Positions 1-64,000 of a DNA stretch of 64,000 nt are shown piece after piece. The DNA lies in assembly GCA_047495785.1 (NCBI GenBank), contig JBLDXI010000032.1:2542001-2606000 (forward strand), read 5' to 3'. The position numbers and the translations under genes are program-made. Origin of the DNA: Lepidodermella squamata. Lineage: Eukaryota; Animalia; Gastrotricha. The notes under the pieces are model-generated. The model saw only the letters and a program-made list of their open reading frames with translations, had not been told where the DNA came from and made no database searches. How positions within the stretch are numbered: the first letter of the stretch is position 1; each line of letters begins with the position of its first letter.

Positions 1-646
1 TCGGCGTGAGGCCATCGAAGTCGAGCGCGTTTAAATCGGCGCCGTATTCAACGAGTAGCTTCACCACGTCGGCCCGGCCGTAGTAAGCGGCTAGATGAAG
101 CGCAGTCGCCCCGCTGTAGTCGTCAACGTCATCTAACGAGGCGTTGGATTTGAGTAGTAATTGAGTACAAGCTAATTCGCCGTAAGCGCTTGATAAATGT
201 AATGGGAATCGGCCTAAATCGCCAGCCATAGATTTTGCACCGCATTTCAGCAACTTATCGACAACTTCAGGGTACCCCCAAGCAGCAGCACAGTGAAGGG
301 CTGTATTACCCGCATCGTTTCTAATATTTACATCACAACCCGCCGCTACTAATTCTTCGATTGCGGCTGGATTGCAGCATTCGACGGCTTTGAAGAGTCG
401 GGCGCAAAAATCGAGTTGAGCTTTGCCTGACGAACTGGTTTGAGCTTTCATAACAACTGGTTTCTTTGGATAGCCGTTTTGAAACAGGTCGTCAACGACC
501 ATTTCAGCAACATGTGGCACAACTTCGGTTGACACGCGGATCGAGTTGAATTGAACGTCGGCAGATTCGATGTAATTGAGCATCTGCAATGTTCTGAGGA
601 TTTTAGACTGCAAAAAGTCACTTTCACAGTCGGGCAGCAAATGAAA
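1..646 (-). CDS. Chimeric RNF216-N-like (CUE-like) + ankyrin repeat protein, copy 1 (runs off window; short first exon not located)
   Basis: Not in the ORF track. Hand translation from acceptor ttttcag at 647 gives FHLLPDCESDFLQSKILRTLQML...VAEMVVDDLFQNGYPKK, then ankyrin repeats GNTALHCAAAWGYPEVVDKLL, GDLGRFPLHLSSAYG, GATALHLAAYYGRADVVKLL; frame open to position 1. Confidence 0.85.
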
Positions 647-1950
647 CTGAAAAACAAGAAAAAATATTCGTTTTTATCTAGAGTGGAGCTTGTCTTAGAT
701 ATATATGTACGCGATTTCCCTGCTCGCACAAATGGGAATTAAATAGCTAATACTGTTAAATGGACACTCGCTACTTCAATCCAATAACAATCGACCTAGA
801 TCAGGTTCGGCGACGGTTGACTAGAATGAATAACTTTCTTAGTGCTCCCTCGAAAAGGTCAGCTATTCATTGCGGTTTCGTGCCCGTGTATTTTTGTCAG
901 CTTTTCTCTTCTGAGTACCGAACCGATAGATGTTGGTTGAAACGTCGCACGAATATATAACATCTTCATGAAATAAAATGACTCGAAACTGCACAAGTAT
1001 CTTGCTAAAATATCGTCTTTTCTCTTCTATTTCATTTTTTACTGACCTAATTGGCCGCTGATGGAAAGGACACCATAAAATATGTTATGTTTCTGTTTTT
1101 ATGTTCATCGCGCTGAGGTAGCTCAAACTATCGTTCTTCAATCGCTGGATATGGCCATTCTATCGCCGAAGTAATGGATGGCGCTGTGATATCACGCCAA
1201 GTTGATTGTAGAGTATGAAGATCTCGGAATCGCGGAGTTGAGATAGCCACAGGATATGCGTATCTATTCCCCATAGTTATGTGCGAATCAACATGACGTT
1301 GATGTTACACCACTTTGATAGCGATCAAGGAAGAAATAGGCCATTCACCCGCCACAAAACAATCGTTTTGTCTCGCTCGTAGTCAGGCGACGTTACTGTT
1401 TACATTACAAAGTCACTCTTTGGCAAATGCTCAGTCCTTTGGGCTTCCGCTTATGGGGTACTAGTTTCCGTCATCGACGATCGAGAAAAAGTCCTATTGG
1501 ATTGGCTATACCGCCACTGGCCACCGCCCAGAGTGGGTCCGTTCTAGATTACGCTTTGATCAACTTCGAAAGTTTCCATCGGATGGATAAGATGACCGTA
1601 ATAGATACTATGGACATTTCGGACCATCGATAGCCCGAGAAAAGCCCATCCTAGAGCGAATGCACATTGCACATTGACGAGAAAATCTTTGGTACAGAGC
1701 TGCGCAACATTCACCCTAACCCTAAAATCTAAACCTATGAACGAGCAGCCTCTTTTCAATAATTCGTGGCAATAAGATTTCTGCTTAAGAAGTTGAAAAA
1801 ACTTACGACTGAATTGAAAACTTCGGCCATCCCAAAACACTATCAACACAAAAATAAAACTCTATTCAATTAAAAAATTGCATATAAAGAAGAATCAGAT
1901 AATGAAAATTGGATTGAGTAAGAAATCATAACAAAGTTGGCACATTGAAA

Positions 1951-3435
1951 TTAATTCTTTGAGTATTTATCGAACATCTTGACAATTTTTGGTAGCTTTC
2001 CATTTATCGCAGCATCGACCGGCTTCCAGCCCAGTTTATCGACAATATCGAGTTTAGCACCAGCTTTCAACAACTTGCGAACAATTCTCCAGTAGCCAAA
2101 GTACGCGGCTAAATGAAGCGCTGTCGTACCTTCCCACTCGTCCACGGCATCAATTTTGACATCTCTACGCTTGAGTAAGATTCGAACGACTTTGAGATGA
2201 CCGAAAGAACACGCAGCATGCAATGGAGTACGGCCGCCTTCACCACATTCAATACGAGCATTGTTTTTAAGGAGATATTTGACAATATTTGGCCGGCCCC
2301 AGCTGCAAGCGTCGTGAAGTAAGGAGTTACCGTGTTTATCTTTCGCGTTCAAATCAATACCGACATGAGACAGCTGTTCAACCAGCTTCAGATCTCCGGC
2401 GCGCACTGCCAGCCGAAGTTTGCGATTCGAGCGACGAACTTGTTGTTTCAGCGCAGTTTCCAGCAATTTCTCATCGCTTATTTGTTCTTCCACTAGAGTT
2501 TGCGAATTGTTTTTATCCTTCAAAACACTACAAGACGCTGGTTGAGTTTTCGGGATGTGCAGCCCACAATTTTGTTCTCGAATTTCTGTGATTTCTCTCT
2601 CTAAATCACGATTGAAAATTTTCGTAATAATGATTGAAATACGAAGAGGTTCATTGACCGCGATACCCGATGAATCTAAAAAATCTCAAAATTTAACAAT
2701 GCATCGCTAAAAAAAATGGGAAATTATACCGGAAATAGTGATTTCATGTGACGAGTTTTTTGGCAGTAGGTGTTCCTTGGGATAAACAGGCTTCAAGGGG
2801 TCCACACAGAGTAGGTTGAAATCCTCGAAATACGGCTTGATCACATTCAGCAGGAAATTTCGAGTCTCTGTATACCTAGAAAGGCAAAGATTTCATGAAA
2901 ATTGCAAAACTGGGGCACGAAAATGCAAACTATTTTTCAAGGCCCGATTTTTTGAAAAGAGAACAGCGATGAGCAAGAAAGCAACAGACGAAAACAACAT
3001 GAGAAAGCTAGCTCGTGAATGAATTCTTTTCATATAAAAGCCATTCATTATTTAAATTTAGCTTATGAAAAATTTACAACGCCGGATAGCTTATTTATAC
3101 ACCAGCACAATAATAATAATAATAAATTTAGAAGCCGAGTGTTTTTTCAACAAAACATGAGGGCATTTCGCATGTCGCATGTGCGTAATGATTGTCTTGC
3201 ACTAAAAAATGCTTAAGGCCACCGAGATTGTTTACCTGTAACCTTGCATTGAGAAGGCCCGTTTAATGTCACGCGGCAAGATCCATCGGAATTCATTCAT
3301 CAACATCGCCTCTGCCTCGCATCGGTAGCTCAGGTCTCTAATACCGGTGATCGTAAGCGAATCCTTCGACAACAGCAAAGGATTGGATGGAACATATTCG
3401 ACCATGGCTGAAAACCGATCAAAATACCAGCGCAT
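1951..3435 (-). CDS. Chimeric RNF216-N-like (UBA-like) + ankyrin repeat protein, copy 2 (4 exons)
   Basis: Exons 3435-3236, 2875-2730, 2675-2643, 2600-1951 join in frame via GT-AG introns: EAEAMLMNEFRWILPRDIKRAFSMQGYR|YTETRNFLLNVIKPYF...VDPLKPVYP...VNEPLQREITEIRE, then ankyrin repeats (GEGGRTPLHAACSFGH, GTTALHLAAYFG). Start codon uncertain. Confidence 0.8.
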
Positions 3436-3601
3436 AATTTTCTATCATTGCCTATGTCATAAAAGATAACAACAATACCGCTATTGACAACTAATCGGAT
3501 AAAAATCTTAGTAGGAAAATATCGTAGAACAAAATAAAAAAATGTATGACAAAACAAGGATAAACGTCAGCGTTAGTCATAAAAATCTCGGAAAACCATT
3601 T

Positions 3602-4978
3602 TCACGTCTTGACTCTAGCGCTTGAAATCAAATCTTGAATAGCTTGATATTTCGCAACTTCAGGAGGTGACCGTCCACGCGAGTCTTTCACATCCAACTT
3701 GGCACCAGCTACAAGAAGGCAGGCGACGATTTCGTAGTAATTGAATGCAGCGGCAAGGTGTAACGGTGTCGCGTTGTCCCAGTGGTCCGGAGCATCTACC
3801 ATGAAAGATCTTTTGACAAGCGAACGAACAACGTTGAGGTGACCATGAGCACACGCCTTGTGCAAAGGGGTACGGCCGCCTTCACCCTGTGAATAGACAG
3901 CGCCGTGATTCAGCAAATACTCGACCACAGCCGATTGGCCCCAGGCGGCGGCATCGTGTAACGGCGTGTCGTTGAATTCGTTGCGCAGGTTCGGATTGGC
4001 ACCTTGCTTCAGCAACAGCGCCACGCGAGCCAGGTCACCCTTTTGAGCGGCGATGTGAAGCTGCGTGTCACCTTGTGATTTTTCAGGGGGATCGACAGCG
4101 CTCGATTTTGACTGCGAGACAGGCTCAATAGCACTGGTTTCGGCGGCCGATGTTATGCCGCTGTCCCTCGAAGAATTTAAATCTGAGCCAGAATTCTCTC
4201 CAACTTGCGGCGCCTCGCCATTTTTCTGTTTGTTGTAGATAGCCTCAATTTCACGCTTCAAAATCTGATCATTGACCTCCATTTTTCGTGATGCGCGGGG
4301 CGATAGAAGGATGTTGAAGACACCAAAGCCTGAAAATCCAAGATAACTGAAAATTTGATGTATTTTCAAAGAAAACGAACGAGGGTGTTTTAGTTTTCTC
4401 TCATTCTGATCAAGTAAAACCGGGCCATTCGGCCATTTCGGGTGAAGCGGATCGATAGAATTCTCATCGACATTACTGAGAAAGGGCTTGATCAACTCGA
4501 TTAGAAAATTTCGCGTTTCCGTGTAGCTGCAAATAAAGAAGCAACAAAAGGATGAAGAATCGCTGACAGATTCAGAAATTTCTCACGTTTTGTTGATGAA
4601 GAGAGCACGCTGGATACTATGAAGGTAGAACCACTTGAATTCGTTGCAAAGCAAAGATTCAGCCTCTCGATGGTAGAGGGCGAATCCGAGATAGCTCTGT
4701 TCATTCGAAGTTGCTCCGCTAACAGCAGGAGTCGCAAAAGGGTTACTGTTGCTAGGACGACTTTCCGGCTTTTCAGACGTGTTACCACCTTCCAATAATT
4801 CTTCAACAATTATGTGGACAATAGAGTTGATGGAACCACTCGGAACATCAACCGACTCCCATAATCCGCCCAAAGATTCGCCAGGGCTGGGCTTGGAGGG
4901 AAGGATTTCAAAAAGTCGTAAAGTTTGAATAACTTTCGCTCGCAGCAATTCTTGATCGCACGTAGGCAGCATTTCGAG
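3602..4978 (-). CDS. Chimeric RNF216-N-like (CUE-like + UBA-like) + ankyrin repeat protein, copy 3
   Basis: Exon 4978-4587 (LEMLPTCDQELLRAKVIQTL...EAESLLCNEFKWFYLHSIQRAL), 60-nt intron 4586-4527, exon 4526-3602 (YTETRNFLIELIKPF...QILKREIEAIY, ankyrins GDTQLHIAA, DTPLHDAAAWG, GEGGRTPLHKACAHGH, ATPLHLAAAF). A short upstream exon is likely. Confidence 0.85.
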
Positions 4979-5444
4979 CTAAAATGATGATTACATCATC
5001 AATTTCAGAGACTAGCAATTCAAATAAATTAAAATTCTGCTTCTCCTTTTTTCAAGATATTCCCGTAAGAAGATGACTTTCACACCGTTATTTATCGAGG
5101 AAAAATACCTAGGTAGGTTTGATTGAATCCATTTATTTCTATAATATCATGTCACGAAGTTGTAATATGTACAATATGTACAGTTTTGATTACATTTTGA
5201 AAAGAAACCAAGTATCCAAGGACTAAAATCGAGCATAAAAACGATAACTTACCACCGCTTTGAAAACAACGGCCATTTCTTTCAACAATGCTTATCAAAA
5301 ATTTCGAACGAAACTAGAAGAAAGACGGAAATTATGAAATTGAGCAACTTTACTGTGCAAATATTATCATGAAAGTCGCTTATTTCACAAATGCCATTCG
5401 ATAGTATGTAAAAATTCAACAAAATATTATTCGTCACAAATGAC

Positions 5445-6752
5445 TCAAGAGAGTAAAGCTGCCACGCCCACATGATTCGCCTTGCGAGCAGCATCCACCG
5501 GAGTCGATCCAGAACGATCTCGAGCATTCAAATTTGCGCCTCGCCTTACCAACTCAGCCACGGTATCTGAGTGGCCGGAATGCGCAGCCAGATGAAGGGG
5601 AGTTTCGCCATCAATGTCCCTCGCATTTACGAAAACTTCACCACTTTCGAGAAGAATCCGAGCAACCTCTACGTGGCCATTAGCACACGCTGAGTGAAGT
5701 GGCGTTCGTCCGAGCTCACCCGGTAAGCACATGGCGCCGTTTTCTAGCAAAATTTTTACAATTTCCGCAAACCCAAGACTGGAGGCTTCGTGTAAAGCGG
5801 TATTTCCGGTTACATCGACTTTATTGATATCAGACCCACTTGAGACTAGAGCGATAACAAGGTCGAGATCGTTTGATCGAACAGCTTCATGAATTGCCCA
5901 TTCCCTGAATGGGTTTTCGAGACCTTGAAGGGGTGTGGATGGACGCGAATTTCCAGCGACATCAATAGGAGCTATTGCTAAAATTCGAGTTTGTTCATTC
6001 ACAGGAGTAGGCGGAGTCCTTGCGACCTCATTCACAGGTTCAGGGTTAGAATTTCCCACATTTTCAATCGGAGCGATGGAGACGATTCGAGTTTTCTTCA
6101 AAGGCGTGATGGCTTTGGATGGCCCAGGTATTTCGTCTTCCAGGTGCCCTTCCATACCACGTGAATCATTCGAGTGAACCGAGTTGTCAGGCGTAGCGAA
6201 TTCCGTGGAAAGTGTAGTATCCTGACAGTTTGGAGGCTCGTCAGCCGAATTTTCTCCGTTAGGGAAATTGAGCACACTATCATCAATTCGTTCACTCAAG
6301 CGATTTTCCGAGTCGTGAACGTGATTCATAATGCTTGGGGAAGGTTTCACTTCAAGGTATTCCACGTCGTCGACTGGTTCATCTTTTACATGCAGGTCAC
6401 ACAAGCTATGCCGCGGGCGCTTTGATGATATAATTGGCAACGAAGTTGCTCTTTTCTTCTTTTTGCCAGAATTATTCGCATTTGCTAATGGAAATCCGTT
6501 GTTAAGTAAGTCGTCAACGACTATTTGAGATAGCTCCGTTACTTCATCACGATGGATTCGAATGCCGGTGAAAGAATCGCGTTCAACGGCTCCAGATTTA
6601 GCGTAACCAATGTCTTGCAAAAACTCCAAGATTTTCCGCCGCAAAAACGTTTCTTCAACATTAGGAATTAGATCACTCTGAAAGAAAACAACATAAAACA
6701 CTGAAAATGGGGCTGTTACGGAACAGACCACGCGTCTAAAAATAGCTGACAT
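5445..6752 (-). CDS. Chimeric RNF216-N-like (CUE-like) + disordered linker + ankyrin repeat protein, copy 4
   Basis: ORF 5445-6752 with a probable in-frame 51-nt intron 6728-6678, giving MSAIFRRV|SDLIPNVEETFLRRKI...IVVDDLLNNGFP. C-terminal ankyrins GNTALHEAS, GELGRTPLHSACANGH, GETPLHLAAHSGH. Confidence 0.85.
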   Translation of the reverse strand: MSAIFRRVVCSVTAPFSVFYVVFFQSDLIPNVEETFLRRKILEFLQDIGYAKSGAVERDSFTGIRIHRDEVTELSQIVVDDLLNNGFPLANANNSGKKKKRATSLPIISSKRPRHSLCDLHVKDEPVDDVEYLEVKPSPSIMNHVHDSENRLSERIDDSVLNFPNGENSADEPPNCQDTTLSTEFATPDNSVHSNDSRGMEGHLEDEIPGPSKAITPLKKTRIVSIAPIENVGNSNPEPVNEVARTPPTPVNEQTRILAIAPIDVAGNSRPSTPLQGLENPFREWAIHEAVRSNDLDLVIALVSSGSDINKVDVTGNTALHEASSLGFAEIVKILLENGAMCLPGELGRTPLHSACANGHVEVARILLESGEVFVNARDIDGETPLHLAAHSGHSDTVAELVRRGANLNARDRSGSTPVDAARKANHVGVAALLS

Positions 6753-7576
6753 TTCAGGTCGAAACGATCATGAGTTTTTTGTGATGTCGCTCCCTCAGCT
6801 AAATGTAACGTAACAGATATTCTAAATTTGAAATAAAATCAACATAGACTGCTTATTTGTTCACTCAGAATATCCATTTTCTTTTTTATTCGCCCGATAT
6901 ATACGGATGGGCCGATGCTTGATTATATGAAAGCATATAACGCATAAACGTTGTTTTTATACACCGGATTGGCAAGAATTATCCGACATGAAACCATAAA
7001 AAAAAACTAAATTTCAAGCGGATTTCAAAGAAATATGCCGCCTTTGAAGCGTACCGCAACGTAGTCTTATTTTGTTCAATATTTTGTTGCGATATATTCT
7101 AAAAAGGAGGTTTCATGGTAGATAATTCTCGGCAACATTATTGAGTTTTTATGACTTGCATTTCGTCGAGGTGTAAACATATATATTTGTTACGTAGACA
7201 TACCATCGGTATCAAAATTTGAATTTATACTACATGTTTATCAATATATGAAAACAAAGATTAGACATCATAACAAAGACTGGATGTTCAACAACCCATT
7301 GATAACACAGTTTCGAAGAGTTCGAAGTATTGGTATATAATATATTCATCTCATAGCAGACATTATCTCACAGGGGCTAATCGATAGACTGATTCGAAAC
7401 AAATTAAGCATATTTATCGGATTTGAATAGTCAGTGTTGAACGGAAGACACTTTTATGCAAGACCCTGGGTAGGAAAATTCGAACTGAGCAGTTTCTGTT
7501 GCTTTTGAGCAATTCCGTCATCGCCACCAGAAGACTAAAATTGACAAATAATTCGTTATGATCATGAATCGCAACC

Positions 7577-9285
7577 TCAAAAGCAGCTTACTTCTAATTG
7601 GCGTTTACGATCAGGCGTGAGAATCCCTGATGAACTAGCTTCGCTCAGTTTAGCTTCGAGCAATTTCTTCTGTCGAGCCTCGCACTCTTGCTGCCGCTGT
7701 TTTTTAGCCTCCTCTTCAAGCGCTTTAATGCGCAGCTGATCAGCAGTTGCAGGGTCAATCCAAAGTGAGCATTTCGTGCATTTTGTGCAGCTCTTTCCTG
7801 GATCGCGAACGTCTTTGCAAAAATGTTCGTAGCCAATGTTGGGCGCTCGGCAGACGTAGCACATAGTTCCACCACAGGAGCACGTCATCTTGTTGCAACC
7901 TTCCGTTTTGACTATTTCGGTATTGCATTTGGGACACTGTCGGATCAGAGCCTTCGTCATTTCTTCTTCGTAAGCGCGGCGAAGTCGAGTTTCAGACCGG
8001 CCTTCGACTTCCTCGCAAGATTTTCCGAAATGTTCTTTATCCCACGGCTCTTGGCACCGTCGACAAGAGGCGAACTTGCAGCTGGCGCAAATCAATACTT
8101 TTTCGTTTGCTTCCAGTTGATACTGTGTCTGACACTTAGGACAACGAACTAGGTCAGCCAATCCTGAGGCAGTCACATTGTAAGCGCTAATTCTTTCTTC
8201 GAGTTTTTCCATCTCTTCAGGCGTTACTTTGCAACAGAGCATAGCTATGAGGCGGGACAATAGATTCTAAAATAATTACTCGAAGCCAAATTGTTGACGA
8301 CTTACATCTAGGGAAACTCGCATCACACGTGTTCTCCATGCATTCAAGGTAACCGTTCTTGACTCCGACTTCAATTTTGACTTTCACGTACTGGTTCAAG
8401 CAGTCTTGGCAGAATAAATGGCCCTCGGCGCACGCAACAAGAGACTCAAATGTCGTGTCGGTGTAACAACACTGGCAAGCAATCAGCATAGCTTCACTCT
8501 CATATTCTTCGAAATTCAATTTTTCTGCTAAGGTTTTGTCCTTCGATTCGCGGAGCTGGTATATCGCTTGGATTTCGGCGAGTAAAGCGGGATTTTGAAC
8601 ATTTATCCGACGCTGATGGCGAGAACTGGAGAGCAACTGAAGTCGACCATAGGCTATCGAAAGACAAATCAAATTTTCAAAGTTTTCAATTTCGACATCA
8701 AATTTACTCGGATGATTGATGGCACGATCAGCAATCGATAAGCGATGAGGATAATTACTCGGCTGGACCGGGTCGACAATTTCAAAATTGAAATTTCCAA
8801 CATATGGCGTAATAATTTCCATCAAAAGTCCACGAGCTTTGGAATAGGTTCCGCCACGTCTGAAAATTCGCTGGATAGCGCTCAGATAGAACCATTTGAA
8901 CTCATTTTGGAGCAACTGAATAGATTCATCGTTGTATTGCTAATCGAAATACAATTAAAATCACAGTTTGAAATAAGTTCTAAATACCGACCTGATAATT
9001 TGCCGGAATATTTGGAATGGGCAAGTTCGCCGGTATAACGGGAGCTGGAGGTGGAGGCAAAACTTCAGGTTCCCGCTCGTAGCCATTATTTAAAAATCGA
9101 TCAATAACGATGGTAGTGAATTCCTGGACAACGTCTTCGGGTAATACGATGCCATTCAACTCAGCATTAACAGGAACTTGGGCGATTCCAAACTCATTGA
9201 TCATGGTAATGATTGTTTCGCGCAGGAAACGATCTGCTATGTCCGGCATAATGTCCCGACAGGAGTCATAAATGGCTTGAGCCAT
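7577..9285 (-). CDS. RNF216: RBR-type E3 ubiquitin ligase, RNF216/TRIAD3-like
   Basis: Exons 9285-8992, 8939-8306, 8244-7577. RING1 (IACQCCY...CAEGHLFCQDCL), IBR (CPKC...CASCKFASCRRCQEPW..HFGKSCEE), EEEMTKALIRQCPKC, RING2 KTEGCNKMTCSCGGTMCYVCR, C-terminal HFC...CSLW typical of RNF216. Confidence 0.88.
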
Positions 9286-9329
9286 GGAGTTTAATTAATA
9301 CCAGGACCTAAAATTACAAAAATAACTTA

Positions 9330-9970
9330 AAATTTCTATCAATTTAATGTGAAAAGAAGATTCGGGCGAAAATTGGCAGGGATGAGAAATGAGCAGTTTT
9401 ACGAGATCATTTGTTTTTGGCTTCATAGAATGCTTTCCCCGCCTCAATCAAAGCAGTCAGAGGAATTTCAGAGAGCAAGGATTTGCATTGGTCAGCGATT
9501 TCGCACTGCGCGAGCTCAGCACAGACTGTGTTTGAAGCAACCGAGGCTTGCTTGGCGAATTTCTGAAAAGGAGTATACTGATAATGGAATAGCTCGCAGC
9601 CAATAAATTCCTCTCACCGAGTTCGTGAGCAGTTCTCGCAATCCGTCGACATGACCATCTAACACAGCCGAATTAGTAAACCCACCATCGGCGCTAGATA
9701 GAACATTGGCTTCTCGGAGCACCTTGCAGTTTCCGGGCAGAGCATGGGAGCTGGACTGTTGCGGCTTACGCGATTTCTCAGAATTAATAGCAGCTTCCGC
9801 AATTGTTGCATCGAGTAAGGGGTCTGGCACTATTTCTGCAGGCTTGCTAACAGCGGATATCAGAACTTTTCTTGGCTGTCATAATCAAAGTTACGTTTTA
9901 ACTAAATATCAAGAGAAAACCCTACCAATTCGCTTTGGCCTTGTGTGGAAATAGGGCGGAGGGTTCGCAT
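9330..9970 (-). CDS. Possible small uncharacterised spliced gene
   Basis: Open frames joined by plausible phase-0 introns (MRTLRPISTQGQSEL|PRKVLISAVSKPAEIVPDPLLD...LRELLTNS|KFAKQASVASNTVCAELAQC...). No motif recognised; boundaries approximate. Confidence 0.3.
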
Positions 9971-10330
9971 TTGCTAAATGAGTAATATCTAAAGTGGTTG
10001 ATTTCATTAGGTAATATCGGCGTCATCAATTAGCATTGAAGTAGCTCGAGTAAGTACTTAAAATTGAATCACTTTCGAAGAATATGACTAGAAGAACAGA
10101 TCAAATGGATAATGGGACTAAGAAATCGTCAGGTTCAGAGAATATCATCCAAGATAAAATTCAGAAGTGATCTAAAAATAACAGTAACCGCGAATTCATT
10201 TCATTCATACGTCAACTGTTTGAAAGTAAAATATGTCTAACGTCATGAAATACTTGAGCGAGTATATTTGAGCAAATGTCATGTTCAGCTTCAACATTTG
10301 GAATGGTTCCGATTCCAATTTGTCAATCCA

Positions 10331-10819
10331 TCACTTTTCTTCACACCACTCGTTTTCCTTGCGGATCTGCTCTTCTTCTTGGGGTGTGAAATCGTTCTTA
10401 ATGTTGAAAGTTTTACGAATGTCCTCCGGGGTTTTGCCCTTGATCATGTTGGCAACAGTTTTGCAGCATACGTCCAGCAGACCCTTGATATCCAAATAGT
10501 TCGCAGCTAAAATCAATTCAAATAGAGTTCCTTGGTCAACTTTCAGAAATTCTTGGTCCCAAACTGGAATGTCATCTGTGCGTTTCTCTTTGTTCATGTC
10601 ATCTTCTGCCAGGGGCGGGTCGTCCTTGTGATTAGTGCACCACTGGATAACCTTTTTCAAGGTAGCCGAGTTAACATTTTGAAGAGGAACGGGCTCGTCA
10701 TCTTCTTCAGCAACATGAAGATCCTCCAGCATAGTCTTGATTGTAACAGATAAACGCACAACATCACGGTCGACAGAAATAACATCACCATCGGCACTCT
10801 GCAATTTGATATTCGGCAT
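10331..10819 (-). CDS. SKP1: S-phase kinase-associated protein 1 (SCF adaptor)
   Basis: Closely matches metazoan Skp1: MPNIKLQS...[39 protein letters not shown]...ENEWCEEK; intronless CDS. Confidence 0.98.
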
Positions 10820-11299
10820 GATAGCAATGAATTATCAGTAGTTAGCTATAGAAACTGAAAAATGTGAAATTCGGAAGTGATCGGTAACGAGAGTAACAAG
10901 AAGAAATATGCTAAACGTTGCCGGGCTTTGTAGGTGTAGGTTGTAGCAAAGGCAATAGAGCATGAAAGTAAAGCATGAGACACACGACGACGCCATGCAA
11001 AGCTGAACATGAGTCAAGGGTCAAGGGAGAATGCTCATCAGGGAATGAAGAACAGAGAAGAGGTAACCAAGTAAAAACGTTAAATAGAAGGTACATGAGT
11101 ACCTGAAAACGGAAGAATAGATAAACAACAAACTACATAGAACATAGAACGTAAATCAACGCCGAATACTCGCGACGAACCGGCAAACTGCTAAACACCA
11201 GTTGAAACTTAACTTAGAACTACAATTCCAGTCAAAGGCAGTGGGGTGTTTGAGATTGAAAATGAGTCAACATTCAACGTGAACCTTTGGGGGTAGATA

Positions 11300-11800
11300 C
11301 GAGGAAATGGCTCACCTGATTGGGCGCAAAAACCTGAGATATTTCAAAAATTTAAAACTCAAAAAGTTGATTGTTGGCTAAAGCTATAAAACGTTTTGCG
11401 AAAAAATAATAGTAATTTATTAAAATTTCCGTTGATCTTGCATTTCAGTTTGCGCGGGACTTATTGTTAGTTTTTTGCAGTGATCTTTTTTCTTGTCCCG
11501 ATCTGCTGCTTCCGCACTTGATAGGTTTGAGGTTAAGGCTTTTTTCCTTCTTGGATCGGTTCGCAGATCGGTATAAGCTGGTTATAGCCTGAATTGTCAA
11601 TAGTTACAATCTCGAATTACTTATATAATGATGGACACCTTTTCTCTGAAAAACATGTGTACGCCAATTTTGGGAAAGTCACTTGCTTGTATTCCAAGAT
11701 TTGCGTTATAATTTAGGTGGTTGCAGGTGATCTGTGATCTGTGATCTACTGCCTCTTTTGATCACTGCTGTTCTGCAGCCGATGAAAACTGTCGTTAAAA
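11300..11800. promoter_or_regulatory. Probable bidirectional promoter between SKP1 (minus block) and NDUFB10 (plus block)
   Basis: Strand-divergence point; contains ATTGG (reverse CCAAT) next to GGCGCAAAA, and an E2F-like TTTGCGCGGGA at about 11449. Inferred from gene geometry. Confidence 0.4.
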
Positions 11801-12141
11801 CTGCAGGACAAAGTTAGGGCTTAAATTCGAATTTTTAAGAGAATTACCTTGATGAGGAATCTTAAATACTAGGATAATTCGTATTATTTCGGCAGTGAAA
11901 TAGCTAGAGTTTCCAGTCTCTTATGATTTGTCTATGGCTTCAACATAATGATCGCATAGCTCTCATTATATTTATTTATCTCACAATTAATAGCTTGACT
12001 TGGAATTGTGTTTTTCCCCTTTCGTGAAGTCAACCACAAAGTAAATGTTTACGTACTAACTACTAACTGTCTGCATTTTGACTTACCATTCGAATTGATC
12101 CATCATTCTGTTTAGGACGTTAATCTATCAGCTGTGGGAAA

Positions 12142-12825
12142 ATGTCTAATCCTGATCCTAATTGGGGACCGTTGGTTCCAGGCGAACGGCCTCCATCCTG
12201 GTTTCACAAGGTGGCGCTAAAGATGTTTTCCCTCGTAGATGGACCGGTTACCTATGTCAAAGGTTTTTCTTGGTGATATTCTTCTTCCTATCTTGTACAA
12301 TTGTGTTTGTTATTCAGAAGGAATCATTCAACCTATTCAAAATAAGAACAAGCAAGTTTATTACCATCAGAGGTTTCCCCGAGTTCCTACTATCGATGAA
12401 TGCTACATGGACGATAAAGTATGCATGTTCGAAGCTCATATGCAGTACAAACGAGACCGGTATGATTGAGCTTCACGATATAATTAATATGACATCATTA
12501 CATTACAGGATGGTTGACCAAAACATTTTGACCATTCTTCGCCGTCGGTACGAGGACTGCAGAGCCTGGGAGTCTTTGGAGGGCCAGCTAAAATGTCAAA
12601 AAATGGTCGAAGAATTTCGCGACGCTGAGACCAATTTCTTCATCAAGTGTAGGTTATAAGTGTTTGATGTGGTTATTTCTAAGCTATTTTTTTACAGATG
12701 GCGATTTGCATTGGAACGCGCATGCAGCTGAAGCGTACATGAAGCAGAAACATCGCATGATCTGGGAACGCAGGCATGGCTCTGTTGGCAGCGGACGCAA
12801 GGATAAAATAGTCCCTGAGGCATGA
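12142..12825 (+). CDS. NDUFB10: NADH dehydrogenase 1 beta subcomplex subunit 10 (PDSW), 4 exons
   Basis: Spliced translation: VDGPVTYVKE|GIIQPIQNKNKQVYYHQRFPRVPTIDECYMDDKVCMFEAHMQYKRDR|MVDQNILTILRRRYEDC...FFIKY|GDLHWNAHAAEAYMKQKHRMIWERRHG. Confidence 0.92.
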
Positions 12826-13060
12826 CGCCTCGTGTGAATATTTTGGACTGACTTTATGTTATCATCAGTCCTTGCTTTGTAAGACTGCCACCTTTGTCAG
12901 AAAGATAATAATTACCATCGATAGATTAAATCGTTAATCAATTATATGAGCTGAAAGTTGTTCCCAAAAAATTTGATTAGTCCTCTCTCTTCAAACAATA
13001 AAAGCCAGTGATCGACTGCCTCACATTTTTATTTTTTATTTTATTATATAGATATTAATC

Positions 13061-16000
13061 ATGGACATAGATACAGCTAATGGATATAACCACGTCCAAT
13101 TGACGCTACCTTCAATGGACCCTGTCGAGTCAACTGAGCCGGAAGTAACTGGTACTAATTCTCTTTCGTCTGCAAGCCCCCCTGCTCCCTTAGAGATGGA
13201 CGAAGAAGCTACCTTGTTTTATGGACTAATATATCTTGGTGCAGCGGCTATAAATGCTCCTCGAAGTGTCGTTGAGGTCTGTCTTTCTAATGACTTTCAT
13301 GCGTTTTTTATCTCAATTTCTTGACCGCAGCTTCAAAAGAATATAAGTGTTCTAAACAACGAGATCGACTCGCGCATTTTCGTCATTTTATCCATTCCAA
13401 CGCATTTTACCGGAACGGTACGAATTTACGATCAGGAGGCTCAGTCGGAAATTCGAGCATATACTGTTCAAAACATACTATTTTGCGTTCGAGGACGACC
13501 CGATGGTCCGGACGGTTGTTGCTTTGCGTTTACCGTTTCACACGGCGATACTCCTGAAAGCGTTACATTCCTGTCACATGTTTTCAAAGCAGAAACAATC
13601 GAAGTTGCTAGCAAAGTTCTCTCATGCTTCGGTGCGTGTTTTCAGTCGCGCCAGCAAGCGAACAGCCTTTCCAATCAGAATTCTGATCAATCACTCGTTA
13701 CTTCGGATCAAGTCATCACTTTTGAAATGTATGCCGATATTAAGGAGGAGGACGGAAGGGGCGGATTCGCTTCGGTCCCCAAAGATCGAACAAATGTTGT
13801 TAAATTGCGCAAAGGCCTCGATAAAATGGTCCACGTTACCCTGAAGCAAACCCAGGGCCCTTTGCTGAAAATGGAGAGGTGCTTCGGTGTTCTACTTTGC
13901 GCCGGTTGGCGCCAAAAAGATAGCGATATGAATTTATTGGACATGACATCAATGGGCAATAGCGTTGAGTCGACCGGACAGGGAGCCGGCCAACCAGGTT
14001 ATGTTGTTTCGGCGCTGTGGAATCCTGCTGAGCCGGTTTTTGAACTGCTGAACACCGAAACTCAGGGAATTGATCGGTATTTAACCGTTGCGGTGGACAT
14101 GGTGCTAGCTGGAGTCGCCGAGCCTGTGAGATTTTGCATCGATATGCGAGCTCGTATCTACCCTCAGAACGAGCGCTTCTGGCAATTTACAAAGCGTGCT
14201 ATTACCGAGCGATTTTATTTGAAAGTTGAGCCGGTCGGTGATGCCGGTAAAAATTCACAGGCTCAAAGCGGCGGTAATGCCGCTCCGAAATTTCGAATGG
14301 TCAAGTGCGAGCGGCAGTCTGATATCGACAATGACATGGAAAAGCGATCTCAAGATGAAAACGAAGACTTATCTGACGAAGAGATCGTCCTGAGTGGTAT
14401 GGGTGATGTTAGCAAGGAAGTTAACGACGATGCCCTCATGACTGCGTGGAGAAATATTATGGCGGCGTGGAAAACTGAAAATTACCTTGGCCGGCCTCGT
14501 GGATTGCCGGCTCTTGTTCGTAAACGAGGCGTTCCCGAGGCCCTTCGCGGTGAAGTCTGGCAGCTTCTCGTTGGTGCTCATGATGTCGATGAGTTGCTGG
14601 ACAAATACCGTCGGTTGGTTGTAGAGGTAACATTTTGACCCTTGAATCTGATTTTAATATAATTTATAACTTTCCCAGGAGTGCACTGATTATGATGCAG
14701 CAATTATTCGTGATATGAATCGAACTTTCCCCGCAAATAACTTCTTCCGATCAGCTAGTGATCACAACAATGTGGCATCTTCCTCGACTGCAACAGTAAA
14801 CGCAGATGGAAATCCAACCGAACAACCATCGCCAAGCGGCTCTGCTAAAGCATCGTCCAATGGGTCATCAGGCCAGGAGTCCCTGGTGCGAGTTTGTCGA
14901 GCCTATGCACTGATTGATCGCGAGATCGGTTATTGTCAGGGCATTAGTTTCCTCGCTGCTGCTTTACTGCTCCACATGCCCGAAGAGCAAGCGTTTTGCG
15001 TTCTTCATAAAATGATGAACTCGCTGGGGCTGAGAGAGTTGTATTTGCCAGGTTTCGAAAAGCTTCACACTTCACTGTACCAATTAGATGCGTATATGCG
15101 TCGCCAGTTGCCTGATTTGTCGGACCATTTCCGTCAGTTGGGCATCGAATCACACATGTTTGCTAGCCAGTGGTTTTTGACACTTTTCATCGCTAAATTT
15201 CCACTTCAACTTGTCTTTCACATTTTGGACGTGTTCTTTTTGGACGGATTTTCGTCGCTTTTCGCCGTCGCCATATCTTTGTTGACACTTTGCCGAACCG
15301 AGATGCTGAAGCTGGACTTTGAGGGCGTGTTAAAGTACTTTCGCATTCACATGCCAAAGCGCTTCCGCAACGACGTGGCCTGTACGCAATTGATGGCTCT
15401 AGTTTCGAGCAAACAGCCGTCGGAAAAAATGCTCACAAAATGGGAGACCGAGTACAAGCAGAGCAAAATCGATCAAATGTCGAAAGTCGACCTGACCGAA
15501 ATGCTCAGGAATGAAAATCGTTCGCTAATGGAACGGCTCACGCGGCTTGAGACCGAAAATGACAATTTGGCTCAAGAGCTCATTTCTTCCAAGCTGAATT
15601 TACGCGCCGAGCTTGAGAAATCGAACGAGAGTGGCGAAGCGTTAAAAGCTGAGCTCGATTCTGTTAAAATCCTCCTTAAAGAATCGCTGGAGGATAAATG
15701 GCGCCTTGAAGGGGATTTGTTCAACTTGAAGGACGTTTGCCGTAAAGAAACCGAGCGCCTTGAGAAAGAGTCGACTCGTAACTTTTCGATTATTGCCGAA
15801 TACAAGGAAATCAACGCTCGGCTAACAGATCGGTTGGAGAAAACTCAAGATTTGCGGGAACAAGAATTGAATGACATCAATAGCGCAGTTGCTAATTGCA
15901 CTCAGTGCTCCGAAGCTGTTAAGCAGGTGATTGCTTCAAAAGCAGCCGAAGATGCAACTTCGGAATACCAACTTATCCCGGCTAGTAACGGGCAAAGGTC

Positions 16001-16349
16001 GAGAAGTGCCACTGAAAGTGGAACGACTGGTAACTTTGACGCCGATACGTTGATTCATCAACTTGAGGTCGAGTTAGCCAGCACGAAATTAGCTCTAGTT
16101 GAAGCTCAGTGTGAAATTCAAGAGCTACGCCACGACCAGGCTCGTCAATCAGCTGCGTCAGGTCCTGAAATTTCGCAGCATAGTAATCGTCAGGGTAAAT
16201 TCGGCTTTCTTCAGAAGACCATTAGTTCATTAGTGAAGGACGTTGCCGGTGCTACTGGAGTGACTTCTTCGTCATCGAATAACAACAGCGTTACTTCGAC
16301 GCCGTCCAACTCGATGTCATCGATTTCTCACGCGCCGAAAACGTCATAA
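13061..16349 (+). CDS. RABGAP1: Rab GTPase-activating protein 1-like (PTB/PID + kinesin-associated-like domain + TBC + coiled coil)
   Basis: Exons 13061-13276, 13331-14626, 14679-16349. Motifs LIYLGAAAINAPRS, YLTVAVDMVLAGVAEPVRF, GVPEALRGEVWQLL, RDMNRTFPA, IGYCQGISFLAAALLLHMPEEQAF, MFASQWFLTLF, ELASTKLALVEAQCEIQEL. Confidence 0.93.
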
Positions 16350-17189
16350 TCGGAAACTTCGAACAATTCCAATTTTTTCTTTCCTATAAAATTATTTATT
16401 AATATATCCCGACGATTGATCAAGCGTTATTTTAATTTTTGCGTACTTAAAAATTATATTTCGGTTGTAACATCCCTATGGTTCTCAATCACTATGTTAC
16501 AGAGAGTAAATCAAATGTGACTTAAGCACAAATATTTCTGGTAAATGGAGTCTTCTAGTTTTTCTTCGGAGATTGCCTTACCGAGTGATTCATGAATCGT
16601 TAATGGACCCGATTGTTCTCCATTTTTTGACCATCGTAATCTTCGCGTAATACTTTAATGTTGAATCAGAGCTTCGGCATATGCTATGTAATGAAATTTT
16701 AGCCTCTTTTCAATCGCTTGTGTTTTCGCATGTTTTGCGACACAATCTTGGTGTTGTAAAACTACTTGTGCTTCAATCTATGATTTTTTCTATTTCTATC
16801 TTTCTGATCTGTCGTTAAAGCGTGTAAAATGGTGGTAAATGAGTACACTATATCGGGTTTCTTGTAACGCCTTTTGTATCTCAATCTTTTGAAGCTATCA
16901 GAGAATCGAAGTCAAGAATTCGATTGATATTGCGTCACGTGACATTTCATTGCTATATTTCAACAAATAATAGTTTCTATTTCAAAGTATTAATATTGTT
17001 CAGAACTTTACGCTCGCGCGCGGTTTTTCTTCCTTTCTTCATATTTTGTGCTGCTTCGATCTATCAATACAATTCTAACGACACAAAAGAGTATAACAAC
17101 AAAACGGCAATTCTTTTCTGTTTACCAGCCATTAAAAAGTATGAAAAATTATTTGACTGATTTTCTATTCAATTTTTAGATTTTTAATC

Positions 17190-19197
17190 ATGCAAAACTT
17201 TTCTGGAGCTATATTAATTACTGATTTGGACGACTTCATCAGGCCCTCACAGGAATGTATAAAGCCAGTTGTGGTTGAGAAGAAACCCCCTGGCCGAGGT
17301 CGGGCGCCTCGTAAAATCGAAATTGACCAAGAAAGTGGATCAGTCAGTCAAGTGGAAACTGGATTATCGAGCAATGCTGAAAAATTTCAGTTGAAAAAAG
17401 TTCAAATCACGTTGAGCGATTGCCTAGCTTGTTCTGGCTGTGTTACATCAGCGGAAAGTTTCCTCGTCAATCAGCAATCGGTCGACGAAGTTGTGAATCG
17501 GCTTAAATCTCGCAGCAGTTGTCATACACAACTTTTCGTAGCTTCGATCAGCACTCAAAGCTATGTTTCTTACGCTGCTAGGCTTTCAATACCGCTCGAA
17601 GTTTGCGCTCGTCGTTTAAACGCCGCATTGAGGCGGATTGGATTTGACATAATTTTGGACATTGGAGTCGCTCGATCAATTTCACTGATCGCGTCTTGTC
17701 AGGAATACAGTGATTTTTATAAGAATTCGGGTAGGAAATTGCCGATTTTTGCAAGTTCTTGTCCTGGCTGGATTTGCTATGCAGAGAAAACGGCGGGTGA
17801 TTTTATTTTGCCTCATATAAGCCGAGTTAAAAGCCCTCAGCAAGTTATGGGTGTTTTGGTGAAGAATTTCCTGGCTAAACATCACCGTTTTGCGCCAGAT
17901 GATGTCTATCATCTATCTGTTATGCCTTGTTATGACAAGAAATTGGAGGCTAGTCGACAGGAATTTACGGTCGAGAATTCGGAAACGCGTCACGTTGATA
18001 GCGTTTTGACATCGGGAGAAATCGGACAACTTCTGGAGCAAATGGGCGTTGTGTTCGATGCGAGTTTTACCGACGAGTCGGACTTTGACCTGCCTGTTGT
18101 TGAAGGCAAGCAACATTCACCTTTAATGCATTTCGGAAGCGGCAGCGGAGGATTTGCAGAGCATATTTTACGCTATGCTGCTCGTGAAGCTGGCATTTCC
18201 GAGGATAATCTCTTTGTGAAGCGGAAAAATATTCGGAATGAAGATATGCAAGAGGTATCCGAGCATGATATGCATTTGACCTTATCAGACACTTTCACTG
18301 GAAATTTTAAATTATGTACCACTGAAATGGGATAAAAAACACATTACTAATTTTGAGAAAGGGAAAAGAAGGCAAAACTTTGATTTGAGACCAAACGATC
18401 CCGTGTTGCTACTCAAGCTACTTCCTTCTGTCGGAAGCATTTCACGACTGAGGCTAAATTAAAATGCATAGAAGCAGAATTGAGAGGAAGGAAATAGGAA
18501 GTTCTGAAATTTGTTCACATCTCGCTATTGATTATCGGTCCTACATCAGACTAAGCGAACTCAAATTTTGAATTCTGAAATTCCTAGCCATCAGAAAATG
18601 TTCTTTGCTGTTTTTTGCTGTTGGAATTGGACCTGATTAATGCATTTTAGTGTGTGCAATCTTGACCCGTATTTCTTACACAATTTTCAGCAAAACCCCC
18701 TCCCTAATCAAATTTTAATTGCGTCTTGAAATTTGAGCTCATTTTATTTTTTACTCTCTGCTAATTAACTATTTTTTCTTTCTCAGCTGTCAATTGAAGG
18801 GTTTCCTGTGAAATTTGCGATAGCGAATGGTTTTCGCAATATTCAGAACATTGTTCACAAATTGAAAACTTCCGCATCGACGTTTCCATGGTCTTACATA
18901 GAAATCATGGCATGTCCCACTGGCTGTGTTGGTGGAGGCGGCCAGTTGCCAGTTTCATCGACGCCAGGCGATAGCAGCGGGTCTCAATTCCGAGCGAATC
19001 GAGAAATTGTCAGCAAAATGAAGAAAATATTCTACGAAGACGTTGAGTCCAGCGGTGAGATTAAAAAGCTATGGGCTTGGGAAGAAAACCTAGGAATGGC
19101 CGTGTTTGAATTGCTCAAAAGAGACAATAATTTGGATATTCTTTTCACTGATTATAAAGCTGTTGAAAAGACTGTCACGACTGCCTTAAAATGGTAG
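17190..19197 (+). CDS. CIAO3: Cytosolic Fe-S assembly component 3 (Nar1/NARFL, Fe-only hydrogenase-like)
   Basis: DLDDFIRPSQECIKPV, ITLSDCLACSGCVTSAE, SSCPGWICYAEK, VMPCYDKKLEASR; intron 18255-18786; FAIANGFRNIQN, IEIMACPTGCVGGGGQ, C-terminal Trp. Confidence 0.95.
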
Positions 19198-19284
19198 CTA
19201 TTGATTATTTGTACCAAAAACTGTGATTTCCTTCATAACATTCATTTCAACTTATTTATAGGTTTTTATTTATTTAACGATAAA

Positions 19285-20694
19285 ATGGAAACTATTACCA
19301 TCAACGGCGCAAATTTGTGGCATCAGCTAAAAAATTCGCATAGAAATGATGAAATTTCGCCGACAAGATGGCAAGACTGGTTGGCAGTTTGGGTGGCTAA
19401 AGCGATTGAATTTTGCGGCAGCGAAGCCTCATCTGCGTGGCTCACGTTTCAAGTTGGCGTTGCAGGCTTCGAAAAGGGTGATTTTCCACTCCGCCTTGTC
19501 GACGCGAGTCTGCATGGCGGCGAGGAAGCATTGCTATGTGGGCCATACTGTCAAACCCTGATCGTGAGCCACGTTCTAGTCGGAGCTCTCCTCGCCAGGC
19601 AGAGTGAATTGCAGAGCTACGACTTGGGTCTTGAGGTCTTGCTATGGTGTGCGACCAGTTACTGCAAAAATGACATTCTCTGCCTGTGCCTACGCGAGGT
19701 TACTCAACGAATTTCAATACCATGTGCCATTCTTTCATCGCTTTTAATCCGCGCGATCGAACTCGACGTTCCAGATCTAGTTGCCACTCTACTTTTATAC
19801 GGAGCTAGCGCGAAGGGTTACGCATCCGATAATCCGACTGGGTCCGACTGCATCCCACAGACTTTACCGCCTCTTCTCGTCGCTCTAAATCTTTCATCTC
19901 GATCGACTGGCCTTGTGCCTCTAATTTCTGGCTCGATTAATCTCGAAATTGTCTCATTGCTCCTGAGCTATGGCGCAGATCCTATCGCTGATGTCGGCTC
20001 TGGACTCGTTCCGCTTCATTGCCTTACAATGATTGCGGTTAGAAGCCCTGGTGTGGCGGAATTATTGCTGCAAAAAACGCCGATTTCCGCGTACGATTTT
20101 CTGGCTGATTCGAAATTCGTTCTCCCCAATGCCAGTCCGTTGGCTATGGCCATTTGCGACGCTTGCATGGTTCGGCGATCGCAACGTACCGCTAGGCTGG
20201 TTCGAATGTTCTCTTTCGCGCTCAACCCCCTGCTACGGCTTGGTGCTCCAGCGAAACCGGACTTCGTCGAGGAATCATGGCCGTTTTTCCTCGAAATGGC
20301 TGAATTGAATGCAATTGCCTCTAAATCCCTGACGATTTGGGGTCGAACGAACGTGATTGCTCATTTCGTTATCGAAGCACGCCGCAAGGGTTCTTTGAAT
20401 GTCCAAGCCCTTCTGCAAAGCGCGTCTCAAGCCTCTGTTTCGCCGTACAACAACTCACCCGAAGTTATCGATCAATTTACGACGTTTGTTCGTTCGCAAT
20501 ATCCTCGTTCCCTTCAAGCCATGTGTCGTCTTGCTATTCTACGCCAACTGCCTGTTGGCTCGCAGCGTCTCAACGCGATTAACTCGCTCGGTCTACCGCA
20601 GTGCGTGGGTGACTTTCTAAATTACAAGGAATTCGACGTTCTCCCACGCGCGATGATGACTTTCTTGAGTAGTGCGAAGCGTCGACGTGTTTGA
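19285..20694 (+). CDS. Diverged ankyrin-like/SOCS-box (ASB-like) protein A1 (long type)
   Basis: Ankyrin-like LVATLLLYGA, IVSLLLSYGADP; C-terminal SOCS box YPRSLQAMCRLAILRQLP...INSLGLPQCVGDFLNY. Confidence 0.82.
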   Translation: METITINGANLWHQLKNSHRNDEISPTRWQDWLAVWVAKAIEFCGSEASSAWLTFQVGVAGFEKGDFPLRLVDASLHGGEEALLCGPYCQTLIVSHVLVGALLARQSELQSYDLGLEVLLWCATSYCKNDILCLCLREVTQRISIPCAILSSLLIRAIELDVPDLVATLLLYGASAKGYASDNPTGSDCIPQTLPPLLVALNLSSRSTGLVPLISGSINLEIVSLLLSYGADPIADVGSGLVPLHCLTMIAVRSPGVAELLLQKTPISAYDFLADSKFVLPNASPLAMAICDACMVRRSQRTARLVRMFSFALNPLLRLGAPAKPDFVEESWPFFLEMAELNAIASKSLTIWGRTNVIAHFVIEARRKGSLNVQALLQSASQASVSPYNNSPEVIDQFTTFVRSQYPRSLQAMCRLAILRQLPVGSQRLNAINSLGLPQCVGDFLNYKEFDVLPRAMMTFLSSAKRRRV

Positions 20695-20891
20695 TGGCTA
20701 TTTTCAAATGTGATGACCGATACTTCTAATTATTTGTTGCTGTAAAACGAATATACCTACTCATCCGGTTACTACGCTATTCGCGTGGTGTGGCCACCTC
20801 ACGCGGTTTCAATTGAGTACGCAGCTAAACTGCTATCTATTCTCTCGTCGAGTAGTGATTATCAGTAGATTTGCTATTATTTTTACCTATC

Positions 20892-21759
20892 TTAACCCTC
20901 TAAGTCCGGCGGGTGTATGTGTAAGTCGCTTGGTGTTTTGGAAAGTTGCAAAAAAATGACAAAAATGTGTGTTACTATTGTAACTTTTAAAATTGCTTGT
21001 GTTAACACAAGTCTTAAAATATTTTCAACAATTTTTTTCATTTTGACCAAAAATGCCATTTTTACATGTCGAAACACAAGTGATTCGATAGATTGCCGAA
21101 TTTTTGGCTTGTCGAAACACAAGTGATCCATGAAGGTGATTGACAAAACTTTGATTTATCGATCAGGGTTAGTTGATAAATCAGTGGAACCTTGATAAAC
21201 CGGCTGGTATTACAGTTACTCACCCTAACTACGACCTATTGGCCCATGAAAATCTATATCGAATCGATGGCAATCGAATTTATCGGAATTGGGCCGACAA
21301 AATCACTTGATAACTTCTTTATCAAATGAAAAGTGGCTGTCACAAGGGTGCGTAAGCACCAGATGTTGCTGACAACACATTTATAAGCAGAGCTGCGCAA
21401 CTCAATTTGGGGCCTTAAAAACAGTGATTAAATGGATCGCATGTGTTTCCGCATGTAAATTGGTTTCCAAAACACGTTCGTGTGTTCGAATGGCAATCAG
21501 AGCGACAAAAAAATGCCCCACATCGTGTGTGCACACATAATGGTACATGTGTTTCGACGAGTTTAAGAGGCGAGGGACATTCACCTAATTACTGTGTTGC
21601 GTAATCGCACGTTGTGGACGCGCCCGCCTGGGTGCTGAAAGCTCAGGTAAGGGGCTCAACCGTGGTATAAAAATTGTTAGCCGAAAATTAATAAGCAATC
21701 CACACCTACGCCGAGAAGTTGCAATTGACGAAAACCCATAGTCGGACTTAGAGGGTTAA
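20892..21759. mobile_element. Non-autonomous piggyBac-type element (MITE-like), 860 bp plus TTAA target-site duplications
   Basis: TTAA (20892-20895), perfect 13-bp TIR CCCTCTAAGTCCG (20896-20908) and CGGACTTAGAGGG (21743-21755), TTAA (21756-21759). Internal repeats of TGTCGAAACACA; no transposase ORF. Confidence 0.88.
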
Positions 21760-22287
21760 TAAATTAACCCTCACGCTGATGAAAATTGTTGTGCGTAGCA
21801 TGTGTATTTTAATCAAGAGATCCGCCTAGCAAAATCTCAAAATTGAAATTATTCGGTGAAGTGCACTTGAGTTATGCAATATTTTTTCGTTTCACGTTTG
21901 ATTTTTCGCGATTAATTTTGTATTGACCTGATTTCTGATTGAATGTAACTAGCGGTTTGATGATAATTAATATTATTGGTTCCGCGAAATCTTGATCTCT
22001 CTTGTGCCGGCGGTCTGATATCTGATTGAATTTTAAATGCATTCAAAAATTCATTATTAGGACACATAAATGCTTGTTTTTTCTACCTTCTAAATTCTTT
22101 TCTGAAGAATTTGAAATGAAATTTGATCAAATCATCGTAATGTAATTCATTTTTTAGATTTTAGGCGCGCTTTAATTTTATGAATGAAATGACTCCGTGC
22201 GGCATGCGCAAGCGAGGCGGATGTTTTAAAGCATGAGGTGTCGAGTTTCTTCTTCTCGTTTCCGCGTGGTTGTGGTTATTGATCGCG

Positions 22288-23052
22288 ATGTCTCAACGTC
22301 ACTTGGGCGAGTATTCGCGTTACGAATTCATTCAAGCAATCCGACGTGGCAATCTCTCAGCTGTTCAAGCTCTTTTCAACAAATACGGTCGCCACATTCT
22401 GGAACCTTTGTACCTATCTGATTGCTGTGCTGGCTTTCTTTACCCGATTGTCGAAGCTATTCATGCCCCTTCTAATGCGGGTGAAATAGTTCGATTTCTA
22501 GTCGAAAATGGGGCTGACCTTCAAACTTGTCGATTCGACGAATCTCCGTCCTTATTTCATGGGATATTATGGTTTACGCTACGATTTCCTGAAGGTGCGC
22601 TCAAGTTTGTTCGCTCTTTAACTGCCTCTTCATTTCTTGAAACTGCAATTTTCGACGGAATTTTGAGGGAGCTTTTGCGTATTGGGGACATTCCAAAGTT
22701 GGAAGTCATTTTGAAATTCCTTCTTGTTCCACTTCTTCGCTGTGGTGCTTTTGTAAGTCCTGATTTATTGTACAAATCTCACATTTTTAACCAGCTAGTC
22801 GAGTTAGATCGGGATATCGCAATTTTGACCAAGAAATCTGCCTTGTTAATGCAAATTTTTGTTCAGGCCACATGGGCGCTTGACTCGCCCTATCCGATTG
22901 TCTTCAAGCTTCGCTCACTTCAGAACAATTGCCGCGTTGTGATTTTACGTAATTTGTCCCCGGGTTTTGACTCACGTTTTCGTGCTATAAATTCTTTCAA
23001 TATACCGTTTTGCTTAATTGATTATCTCAATTTTACTGATCTCGATATTTGA
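22288..23052 (+). CDS. ASB-like protein A2 (short; possibly 5'-disrupted)
   Basis: AIRRGNLSAVQAL, IVRFLVENGADL, LVPLLRCGA, SOCS box LRSLQNNCRVVILRNL...INSFNIPFCLIDYLNF. An upstream in-frame ATG at 22180 is separated by TGA at 22234. Confidence 0.72.
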   Translation: MSQRHLGEYSRYEFIQAIRRGNLSAVQALFNKYGRHILEPLYLSDCCAGFLYPIVEAIHAPSNAGEIVRFLVENGADLQTCRFDESPSLFHGILWFTLRFPEGALKFVRSLTASSFLETAIFDGILRELLRIGDIPKLEVILKFLLVPLLRCGAFVSPDLLYKSHIFNQLVELDRDIAILTKKSALLMQIFVQATWALDSPYPIVFKLRSLQNNCRVVILRNLSPGFDSRFRAINSFNIPFCLIDYLNFTDLDI

Positions 23053-23133
23053 CACTATTTATTGTGATAAAAATATCGGCCCATAAAAATTCATGTCAAA
23101 TTTTGCTTTTCATAGATGGTTATTTAGTCATAA

Positions 23134-24165
23134 ATGGCGTCGGATTTAGAGTTGCAGCTAATTTCGGCGTTGGATGACTCGGATGTTGACGCCTTGGCAT
23201 GTCGCCTGCACCTAGCGTCATCTTCCGGCGCTAAGCTGACTCAAGATCTGCTTTCTACCATGCTCACCGAAGCCATTCGACGCAGTGATAACGCATCGGT
23301 TTCGCTTCTAATCGAAGAATTCGGCGCCAAACCTGACCCGTTTCGTCAAGTCGATGGTCGATGGGTTTACCCACTCCGTGAAGCGATTATTGCCATGGAA
23401 AATGCGTCGTCCTTCGTTGGTGGTAGACCGCGGTCGAGTCACCCGAAAGCAGTTAAAATTGTTCGATTTCTCCTCGGCTTCAAATCAGCCACCTTAATTC
23501 GCCGAGATGATGACGCTAACAAGCTAACCCAGCTTGACTGTTTATTCGCGCTTGCCGCAAACCACCCTGAACTTTGCCATACAATTTTGCCAAATGTCCC
23601 ATCTTCGAGTATCAATTGCTTTCAAAGTGAAGTTTCACCGCTCAGGTCGGTATTTGGTAGATTTCAGTTATACGGCGGGGCCGAAATCCAGATTCCATTT
23701 GTTCGCAGAATTTTCACTAGTGTGATAATTCCGTTTCTAAAAGCCGGGGCTCGCTTGAAGCCTGATGTGTTTTATCCTCGAAACTCTGAATTTGATGAAT
23801 TTGCTCATTACGCGTTTTTGGAAGAGCTTGTTCGCCTCGATTTGTCAAGCAGTTGTGCAATATGGTTCAGGCCTAATGTTGTTACATCGATTTTGCTGGA
23901 GGCACGTGGGCGGTCTGATATTCCGATGATAGATTTGCAAAGGGTCTTTCTCAAAACTGATTACATCAACCGACAGTGTTCCAATAATTTCGCCTCTTTC
24001 CTGCGCCAGCAATTTCCGCGCTCGCTTCAATGCCTCGCCCGTAGTGCCATTCTTCGATACATGCCGCTAGGTTTGGACAAGCGAAGCCGGGCTATCAACG
24101 AACTTTCGCTGCCTCAACGTCTTTCTTCATTTCTTTTGTTCGAAGAATTCGATATCGCAGAGTGA
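23134..24165 (+). CDS. ASB-like protein A3
   Basis: AIRRSDNASVSLLIEEFGAKP, IIPFLKAGA, WFRPNV, SOCS box FPRSLQCLARSAILRYMP...INELSLPQRLSSFLLF. Confidence 0.82.
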   Translation: MASDLELQLISALDDSDVDALACRLHLASSSGAKLTQDLLSTMLTEAIRRSDNASVSLLIEEFGAKPDPFRQVDGRWVYPLREAIIAMENASSFVGGRPRSSHPKAVKIVRFLLGFKSATLIRRDDDANKLTQLDCLFALAANHPELCHTILPNVPSSSINCFQSEVSPLRSVFGRFQLYGGAEIQIPFVRRIFTSVIIPFLKAGARLKPDVFYPRNSEFDEFAHYAFLEELVRLDLSSSCAIWFRPNVVTSILLEARGRSDIPMIDLQRVFLKTDYINRQCSNNFASFLRQQFPRSLQCLARSAILRYMPLGLDKRSRAINELSLPQRLSSFLLFEEFDIAE

Positions 24166-24369
24166 CTACCTAAGCTTTATAATATAAATTGAATCACAAC
24201 ACCTGGAATAATATTATTGTATAATTCTGCGCACGTTTTATCGGGTTTTTGTTCTGACTTGTTTTTCTGAAGAAAAGTGGTTTTGGATATGTTTAATAAT
24301 TCCTTTGTAATTTCTATTTTAGGGAGGTTTTAGTTGAAAAAGTATATTTTTATTTTAAATTATTTATTA

Positions 24370-25716
24370 ATGAATATTCAATCAACGTCGAGTTCGCCTG
24401 AAAATTCGCCGAAATGCCTTAATATATACGACTGGATTTTTTCGATTTTCCTTGAAGCGAACGGGTCTTTCGACCAAGTTTCGCTGCATTTCGACTACGA
24501 CTTCCCTCAGCGCTTCATCGCAGAACCGCCCTTTCCGCTCCTCGACCCGGCGCCTCTCGCCAACAACAACAACCATGGCAATAACGGCCGGCGTCGAGTT
24601 ATGCTGTACGGTTCGAAACGAACTCTCACCACGGTTTGCTATCAGATGGTTCAAATTCTATTGCAACGGAAGCAACAAGCGTGGCAAGACGTCGAACTTG
24701 AGTTTCTACTCTGGTGTGCCGTCAGTTCATCGGACGCGGAAACTCTGAATCTGTGCCTGAAAGTTACGCGGGAAACTGAGCAATGTTTATCAGCCGGCCT
24801 TTTATCGTCGCTCTTAGGTCGCGCCCTCGAGTTGTTTTTCCTCGATGGCGTCAAACTTCTTCTAAGCTACGGGGCCGATCCGAATAAATCGATTTTAAAG
24901 ATCTCGGAGTTGCATAATAGCCTATTTCTGAACACCTCGTTCGTCGATAAAACCCTAACCGAGATGACGTTGATGTTCATGAAATTCGGTGCAGATCCAT
25001 TAACCCGCGGCTTGTCCGGGCAAATCATGTTGCACGATCTTGGCCGATTGGTTTTACACGCGGCCGATTGCGCGGCTCTGGTGATGAAATCTACCCCGGC
25101 GAGTGGCTACAATATGATGACTGAGCGGCAAAGTAACCAAGTGCCAGCGTTATCGCCCCTCGCCGCCGCGTTTCACAGCGCTAGTTGGTCGCCACAGAAC
25201 CAACGAAGCGCGCGATTGGCGCGCATTTTTTCGTTTGCCGTCATTCCTCTACTACGATGTGGTGCTAGACTTTTACCCGACCCGCTCGATTCTCACGAGG
25301 TGCCGCCGTTTCTCTTCCTACCCGAACTTCACGCTGCTGTTATGGAATGTTACGCATTATGGGGCGCACGTTTTGGGCCCTATGCGTTTGCGCTTATTGC
25401 GCTAGAAGCGCGACAAAAAATGTCGCTGGACGTGGCTCGGCTGGCTAGGCTTGAAGCCGCGTTGTTAGCGACACCGAATTCAGCTGACCCGTCTTTCCAC
25501 GCGCGCGTTCGAGACCTGTGCACTTTCATTCGATCGCAGTACCCGCGCTCGCTGCAAGCCATGTGCCGGCATGCAATTCATCGCCACCTGCCCGTTGGCC
25601 AGGAACGGCTGGGTGCTATCAAGTCGCTTGGCTTACCGCCTTGCTTGGACAATTATCTCACCTTTCGCGAATTTGACATCTTACCTGAGGCTTTGGTTGC
25701 CGAAATCGACCAATAA
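24370..25716 (+). CDS. ASB-like protein A4 (long type, closest to A1)
   Basis: LEFLLWCA, VKLLLSYGADPN, VIPLLRCGA, SOCS box YPRSLQAMCRHAIHRHLP...IKSLGLPPCLDNYLTF. Confidence 0.82.
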   Translation: MNIQSTSSSPENSPKCLNIYDWIFSIFLEANGSFDQVSLHFDYDFPQRFIAEPPFPLLDPAPLANNNNHGNNGRRRVMLYGSKRTLTTVCYQMVQILLQRKQQAWQDVELEFLLWCAVSSSDAETLNLCLKVTRETEQCLSAGLLSSLLGRALELFFLDGVKLLLSYGADPNKSILKISELHNSLFLNTSFVDKTLTEMTLMFMKFGADPLTRGLSGQIMLHDLGRLVLHAADCAALVMKSTPASGYNMMTERQSNQVPALSPLAAAFHSASWSPQNQRSARLARIFSFAVIPLLRCGARLLPDPLDSHEVPPFLFLPELHAAVMECYALWGARFGPYAFALIALEARQKMSLDVARLARLEAALLATPNSADPSFHARVRDLCTFIRSQYPRSLQAMCRHAIHRHLPVGQERLGAIKSLGLPPCLDNYLTFREFDILPEALVAEIDQ

Positions 25717-26580
25717 ATGACCTAATAATTGACTTAACACGTTTCATGTTGTTTGAATTGATGGGTGGGAGTTACAACTGTCAGTTTTTGGAAAAAAAAT
25801 CCCAATAGCTTCTTATTATAATTATCGCAAGGAAATCTATCGCGTGCTCTGCTTGCAATCTTTCTCCCATGTTATACTTCTCTACCTCCATATGGCGTCA
25901 ACCTATGCGTCTGTTCACCTGTAATGCTCATTGAACCTTCGTATATCTATAATAATTTATTCAATCAATTCTATGGTGTTTTGGTAAAACTTTATTAATT
26001 TATAAAATTGTTGATGAAAACGCGAAACACTGCCGCCTAAATGTGACCTGAAATTGATAGAGAAGAATTCTATTTGTTGTTGTGCACACTTTTTTCTTTT
26101 TCACTTTTTAAATCATGCAAAGTGCCGAACGTTCTTTATTCTCGGTTTAATATTTCAAATTGCCGACTTTTCAAAACCGTGAAGTGTCGTTATATCTTGT
26201 TGAAATTGTGAGATGTACGTTGAAATTCATTTGTAATATAATCAAAGGGAGAGATCTTTTCAATAACTTTTATTCGATCAGAAAAAAATCTATTTAAACC
26301 GATCTAACTGCCCTCGGTTTCGGATTTTTATCAATCGCATTTGCCTGCCTGATTTTTTTATATTGAAACAAATTTGTGCATTTTATGTTCATTTTGAACA
26401 CTTTTATTTGTACTCTTTTTAGCTGTATATAATGCATCATCATCGTATTCGTTTATGTTTTATTAGCACTGGTGGTGTATTTAAATGCAGAAATATCCGG
26501 ATTCGAAAAAAAGCGAAAAGAAATTAAAAATGCCTCCTTAATAATTTTACAATATTTTTTTTTTATTTTAGATTTTTATT

Positions 26581-27573
26581 ATGGCGTTATGTTCGGCGTT
26601 TCTGGTACGAACTTTACGGAAAGGTGACGTAGGTGCTTTTGCATCTCGATTTCGTCTCGCATTGTCCATTGGCGATTCATTTTCGGACATGTGTCTCTCT
26701 TTTTTACTCACTTCCGCGATAGAGCGCGGATGCGTCGGCGCCGTTCGCTTGTTGTTGTCGGAATTCGGCGCAGATCCGACTCGCTCTTACACTACTTACA
26801 ATGGTACAACAGTGTATCCGCTGACGGAAACTCTGCGTTCCGCAAAATTTTCGCGTGGGCACTTCGTGATGGGCGGCGACGGAAGATGCCGAACCGTCAC
26901 GTGCGAAATCATTCGTTTACTACTTGAAGCAGGGGCTATGGAAAAGTGGCCTCAAACGGGGGATTTCAAACTCATTTTATGGACCTACCTCTTTGAGAGC
27001 GTAAAACACGCGCCTGATGCAGTTGCTTTAATTATAGCATCTGCACCTCCTAGCTTTTATTTGAGCCAGTCGTCATCTGAAGATCAATTTTCTCCCATCG
27101 ATCATTTACTTCAAAATTACTTGAACCCCGTCAAGTCGAGAGAAAATTTCCTCGACTTTGCCACGCTAGTTGACTTTATCATCGTGCCTTTTCTTCGTCA
27201 AGGCGCCGGGCTGCGCGTTCTCGATCGTTATTACATGTTAAAAGTCTTGAAATTCGACGTATCTTACGCAGCCGTGATGGCTAGCAGAGCGCGCCCTAAC
27301 CTTGCCAGTAGCATCGTTGTCGAAGCTAGCTGGACTACCTCGTTCAAGTCCAAATTACTGAAGACTTCGTTAGTTTCGAACCGCCTTTTTGCCGAGTTTT
27401 TACGCTGTCACTTCCCGCGTTCGTTGCAGTCGGCGTGTCGAACCGCCATCCTGCGCCGCCTTCCGCCGGGTCGAGACCGATTGCAAGCAATCGCTAGCCT
27501 CGAACTGCCGGCTTGTCTTTCCAGCTACCTTAATTTTTCCGATTTGTGCATTTACTTCGACTGTCAAACCTGA
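26581..27573 (+). CDS. ASB-like protein A5
   Basis: AIERGCVGAVRLLLSEFGADP, IIRLLLEAGA, IVPFLRQGA, SOCS box FPRSLQSACRTAILRRLP...IASLELPACLSSYLNF. Confidence 0.82.
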   Translation: MALCSAFLVRTLRKGDVGAFASRFRLALSIGDSFSDMCLSFLLTSAIERGCVGAVRLLLSEFGADPTRSYTTYNGTTVYPLTETLRSAKFSRGHFVMGGDGRCRTVTCEIIRLLLEAGAMEKWPQTGDFKLILWTYLFESVKHAPDAVALIIASAPPSFYLSQSSSEDQFSPIDHLLQNYLNPVKSRENFLDFATLVDFIIVPFLRQGAGLRVLDRYYMLKVLKFDVSYAAVMASRARPNLASSIVVEASWTTSFKSKLLKTSLVSNRLFAEFLRCHFPRSLQSACRTAILRRLPPGRDRLQAIASLELPACLSSYLNFSDLCIYFDCQT

Positions 27574-28050
27574 GAAATAACACAACAGTTTTTTAAACAG
27601 TTTCACACTCGATACTGTCAAATTTATTTTCAGATCATGGAGTTGAAGGTTTCTCTGGGGATGCACAATTACCTTTGTTTTCAATAAAATCGTTATGTTT
27701 GCTTGTTAAAAACTTGACAATTGGATTTCCGAAATTAACCGTTTTATCTACATTTTCTTTACACTGAACGCGGAATATCATTGAATTATTGATTTCGTTA
27801 ATAATTTCTTAGTTACTGGTTGGTCTGATTTGGGTTGAATTCACTAGAGATCTCAGATCTCAGAGAGGGATTAGTTATGTACCAATCGATAAATTACGAT
27901 TCGTCTCGAGTTACGCCGGTTGGGTCATTGAAGTAGTTGCGACGGAGGCCGACGAACAGAGCTTGCATGCTGCGAGTTTTTACTATTTTTCCACATTTTT
28001 ACGAATTTTAGGGTCCGAAATTTTACCAGTTCTGCTTCGCTGGCCGGATA

Positions 28051-29112
28051 ATGTCGGAATCGCTGGAAAAAGAGTTAATGACCGCACTCGGCAGCGACAA
28101 TCCAGTCAGATTCGATCACTGCCTCCGAGCTGTTCTCAGCGTGAGAAATGGTGACATGACCCGCTTTCTCTCGGAGCTGCTGATTCAAGCGATTCGACGC
28201 GGCAATGTTCGTATTGTACGTCATTTATTGGAGGTGTTTCGCGTCCCGGCAGTCAGGATTATCAACTACCCTGTGAAAGATGCCCTCGCTCCCTATAACC
28301 CATTAACTGAAGCTTTGACTCACAGCCGCATCGCTACTTACGGTATTGACGATTCTTCTGGTAAACGAGTGACCGCTGTTGGTGAAATTTTGCGTCTTCT
28401 CTTTCTTTATGGAGCGAAGTTCGAAAATTGTTGTGATCATTACCATTCCTGTCCACTTTATGATTACGTCTTCAAGTTGGCTAACGATGCCCCAGATGCG
28501 GCTATTGTTCTTCTAAGCTCATCGCCGATTTGGATCCACAAATCGCGGTTCGGTCAATCATTTTCTCCTTTGGACCATTTCCTGTTCACTACTCTGCATA
28601 ATCTCACGAAGGTCCGTCAATGGGAGGCAGAATTTTCAAATAATCTCGCGAAATGTCGTAATATTCTCAAATATGCTGTACTGCCACTTATTCGCTTGGG
28701 GGCTGGAATTCGCAGTTCTTTCTCCAAAACATTGGACAACTTGCTGGCTTTTGATTCACGTTTTAGTTCAGCAGTCTGGAACAGGTATGAATTGATTCGA
28801 CAGAACTGCTAAAAATCTAGCTTCATCATCTCTGATTTTCTCAGGCCGGATATGCTGTTTCGGATGTTCTGCGAAGTTTTACGGATGTCTCCCTTTGATG
28901 GCAATAAAGAGAATTACGTTTTTTCGTCTCTGGTTTACAATCGCTTTCGACATTTGCGATTTGACTACCCTCGACCGCTGCAACATCGATGTCGAACAGC
29001 TATATTGCGACGCCTTCCGGCAGGGCCTAATCGAATTTCTGCCATCAAGTCGCTGAAACTACCCGCTTGCCTTACTGAATTTCTCAATTTTTCTGACTAT
29101 GAAATCGAGTGA
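28051..29112 (+). CDS. ASB-like protein A6 (one 60-nt intron 28785-28844)
   Basis: Two ORFs joined by a GT-AG intron restore the family motif WNR|PDM. VLPLIRLGA; SOCS box YPRPLQHRCRTAILRRLP...IKSLKLPACLTEFLNF. Confidence 0.8.
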
Positions 29113-29286
29113 AGAAACACTGCTGTGCTCAATTTTGCTACTTACAACATTTTATCATCAAGTTCTGTTTTGGCTCAGATTTGATAATTTTTATACGCTG
29201 TTTACAATATATTTCAATTTTACATTCCACATCATTAAATTTTACTTGATTTTAATTTACACTTTTATATTTAGGCGCATTAATTT

Positions 29287-30597
29287 ATGACGTCTTGTCA
29301 ACATGGCTCGAAAACGCAAGAAAATTCGACTGAAATTCAGCGCCGTGTTTTTGTGAATTTTGACGCAGCAACAGCTCGGCGCCTTGGCCTTGACATCGAT
29401 TTACTGCTAGCCGTAATAAGCGACTCGATACGATCAGCAGGCTTGCAAGACAGCGCCATCCAAGTTGAATTGAAGCGCCTTTTTTCGTCTACGCACCTTT
29501 TCCTCGGTTTTCCGAATTTTGTACTTGCTGACCCTTTTTACCACAATGGTTACACACTAGCTTTGAGGGCTGATTCGAATAATGATGTTTTGATCAAGGT
29601 ATTTCGAGAAATTGCGGCTCAATTGAGCTGCGAATGCTCATGCTACGAACCTATCGCCTCCTTAAAAATATTACTATGGTCGTCGGTGTGTCTTGCGGAC
29701 TACAAGAATATACTGCATTGCCTTGAGTTGGCTCTAGATCTAGAGCAGTTTGATGCTATAGCAACTACCTCCCTTCTGGTGTACGCGATTCAAGTGGCTG
29801 ATTTGAAAATGCTCAGGCTCCTGCTGGAATTTAACGTGTCTCCTAATTGTCAAAGCAAGTATTTCCCCCAACCTTTAATGCAGGCCGCCAGATTGGGCTC
29901 AATGTCGACGTTGGTTCGCAACCATAATCATTCAGACAAAATTTTTGCGAAAATTACGCGTCTACTCCTTAAATTCGGCGCGAATCCTTCGTTAAAATCA
30001 GTTCATGGCTCGCTACCAGTTCACTGCTTGTTTTCGCTGGCTATCAAAGGGCCTAGTGTTGGCGCTATTCTAATTGCTAAAAGTGACCCTGCAGCTTTTG
30101 ACGAGTTGAGTAATGAATTTTCAGATCGAAATAGCCACATCAACGCGTTGGCGAAATGTTTTTACGCAATATCAGTTTCGAGAAATCACGATAACGTGAT
30201 GAAAATTCTACGAAATGCAGTCATACCGCAAATACAGCTGGGTGCAAAGATGATCCCGGATGGTCTGAATGACTGGTTTTTGATTCGCGGGCTCGCTAAA
30301 CTAAACGAGCCTGTTGTTTTGACTGCTTTTATCGCAGCTAGGCAATCGTCTAGCATGAAAAGCAGTATACTTATCGGCTATTCGAAATTTGAAAATCAAG
30401 GCTCGGAAGTCGATAGATTTATTAAGCGGTTGCGTGCTGAATTTCCTCGAAACTTACAAGCTATTTGCCGTGTGGCAATTTTGAAGCACCTCCAGCGTGG
30501 CGTTACTGCTAGACCTATGGCCATTGATTCGCTCGGTTTGCCTGATTGTTTGATGAGATATCTTAAATTTGGTGACATTACCTCGGTGATTGATTGA
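29287..30597 (+). CDS. ASB-like protein A7 (long type)
   Basis: LKILLWSS, LRLLLEFNVSPN, RLLLKFGANP, VIPQIQLGA, SOCS box FPRNLQAICRVAILKHL...IDSLGLPDCLMRYLKF. Confidence 0.82.
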   Translation: MTSCQHGSKTQENSTEIQRRVFVNFDAATARRLGLDIDLLLAVISDSIRSAGLQDSAIQVELKRLFSSTHLFLGFPNFVLADPFYHNGYTLALRADSNNDVLIKVFREIAAQLSCECSCYEPIASLKILLWSSVCLADYKNILHCLELALDLEQFDAIATTSLLVYAIQVADLKMLRLLLEFNVSPNCQSKYFPQPLMQAARLGSMSTLVRNHNHSDKIFAKITRLLLKFGANPSLKSVHGSLPVHCLFSLAIKGPSVGAILIAKSDPAAFDELSNEFSDRNSHINALAKCFYAISVSRNHDNVMKILRNAVIPQIQLGAKMIPDGLNDWFLIRGLAKLNEPVVLTAFIAARQSSSMKSSILIGYSKFENQGSEVDRFIKRLRAEFPRNLQAICRVAILKHLQRGVTARPMAIDSLGLPDCLMRYLKFGDITSVID

Positions 30598-30733
30598 TTG
30601 GTTTTCTTTATATAATCCCGGTGAAAAGATCTATTTTATCTTTATTTTACTGAAGTTTTTGTGCCTCTTTTTGACTAAAAATATACCTATTGGTTATTTT
30701 CTAATTTTGATTTTTTAGTGTTTTAATAATTAT

Positions 30734-31861
30734 ATGGGAAGCTCGATAAGCTCTCGTCGCGATGATGCTCATTTTCTTGGCATGTGGTCTGCCATTCGAA
30801 ATTACGACGACGACGCTTTACTCGAACTATTGAAGCAACGCCGATCTGAAAAACTCAAATTCGCCATCCGCTCTTGTCTATTACACAGTTCAATAATTCG
30901 CGGCAATCTCGGCGCTATTCGTTTGCTACTTGAGTCAGGATTCGACCTTCAAAAAGCGGCGAGAAATGGATTTTTCCCCATGGCAACCGCCGCTGAGTAT
31001 TCCGTTTTCGGCCCTAGTAGGATGACAAGTGAAATATCAGTTCCAGTTTCTTCAGTTTCGTTAACAACGACCCCAGTTCGATCGACGTGCTACGAGACAA
31101 TGCGGATGTTACTGGACAATGGTGCCAAGATTACCTATACCGTAGAGCCAAATAAATCGAACCCGTTGCGGTTCATTCACAGAATCGCTGTTCAAGCGCC
31201 TGATGCTGCTGAGTTGCTGTTTCAAAATATGACGCCGGAAGAGATGAACGCGAACTGTTGCGACCCGGGTATATCACCCCTCAGCGCGTGTTTTCTCTAC
31301 GTTTGCTTCTACTACAAACACGGCGAAATCGCTGATACACCAAATTTGGCCGCAGTTTTTGGCTCGGCTATTCTACCCCTGCTTCGCTACGGGGCTTTGT
31401 GTAACCCTGATGTTTTTCAAAAAGCGTGGCTTTCTTCTCACATGTTTGCAGCGGCCGCTGAACTGGACGCGGATTGCAGTGTGGCGCTGTGGGGCCGACC
31501 TAATGTGATCACGCAGCTTCTTATTGCCACGCTGAGACGCGGCGATTTTGATTCGTATCGCTTCAGCAATTTGAGTGGTAGTCTGTCAAAACGGGTTGAC
31601 TCGAGCGGGCCAATGCGGAATTTTGTTAGATACGTCAAATCGCAATTTCCTCTCACCCTTCAATCGCTGTGTCGGATTTCGATTTTGCGGAAAATGCCTC
31701 TAGGTTACAAGCGGGTGGAAGCTGTTCGAAGTCTAGGTCTGCCGAAACCTCTGCTGGAATTTTTGTTATTCAAAGAATTCGACCTACCTTTTATACCACC
31801 GACTCCGGCTAATTACCGGCGAAATTCATACGCGTCGCGTACTAATTCAAATTTCGAATAA
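30734..31861 (+). CDS. ASB-like protein A8
   Basis: IIRGNLGAIRLLLESG, MRMLLDNGA, ILPLLRYGA, WGRPNV, SOCS box FPLTLQSLCRISILRKMP...VRSLGLPKPLLEFLLF. N-terminus MGSSIS is myristoylation-like. Confidence 0.82.
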   Translation: MGSSISSRRDDAHFLGMWSAIRNYDDDALLELLKQRRSEKLKFAIRSCLLHSSIIRGNLGAIRLLLESGFDLQKAARNGFFPMATAAEYSVFGPSRMTSEISVPVSSVSLTTTPVRSTCYETMRMLLDNGAKITYTVEPNKSNPLRFIHRIAVQAPDAAELLFQNMTPEEMNANCCDPGISPLSACFLYVCFYYKHGEIADTPNLAAVFGSAILPLLRYGALCNPDVFQKAWLSSHMFAAAAELDADCSVALWGRPNVITQLLIATLRRGDFDSYRFSNLSGSLSKRVDSSGPMRNFVRYVKSQFPLTLQSLCRISILRKMPLGYKRVEAVRSLGLPKPLLEFLLFKEFDLPFIPPTPANYRRNSYASRTNSNFE

Positions 31862-32089
31862 TTTTGCATTAGTTCTTGTTTAGTTCTCGGGCAAGATAGC
31901 TCATTTACAAGCCTTTCCTGATACAATCTGAATTAAATACCACCCGGTTTTATTTTTGTTCAACTTGAAGCAGTCATTTCTCAATGTTACATTGTAATAA
32001 ATATTTGTGATCTCGCGATGAGAAATAGAATTTGAAAAATAAAGAAAATAGTAAACTGTTTGATTTTTTGTTATAGAACTACAATTTAA

Positions 32090-34349
32090 ATGGACACAGC
32101 AGAACTTGTGGTACGGTATTTACGCCCGGAAGGAGGAGATGGTCGTTTACCAGAGTTCCCCATTGTAGTTTCAACGCAGAGTGATGAGTGTCATAAGGTA
32201 AAATTCAGAAGCTTGCACAAAAGGCTAAATTGTCTTATTGCTATCGCACAAAAAAACGTAGTGTCCATTGCAAATTGCTGCTGCAATTCAACCGGATTCA
32301 AATGCGACAATCACAGTTCAGACTAATTTCCCCACAACTATGCAAGTAACATTGGATGGGAAAGAAGTTTGCGAGTATGTAACCACGTAAATTTTCGATC
32401 AAAAAGTGTATGACAGCTGAAATTTTCAGATTGCGATACCATTTCGAAGAAGCTGCTCAGTATAAATTTGTGGTATCAACAAGTGATGGCAACACGACAA
32501 CATGTTCAGAAATGCAAGAAATGGCGTACGACCACGACGCTTACCTGCGTATGTTAAATCTCGATTTCGAGTATCTCATCTCAGTAATCAATACACGTGA
32601 AAATTACTTCGATTCAGCTATTCTGTTCGCTTTCCTCATTTTCATGGGTGCTGGTGTACTGTGGATTATTGGGAAGTGGATTTTTCGAAAATACCATGAC
32701 TCGCTGAAGCACTTTTTCTCATATGATCGACTTGTCCATTCCGTATGCCAGTTTTTCCTCTTAATCTAACGCATTTAAATACGCAAATTCAAGGATTTGG
32801 GTAATCCGGCTACTATTACTAATGCATCGGTTGAATCGGCCGATGCAACGCCGAAGACTGATGCATCGTCGAAAAAGCCTGCGAAAGAAAGGCTTCGGTC
32901 ATTGGACACCTTCCGCGGCCTTTCGTTGGTTGTCATGATTTTCGTGAATTACGGCGGCGGTGGTTACTGGTTTTTCAATCATTCAGCCTGGGATGGTTTG
33001 ACTGTCGCTGATTTAGTTTTTCCATGGTTCGTATGGATCATGGGTGTTGCGGTTGCATTCGCTTATCGCGGACCTCTTCAACGAGGCGAGTCGCGTCTGG
33101 CCATGTTCGCCAAAACTCTTCGAAGAACAATCATCCTATTCGTTTTCGGACTCATAATTAACACGGAAGATTGCGTTTCTGTCGATGTGACCCAACTGCG
33201 AATTATGGGTGTTTTACAACGACTTGCACTGTCCTATTTATTTGTCGCAACATTGGAGATTTTGTTCGGAAAATATGCAATGAAACTGGTAAACAAAGGA
33301 ATTTTTGGTTGCCGAAATAATTTTCATGCACTTTCATTTCAGCCGGAAAATTCGGATACTAGCGCGGGAAAATTGAAAAACTTTCTTTGGGATCTACTCG
33401 GATCAGCTCCGCAGTGGATAGCAATCATTGCGGTTGTCACAGTTCACACGTGCATCACATTTCTCCTTCCAGTACCAGGATGTCCAACGTTAGTATTTCT
33501 ATCAATTTCAAACCGTCTATTTTGTGTTGCATTTTACAGTGGCTATGTTGGACCTGGTGGTCTGGCAGATGATGGGAAAAATTACAATTGCACAGGCGGG
33601 GCCGCTCAACTTGTTGATAAGGCTATTTTGGGCGAAAATCATATGTACCAATATCCGACATGTCGCGAAACTTACAAGACTATTGTGCCTTTTGATCCGG
33701 AGGGTCTTCTTGGCCTGCTCACATCAATCACAATGTGCTACCTTGGCCTACATGTAATTTCAACAGTTTTTAGTAGAATTTTCGAATTATTTTTGCCATT
33801 CAGGCTGGTCGAATTTTAACGCTTTATCCAACTGTCACTGGTAGATTAGGTCGCTGGCTTGGCTGGGCACTCGTTTGGGTATTTTAAATATGATGTTTTC
33901 CGCTTTGAATCCATAAATAATTATAATTATCAGGGGCTTGTTGCTGGCATTCTGTGTGGATTTTCGCAGTTCGATGGCGTTATACCGGTCAATAAAAATC
34001 TTTGGTCACTTTCATTCATTCTGTGCCTATCTTCAATGGCCCTGATTTTGCTGAGCCTTCTCTACGTCGTTTGCGACGTCACCAAATTTTGGTCAGGGGC
34101 TCCGTTTGTGTACCCTGGGATGAACTCGATTGTGATTTACATGAGTCATGAGTTGCTTCACACCAATTTTCCGGTTTCTTGGGCAGTACCGAATACTCAC
34201 GGCCATCAACTGGCTATGTAAGTTTCTGGAATCAAATATGAATGCCTCCCATTTTTCGCTCTTTTACTTGCAGGAATTTGTGGGGCGTGTCATTGTGGAC
34301 AATAGTAGCTGCTCTGATGTACTACTACGACGTATTTATTGCGATTTGA
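32090..34349 (+). CDS. HGSNAT: Heparan-alpha-glucosaminide N-acetyltransferase (multi-exon)
   Basis: RLRSLDTFRGLSLVVMIFVNYGGGGYWFFNHSAWDGLTVADLVFPWFVWIMG, RIMGVLQRLA, VPGCPT|GYVGPGG, FDPEGLLG, IPVNKNLWSLSF, YPGMNSIVIY. Confidence 0.95.
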
Positions 34350-34806
34350 GCCTGTTTTAGCTTTTTTGAACAATCTATCAGTATTGTTGACAATATGGTC
34401 AATCACTTCTTTCATTTTAACCGTGATTTTAACATTTTGATTCTATCTTGATTTTGCACTGGCTGAAAGTCCAATAAAGACGCAGGGAAGTTTACTCAAT
34501 GCTATAGCAAAAAAATCGAAGATTATGCACCGCTGCGAAAAAATGACGGGACCATTGTTGTGCCAATCTTAGGTGCCAATTAGGTGCAGCTATCAATTTT
34601 TTGTCGCCCAGTATCAACTTTTAACGCATTATTTTTTAGCGAACAGTTGAGCGCGGCTGATTGATCCGGTGCCTTCGAAGCAACATTTCTCCCTAGTAAA
34701 TTAACAGATGTTGGCGAATCAGTACAATTTTTCCGCTCCAATTTCGAAAAAGTATCGTTCAGCTGAATCACTCATCTGACATTTTTTTCTGTGATTGAAT
34801 CCCTTC

Positions 34807-36168
34807 ATGGCTGGGTGGCGACCAACGAATTCCAATTTTTACTTGGAAGATATACGATTGGCTATCGAATCTGCTCTATGTCAGTCTTCGGTAAATAATT
34901 TTAGAGATGATGCCATCGGAATGGCTCTAGGAATGGCTTCTGCGATGCCATTATCCATACTCAATAGAGAACTTCACGCCAGATCGGCCGGAAAATTACA
35001 TCCGTATTACGACAGAGAATTTGCTAATTTCACTCACTGTTTTGAGGCCCTCATAAGCGTCATGGAGCAGCGGCAACGTGGCTTGAAAGACGTCGACATC
35101 GATCTAATTTTGTGGTGGTCTCTAAATTTGAGAAAAATTGACATTTTCAGAGCAACAATTTTAGCGGCAAACGAAGTTGGTTTGAAGCCGCCGAAGACAC
35201 TACTGGCAACATTGCTGAATCGCGCTATACGCTCGGGATTTACCGCGGGTGTCCGTTTGTGCGTGGAGTCCGGCGCTGATCCAAATCTACCAGCTAATAC
35301 ATCTCAAGTTACACGGTGTCCTCCTATATATGATGCTCTAATGTGGGCTTTGCCCGTTCATCGATTTCGAGTAGAATATCACGATCGTCCGAGAGGTCGG
35401 TCCACAAGCGCCCAATTCCACATGGTTTATTCTGGAAATTCGGCATCCGAATCAATAGAATCCGATTCAAGATTTGAGATCGTTAAATTGTTACTCGACA
35501 ATGGAGCCGACTTGGCAGCACGTTACTGTTGTTCCAACGATCATTGCGCCGATGGCAGTATAGTGGCCCATCACTTATCGGAGATAGCCATTGCCAATGA
35601 GAAAGTCGCAGATCTTGTCATTGGACGAACACCGCCATGCAGCTATTCTGATTTGTCAAGAGTAGGATTTCAGCGTTGCCAAGCTCATACTCCGCTAGCT
35701 AAGGCATTTTTCAACATTTTCTCTGAATATTGGCCTGACAGTAGCACAACCTCGAAAGTCATGAGATTAGTAGTGCTACCACTACTTCGAATGGGTGCTC
35801 CTTTCAAACCTGACTATTTAGCACCTGAAAACTGTAATTTAATGGCTGAGTTCATTACGTCTGGTGGACTTTTCTGGAAGCCATGGAGGGATTTCCTGAT
35901 GCAAATTTTGATCGAATCCCGGCAATCTAATGCAGCACCAGCGATTAGGAACTTGATTCACAGCACGGACTTCGACGGAAGCTCAAATAAATTATCCAAC
36001 CTCATTATCGAAAGTCGTGCAGGTTTTTTCCCGCGATCACTGCAAGCCCAGTGTCGCACCGTCATTCTTCGTAATCTGGAAATCGGGAAAATCAGAGATC
36101 GCCACATTGACATGCTTAACCTCCCCATTACAATTGGCAATTTCCTGAAATTTTCCGAGCTTGGTTAA
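34807..36168 (+). CDS. ASB-like protein A9 (long type, separated from the array by HGSNAT)
   Basis: IDLILWWS, AIRSGFTAGVRLCVESGADPN, IVKLLLDNGADL, VLPLLRMGA, SOCS box FPRSLQAQCRTVILRNL...IDMLNLPITIGNFLKF. Confidence 0.82.
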   Translation: MAGWRPTNSNFYLEDIRLAIESALCQSSVNNFRDDAIGMALGMASAMPLSILNRELHARSAGKLHPYYDREFANFTHCFEALISVMEQRQRGLKDVDIDLILWWSLNLRKIDIFRATILAANEVGLKPPKTLLATLLNRAIRSGFTAGVRLCVESGADPNLPANTSQVTRCPPIYDALMWALPVHRFRVEYHDRPRGRSTSAQFHMVYSGNSASESIESDSRFEIVKLLLDNGADLAARYCCSNDHCADGSIVAHHLSEIAIANEKVADLVIGRTPPCSYSDLSRVGFQRCQAHTPLAKAFFNIFSEYWPDSSTTSKVMRLVVLPLLRMGAPFKPDYLAPENCNLMAEFITSGGLFWKPWRDFLMQILIESRQSNAAPAIRNLIHSTDFDGSSNKLSNLIIESRAGFFPRSLQAQCRTVILRNLEIGKIRDRHIDMLNLPITIGNFLKFSELG

Positions 36169-37178
36169 GCTATTTCATTATTTTTATATCACATAATAAA
36201 CGTACAATTTTATGCACAAAATGCGTTAACTTTATTGGCAGTTCATTTTGAAATAGCAGTTGGCGCATGAAGCATGAAGGTTTTGAAGCTGACTGACGCA
36301 GACGGTGAATTTTTACCCTTCACAGCATTGAGACGAGAGCTTCAAGCATCACGTCTGCCTTCATGCCCTCATACTAGCAGAACATTAGTTCATCTTGGAA
36401 CATTGAGCGCCCTAATGTCGAAGGCCAGGCAGAGCTGCAACAGCCTCAACAGGCGTGATGTTATGGACGCTTTTATTTTTAATTTCTGATACCTAAACGA
36501 AAAAATAATATAATATAATATTGTAGCGATATGTGAAATTCAGTCATGGCCAAATGACCGTCAGCTGAGAATTTTTATATTTTCTGAACGAGGTCCAAAG
36601 TTCACAGCGACGGGACAGCTGGCCGAATTGGAAGCTCGTAACTTGCGTTCGCTGAGGGTTGGTAGTAATTTTGGTTTCCCGTAATGCGTTTCTATAAAAT
36701 ATAAAATGTGCTCGTTTCTTAGCCAGTTTAAGACGTGTTAGTTCATGGTTTACTCGCATTTGTTTGATTGTTCAGAGGTGGACTCTCGAAGTCACGGTAA
36801 TAACTAACTATATAGTTTTTAAATGTTAGTCGAAGCAGTTGGAAGCCTTAAGCAATCATATCTCATAGAGAAGTTTTTATGAAGGGTGTGATGTGTTTTC
36901 GTTTCATACACAGGAACAATATAAGTGATTGATATTGAACCTATTGAACCCATCTTTTCTTTGCCTTTCTGAGTTAGTATTTGTTAGTATGATCTCTTTG
37001 CGAATACTTATCTGATCATATACCGTATGCCGTATGCCCTTTGATTTACTCATGAATATCGGGATTCATGATTAAGTATTTGAATTACCTATGCGATTAC
37101 TGTTGCTTTCAGCCAAACTTGAATTATACATATTTGATGAATTTGTTATAGTATTATTACAGCGAAACTTACTTGAAA

Positions 37179-38669
37179 ATGCTTAGTCGACAGCTTCCTC
37201 TTTTGCAACAAGTTCGCAATGCTTCTGCGAAAGCCGCAACTGCATCTTCGTCCTCATCTAAAATAAAGAAACCGATGGGCGGTCGTCCTGTTGTGCTGGT
37301 TGATGCGTGCCGCATTCCCTTCCAGACCGTAAGTTCAGAATTTTTTAATAACTCCATCTTCAAACTATTCGTTTCTGTAGTCTGGAACTGCTTATGCCAA
37401 GCTGATGCCGCACGACTTGTTGCGAACTGCTTTTCAAGGGCTTATCAATAGGACTGAGATACCGAAAGAAGCAGTTGATTATATCATAGTTGGAACTGTT
37501 ATTCAAGAAGTGAAGACAGCAAACATTGCTCGTGAAGCTGCTCTGGGCGCTGGTTTCTCAGACCGAACCCCATCACACACCATCACGCAAGCTTGCATTT
37601 CATCGAACCAAGCCATTGCACAAGCCGCGACACTGATTGCTAACGGCCATCACGATGTCGTTGTTTGCGGCGGTGTGGAAACTATGTCCGATGTCCCAAT
37701 TCGCTTGTCCCGCAAAACTCGCGCTCAACTCCTTTCCTTGAACAAGGCCAAGACCCTCCCGGCGAAACTGGCTCTTGGAGCTCAGATACTTAATCCTAAG
37801 ACTCTGTAGGTTTCAATAAATTACCGGTTAAGTCAGATATTAATTTCTTACTTAGGTTCAACTTTGAGCTGCCTGCAATTGCTGAATTCTCGACGGGTGA
37901 AACTATGGGTCACAGTGGCGACCGCTTGGCCGCCTCTTTCGCGGTTTCTCGTCGTGAACAAGACGAATACGCCTTGCGTTCACATTCTTTGGCGCAGAAG
38001 GCTACCGATGCCGGTCATCTTACCGAGCTGATCCCCTACAAAGTACCCGGAGTTGCTAATCCGGTTCTTCGCGATAACGGCATTCGTGTTTCCACTATTG
38101 AGGCGATGTCTCGCCTGAAGCCAGCTTTTGTTAAGCCCCATGGCAGTGTTACTGCAGCGAATGCTTCGTTTTTAACCGACGGTGCATCGGCTTGTTTAAT
38201 TATGTCTGAGGAGAAGGCCTTGCAATTGGGTTACAAGCCCAAGGCTTACCTTCGCGACTATGTTTTCGTGTCTCAGGATCCGAAAGACCAGCTTTTGTTA
38301 GGCCCTGCCTACGCCACCCCACGCTTGCTGGACAAACAAGGTTTGACCCTGAAGGACATTGACGTCTTCGAATTTCACGAGGCCTTTGCCGGTCAAATTC
38401 TTGCTAACTTGAAAGCGATGGATTCGGAATTCTTTGCGAAGAACTACCTTAAACGCGCCCAAGGTCCGCTGGGCCCGATGCCCCTGGAGAAATTCAACAA
38501 CTGGGGCGGCTCGTTGTCGCTCGGCCACCCGTTCGGCGCCACGGGAATTCGTTTGGTCGCGGCTGCGGCGAACAGACTTGAGAAGGAAAACGGTCAAGTT
38601 GCGCTGATCGCTGCTTGCGCGGCTGGCGGTATTGGTCACGGCATGCTGATTGAGCGCTACAGGAAATGA
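37179..38669 (+). CDS. HADHB: Mitochondrial trifunctional enzyme beta subunit (3-ketoacyl-CoA thiolase)
   Basis: Mitochondrial presequence, [76 protein letters not shown]; 2 short introns. Confidence 0.96.
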
Positions 38670-40385
38670 GCCAAACGGAGATTACTACTCTAGCTAAAGA
38701 GACGAAATCCTTTTATTTCAAACTAAAGTTGTGTCTCCCTGTTGTATCAAACATGCAAAAAAGCGTTGTTCAAAACGACGGACTTCAGGTGACAATAATA
38801 ATAATAAAGCTATTATAATATGAAATATTAGTATTAAAGTCTGTTCACTAGAAGAATCCGAGTTTTAACTTCTGAGTAAAATGCAATACTTTTCGTTTCA
38901 GTTCATTTTATCGCTGTTTTATTCATGAATTGTCGCAGATATCTTTATTTCTTAACAGGGCGAATCGTGTGTTTTAAATCGCCTGTTGCCTGAGGAGCGT
39001 CAACAAAACAGTATTATTTATTTCGATAAAGCGACGTGACGTACTACACTTAAACACTTCTCCCGCGAGCGTCGAACTTATATTAATTATTGACAATTAT
39101 TATCGATTAGCCAAGAGAGCAGCGCAAAACAACTCATCTGTACTTGTTAAAAAGACGGCTCGTCCCAGTTTTATCCATGTGATCAGCAGCTTTTACAATG
39201 AGATGTTCATTGCATTGTTTCGACGTTTCGGGTTTTTCTACCAATTCACGATTTTCGAGAAAACTTAGCGCCAACTCACCTGCGGGAATATGTCAAGTAA
39301 TACATTAGGATCGAAAAACGTTGGCGATAGTCTCGGTAATCAGTCTCTGTTGCCACGAATTAGATACCGAACTGGCGCCTTTCACAGTGGCAATAACTGG
39401 CAACGATGTCGTGGGATCGCCGCTATTACATGCATGCTAAGAGACGATAACTGAATTTTAAGAAAAATTGCCGCTAATCGGTTATGACCCACGAATTAGA
39501 CCGAGAGTGTAGTCGCAGCAGCTGGAAATTTGTTCAATGTACATCGGTGGAAGCTCAGTTTCAGAGTCGAATCTTGATTTTACAGCCTGGGATGACCTGA
39601 GACTTCGGTGGCATGCTGCGGAGTCAAGGGAACACAAATCCATCAGTATTGCGGGAGATGTAATAATGTTAATATCCTCAATTCTAAACAATTCTGTAAT
39701 ATTTCTGCATTGTTAGTTTGCTGATTCAGCCTTAGCGGTTTCTTTTTGTCAGGTTACATGGTGAATCACGTCGATATCGTCTCAATACGCTGGAATTGGA
39801 ATGAGAATCGCCAACACTTGTTCTGCGATTCCCGGCATAATTTCGCCCAATCTAACCAAGGGCCAATCGAATCCCGAATCTTGGCAGTCTTTTATATCGC
39901 CATGGGCGCAATATTATTTTTCTCCATACATGCGAAAGGTGAAGTGCAAACATGGTCGATATTTGCGGGGAAGCCTGGCGTCTTGAAGATTTCGAAAAAC
40001 TCATAGTGCGTAAATAGTGAAAGGGAAAAAAAACGTCGTAAACAGTTCATTCACTTTTTATTCTCGCATGAAAGCAGAAAAGCTGATTAAATAAATACAA
40101 ATATTTCAATAATTACTGATGGCGAAGCAACGGGTAGTCAGCAGAAATACATGACAGAGACGATTAAATTATAACACAGCCATTTAAAATCAATGCGGTT
40201 TCGATTTTGAATACAAGGTCTTTCTCATTAGACGAGACAATTGGTGCCTGGAAATCGGTTGATTTTGCTTCTATTGCGAGACTTGATCCAATTTATAAAC
40301 GAAAGCTAAAACATCAGTATAGCAAATTCATCCGATTTCACAGTGAATTTGAAAGAAAGCTATAAATGACAACCATGACTAGAAA

Positions 40386-42866
40386 CTATGACGCCGCATT
40401 GTTCATCGTCTGCATTTTCTCCCAGTATGGAGAAAGCCACGACGTCGGGCCATTGTGCTGATTGTGAGCCGAAACATTCGCAGATTGCTGCTGTTGCTGG
40501 TGATAGGTTAAAATCGCAAGTAGCTGAGTAGGACTTTCTGTTTGAATCGCCGAGTCTAAAGCCTTTCTTGGATCAATCGGTTGAAGCGAGTTCGTTTGAG
40601 GCGGGATAATCGTCTGTGATGCCTGTGTCGATAGGCTCAAACTCGAGGGTGAAGGTGACAATAAATTGGGCGATGATCTAGAATTAGCGCCTGGTTGGTT
40701 CTTATTCGGCGAATGAGAAGAAACGGCTGCAAGAAGGCTGGCATGACTTGCGGTAGTTCCAACGAATTGACCAGTTGTTGGCGATCCTGAGCCCCAGCTG
40801 GCAGTTAAAACCGGTAGTTGAGCCTGGTTTGATTGAGCCGAGTTCAACAAACGAACCGCTTCGATTGGAGGCGCCCCACTGCTAAGCAAAACTTCAGCAG
40901 CGTGGCTGATACCCCGACCTTGCGGCAACCGGCGCAACATATCAAGTGAAAGCTGGTAACCAGCTGGCCATTGACGGCTCAGCGCTAGCAATGAGCACGC
41001 TAATGGTACTGAATCTGTCACAACTCGATACTGCAGAAGTTGATACAACTGGAATAGACCGGCAGACGGCGACGACGAGTAGTGGTGGACCATGAGTTCA
41101 GCCAGCGAGTATTCGACAGGTCGATCCAATGCAATTATTGCACGAATGAACTCCATTAAGGCGGCTGAAGCAAGGCGAACCGACTGCTTCGGCCTATCAG
41201 CGCGAAGAGCCGGCTCGAAAGCTCCGTTTGCGAGCAACGCCTGGCTTGGAATAGCACTTAAACGGAAATAAAACGGCGGGTTGATATCTTGAAGTAATGC
41301 CAGGTCGGAATCTTGCAGCAAGCCACCGCCTGTAGCTAACGCGGGCATTAGTCTGGCTAACAGGTCGAACCGTGATCGTTGCGTTGTGAGCAGATACGAT
41401 TGCGAAAATGCATTTTCCTCCGATAAATCCACCCCTTTCCGGTCGTAGTCGAATAGAACGCGTTTCAAGGCGTCGACAACTTGCCAACGAGCCGCCTGGT
41501 CCGACCGGCCCATAGCAACGATCAAACACAACCCAGCCTCATCAATTGCCGGCGATGCGCTTCTAGTGATTCGCTTTAATAGCGAGTCGGTTTTCAATTT
41601 CAGTCGCCACGCTTCGAGGCCATCGACTCGAAGCAGCAAATCAGGCAGAACTGGGACTCGAACTGAAACACCGCCCATCAACCAGGCAGCTGGCTGCGGT
41701 TCGACGAGTGACGAGTAGTAAGACACGAATTGGTCGTACTCGCAAGGCACGTTCAAATCGAAAATTAAACAAGACTGGCTGGTCTGGTGGTGCGCGATTA
41801 GTAAATCATCGACAACGCTAAAGGCAATGGCCAACGAGTCGAACGGGTGCAGACGAACTATTTTCGTTTTAACGAAGCAATTTTGGTTCGGAAGAAATTG
41901 ATAGAGTTGCAGCTCGGCGTAACTGCGGCTGTCGCGAGCCCGGGGCTGTAGAAGCAACACAACGAGGTAAACACTGTTATAAACTCGCAGCATGGCCACG
42001 TCTTGCTGCCTAGGCCCGCTGCGGACGTTCGATTGGTCAACAGTCGCAATGCCTGTGTCGATTTCAAACCGCGACAACGGTTGGATATTAGCTGTCCGTA
42101 TCAGGAGAGGTTGAGCTGCGCCTTGATTTGCCTTCGTAAAAAGCGCTAAAATAGCTGTCGATGCGGTGAAGGCTGCTGTAAGAGTAGCACCGGGTAGCAT
42201 CGCCCATTTATACCAGATAATACCGCCAGCCACGTGCTGCGATTTCAGCTGCTTGACTTGACGTTTAGCTGGTTGGCAACTGAGAAGTTCGACGTCAGTT
42301 GAGGTGACTACAACCAGGCGTTCCGGGGTCAGCCATTCGCAGCCGTAAACCTCGAACTGCTCACGGCTAGCTTGCCGCGATGTCGCATGAGGCACGCAAG
42401 TGTAAGAATACGGTAGAAGTTTTGCGTTATCAGCAGGGGTTTCAACTTTTTGATTCTCGCCTGGAAGATTGACAAACTCGAAAGTGGCGGATTTCTCCCA
42501 CAACGCCGAGACAACGTTCAAATCTGGGTATTATCAAAATTAAAATCTGGCAAAATTCGCTAAATTTGCCTAACCTGGTGAGAATTTGATGGCTTTCATC
42601 ATCTCCGGCCTAGCAAAACGTAAACATCGCCGCCAACCGGTTGCCATGGAAACGGCTACTACGTCTAAATACTGATGCGAACTGTCTTGAGTTACTGATA
42701 TCACAACCGCATTAGCCTCGTCGTAGAACAAAGACGGCGGCGATGAATAGTGTGACGATGCCGTGCTTGGTTGTTGAGTTGGAGTCGTAGCACGAGGGCT
42801 GACACCCTTCGTCATCACGATTGGCGACTCCAAATACAGAAAATCGTCATCCACCTGACTTGCCAT
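40386..42866 (-). CDS. RMC1: Regulator of MON1-CCZ1 (C18orf8/Mic1)
   Basis: LFYDEANAVVISV, IKFSP, SVVDDLLIAHHQTSQSCLIFD, Mic1 motif LYQLLQYRVVTDSVPLACSLLAL...YQLSLDMLRRL; one short intron at about 42573-42524. Confidence 0.88.
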
Positions 42867-43482
42867 TCATTCAATTGTAAAACCAAAAATACTAAAATTA
42901 AGAAAAACACGATCGTTTTATACCCATTCCAATTTTACTTTTTCTTGATTTTCAATGATGATATAACCGTAACAAGCACAGCAGACAGGCGCATAGTCGA
43001 AAAATCATTGAATTGCTATCGAGATTAAAAGAGAAATAAAGGTGTAAACAACGTGTGCATTGGGTATTTTTCACCAATTACGATAGAAACTCTTGTTCTC
43101 ATACCAAAGAAATCGCTTGACACCAAATCATCATATAAAAAAACCAAAAATGCAACAAAAGAATATCCAAATATGAAATTTATATAGGAAGGAGCGTGAA
43201 AGTATCTTCTGCAGGTAAAATCAAGACTATTTTGCAAGGACAAATGCGGAGCGCAAAAGTGTAAAGATAGATTTTCAATATATATATATAGATATCAATC
43301 ATTCAATCTAAAAAATATTCCAATTTTTCGTTCATTTTTTTCCACCCATAATCACACAAAACATATTTCTGTTTTTTTTTACACATAGGTATTTTTCCAC
43401 AAATTCGTAAAAAGAATAGATTTTTTGTTACCAAACTCCAGGAATAGTACGATTTTTTACTAGTGCTGCAACTGCTAATATG

Positions 43483-43507
43483 AAAGAGAAAGAGAGAGAG
43501 AGAGAGA
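43483..43507. repeat. (GA)n microsatellite
   Basis: gaaagagaaagagagagagagagag in the AT-rich region downstream of ZFAND4. Confidence 0.7.
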
Positions 43508-44398
43508 AAATCGTATCAGTTAATGACAATTCCAAATTTTGACCTATACAATGCATAGCAGGATAGAAAATTAAACAAATGCCGACTATTTATTGGCGCA
43601 GCTAAAGGAAGGTGAAAATTTAATATCTCCATAAAAATGATAAAGCCATCCCAAACAACGTATTATAAAATTTGCATAAAAAACCACTCACGCGATAAGG
43701 GATGGATACATTAATGATGGCACGGGACCACAAACCTCGACACCGTTCAAATTATACTCATCTTTTTCAAATTTAATTTACGTTTTGCACGAGTGAAAAT
43801 TTACACATAAAAGGTACGTCGTTGTACGTTTCGTAAAATTATGACACAAATGAGAGCGATTTAAAAAAAAACAAAGAAAAATCACCGCTATAACAAAAGG
43901 TGCGAAAAGCGGATTTGAAAAACCATGCATTTTAAGCAAATATTATCATTATGGCCTTTAGGTACTAATATTAACATCACCGTTTGATGCGTGGTTAAAA
44001 AACTGCAGCGGAAGCTTCAACTCAGTAATTCGTTACTTCTCCACAAATGGCTAAAACCACCCAGACTACATGAGATATAGGTTCCGTTTCAACAAACACC
44101 TCGCACGTGTATATAACCGCGTGAAAAATAGCATGATGATAAATCGAATCTCCGGTAAATATCAAGCAAGATAAGATTTGGCCTGGCGCACGTTAACAAA
44201 ACGGGTAATATCAGCGCATAGAGCACATAAAATCCACAAACCGCGAGAATAATGTGGTCTAGTACCAGAGCTAAATACGCTATTTAGCATTTAAAACTTG
44301 GGTTGGATGAAATATAAATCGTTTTTTTTTAAATCACAGAGGCAAGGCGGATTCAAGCGAGCGAAGAAAACAAACGCAACAGCGATAAATTCGTAAAA

Positions 44399-46909
44399 TC
44401 AGATTTTCGGCAATTTGTCCGCAGTTATAACGGGGTTGTTGGCCTGAATGACTCGCCGACCCTCGCTTTTGTAGTCGTATGTACATTGATGAGCCTCGGG
44501 GTAACGGTGGACTGTACAAAAAGTGGCACTGCAACGGCATACGTAAGTCGTGGCTAGACCCGTCTTGCGGTTGCAAACGGCACAGCGAGTGACCGGGTTG
44601 GCAGCGACCGGGCGCGCCTGGCTGGTCGCAATTGCCGGAAGTTTCGTTGATGAAGATGAAGTAATGTTCAACGTATTGCCCTGACTCGGAGATGGCAATA
44701 GCTCCAAAACCGACTGCTTCTTCGCCTCGCCAACAACAGCCAAATTTGCAACATTTGATGAAGATGAGGTTTTCTGTAAAAATTAACATAGATAAGTTTA
44801 ATTTGAAATTATGATGACTCACGTTAGTAAGCTGATTGCGGCCAGTTTGAGAGTTACTCAATGAAAATCCTATGTTTTGATGTTGCTGCTGCGGCCGGGA
44901 CAAGGTGCCACCCCCAAACCGAGTCGTCGATGTCGCATTGCTCACAGTGGCAGCAGAAGAGCGCGTATTCAATGAATCCTGATTCGCAAGAGGCGGCGGA
45001 ATCAAACTGACCGGCAAGCGAGAAGAGCCTAAATGCTCCAACTCAGCTTTCATCAACAGCGTTGTCAAAGCTCTCTCCAACACGTCGACATCACCGTCCG
45101 GGTCTAACGCACTGCCAGTCGCGTGACTAGCCTGGCTGGTTTTCATCGGACTAGCCGCGATATTCTTCTTAGCTGCTGCTGCCGTCTGTTGAGGCGGCGG
45201 AGGTGGTTGAGCCGTTTGGCCGGTTTGGCGGTCGAGAAGAGCAGCAAATGCATTAGCTAACCCGGTAGGTCGGGGCGCAGGGGTTGGCAGCTGATTTGGC
45301 GGCGCCACCTGTCGACTTGTCGATCTGGGTGGAACGGGCGGGGCCTGTTTCGCCTCGCCAAACCTGTGTTGAATGACCGATTCGCCAACCAAATGCTCGT
45401 AAGCGGCATCGACAGCCGGCTTCATCGGGGTGGAAGTTGATTTCAGCTGCATCGGCGACGATTTTGTCGGAGATAATTTGATAGCAGTGCTTTCCGCCAT
45501 CATATTCGATGAATTGCTAAGCGGCTGTTGTTTAGACTGCTCCTTCTGATCTTGATCCATGACAAAAAACCGAGTCCCAGCGAACATTTCGCGTAAATAC
45601 GGCGAGCATTTGACAACTTCCTGCTGTGTCTTCTCACTTGACTGTTGAGCCGGTGGTGCCAAGTGCTGGCTTATAAAACTGCTTTGACCCTGCTTACTTA
45701 ACGGACTTGGAATCGGCGATGGTGAGGAATCTTGAAGCTCAGACGCCAATGTACCGCAAGTTTCTTCTTTGCTGCGAAAATAGTCGGCTAAGGATCCGAA
45801 ATTATTCCCCGCGCTAGTGCCAGGTTGATCTTGCAAGGAACCAACGGCACTCTTTGGCGGTGTACCCGGGGCTGGAAGTGATTGCTGGTTTGGTAATCTT
45901 CGCCTTCTTAAGCTGGACATCACCGTTGGAACGTAAGGTTTAGGCGTTTCTTGATTCAGAGAATTCCTACCGCCATTCACGCGTGTTGAAGGAGGCCGAG
46001 GCACTAGTGTAGATGTCGAGTTAACAGGAGCAGCAGCAGCAGCAGTGGCAGCAGGAACTTGAACTTGCTTGTTACCAGCCATCATTCGGCTTCTTAGTTC
46101 AGCCATTTTTTGCCGTGTCCTTTCCTCGATAACTCGCTGATCTTGCACCTTTTGCTGCTCAGTTTGCGGATTGTCAACGTTAAATGACTGCATAGACGTA
46201 TCCAGACCAGATGTTGAGCCGTTGAGGGTGGCCTCGGAGGCGGCGGACGAGTGTTCATCGCCCAGAGCCGAGGCTGATGGAGAAACCAGAGCGTCAAATG
46301 GAGCAATGGTTGAAGATCCGGTTGGAACTATGCAACTTGTTGAGCGATCGACTACGCGATAAAAATTAAGCTGGTCGCCGTCACGCAGAACCAGCAGTGT
46401 GACGTGCCGAGGGTGAGGCTGGGAAGATGGTGGCACAGGAGTAGGTGAAGCTGATGCAGTTGACGGAGCTCGAGCATCAGAGTCACCGCTGACACTTCCA
46501 CCCCCATCAGCACCCGTCGGCCAATTCTCGCCAGTGAGGGACTCCATATATTCTGTCGCCATTTCTTCAAGCAGTGTCTGCTGAGTTAGATCAGCTGTTA
46601 AAGGTCGCGTGCTGATGGGTCCTCCGCGCATGTGGAGAATCAGGCGAAGGGTGGAGCCATTTTGAATGTTGTAGTTGTAAAGGCTCAAATCATTATCGAG
46701 TTCGCGGTCTTGATGGACCAAGTGCTGATGATTCACCGGAATGCCTGAAAATTAATCACAGCATGGTACAATACAAAATTCTTTTATAATTAATCACCTT
46801 GCAGGTTTTGAATTTTCTCTTTGAGCGAAAGTACAGTTTCAAACGGTGAAACTTGAAACTGTAACAAGGAACCAGTTAGGGACTCGATAAATATTTCTAA
46901 CTGTTCCAT
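44399..46909 (-). CDS. ZFAND4: AN1-type zinc finger and ubiquitin-like domain protein
   Basis: Exon 1 MEQLEIFIESLTGSLLQFQVSPFETVLSLKEKIQNLQ|GIPVNHQHL...LRLILHMRGGPISTR (Ubl); C-terminal RCAVCNRKTGLATTYVCRCSATFCTVHRYPEAHQCTYDYK (AN1 ZnF). Confidence 0.93.
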
Positions 46910-47101
46910 CTAAAAATAAAAAAACATTGAAGTCGTATTATTATGCAACTTGTTTAATGTGAAGTCGCTCACTACCGATATAATAAAGACATTACAGACA
47001 AGATCAACGTATTACACAATAAAAGCTGAGCCATTTTAGCATCGTAATTGCTGAAAAAGGTAACAATGAAACCCTTTATAGGATCAATTGCATCGAGCAA
47101 T

Positions 47102-47968
47102 TCAGGCAGTGAATGATGGCGTTTTTTTGATCATCTCTGCCAAGCGTCGTCGCAGAGCAAGAACGCGACGCTCTTGACCAGCAACATCGTCCTCTGAGAT
47201 CGGAACTACTTGCGCGAAAGGTTGGTCGACGTTAACGGACAATCCAGATGCGTCAGCCCTCTGACCTGTGATTGGTGGTCTACCGGCGAGAAGCTGTGCG
47301 GCAACGCTCTCGACCAGAGATTCGGGATCGACAGTCGGCGTTGCGTGAGCAAGGGGCTTGACATAACGTCCAAAGTCGGCAACAGTAGTCTTCCGGCCCG
47401 TTCGAATATCAATGGGACGAATGTTATCGAGGCGCTTAATTCCATAAACCTGTCTAGGCACAGAGCCTTTTGCGCTAGTATCTGTTGGCCTGTTTTCAGC
47501 TCCCGAACCTTTAATCCCCGATCCGACCCTAATAAGAGTAACTGATCGCTCCGTGAGCATTTCTTTACGGCGCTTAATAGGCAGTACAGATGAATCCAAC
47601 GCAGCAGCCTTACTAACATCGTAAAGATTAGTGCTGCGGTTCAATTGATGAGTAACGTGCGAGGAAGAGCCACCATGAGCTGGAGCTGGAGCGTTTTGAT
47701 GGGCGGGGCGTGCGATGCTGCGTTGAGCGGTGTATCGACCGGTGAAAAAGTCAAAGTTAGTCAGGTCAACGCGATCACCAAGAAATTTTTGCAGCTCAGC
47801 TTTAGTGCGAGCTCGACTGCCATTGGTGTGACGATAAACAACCGAGGGTCTTGAAGTATTCGCAGTAAGACCATGAAGTGGGCTCAACTCTTCCCGCAGC
47901 CATCCAGTGGGCAACGCTGCGCATGGCTGGCTGCTTACTACGCGCTGTTGCATTCCTTGTTGAGCCAT
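47102..47968 (-). CDS. MBD2/3: Methyl-CpG-binding domain protein 2/3 (NuRD subunit) with degenerate MBD
   Basis: ALPTGWLREE...RTKAELQKFLGDRVDLTNFDFFTG (MBD), PRQVYGIKRL, NVDQPF, ISEDDVAGQERRVLALRRRLAE (p66-binding coiled coil). Confidence 0.88.
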   Translation of the reverse strand: MAQQGMQQRVVSSQPCAALPTGWLREELSPLHGLTANTSRPSVVYRHTNGSRARTKAELQKFLGDRVDLTNFDFFTGRYTAQRSIARPAHQNAPAPAHGGSSSHVTHQLNRSTNLYDVSKAAALDSSVLPIKRRKEMLTERSVTLIRVGSGIKGSGAENRPTDTSAKGSVPRQVYGIKRLDNIRPIDIRTGRKTTVADFGRYVKPLAHATPTVDPESLVESVAAQLLAGRPPITGQRADASGLSVNVDQPFAQVVPISEDDVAGQERRVLALRRRLAEMIKKTPSFTA

Positions 47969-48399
47969 ATATAATTTACTGCGATAAGATTAGCTTGTAA
48001 ATTAGAAATAAAACGTCTAAATAAACAATCAGAGGCTTGATAAATGAAATCCAAAGTCCAAATCGAAGGAGGAAGAGAGCAAAAAGCAAAAAGCAAGGCA
48101 CAGAAGACAGTGAGCCAAAAAGAGAAAGTGCTAGTGTTCTGCAAGCAGTGGAGGGGAGTGAGCTTCAACTTACGCCAATTCATAAGAACAAAACTAGCCT
48201 GGCAGCATTTCAATTTGGGACTCCCTATTCCTGTTCCAAGTCCGATCTTTGCGAGTCCCGATCTCAACGGATTCTTTACTAGATTCTAGATTCAACATCT
48301 GGAAGTGTAACACTGTACTCGTTATGGGTGTCGCTCAACACCACGGGTCAGGTAACAGGTGCATTGCTCGGCCTTACGACAGCCAAACTTTAAGCAAAA

Positions 48400-48900
48400 A
48401 AAACCCACCTTGGAGCCAAAACGAAAACAGAAAAAAAACTAAAATGTTCAGGCAAAATATATTACAAAATTTAGCATTATCAACAGATATCTAAAATTTT
48501 CACGGATTTATTATTAAAAGCATTGAAAAACAAATGAATACGCGCGCAATTTTTTCCGGTTTTTTTCGGGAATTCGAGATTTTAGGCGATGAATGATGAA
48601 TCCCGAGAGTCGGAGAGCTGACGTTGGATGGTGGCTGTCTCGTGCCGGTGACAGATGCAGTGGCTCTACTGGCTAGATTTACTTAATAAGTGATGACTAA
48701 GATATTGACGCTGAATATCTCCTGGGCGGCTTAAGCAATTAGAGGCATGCGGCATAAAGTAAACATGCTAACCAACGCGAACAGTTTGTGGAAGCCTTTT
48801 GCGCAGTCACATTTTCTTAGTGTTATTTTAAACAGTCGATGTGCATTCGGCGCTAAACTTATATTGTTTTTGTAGTATTTAAAATTGTCTCTAATAATTA
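48400..48900. promoter_or_regulatory. Probable bidirectional promoter between MBD2/3 (minus block) and the plus block
   Basis: Strand-divergence point with CGCGCGC and TTTTCCGG/TTTCGGG motifs at 48540-48570; inferred from geometry. Confidence 0.35.
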
Positions 48901-48907
48901 ATAGAAC

Positions 48908-49700
48908 ATGTCCGAAGATCCCTTGCAGCTTGGTCAGTTTATGATTTTGTTTTCCTTTGATTGAAAGTTGAACCAGCTCGTTTTAGTTGAAGCTTTTCAT
49001 CAGTTCTTCCCTGGGCAGAACATAGAAGAGCTTCCGGATGATTTTGTTGGCTTGATCGATTACTTCGAGAAATTCAAAGCTTCCCAGTCAGAAATTGAAA
49101 GACGAAATGTTATCGAAGTTGAATTTTTGAAGCCGTTGAGGTTGTTCAATCAACTCAATAATTTCTTTCATTGATTAATTCTCATCGTGAAATCTTTCCA
49201 GGGTTTGGTATGGAAATTCTTTAATGGAATCTCTGAGTGAAGGCGCTGTTGAACTACAAATGACTAAACAGAACCTGCTTGTCGGCAGCACCATTGAAGA
49301 AATCGTCGTTGAACTAATCGTTAATTTTCTTCAAGATTGTCTGACCTTCTTAGATCATGCTATTACATTGACTTGTGGATTGCCCACAAACTTTTTGGAA
49401 GTTTCTTATGATGAACTTAGGCAGCTAAGTTGCAATAATGAAACACTTCTACTTGACTGGAAAGCGCTGAAATTATTGCCACTTGCCAGCAATCTTCCCG
49501 ACGTTTCTTTGTTGAGTTTTGTGAACGATCAGTTGCTGCCATACGGCTGTGCTGGACTTTCTTGTGTCCACTCTGTGACGCGCGGCGGTAATGCGATAAG
49601 TATTGATGGGTTAAATGATCTGTGTGTTATTGACGATGTTGCCTTGAGGTTATTTGAGTGTTGCGAATCTTGGTGGAAAGCTCATCGGCCTGCTCGCTAA
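48908..49700 (+). CDS. Uncharacterised protein (about 3 exons)
   Basis: MSEDPLQL|VEAFHQFFPGQNIEELPDDF...LKPLR|VWYGNSLMESLSEG...CCESWWKAHRPAR joined by short GT-AG introns; no family recognised. Confidence 0.6.
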
Positions 49701-49759
49701 ATTTAACTATATTGATCGGGATAACTTGGAAGTCTTTTGTTTGTGTAGAATTTTATCTT

Positions 49760-50156
49760 ATGTTCAGAGGGCCAGTTGCTGCGGCAATTCGGAAAAAGTT
49801 GGCTGATTCTTTTAAGGTATTGTAAATTGAATTTTCCAGGTTATCATTTTACTTTACTTACTGTTTTTACTTTTCAGCCAACTCATTTGGAAGTTCTTAA
49901 TGAGAGCCACATGCACAATTCTCCTCCCGAATCCGAGCGATATTTCAAAGTGATTGTGATTTCCGATCAGTTCAACGGCAAATCTCTCGTTGAGCGCCAT
50001 CGTCAAATAAACAACCTGTTATCCCCTGAGTTGCGTTCGACCGTACACGCACTTTCTATTGTTGCCCAAACGCCCGATCAGTGGCAAACTGAAAAAGGCA
50101 TCTTCCCGAAATCTCCTGACTGTCGCGGCGGATCTCGACACGACAAGAGCAAATAA
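49760..50156 (+). CDS. BOLA1: BolA-like protein 1
   Basis: MFRGPVAAAIRKKLADSFK|PTHLEVLNESHMH...FKVIVISDQFNGKSLVERHRQINNLL...VHALSIVAQTPDQW...SPDCRGG; intron 49817-49877. Confidence 0.92.
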
Positions 50157-50609
50157 ATGGCTCGAGTCATTCAATATCGATGCGTGTTTGTCGCTATTAT
50201 GTTGGGCACATTTGCCGGTCTTTTAGCCGGGCGTTTTGATCCCTCATCGTCATTCGACTGGCTCTTAGTTTTCATCCCACTGTGGATAATAGATCTAGTT
50301 GCATCCATTTACCTGCTCCGAGATTTCATTCGTGTATGGCGCAGTCGGGCAAGCGGGAACGCTTTTGTCACCGGTAACGTCGGTAATCTTCGCCGTACCG
50401 CCTGGTTGTGCTGTGCTTCATTGTTACTAGCCGCTTTTAAAGCGCTTGTTGCTCTACGGTTGAACGCATTCAGTATGCCGGTTTCAGTAGCTTTAGCTCC
50501 TTTGATTATCGTTTTAATCGGCTCAGCCGTTGATATAATTTACCAAAAAGCAGGCCTGCAAAGGAGACCGACGGAAGGCGGAGAAATCTCGCCTATGCGG
50601 CCTGGCTAG
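50157..50609 (+). CDS. TMEM60: Transmembrane protein 60-like (TMEM60/185/203 family)
   Basis: Four hydrophobic segments; motifs RFD...DWLLVFIPLWIID and RRTAW resemble TMEM60 (KLD...NWFLIFIPVWIFD, KKKAW, from memory). Confidence 0.78.
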   Translation: MARVIQYRCVFVAIMLGTFAGLLAGRFDPSSSFDWLLVFIPLWIIDLVASIYLLRDFIRVWRSRASGNAFVTGNVGNLRRTAWLCCASLLLAAFKALVALRLNAFSMPVSVALAPLIIVLIGSAVDIIYQKAGLQRRPTEGGEISPMRPG

Positions 50610-50830
50610 TCATCTTGATTCGATTTATTACCGTCCGCGATGTTACTTATGTGCCCAATCGAATAAACCAGTACTTTCACGTTTCGCAAATAAAAACGGC
50701 TACTCAGATACCGGAAAACAAGCAGTGTCATGTATTATTTTTTGTACATCATAGGGACCGAAGAGGGACTAAATAATTGAATTTTTTACGCACGTCTGAC
50801 GGCTATCATCAATATATCCCTCTGTTATCC

Positions 50831-52198
50831 ATGGCTTCTGGACAACAATGTAAGTATACATATAGGCGTCAATTTAATTATCGATGTTGTGCCGTAACAA
50901 AGATGTTACTAAGAAATCGATATTTTCAGATACCAGCGACCATGCAGTCTTCGGCATCCCATTGGACTCCCTACCCGACAGTGCGCTTGTCCCTGATATT
51001 TTCGTGCCAAAAATAGTATATGACTGCGTCGAGTACTTGCGAAAAAACGCCCTGTGTTGCAAAGGATTATTCAGGTTTAATTGCCACTCAATTTATATTG
51101 CAAATATTCCGATTTAAATTTTTCAGAATGGCTGGTTTCGTTCAAAAACGGAATATCATTCGAGAGAAGCTGAATCGCGGCATTTCTGTAGTATTCGGAG
51201 AGGAAAATGGGATCAAAGAGAGCGTATCAGACTGTCATACTGTTGCCGATTTGCTGAAGCGGTTTTTGCGAGAGCTACCAGAGGCACCCGTCCCTCCGGC
51301 TGTTTTTCAATCCTACAAGCGAATGTTGGTAGCAGACGGTGCCACCGGAACATCAGTTACCCTTTTAGCTCGATTAGCAGATACAGTGCTCCCGCCTCTA
51401 AATTACAACCTGCTTAAATATCTCTGTCTATTTCTGAACAACGTGGCGCTTTTTCGCGACGAAAACGAGATGGATTCGTATAATTTGGCAGTTATTTTCA
51501 CGCCGAATTTTCTGCGTTTGCAAGAAGCACCCGAGCCGGCGCAGCTCGTAAAATCTGCTACAGATTGGGCAAAGGCTGAAGTTACGTTTGTCCGAGCCCT
51601 TATCGATCATGCCGATTTCATTTTCTGCAATCCGTACCAACCGCCGACTCGAGCACACGTTAAGGTGGTTTCAGCATCACCCTCTGTCCCAGTTAATTTC
51701 ACCGGTCCAATAAGCACCGAGTGGGAAGTCGAGTGGCAGAAGATTAAGAAAATTTATCGATCAGCGGAGGTACCTCGTTATCGGCCAGTTCGCTTCATTG
51801 AGCCTCCGATGAACCAAAAACCTCGAGACGTTTACACTGATTTCAGCCGTAAAGCTGAAACAAAGACGGTTATTCAAGTTAAGCTTGATCCTATACCACG
51901 ATGCGCTTCAGCTGCGCAGATTCATTTGAAACCTGTAACACAATACGCTAGTTCTGATAGCGATGTCTTGACAGATTCATACCAATCTATGTCACCATCA
52001 GTTTCATCCCATTCAACCAGTGCCACGAACTCGAGTGGGGATTTGTTATCAGTTTCCAGCCCGGCATCGAACTCTGGTAGAGGAGATGCGAAGACTTGGG
52101 TTAAAACTGTTTCCAGCCGCATTAATATGGCAGAGTCGGAAATGAATAAGCTGAAGAACGATTTCACGATGGTGAAAACCCGAATCGGCCACGTTTAG
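50831..52198 (+). CDS. Rho GTPase-activating protein (ARHGAP11-like)
   Basis: VFGIPLDSLP, GLF|RMAG (arginine finger), VADLLKRFLRELPE, ENEMDSYNLAVIFTPN; two short introns. Confidence 0.85.
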
Positions 52199-52461
52199 TC
52201 ATTTTTCTTGGCATACAATGAAACAAACATTCCTTTGTTTTTCTAGCTGAATTATGCAATTTCTTCCTTTCATACATTCCGCAATAAGTCTTTCAGTCTA
52301 TTGCTCCCTTGAATCTTTCCTATTTTTTTTAGTTGCTAGTTTTACCTTGTTGATACAATATTTTCATAAACCGGTATAGCACTTGCTTAATTTGTTTATT
52401 TTTTGTTTAGTGTTGTCTTGACCTCTTTTTTACTCCGTTTTTTCACATTGCGTGACCAACT

Positions 52462-53165
52462 ATGACCGCCACCCCGCCGCCTGCAAACAACGACGATTTT
52501 GTTGCTGACGACTCGCCATATCGCCCACCTCCTCCGAAATCAGTAGACGAAATCTTGAAAAGCGATGCTGCTGATGAAAGTTTGGTCAAATATAAGCAAA
52601 CACTTCTTGGCAATCAGCCGAATGTCATCGTGTTTCCGAACGACCCACGCACTGTTATCATTCAGTAAATTGATCCACCTTAACATTGTCTTTTTTTTAA
52701 CATTTTTCACGTGTTACAGAAAGCTTGGCATTGTGACGGAGGATCACCCTGAAATCGAACTCGACCTCACGGGCGACGCCTCCAAATTCAAGAAACATCC
52801 CGTTGTCATTAAGGAGGGCGTGCGATATCGAGTCAAGTTCTACTTCTACGTGCAGAGGGACATCGTAACTGGCTTGCGGTACGTGCATCAAATCGGAAAA
52901 GGCATTTTCAGTAAGCTGAATTATTTTGAATTCTCAAGTTTTTAAAGCATTCTGGTTTATTTTAGCTGAAAAGGAGACCCACATGATGGGCAGTTATGGT
53001 CCTAAATCTGAAATCCAAGTTTGCCAAACACCTTGGGACGAAGCTCCTGAGGGCATGCTGGCTCGTGGCTCGTACTCTGTCAAATCCAAGTTTGTTGATG
53101 ATGACAAGAAAGAATACGCCAGCTTCGAATGGACGATCGAAATTAAAAAGGACTGGAAAGACTGA
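52462..53165 (+). CDS. ARHGDI: Rho GDP-dissociation inhibitor
   Basis: YRPPPPKSVDEILKSDAADESLVKYKQTLLG, VIKEGVRYRVKF, MMGSYGPK, EAPEGMLARGSYSVKSKFVDDDK, WTIEIKKDW; 3 exons. Confidence 0.96.
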
Positions 53166-53866
53166 GCTAATTCTTAACTCTCACCTATCTTTTTAGCCTA
53201 GATTATCCACCTGACTAATGCAACTTGCAACTTGCCACCGCCACGCGTGGTTGATTTTTATCGAAAAAAAGTATTGCTTCGTTCCATTTTGCGTTCTCCC
53301 GTCATTTCCAATACCGCTTTTTTTCCAAACCGCGTTCTGTTCTGTGATTTTCGTTCGATGCTGCACCTTGCATGTTCTTATTAATCGATAGCTGTAGTTG
53401 TATTCTGGTGAATGACATTGACAACTCACGCGACTTTCGGAGCAATAATAATTTAGTGTTTTTCGTTTTCGTTTTTTACTACCAAATATTTCTTCGCTCT
53501 TGCTCCTCTTTCTATATCAGCCAAAACTATGTACGGAGATATTCTTTTTGAAACGCGAGATAAAACTAACATACCTATGTGTCGAATACCTGTGTTATCA
53601 GATTCAAATTTTTGGAATTAATAGTTGCTAGTTTTGACGTGCGCGTTATTTTACTAAAGGTTCTCTAATTCGGTGGTGTTTGGTGCTACCCGTGTCTCTC
53701 TCTATTGCTCGCAAAACGAAATCGAGCTTGAACATTATTATAATTATTATTATCATACGACGAAAATCGAAGCATGTTTCATAAAGTATCATGTTCAATA
53801 AAGGTGTTTTCAAAGCGTTCGATGCATGGGGTTAATTCAATTGTTCTTTTTACCAGAAGCAATACT

Positions 53867-55729
53867 ATGTTGCTTAGATTTGGTCATTTGAATTTATTTA
53901 TTCACCGTGCATTTTCGTCAAATGCTGCAAGAGACAAGTTTTGTGCCATCATCGGGTCCGGACCTGCCGGATTCTACACAGCTCAGGGCCTGCTGAAGGT
54001 GGAGTTTTGATCCGTAGCTACACTGAATATATAATAAATACTGTTTTTAAGGCGGACAACACGAACACGCATGTTCATATTTATGAAAAACTGCCGGTTC
54101 CTTTCGGTCTCGTGAGGTACGGAGTCGCCCCAGATCACCCCGATGTTAAGGTGAGGCATCAAGTGGCGGTAATTCACTCCTGAAACAAAGCTCAATTTAT
54201 CCTAGAATGTGATACATAAATTCACCAAAACAGCATCGCACAAAAATTTCCGTTTCTTCGGCAATGTAGAAATGGGCAAAGATTTCACGATCGAAGATCT
54301 TCGCACAGCTTACGATGCTATTGTATTGGTATGCTTTTCAATGTTTTTTTTGACAATTTATTTTCATGATATTTATATTCTGTAGTGCTACGGCGCTGAG
54401 TCGGAAAAGAAATTGAATATTCCCGGCGAAAATTCTCCTGGAGTGTATTCAGCCCGAAGCTTTGTTGGCTGGTATAACGGGCTACCGAATTTCGTTAATG
54501 TATGCAAGAATCTCGAAAATTTAACTTTCAATCTTAACAATTTTTCTAGTTGGCACCGGACCTGTCGAAGACTTCGGCTGTTGTGATTGGCCACGGCAAT
54601 GTAGCGGTTGATGTCGCAAGAATATTGTTGTCTTCCCCATCTGAACTTGCCGTAAGCTTTGATTTTTATGAATACTCTCATCCAATTTTTTTTATTTGCT
54701 AGAAAACTGATATAACTAGCGACGCTGTAGCTGCTTTAAGTAGAAGTAAGGTGCACACAGTATACCTCGTTGGTAGGAGAGGCCCGATGCAGGCCAGCTT
54801 CACCACAGGCGAATTCCGCGAGCTAATCAATTTACCCGGCGTCACTGTGCAGTTTGATCGATCGCATTTCGACGGCCTCAGAGAACGAATCAACGAAATA
54901 CCTCGGCCTAAAAAGCGCCTTATCGAATTGATGCTGAAACACATCGACGGCCAAGAGGGCAAACCTGTTCCGCAAAATAACAAAATTTTGAAAATCGAGT
55001 TTTTCAAGTCGCCGGCCGAGATTGTATCTGCTAATAACGAAGTCACCGGGGTCCGTTTCCAAAAAACAGCTCTGATGGTAAATAAAATTGAGAGAAATGT
55101 ATCAAATCGATTCTTCAACTTTCTGATTTAGAATCCTAGTGACATTTCAGCGGAGAGTAAAGTCAAAACGATAACGGATCAAGACGTTGTTCTGAGTGCC
55201 GGAATCGTAGTCAAAAGTATTGGATATCGAGGCGTTTCTATCGATCCGTCTTTGCCGTTTGACAACGCGACTGGTACAGTGGCGAATGACGATGGGCGAG
55301 TTCGAGGCATGCCGGGCGTGTATTGCTCTGGTTGGATAGCGCGAGGTCCAGTAGGGGTGATTGCCGATACCTTGGCGAATGCGACTCAAGTGTCGAAAAT
55401 GATAAGCAAGGATCTTGCCAGTATTTCAAGAGACCAGGCTGAAGCTGACCGGCGCGAGAAATTCCGGCAGTCTCTTTTGAGTAAACTTGAGGCTAAGAGT
55501 AAGCTACAATTGACTCATCCCGATATTGAAGCTATTATTTGAAATTTAAGGTGGAGGTGTGGTTGAATGGCCTGGCTGGATGAAAATTGACGCGTCTGAG
55601 CAGAAGTTAGCTGAACAGCTCATAGGGAAAAATAAACTGCCAGCTGATGGCAAGAAGCCTCGTGAAAAAATAACTGTTGTAGACAAAATGATTGAAATTG
55701 CACACAGCGATGGCATCGAAAAGAATTAG
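53867..55729 (+). CDS. FDXR: NADPH:adrenodoxin oxidoreductase (multi-exon)
   Basis: [87 protein letters not shown]. Start codon uncertain. Confidence 0.95.
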
Positions 55730-57181
55730 TTTTTCACTAGATTGTTGTCGATGATTATAGCCACTCACTCGTCTTCTTTCTCTAGCCGATTTTTCTATTC
55801 ATTGAACTTATAATTAGAATCGATCAATAAATCTGACGGGAACATTTGAAAGTGTTGCTTTTTTTATTTGATATTGTTTAGTCAAAGTATTTGACAGCGC
55901 CTTTTAAAATCAAAATCAACCTTTTCGTAACATTTCAAAATGAAAAAAATATATTCATAATAATCAACAAATAATGATACAAGACACAACTTTGCGCAGA
56001 CGGGTGCAGCCGATTTACATAGCAAATTATAACGGCTTTTTTTTCTCGCGGTGAGTGAAGCGTAATAATAATGTTCATATAGAAATCGAGTTCAATACAT
56101 GCCGCATTTACAGACGAAAAAATACAGAACACATTTTTGTTACATCAACAACCCATCTTTGGATCCAATGGAATCATTCTATAATTATACTTTTTTTCGA
56201 TGTACATCAAAAGCAATTCATTTGACGAGTGGTAGTATCAAAACATATTTTCACCCTCAAATAGACAACACACTCCTTTTTTTAAGAGAAAATTTCAGAT
56301 TCGTAGTATAATTCATACGATTTGATAGAAGTTATTACTATTATTTCTCTTGGGTGTATATATCGAGTGCGTTCCTATAGAGAATTCGCGGCTTTCGAAC
56401 GAAAGGAAAAGCGATCAAAAGCGAGAGCGTTGTTTTTTATTATAATTATTAATACTTGCGAACACTGGAAATGACGAAGCTTTTTGACGGAAAAAATAAT
56501 TCCAATATTATTATTACTATATAAGAAAAATGGCAACAAAACTAAAGAAAGGCCTAGAAACTTCTGCAGGTAGCGGCGATATTAATAATAGTTAAAGGTG
56601 AATGTAGGCTTTTTCACCACTCGAGGTGCGAGGAGCATAATTACCACTGGATGCTAGCCTAAAATGCGCACAAAGGCTATGGCGCATTGACGAAAAATGA
56701 CGAGTAAAAAAACGCAAAATACTATATGTCACCTGGACGATCATAAGACAGAAAAAGTCGATAACGATTTTTAACGTAAAAAAACACAAACACGCATGGA
56801 AAAGGGCCATTTTGTTCAACAAGACTGAAAGCTCATAAGAAAATCGCTGTGTTCATGTAGATCATTTGAAACCAAAAATAGGAAATGAAAGGGTGACACG
56901 AAATCAGGATTGTTTGATTGATTTCACAAGGCGGTGTGCAGTGGTGGAGTGAATCTTATACTATAACATCCGCATTAACATTTGAGCCGAAATCGACACA
57001 CTTTCACGCGAAATTAGGTTTCCATTATAACGCTAGTCTGCGATCCGTAATCAGTTTAATATTAGAATGAGCGGTTTGGCTAAATTTTTCTTCATTATTT
57101 ACAGTCAGTTAATTTATAATTTGTTGCAGAGCGGGACTAGCTCCTTTTAACGTAAAAAGGCTTGGGCTTCTTCGGTATTTG

Positions 57182-62927
<5,746 letters not shown>

Positions 62928-63919
62928 CTAAGTAGAAGTCGTACATCTAGCAAATACTGATTTCTGAGGCATTAGCAAAAAATAACGTGGAATCAATCAT
63001 GAGTCACAATTAATGTACCTTACATGCACGTATTTCAACGTTACAACGCTGCAAAAAAACAAGCTGGAATCTGAGCACTGAAATGCACACTACTAGATGA
63101 ATGGAAAGACATCACCTCATAAGTATTATACATACTAGTAAAGAGTAAAATCAAGGTAAATAAGAGGGAGTTGCTTCCATGAATATAGCAGTCAGATAAA
63201 TGAAAAGAAGAGCAAGTGCGAGCCACTGCAATACGAATTTCGCGAGAATGAGTAACTTACAAGATAACTTACAATGAGCAAAATATAGCGTATGTTTTAT
63301 AAGATTATGAGACAAGGCGGAAACTAGTGACATTAAGTGACTTTCGTATATCTGCAAGCGCCTAAGAACATTAATTACTTGGGTGGCAATCTTAGTTTCC
63401 CTTCAAGTGTGTACAATTTACTGCCCGTTATTTTAAAGATGTTTTCGAGCATGCGCCGCGATTTAAGCTCATTCAAGTTAAGATGCAATAACTGGAGAGC
63501 TAACTAAACATCGTATGATCTAACCTAGTCGTATGGCATAACATATCATAAGCACCAAATCAATAAGATGCGATAACTAATATACGATGCGTTTCGATCA
63601 CTATGCTGTGCCGAAGTGATCAGCTGTGCATGAGCAGAAACAGACAGCGGAAAATTTCATTGAAGTTAACGCTAGCCTACGAACTGAACAGTGGTTTGCA
63701 GGGGTATAGGAAGCACAGGGAAGTTTTCAGCTAACAGATGGTTGGCGGGACGTTCAGTAACATCTCCAGCCCCATGGACTGAAGTTAAAGACGCTGCCGT
63801 TGCCTGGCAGCAAAGAATAATTAATTAAAATTGGGTAACAAAACATGAGTATAATATGATTTCGATTATTATTTAATTTACACAGCAATTAACTTGCCGC
63901 ATCTAATTTATTTATGTGG

Positions 63920-63978
63920 GTTGTGCGTTGTGCGGTTATGCGTTTGTGCGTTTGTGCGTTGTGCGTTGTGCGTTGTGC
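63920..63978. repeat. Short tandem repeat (TTGTGCG)n-like
   Basis: gttgtgcgttgtgcgg...tttgtgcgtttgtgcgttgtgcgttgtgcgttgtgc. Confidence 0.7.
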
Positions 63979-64000
63979 CGCAGCGGCGCTTATGGTCTTC

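Follow-up and report, generated by a model that had tools for sequence, protein, structure and literature searches.

Expressed ankyrin proteins with RNF216-type N-terminal modules and no RBR domain, encoded beside an RNF216-like ligase gene in Lepidodermella squamata

Organization of the locus

The left end of the window, that is, the whole stretch of 64,000 nucleotides analysed here, carries on its minus strand an RNF216/TRIAD3-type ligase gene and four ankyrin genes, designated copies 4, 3, 2 and 1 (c4, c3, c2 and c1). Their features are:

7454-9285, minus strand: A-type RNF216/TRIAD3-like RBR ligase gene, 535 aa model; exons 9285-8992, 8939-8708, 8653-8306, 8244-7592 and 7534-7454
9076-9285, minus strand: ligase module 1, CUE-like three-helix domain, aa 1-70
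8553-8939, minus strand: ligase module 2, aa 99-209, UBA_RNF216-type region plus conserved segment to ...LLAEIQAIY
8493-8540, minus strand: MIU-like motif DKTLAEKLNFEEYESE just upstream of ligase RING1, assigned by alignment to the canonical consensus
8477-7751, minus strand: ligase RBR domain (Pfam IBR/IBR_1)
5445-6752, minus strand: c4, 418 aa (RNA junction and Pfam); mini-exon 6752-6729 (MSAIFRRV), main exon 6677-5445; module 1 6752-6489, disordered S/P/N-rich linker 6488-5907, ankyrin block 5906-5448
3602-5276, minus strand: c3, 429 aa model; mini-exon 5276-5253 (MAVVFKAV; predicted), exons 4978-4587, 4526-4381 and 4329-3602; module 1 to 4784, module 2 4678-4229, linker 4228-4070, ankyrin block 4069-3605
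1951-3435, minus strand: c2, 356 aa, or 346 aa from the second Met; exons 3435-3236, 2875-2730 and 2675-1951; module 2 3327-2581, ankyrin block 2427-1954, lacking module 1
1-1830, minus strand: c1, incomplete, continuing past the window edge; mini-exon 1830-1807 (MAEVFNSV), 1160-nt intron, exon from 646 to the window edge; module 1 to 467, ankyrin block from 409, lacking module 2

Pfam matches to IBR_1 [2e-11] and IBR [3e-10] identify the A gene as a RING1-IBR-RING2 protein. Over the RBR it is 61% identical to gene A at the corresponding locus of a relative (L001), whose own relatives are named RNF216 and carry PF26191, PF26200 and PF26112. RNF216 is the ligase of Gordon Holmes syndrome. The introns of the window ligase are predictions based upon GT-AG sites and alignment to the orthologue. 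One of them, of 54 nt and phase 1 (8707-8654), interrupts module 2; reading through it in the orthologue leads to a stop codon, and the G/GTAAAT donor is identical in the two genes.

The RNA contigs (run X1), whose junctions carry GT-AG, splice the N-terminal exons of the copies to the ankyrin exon, as the preliminary description of this DNA had supposed. In c2 a single 704-nt contig connects the N-terminal, middle and ankyrin exons with introns 3235-2876 and 2729-2676 removed; it covers 3415-2327, with a cDNA adaptor at 3415, and the ORF is continuous. For c4 the RNA data give junction 6728-6678 and a contig of 1208 nt, and this copy has the deepest RNA contig coverage in the region. Junction 4586-4527 of c3 was found in RNA; homology, through an HP-x-[YHF]G alignment, is the basis for predicting its mini-exon and a 51-nt intron (4380-4330). 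For c1, junction 1806-647 was read from an RNA contig that has a loose end at 1807 matching the window at about 620-650, and the intron has a GTAAGT donor and a CAG acceptor.

All four copies possess Ank [1e-26 to 5e-32; c1 1.2e-26, c4 5.5e-32] and Ank_2 [2e-24 to 2e-30] motifs. Their ankyrin blocks, of four to five repeats, are colinear without gaps at 34-43% mutual identity, and the G[ED]xGRxPLH signature pointed out earlier occurs in every copy. In front of this block c3 has modules 1 and 2, c2 has module 2, and c4 and c1 have module 1. The module 1 HMM scores 86 bits in c4, in which the module 2 HMM has no match. A degraded module 1 was sought upstream of c2, and of the relative's gene B, and was found in neither place. 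Pfam searches of the four copies gave no IBR or RING match.

Relationship of the ankyrin genes to the ligase

That the ankyrin genes share the non-catalytic N-terminus of the ligase had been proposed from inspection, and BLASTP with the ankyrin and RBR parts removed supports it at E values of 2e-26 to 9e-7. The ligase aligns with c3 over 223-234 residues [93 bits, 2e-26], with c2 at 4e-13 to 1.6e-12, with c4 at 2e-10 to 4e-9 and with c1 at 6e-7 to 9e-7; among the copies, c1 pairs with c4 [1e-16] and c2 with c3 [2.5e-15]. By this measure the similarity is far beyond chance. The peptides quoted in the preliminary description all lie on the minus strand where they had been placed, with the correction that c2 reads ...DLEREITEI, not LQREITEI. 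Its statement that the homology of c2 and c3 stops just before RING1 holds in that the end lies upstream of this domain; more precisely, the last homologous residues are ...EIQAIY, the first RING1 cysteine follows some 25 residues later, and the MIU-like motif DKTLAEKLNFEEYE also lies beyond this end. The motif, which aligns with the canonical consensus EEKDRI.A..LNE.QYEEE, is absent from the chimeras. According to a review, MIU-like helices flank the RBR of RNF216 (PMC7458406). Since the copies have no IBR or RING matches and their homology ends some 25 residues ahead of RING1, they are, as far as sequence comparison goes, kin of the RNF216-family N-terminus and not ligases.

Nature of the N-terminal modules

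The initial assignment of the modules to the CUE/UBA type is supported by profile-profile alignment. Module 1 corresponds to the canonical RNF216 CUE-like domain, "LFPDV...LLE..YPK" [hhalign 96%, 4e-9; 25% in untrimmed context], and module 2 (ligase, c2, c3 and relatives) to the region preceding RING1, labelled UBA_RNF216 by Pfam, in 14 canonical, PF26112-bearing RNF216 orthologues [hhalign 98.9%, 1.4e-17, 120 columns]. The link of module 2 to PF26112 is indirect, through this alignment and through a weak precomputed PF26112 match that falls on the orthologous 90-aa ORF of L001. Pfam CUE is matched by the canonical "LFPDV" domain itself in three members: a diatom protein at 7e-6, which passes the threshold, and two more at 7e-4 and 0.03. 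Module 1 of the window genes has no direct match to Pfam CUE (PF02845) at E<=0.1, so that the link is transitive; at E<=10, with a profile set lacking PF26xxx, neither module matched CUE or UBA.

The AF2 model of ligase module 1 (pLDDT 93.2) has helices at 2-12, 18-32 and 50-67. Helix 1 is followed by a hydrophobic-hydrophobic-Pro motif, IMP in the ligase, LLP in c1, MLP in c3 and LIP in c4. Helix 3 ends in Leu-Leu in c3 and c4, Phe-Leu in the ligase (as FL..NG) and Leu-Phe in c1, followed by N/Q/E-G-G/NG. The predicted module thus combines the three-helix bundle, helix 1 Pro-type motif and di-leucine-type helix 3 end of a CUE domain. Structural comparison with VIA-align gave Z 4.4 and an rmsd of 1.5 A over 42 aa with the CUE domain of 1otr and placed a CUE structure only at rank 34; the modelled fold is compatible with CUE but is not discriminated from others. 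A PDB sequence search with the module 1 profile returned chance matches, and Foldseek with both module models against PDB and AFDB Swiss-Prot returned nothing significant and did not retrieve human RNF216. With a pLDDT of 65, the model of module 2 deserves little confidence. The c3 exon 2 and the ligase module 2 exon retrieved only low-scoring bacterial clusters from the ESM Atlas, and residues 1-110 of c3 exon 3 had no homologue in the protein collection searched, which holds no proteins of this genome.

In human RNF216, as summarised in the same review, paired CUE domains bind polyubiquitin (PMC7458406, citing Seenivasan et al. 2019); K48, K63 and M1 chains are bound, and catalysis is unaffected by CUE mutation.

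The syntenic locus of a relative

The locus of the relative is syntenic with the window, SOCS-box, NARF and TBC genes lying beside gene A in both, and RBR-containing genes occupy the positions where the window has chimeras. Genes C and D there are paralogues which keep RING1-IBR-RING2. A first mini-exon of eight codons followed by an intron is common to c1, c3, c4, C and D and is not found in A-type genes. Likewise, an intron inside module 2 is common to c2, c3 and D, within about two codons of the equivalent place, and is again not that of the A-type genes, which have one between the two modules, where c3 has none. In module 2, c3 (42% identity) and c2 (34%) come closest to D. In module 1 the nearest sequence to c1 is c4, and its nearest L001 gene is C; for c4 the scores against C and against the A-type ligase are about equal.

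A tree of the RBR domains groups the two A genes (85/73) and C with D (95/92), all four together at 100/100. By this tree, the duplication separating A from C/D predates the split of the window organism and the relative. An ML tree of module 2 gave no resolution and was set aside; the copies were assigned to paralogues by their introns, by pairwise scores and by the RBR tree. The neighbouring ligase, taken earlier for the parent of the chimeras, is accordingly better described as a cousin, because of the intron positions, the domain tree and the orthologous syntenic locus, the mini-exon and module 2 intron being characters of C/D and not of A-type genes.

A GC-AG intron probably connects gene D to ankyrin repeats at its C-terminal end. 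Between two haplotypes (L001 and L004) the junction differs by 11 substitutions and 2 indels in about 75 nt, with perfectly conserved flanks, and the first ankyrin codon is TTG in place of ATG. The donor AAT/GCAAGT keeps the frame and continues the helix after RING2, and GC-AG is the only candidate pair that works in both haplotypes: phase-1 GT donors were rejected because a stop codon results, and a phase-0 GT donor of L001 because it is missing in L004. An RBR deletion in L004 proved to be only apparent, a scaffold gap of Ns.

Colinear ankyrin blocks, all with the same shortened junction between repeats 2 and 3, occur in c1-c4 and in L001 genes B and E. The source of the block is ambiguous because gene B is ankyrin-only with the same repeat layout as the chimeras.

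Origin and possible function

We propose, with a probability of roughly 0.65, that c1-c4, which are expressed, descend from the C/D lineage of RNF216, have become catalytically dead by losing the RBR and may serve as ubiquitin-reader/ankyrin adaptors. The C/D-type lineage would have split from the A-type ligase before the window organism parted from the closest relative sampled. In the window lineage the RBR-coding part would then have disappeared by a step whose direction and mechanism we infer and which we place within an exon, after module 2 ends and before RING1 begins; this would have joined module 1 and/or module 2 to an ankyrin block of four to five repeats, and the tandem copies would afterwards have retained differing module sets (both in c3, the second in c2, the first in c4 and c1). 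The paralogue that lost its RBR was probably already joined to ankyrin repeats. Since N-termini of both C type (c1, c4) and D type (c2, c3) are attached to ankyrin repeats, one must assume either that the RBR was lost twice or that the copies recombined with one another. Genes of C/D type that keep the RBR might lie past the left edge of the window. The scheme of partial duplication plus domain shuffling put forward in the preliminary description finds no support in the introns, the synteny or the RBR tree; nor does an ankyrin block freshly shuffled in appear to have replaced the RBR, which would rather have been lost from an older, probably ankyrin-joined paralogue.

As to function, the chimeras would bind (poly)ubiquitin through their CUE-type modules, as human RNF216 does, and a partner through their ankyrin repeats. 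Such non-catalytic ubiquitin-reader adaptors could compete with RNF216-type ligases for ubiquitinated platforms. A bolder version, which we regard as speculative, sees in them a pseudo-E3 "anti-ligase" set that reads the same ubiquitin signals as the ligase beside it and whose diversified ankyrin surfaces divert or deliver specific clients, tuning K63-type signalling. Were this true, such tuning would operate in a genome with expanded ankyrin-based recognition genes, and the relative's locus would have kept the intermediate that was still catalytic, a ligase fused from RNF216 and ankyrin parts.

Alternatively, the N-terminal modules may serve chiefly for docking onto RNF216-type ligases or onto cofactors of these, and not for reading ubiquitin; the ankyrin proteins would then be substrate receptors or inhibitors bound to the neighbouring E3. 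The chimeras are co-located and co-oriented with a ligase, with very short intergenic spacers; ankyrin repeats are typical substrate-binding modules, and CUE domains, for example that of Vps9, are able to dimerise. We nevertheless consider this unlikely, as module content varies among the copies, which argues against one fixed interface, and as the human RNF216 CUE domains are reported in the review to be ubiquitin-chain binders dispensable for activity (PMC7458406).

The chimeras could also be functionless, decaying remnants of duplicated ligase genes, transcribed yet unused. The catalytic domain is gone, modules have been lost piecemeal (module 1 from c2, module 2 from c1 and c4), and the N-terminal modules evolve fast, at 33-37% identity even between orthologous A genes. 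Decay is improbable, however, when all four ORFs remain intact over 350-430 codons despite ankyrin blocks only 34-43% identical, when GT-AG introns are retained and spliced, when conservation extends to the positions of the CUE-type motifs and to the consensus residues of the ankyrin repeats, and when c4 is the most deeply covered gene in the RNA contigs of the region.

Least probable of all is a recent partial tandem duplication in which the 5' part of the adjacent RBR gene captured an ankyrin block: adjacency, the same orientation, homology from the first codon and the top total bit score of c3 (93 bits, to the window ligase, because of the long alignment) speak for such a parent, but it lacks the mini-exon and module 2 introns and has an inter-module intron absent from c3, its identity to the copies (22-33%) is no closer than that of the relative's paralogues (c3 and D reach 42% in module 2), RBR-bearing C and D stand at the syntenic locus, and the RBR tree places the duplication before speciation.

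We see in the cluster a known enzyme family rewired in one lineage and not a system of a new kind, and no new biochemical principle follows from it. It is a well-resolved natural case of a ubiquitin ligase family dropping its catalytic core and keeping domains of the ubiquitin-reading type, in that an apparent catalytic, ankyrin-fused precursor in a relative, four paralogues with differing modules and RNA-backed splicing come together at one locus. This makes it a tractable system for asking what the little-studied CUE/UBA_RNF216 region does alone.

Comparison with known systems

The architecture of RNF216 N-terminus plus ankyrin repeats looks lineage-restricted; far from being already widespread, a possibility raised at the outset, it was represented by only three related ORF fragments among 1.84 billion representatives. 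The window A gene is a member of the RNF216/TRIAD3 family (human Q9NWF9; PF26112 UBA_RNF216, PF26191, PF26200). By profile-profile alignment c1-c4 share with this family CUE-like and/or UBA_RNF216-type N-terminal domains; unlike it, they lack RING1-IBR-RING2, the MIU-like helices and the catalytic cysteine, and in their place have an ankyrin block of four to five repeats. Module 1 in this lineage differs from that of canonical RNF216 by an insertion of about 20 residues between helices 2 and 3.

The closest counterpart is the relative's gene D (+E) at 9.6-12.3 kb of L001, a probable fusion of CUE-like, UBA_RNF216, RBR, helix and ankyrin parts for which haplotype comparison and the GC-AG intron argue. 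It resembles the chimeras in its mini-exon, the place of its module 2 intron, its colinear ankyrin block and its genomic neighbourhood, but keeps the full RBR and has seven ankyrin repeats, compared with four to five.

Among other proteins the ANKRD13 family, with ankyrin repeats and UIMs, is what the chimeras may be, a non-catalytic ubiquitin-reader adaptor, and ANKIB1 is an ankyrin-containing RBR ligase. Their ubiquitin-binding elements are unrelated to those of the chimeras (UIM versus CUE/UBA) and their domain order is reversed; neither is known to be homologous to RNF216.

LOC144641389 of the coral Oculina patagonica (P0089) has the CUE-like domain and UBA_RNF216 without an RBR, and a protein-interaction domain starts where RING1 would. 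That domain is a Death domain, not ankyrin, and the gene is single, not a tandem family; it is an independent, parallel event. Together with the present locus it shows the RNF216 N-terminal region behaving as a portable evolutionary unit.

Organization of the cluster

The five genes of the cluster lie on the minus strand of an animal-type eukaryotic locus with short, GT-AG introns. Gene A specifies an RNF216/TRIAD3-type RBR ligase, and the neighbouring ankyrin genes c1–c4 lack the RBR domain.

Features of the cluster
9285–7454, minus: gene A, RBR ligase, 535 aa model
8991–8940, 8707–8654, 8305–8245 and 7591–7535, minus: predicted introns of gene A
6752–5445, minus: c4, 418 aa
5276–3602, minus: c3, 429 aa
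5252–4979 and 4380–4330, minus: predicted introns of c3
3435–1951, minus: c2, 356 aa
1830 to the window edge, minus: c1, incomplete

A highly conserved, intronless Skp1 gene is found immediately upstream. By Pfam, gene A contains IBR domains, and every c gene has four to five ankyrin repeats [Ank, 1e-26 to 5e-32]. The signature G[ED]xGRxPLH is present in all four ankyrin copies, whose ankyrin blocks give a gap-free colinear alignment with 34–43% identity.

The preliminary description had claimed, from peptides all of which we found in the window, that the ligase and the four ankyrin genes have their N-terminus in common. BLASTP analysis of the N-termini, after removal of the ankyrin and RBR parts, bears this out: A is related to c3 [93 bits, 2e-26, ~230 residues], c2 [4e-13 to 1.6e-12], c4 [2e-10 to 4e-9] and c1 [6e-7 to 9e-7], as are c1 to c4 [1e-16] and c2 to c3 [2.5e-15]. 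Two modules are used combinatorially, module 1 being a CUE-like N-terminal domain and module 2 the region ahead of RING1: c3 has both, c2 only module 2, and c4 and c1 only module 1. With HMMs for both modules, the entire 64-kb window, translated in six frames, yielded no further copies or remnants.

The disordered linker of c4 (~5950–6120) contains a protein-level internal direct repeat (TRIVSIAPIENVGNSNP... / TRILAIAPIDVAGNSRP...). A basic KKKKR patch directly follows module 1 of c4, and comparable patches occur at this point in c1 and in genes C and D of scaffold L001 from a related eukaryote; these may be nuclear localisation signals.

Transcription and splicing

An RNA-type run, X1, contains 56% of the sampled words of this region, and its contigs show canonical junctions. 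The comparison covered 6,000 nt on the ankyrin-gene side of ligase A, whose introns are predictions. A single 704-nt contig (3415–3236 / 2875–2730 / 2675–2327) unites the N-terminal, middle and ankyrin exons of c2 in one continuous ORF. Introns 4586–4527 of c3 and 6728–6678 of c4 were also confirmed, and a loose contig end at 1807 matches ~620–650, which gives c1 a first intron of 1160 nt. Depth drops to zero within the large c2 intron and the c4–c3 spacer, so the X1 contigs represent transcripts, and contaminating DNA is ruled out as their source. It had been allowed that the N-terminal exons might not be spliced to the ankyrin exons; the X1 junctions join them, and the chimeras are real mRNAs.

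The 1.16-kb first intron of c1 (647–1806) greatly exceeds the local norm of 51–61 nt. Within it RNA contig depth reaches 18 at 1201–1600, and there are two joints between opposite strands, at 1200/1285 and 1500/1595; some other element, possibly hairpin-forming, is transcribed here. A 1208-nt contig (5358–6565) carries a plus-strand A run at its 6565 end, beside K-rich c4 codons; this appears to be an artefact of internal priming or assembly rather than a genuine poly(A) site. The c3 mini-exon starts 169 nt past the c4 stop codon (5253–5447) and that of c1 starts 121 nt past the c2 stop codon (1807–1953), while the c4 RNA contig ends at 5358, some 80 nt upstream of the c3 ATG. Such very short spacers suggest operon-like transcription or extremely compact promoters.

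Nature of the N-terminal modules

Among 1.84 billion representative proteins, a profile built from modules 1 and 2 picked out only three true matches, all ORF fragments from unannotated contigs; two of the three lead to metagenome scaffolds (L001–L004) of the related eukaryote. Gene A of L001 is the orthologue of the window ligase, with 61% identity in the RBR domain. The poor reach of the profile is explained by the N-terminal modules being just 33–37% identical between these orthologs.

Precomputed Pfam labels on the L001 locus and its RBR homologs (57 labelled proteins from cnidarians, molluscs, algae and diatoms, several named RNF216/TRIAD3) are PF26191 [RING-HC_RBR_RNF216], PF26200 [Rcat_RNF216] and PF26112 [UBA_RNF216], the last probably corresponding to module 2. 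Profile–profile comparison of module 2 (ligase, c2, c3 and relatives) with the 200 residues preceding RING1 in 14 canonical orthologs gave a probability of 98.9% [1.4e-17, 120 columns]. Module 1, which in this lineage has an insertion of ~20 residues between helices 2 and 3, matched the canonical "LFPDV..YL..LLE..YPK" domain at 96% [4e-9] with segments chosen by motif pattern and at 25% [8e-4] in untrimmed context. Pfam CUE recognizes the canonical domain itself in a diatom RNF216 with a score above threshold [7e-6], and two further members give sub-threshold matches. AlphaFold models module 1 as a confident three-helix bundle (pLDDT 93), and its superposition on the Cue2 CUE domain (1otr; Z 4.4, rmsd 1.5 Å, 42 residues, rank 34) is weak but compatible with a CUE fold; Foldseek found no match for the model. 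For module 2 the model is of low quality (pLDDT 65), in part because it was folded with intron read-through.

A review (PMC7458406, citing Seenivasan et al. 2019) gives human RNF216 a consecutive CUE pair which binds K48, K63 and M1 chains, MIU-like helices on both sides of the RBR domain, and CUE domains that are not needed for catalysis. On that account the "CUE/UBA-like" fold class named in the preliminary description is correct. Homology of c2 and c3 to the ligase stops at ...EI[QE]AIY, just short of the MIU-like motif on the upstream side; the chimeras therefore retain the CUE-type domains only.

Cnidarian-type RNF216 proteins (P0010, P0017 and P0021) possess an extra CUE-like domain at residues 1–60 (…LRPIFPQ…CIDLLL), followed by the "LFPDV" domain and UBA_RNF216, that is, three small helical domains in series. 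Module 1 of the window matches the second of these better.

Synteny and parentage

The relative's locus is orthologous to that of the window: in its 22-kb contig L003, the neighbours of an A-B-C-D cluster are NDUFB10, a TBC RabGAP, a NARF-like gene and a SOCS-box gene, and the last three of these also accompany the window ligase in the same order. The synteny, noted at L003 1–9000 and window 12000–36000, runs SOCS-box, NARF-like, TBC RabGAP, then RNF216 cluster. The gene adjoining the ligase differs, being Skp1 in the window and NDUFB10 in the relative.

Intron positions distinguish two gene types. An eight-codon mini-exon followed by an intron begins c1 (MAEVFNSV), c3 (MAVVFKAV) and c4 (MSAIFRRV), and genes C (MSVIYNSV|GTCGGT) and D (MSLNAQIFRSV|GTACGT) of L001 likewise have a mini-exon and intron, whereas in both A genes the coding sequence continues here without an intron. 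Inside module 2, c2 and c3 share an intron, that of D lies within ~2 codons, and the two A genes lack it; conversely, the A genes are each interrupted by an intron between modules 1 and 2, which c3 and D lack. For the phase-1 intron that follows "HP", L001 A is the certain case (read-through meets a stop codon; the donor is the same GTAAAT); the intron is RNA-confirmed a few codons off in c2 and predicted in the window ligase and c3.

In pairwise comparisons of module 2, c3 and c2 are nearest to D (42% and 34%); for module 1, c1 has C as its nearest L001 gene and c4 as its nearest gene of all. Both C and D have a full RBR domain. A maximum-likelihood tree of RBR domains groups the two A genes (85/73), C with D (95/92), and all four on a long stem (100/100); the duplication separating A from C/D is therefore lineage-specific and took place before the two organisms diverged.

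The proposal that the chimeras arose by partial duplication of the adjacent ligase with domain shuffling is thus contradicted by the introns, the pairwise scores, the RBR-bearing C and D genes and the tree; the anatomy and fold class given in the preliminary description stand, its parentage does not. Because the ancestral RNF216 layout is N-terminus plus RBR, the best interpretation is that they are C/D-type RNF216 paralogs, these c genes, which have lost the RBR domain. Should RBR-bearing C/D-type genes persist near the window, "loss" would become "duplication plus loss".

Gene C of L001 (7292–9460) has module 1, no module 2, and a full RBR domain, which is followed by a long coiled coil and a tail rich in proline. 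Module 2 can thus be lost from a catalytic paralog too.

A probable ligase–ankyrin intermediate

In L001 a seven-repeat ankyrin ORF lies downstream of the last RBR exon of gene D. Haplotypes L001 and L004 have identical flanking coding sequence, and 11 substitutions and two 1-nt indels separate them in the ~75 nt between. Behind the acceptor TTTTTTCAG, one haplotype has ATG as its first ankyrin codon, the other TTG. Use of a GC-AG donor (AAT|GCAAGT, phase 0) joins ...EERIRRIN to [M/L]AAQAELDKAKKERNK. The haplotype differences, the ATG/TTG exchange and the donor argue for an intron between the RBR exon and the ankyrin ORF, and the join extends an E/K-rich helix found after RING2 in other paralogs. 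From these sequence features, gene D probably specifies CUE-like, UBA_RNF216, RBR, helix and ankyrin segments in one protein.

Deletion of the RBR domain from a D-like gene would lead directly to the c3 layout. The c2/c3 junction falls inside a single exon; in A and D, module 2c and RING1 likewise share an exon. L001 also has an ankyrin-only gene, B, whose repeat layout is exactly that of the c genes. Similar ankyrin blocks are now carried on both C-type and D-type N-termini, which implies either that the RBR was lost twice or that tandem copies recombined with one another.

Function and relation to known proteins

The c genes are transcribed and spliced; though deeply diverged, they have intact ORFs, and CUE-typical motif positions are conserved in the chimeras. 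By analogy we infer that their products are non-catalytic ubiquitin-reader/ankyrin adaptors, which may either feed RNF216-type ligases or compete with them. Alternatively, the modules might serve as an interface for association with the ligase. That the chimeras are functionless relics is the other alternative, to be set against those intact ORFs and conserved motif positions.

When N-terminal halves from ten canonical orthologs were used to search 5.8 billion clusters, no protein combining CUE/UBA_RNF216 with ankyrin repeats came to light, in databases where this lineage is thinly covered. The matches were RBR ligases with one exception, Oculina patagonica LOC144641389. We rate the present cluster as a lineage-specific variant within the known RNF216 family. 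The Oculina protein, in which CUE-like and UBA_RNF216 domains are combined with a Death domain in place of ankyrin repeats, again without RBR, is an independent parallel, indicating that the RNF216 N-terminus can travel without its ligase.

Follow-up and report, generated by a model that had tools for sequence, protein, structure and literature searches.

A row of nine old, diverged ankyrin/SOCS-box genes in the gastrotrich Lepidodermella squamata that likely encode CRL5 substrate receptors

The window, a 64,000-nucleotide stretch of genomic DNA from L. squamata, contains nine related plus-strand genes that lie at the positions given in Table 1. Eight of these (g1–g8) are consecutive and form a row that begins 87 nt after the stop codon of NARF, and the ninth (g9) lies on the far side of HGSNAT. 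The reading frames of all nine genes are intact, and the genes encode either short forms or long forms, the latter carrying an N-terminal extension. Note that a repeat of 868 bp was recently inserted between g1 and g2.

Table 1. Positions of the nine genes within the window, with the SOCS box of each and its profile scores
Feature	Position	Strand	Product or content	SOCS box	Profile score	Remarks
g1	19285..20694	+	long form, 469 aa	20503-20619	Pfam SOCS_box 39 bits	intronless; ORF
g2	22288..23052	+	short form, 254 aa	22912-23031	Pfam SOCS_box 27.3 bits	
g3	23134..24165	+	short form, 343 aa	24013-24138	Pfam SOCS_box 29.9 bits	
g4	24370..25716	+	long form, 448 aa	25543-25662	Pfam SOCS_box 44 bits	modelled member
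g5	26581..27573	+	short form, 330 aa	27412-27534	Pfam 38.1 bits	
g6 exon 1	28051..28784	+	ankyrin-like part			ORF; cDNA contigs cover exon
g6 intron	28785..28844	+	60 nt, GT..AG, in-frame TAA inside			sequence and cDNA
g6 exon 2	28845..29112	+	end of g6, with SOCS box	28969-29088	SOCS_box 42.3 bits	score from six-frame genome scan
g7	29287..30597	+	long form, 436 aa	30442-30567	Pfam SOCS_box 37.7 bits, Ank 21.9 bits	
g8	30734..31861	+	short form, 375 aa	31646-31768	Pfam SOCS_box 34.1 bits	cDNA contigs
g9	34807..36168	+	long form, 453 aa	36028-36150	Pfam SOCS_box 32.3 bits, Ank_3 22.4 bits	past HGSNAT

SOCS boxes recruit Elongin B/C and Cullin-5, and the original prediction held that each of the nine genes ends in one. 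Consistent with this, the Pfam SOCS_box profile (PF07525; gathering cut-off 23.5 bits) matched eight of the genes directly, with scores of 27–44 bits and E values from 4e-6 to 3e-11, and a six-frame scan of the genome found the ninth SOCS box in exon 2 of g6, so that all nine exceed the cut-off. The truncated appearance of g6 arises because its short intron holds an in-frame stop; splicing restores the WNRPD motif of this gene. (The joined, spliced g6 protein was used in the alignment and the tree; database searches took the g6 exons or other members of the family.) A motif scan of the nine genes likewise agreed with the prediction that they share internal motifs and lack a canonical TPLH. In particular, PLLR.GA occurs in all nine and SPL or TPL in six of the nine, variants of AIRRG (AIRRG, AIRRS, AIERG or AIRSG) occur in g2, g3, g5, g6, and g9, W.R[PT][ND] occurs in g1, g3, g6, and g8, and TPLH is absent from all nine proteins. 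The pairwise identity of the paralogues is 23–36% overall, but reaches 50% in the SOCS box as compared with 19–25% elsewhere, a conserved end and a very divergent remainder that had also been foreseen. We judge the sequence pattern that the nine genes share to be far beyond chance.

A SOCS box is a C-terminal motif of about 40 residues. Its BC box, defined as [STP]-L-x3-[CSA]-x3-[LIVM], is the part that contacts Elongin C; its Cul5 box is defined by an LPxP core, then x2-hydrophobic-x2-[YF]-[LI], and the second proline of this core helps cullin-5 selection. Using the definition of the SOCS box given in PMC4812663, we found the BC-box pattern [ST]-L-x3-[CAS]-x3-[IV] to be kept in 30 family members; more closely, all 30 aligned members carry S/T/x-L-Q-x2-C/A/S-R-x2-I/V, in which the Leu and the Arg are invariant. 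The invariant residues of this alignment are L395, R400, P423, and L430 in the numbering of g4. The part of the Cul5 box that reads L-P-x2-L-x2-[YF]-L is strongly conserved among the same 30 members, but few of them, g4 and g8 for example, have the second proline of LPxP, and the choice of cullin is therefore not certain.

Part of the row is represented among the transcripts of an ordinary cDNA library, in one data set, the contigs of which cover g5–g8. In run X2, one cDNA contig lacks exactly positions 28785–28844 (GT..AG). The poly(A) site of g6 lies at ~29255, with an ATTAAA at 29234, and the loose poly(A) end of the cDNA is not encoded in the genome. Moreover, the mRNAs of at least two genes, g5 and g7, are capped by spliced-leader trans-splicing. 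For g5, the acceptor AG is at 26570–26571, and in a cDNA contig the leader ...ATTTGATTTGTGTCTA is followed by array sequence starting at 26570; for g7, the acceptor AG is at 29273–29274, and the leader ...CGAATTTGATTTGTGTCTA precedes position 29273 in the cDNA. The g7 acceptor is located 18 nt past the poly(A) site of g6, and the packing of these two genes is operon-like. In the genome, the leader has matches in 46 copies of an SL RNA gene, ending AG|GT. A search of Rfam with one SL RNA gene unit returned no family. (A likeness of the leader to that of Oikopleura dioica (bioRxiv 10.1101/353979) was set aside as weak, with 4% of shuffled sequences scoring equally well.)

The part of each protein that precedes the SOCS box was predicted to be ankyrin-like, and the analysis supported this. 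A profile of the family matches ankyrin repeats with an E value of 2.6e-28 and, among PDB sequences, matches human ASB9 (1e-10), ASB8, and ASB7. Searched as single sequences, the proteins gave Pfam ankyrin matches that mostly fell below the cut-offs. An AlphaFold model of g4 (pLDDT 87, pTM 0.85) shows some six or seven helix pairs and then the three helices of the SOCS box. Its top match in Foldseek is ASB9 bound to Elongin B/C (3zkj; E 9e-4; TM 0.62 by target); ASB8 and ASB7 rank next, and FEM1C is also among the fold matches. In the fold alignment, g4 and ASB9 share 14–16% identity. Both profile and model support an ankyrin-repeat domain immediately before the SOCS box, as is characteristic of the ASB family. 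The N-terminal extension of g4 gave no usable match in the ESM Atlas.

The proteins of the array thus have the architecture of the vertebrate ASB proteins, an N-terminal ankyrin solenoid with a C-terminal SOCS box. Vertebrate ASB proteins are substrate receptors of CRL5, and the same mechanism would be expected here. The array proteins differ from ASB proteins in that they show no orthology to any of the named ASB1–18, have degenerate repeats without TPLH, carry a distal helical segment peculiar to the family (W.RPN ... EAR) ahead of the SOCS box as well as, in the long forms, an N-terminal extension, and are encoded by almost intronless, tandem, trans-spliced genes. FEM1, a Cul2 receptor made of ankyrin repeats and a VHL-box, and the ankyrin/PRANC proteins of poxviruses, with their F-box-like end, similarly join an ankyrin recogniser to a short C-terminal cullin-adaptor motif; in the array proteins, by contrast, Pfam identifies this motif as a genuine SOCS box. 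Unlike the poxvirus PRANC genes, those of the array are host genes rather than viral ones, because they contain a spliceosomal intron, receive a spliced leader, and have kept their synteny with housekeeping genes.

The original prediction described the array as a lineage-specific repertoire, which was borne out, and the family to which it belongs is very large. The six-frame scan found at least 150 SOCS boxes above the Pfam cut-off in this 121-Mb genome, as compared with the 18 ASB genes of mammals (PMC4812663), and at least 101 matches to the family profile. Among the best 150 matches of a profile search of 1.84 billion proteins, full-length relatives came to only ~26 representatives, and each of the 11 for which the source was checked comes from an ENA metagenome contig; a word search gave one match, an orthologue that is also from a metagenome. 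To judge by these matches the family is lineage-restricted, and sequence and model indicate that it is most likely a new subfamily of the known ASB-type CRL5 receptors. Literature searches for an expansion of SOCS-box genes in invertebrates, or for PF07525, gave nothing relevant.

Lineage-specific expansions of adaptor genes with F-box and MATH-BTB domains are found in nematodes and plants and are known for rapid turnover. They resemble the family described here in combining a conserved cullin-docking motif with a divergent recognition domain, in hundreds of clustered copies within one lineage. The class of adaptor differs, being SOCS box/Cul5 here as opposed to F-box/Cul1 or BTB/Cul3 in nematodes and plants. 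Moreover, where those expansions turn over rapidly, two species share the gene number and order of the array, and selection on it is purifying overall.

This stability is evident from a comparison with the only available relative, in which g1–g8 have 1:1 positional orthologues in the same order. The identities of the orthologous proteins range from 32 to 60%: 40% for g1, 32% for g2, 45% for g3 (a pair with 100% SH-aLRT support in the tree), 52–56% for g4 (orthologue P0001), 42% for g5, 34% for g7, and 58–60% for g8 (orthologue P0006), with g2 and g7 being the fastest-evolving members. The flanking NARF and HGSNAT are 58–70% identical in the relative, and the array orthologues thus diverge faster than their neighbours. 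Only g9 sits in a different neighbourhood there; its likely orthologue, P0015, is 38% identical over the full length. In the tree, the nearest paralogues of g8 are on contig C7, outside the array. The identity of g4 to its orthologue is 72% in the N-terminus, 56% in the ankyrin part, and 60% in the SOCS box; orthologues in general show similar conservation in the ankyrin part and the SOCS box.

At protein identities of 32–60%, these two very distant species are saturated at synonymous sites, and counts of polymorphisms were used instead of a between-species dN/dS. Within L. squamata, g5–g8 carry 23 synonymous and 14 non-synonymous variants, which corresponds to a pN/pS of 0.19 (a rough value, for which 40 of 82 variants were taken). 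Similarly, 14 synonymous and 11 non-synonymous differences were counted in the relative, giving a pN/pS of ~0.25, likewise a rough value. These findings do not support the claim that the array diversifies rapidly, by birth and death of genes in an arms race: g1–g8 are collinear and 1:1, the variants are mostly synonymous, and the recognition part of the orthologues is not set apart from the SOCS box by its divergence. The comparison indicates that this is not a fast birth-and-death array.

Searches for the partners of a SOCS box in the genome identified a cullin-5 orthologue on contig C38, which matches human CUL5 at E 4.8e-65 and CUL1 at 1e-26, together with a divergent cullin-2-like gene on contig C25, and a zf-rbx1 scan for Rbx2 returned 33 RING matches. 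For Elongin C, a six-frame genome scan with Pfam Skp1_POZ found two Skp1 genes only, and no locus found with three short degenerate patterns based on conserved Elongin C motifs was convincing. This failure is not evidence of absence, because a six-frame scan made exon by exon can easily miss a gene that encodes ~110 residues and is interrupted by introns. (One locus, L023, resembled Elongin C by eye and was rejected: it has stops, and its longest piece had no match in PDB at E values up to 10.)

The analysis established the domain identity and fold of the proteins, the size of the family, its orthology and synteny, constraint, transcription, and the presence of cullin-5. On this basis we think it probable that the nine genes, which are old, diverged, and intact, encode proteins of the ASB type that serve as CRL5 substrate receptors with stable targets. 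Binding of Elongin B/C and cullin-5, ligase activity, and the substrates are what we infer. Each protein has a degenerate ankyrin solenoid, the distal helical segment, and a canonical SOCS box at its C-terminus, preceded in the long forms by the extension. The SOCS box would dock on Elongin B/C and cullin-5/Rbx2, and a substrate would be held by the repeat surface and ubiquitinated; each paralogue would have a target of its own that is stable in evolution. The row probably arose by old tandem duplications that predate the split from the relative. The number and order of its genes have not changed since then, and it is under purifying selection; it represents one locus of a lineage-specific family expansion.

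The original prediction had further proposed a candidate intracellular defence system based on ubiquitin. In such a system, the array would be part of a repertoire whose variable repeat surfaces recognise foreign proteins, whether viral, parasitic, or from symbionts, and direct these to the proteasome. Nematode F-box expansions have reportedly been proposed as intracellular recognisers of foreign proteins, and several properties of the family would suit such a role, namely its very large size and clustering (the at least 150 SOCS boxes and 101 profile matches), its restriction to one lineage, the contrast between adaptor and remainder among paralogues, and the faster divergence of the array orthologues relative to their neighbours. 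We nevertheless regard this as unlikely. The analysis yielded no positive evidence for defence, given that the orthologues are collinear, with the number and order of g1–g8 unchanged since the split, that variants are mainly synonymous in both species, and that an ordinary cDNA library contains transcripts; moreover, the recognition part is as conserved between orthologues as the SOCS box, and Pfam found no known immune domain in the nine proteins. It is correspondingly doubtful that the array belongs to a germline-encoded repertoire of CRL5 receptors acting as an innate immune layer that relies on SOCS boxes to recognise and destroy foreign proteins inside cells.

A different use of the SOCS box, with cullin-2, or with Elongin B/C only, such that the proteins would be regulators, decoys, or stabilized themselves rather than being substrate receptors, is suggested by the general lack of the second LPxP proline and by the divergent cullin-2-like gene, and has a precedent in SOCS1, which has an incomplete Cul5 box and for which no binding to Cul5 was detected (PMC4812663). 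This seems quite improbable to us, since the remainder of the Cul5 box is strongly conserved, a good cullin-5 orthologue is retained, and the best structural neighbours are ASB proteins. The very low identity of the paralogues, the in-frame stop in unspliced g6, and the recent repeat insertion between g1 and g2 might also be taken to mean that the array is a decaying remnant of pseudogenes or neutrally drifting copies. That idea is hardly credible for genes whose nine reading frames are intact, whose one stop lies within a spliced intron, whose orthologues are retained with a pN/pS of ~0.2, and which are transcribed, trans-spliced, and polyadenylated.

The locus shows that the ankyrin/SOCS-box protein, a design with a family of modest size in vertebrates, has been multiplied to well over 100 copies in a small, compact animal genome. 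At least this array is old, collinear, and constrained, which speaks for many degradation targets that are fixed and specific, and against a repertoire engaged in an arms race. The locus is also a record of spliced-leader trans-splicing and of operon-like packing in this genome, and its nine related probable receptors, together with their orthologues, form a clean set in which to ask what purpose such expansions may serve.

The nine plus-strand ankyrin-like/SOCS-box genes of the window (g1 to g9) lie between a NARF-like gene and a thiolase gene, in a genome of 121 Mb and 151 contigs from an animal with very short introns. Their description as a SOCS-box array was confirmed, in that the Pfam SOCS_box profile (cut-off 23.5 bits) matches the C-terminus of eight of the nine genes at 27-44 bits and, in the genome-wide scan, exon 2 of g6 at 42.3 bits. 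The early stop of the g6 open frame falls inside a GT..AG intron that leaves the phase unchanged, and exactly 60 bases are missing from one cDNA contig at this point. After splicing, the nine proteins have 254-469 residues, with 23-36% pairwise identity; the internal motifs originally listed for them are present, and TPLH is absent from all nine. The joined g6 sequence entered the alignment and the tree, whereas database searches used its exons or the other members. Intron presence differs from that in a related species known from metagenome contigs only (L001, L064 and L065, assigned to one species): its g6 orthologue was called as a single open frame, and a short intron (L001, about 6828-6872) interrupts its g1 orthologue, where g1 of the window has none. 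The gap between g1 and g2 measures 1.6 kb because an 868-bp repeat has inserted there; the corresponding gap in the relative is only about 130 nt long. (Note that this repeat has several copies on other contigs at 99-100% identity and many at 91-94%; it is probably a non-autonomous mobile element that was active recently.)

Features of the array and other genes mentioned in the text (window positions unless a contig of genome G000 is named)
Feature	Position	Strand	Remark
NARF-like gene	17190-19197		array boundary
g1	19285-20694	+
868-bp repeat	20892-21760		between g1 and g2
g2	22288-23052	+
g3	23134-24165	+
g4	24370-25716	+
g5	26581-27573	+
g6	28051-29112	+	open frame interrupted by intron
g6 intron	28785-28844		60 nt
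g7	29287-30597	+
g8	30734-31861	+	followed by HGSNAT
g9	34807-36168	+	past HGSNAT
Thiolase gene	from 37405		array boundary
Skp1, intronless copy	10331-10819	-
Skp1, intron-bearing copy	G000:C20:2438981-2439229
Cul1	contig C9
Cul2-like	G000:C25:1484744-1487219 (locus L010)		very divergent; best PDB relatives Cul2, E 2e-23
Cul3	contig C42
Cul4	contig C13
Cul5	contig C38		clear orthologue; E 4.8e-65 to human CUL5, 1e-26 to CUL1
SL RNA genes (example)	G000:C17:1136489-1139511 (locus L026)

When the family profile was compared with PDB sequences, it matched ankyrin repeats, both designed and natural (E 2.6e-28), as well as human ASB9, ASB8 and ASB7; in single sequences the repeats mostly fall below Pfam's ankyrin cut-offs. 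An AlphaFold model of g4, made from 30 aligned sequences (window genes, paralogues on other contigs and orthologues), has a mean pLDDT of 87 and a pTM of 0.85 and consists of stacked helix pairs with three short SOCS helices C-terminal to them. Foldseek searches with this model returned first the crystal structure of ASB9 with Elongin B/C (E 9e-4; target-normalised TM 0.62), and then ASB8, ASB7, ankyrins and FEM1C. A SOCS box comprises a BC box, which contacts Elongin C, and a Cul5 box (PMC4812663). The alignment of 30 members preserves both the BC-box pattern S/T-L-Q-x2-C/A/S-R-x2-I/V and an L-P-x2-L-x2-Y/F-L stretch, and four residues of the SOCS region are invariant. The original structural assignment, to ankyrin-like/SOCS-box proteins, is sound. 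Many long-form paralogues outside the window, for example those at C7:968k (L032), C16:948k (L036) and C45:897k (L044), have at their N-terminus the conserved motif H-x(2-4)-C-x(2-5)-C-x-[IL]-S, as do the metagenome proteins P0002, P0073 and P0126; [VL]-D-x2-L-H follows about 60 residues later, and the long forms of the window have only the D-x2-L-H part. This N-terminal motif could form a small metal-binding cap.

A genome-wide count gave at least 150 SOCS_box matches, every one above the Pfam cut-off (from 212 candidates), and at least 101 matches to the family profile (from 285 candidates), of which many extend over the full length. Contig C7 holds about 58 of the SOCS_box matches listed (counted by hand), including a dense cluster at 2.84-3.07 Mb, and all 20 paralogue loci that were fetched have an intact frame ending in a SOCS box. 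Two pairs on different contigs are near-identical (G000:C7:1605755-1606660 with C16:948444-949346, and C10:238530-239543 with C7:967992-969092; tree branches about 0.1 in both); they go back to recent segmental duplication or else are haplotypes left uncollapsed. Outside the genome, a word-based protein search with g4 found one protein only, 52% identical. Among the best 150 matches of an exhaustive profile search (1.84 billion representatives), about 26 matched over the full length in a single stretch (285-541 residues); the remainder were giant ankyrin-repeat proteins. The 11 full-length matches whose source was checked (the relative's g4 orthologue, P0001, and ten others) all come from ENA metagenome assemblies and have no protein name, so that, as far as public data go, we take the family to be restricted to the L. 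squamata lineage, as had been proposed.

The array had also been read as a rapidly diversifying repertoire for ubiquitin-based defence, which we consider improbable. In the relative, NARF, eight SOCS-box genes and HGSNAT follow one another with best matches in the same order. The eight-gene row therefore predates the split of the two species, and neither gene number nor gene order has changed since. Orthologues of g1 to g8 are 40, 32, 45, 56, 42, 40, 34 and 60% identical, respectively, compared with 58-66% for NARF and about 68-70% for the main pieces of HGSNAT; the array thus diverges faster than these flanking housekeeping genes, only slightly so for g4 and g8 and about twofold for g2 and g7. 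The tree recovers the orthologue pairs of g1, g3 and g4 with 98-100% support, joins g1 and g4 as sisters and places g8 closer to genes of contig C7 than to its array neighbours. (The likely g9 orthologue, P0015, is 38% identical; its neighbours are a further member of the family and an ion-channel gene, not HGSNAT.) The proposed pairing of a conserved adaptor with a variable recogniser is seen among paralogues, with 50% identity in the SOCS box and 19-25% in the remainder. Between orthologues, conservation of the recognition part about equals that of the SOCS box; the g4 values are 72% for the N-terminal extension, 56% for the ankyrin part, 37% for the distal helices and 60% for the SOCS box. 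Variation within species also speaks against a diversifying repertoire: of the 37 coding differences listed for g5 to g8 among strains of the window's species, 23 are synonymous (pN/pS 0.19), and samples of the relative differ by 14 synonymous and 11 non-synonymous changes across the eight genes (pN/pS about 0.25 by hand arithmetic). Both counts, although small and rough, agree and point to purifying selection; decay of the array genes is contradicted.

Whether the SOCS box is used as in cullin-5 ligases bears on a further alternative, namely that it works with Cul2 or binds Elongin B/C alone. This we regard as quite unlikely; it is entertained because the LPxP core is incomplete, its second proline being usually absent among the 30 aligned members. 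A Cullin profile scan of the genome, with PDB sequence comparisons, identified five cullin types; apart from the divergent Cul2-like one, they are ordinary. Elongin C was not located in the genome scans (a weak method for a short intron-split gene, and hence no evidence of absence), so binding of Elongin B/C and Cul5 by the array proteins is predicted from homology. Skp1 is present as two nearly identical genes, of which the intronless copy in the window may be a retrocopy.

Sequencing run X2, assembled into contigs, has the properties of cDNA: two GT..AG introns are spliced out in the contigs, and one contig carries a poly(A) tail after 29255 that is not genome-encoded, with an ATTAAA signal at 29234. 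Genes g5 to g8 are transcribed, the contigs carrying no expression levels. Two contigs (g5 and g7) share a foreign start, ...CGAATTTGATTTGTGTCTA, joined at AG acceptors 26570-26571 and 29273-29274, 10-14 nt upstream of the ATGs. The genome has 46 occurrences of this leader followed by AG|GT, most of them within tandemly repeated units of about 0.7 kb, and a reversed control has none; the copies are spliced-leader (SL) RNA genes, and the SL RNA sequence matches no Rfam family. From the g6 poly(A) site (about 29255) it is 18 nt downstream to the trans-splice acceptor of g7, an operon-like layout. Acceptor-like sites also precede most other array genes, and several array gaps span 81-204 nt (g2-g3, 81 nt; g7-g8, 136 nt), with 87 nt between NARF and g1.

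We think it likely that the array encodes ASB-type receptors, each of which would serve a cullin-5 ligase as substrate receptor for one conserved target of its own, and that the genes arose by old tandem duplications as part of a lineage-specific family expansion. Architecture and presumed mechanism are those of the known ASB-type family, which has 18 genes in mammals (PMC4812663); the novelty lies in the subfamily itself, which lacks named relatives, in the scale it has reached in a small genome and in its organisation, which is operon-like and trans-spliced.
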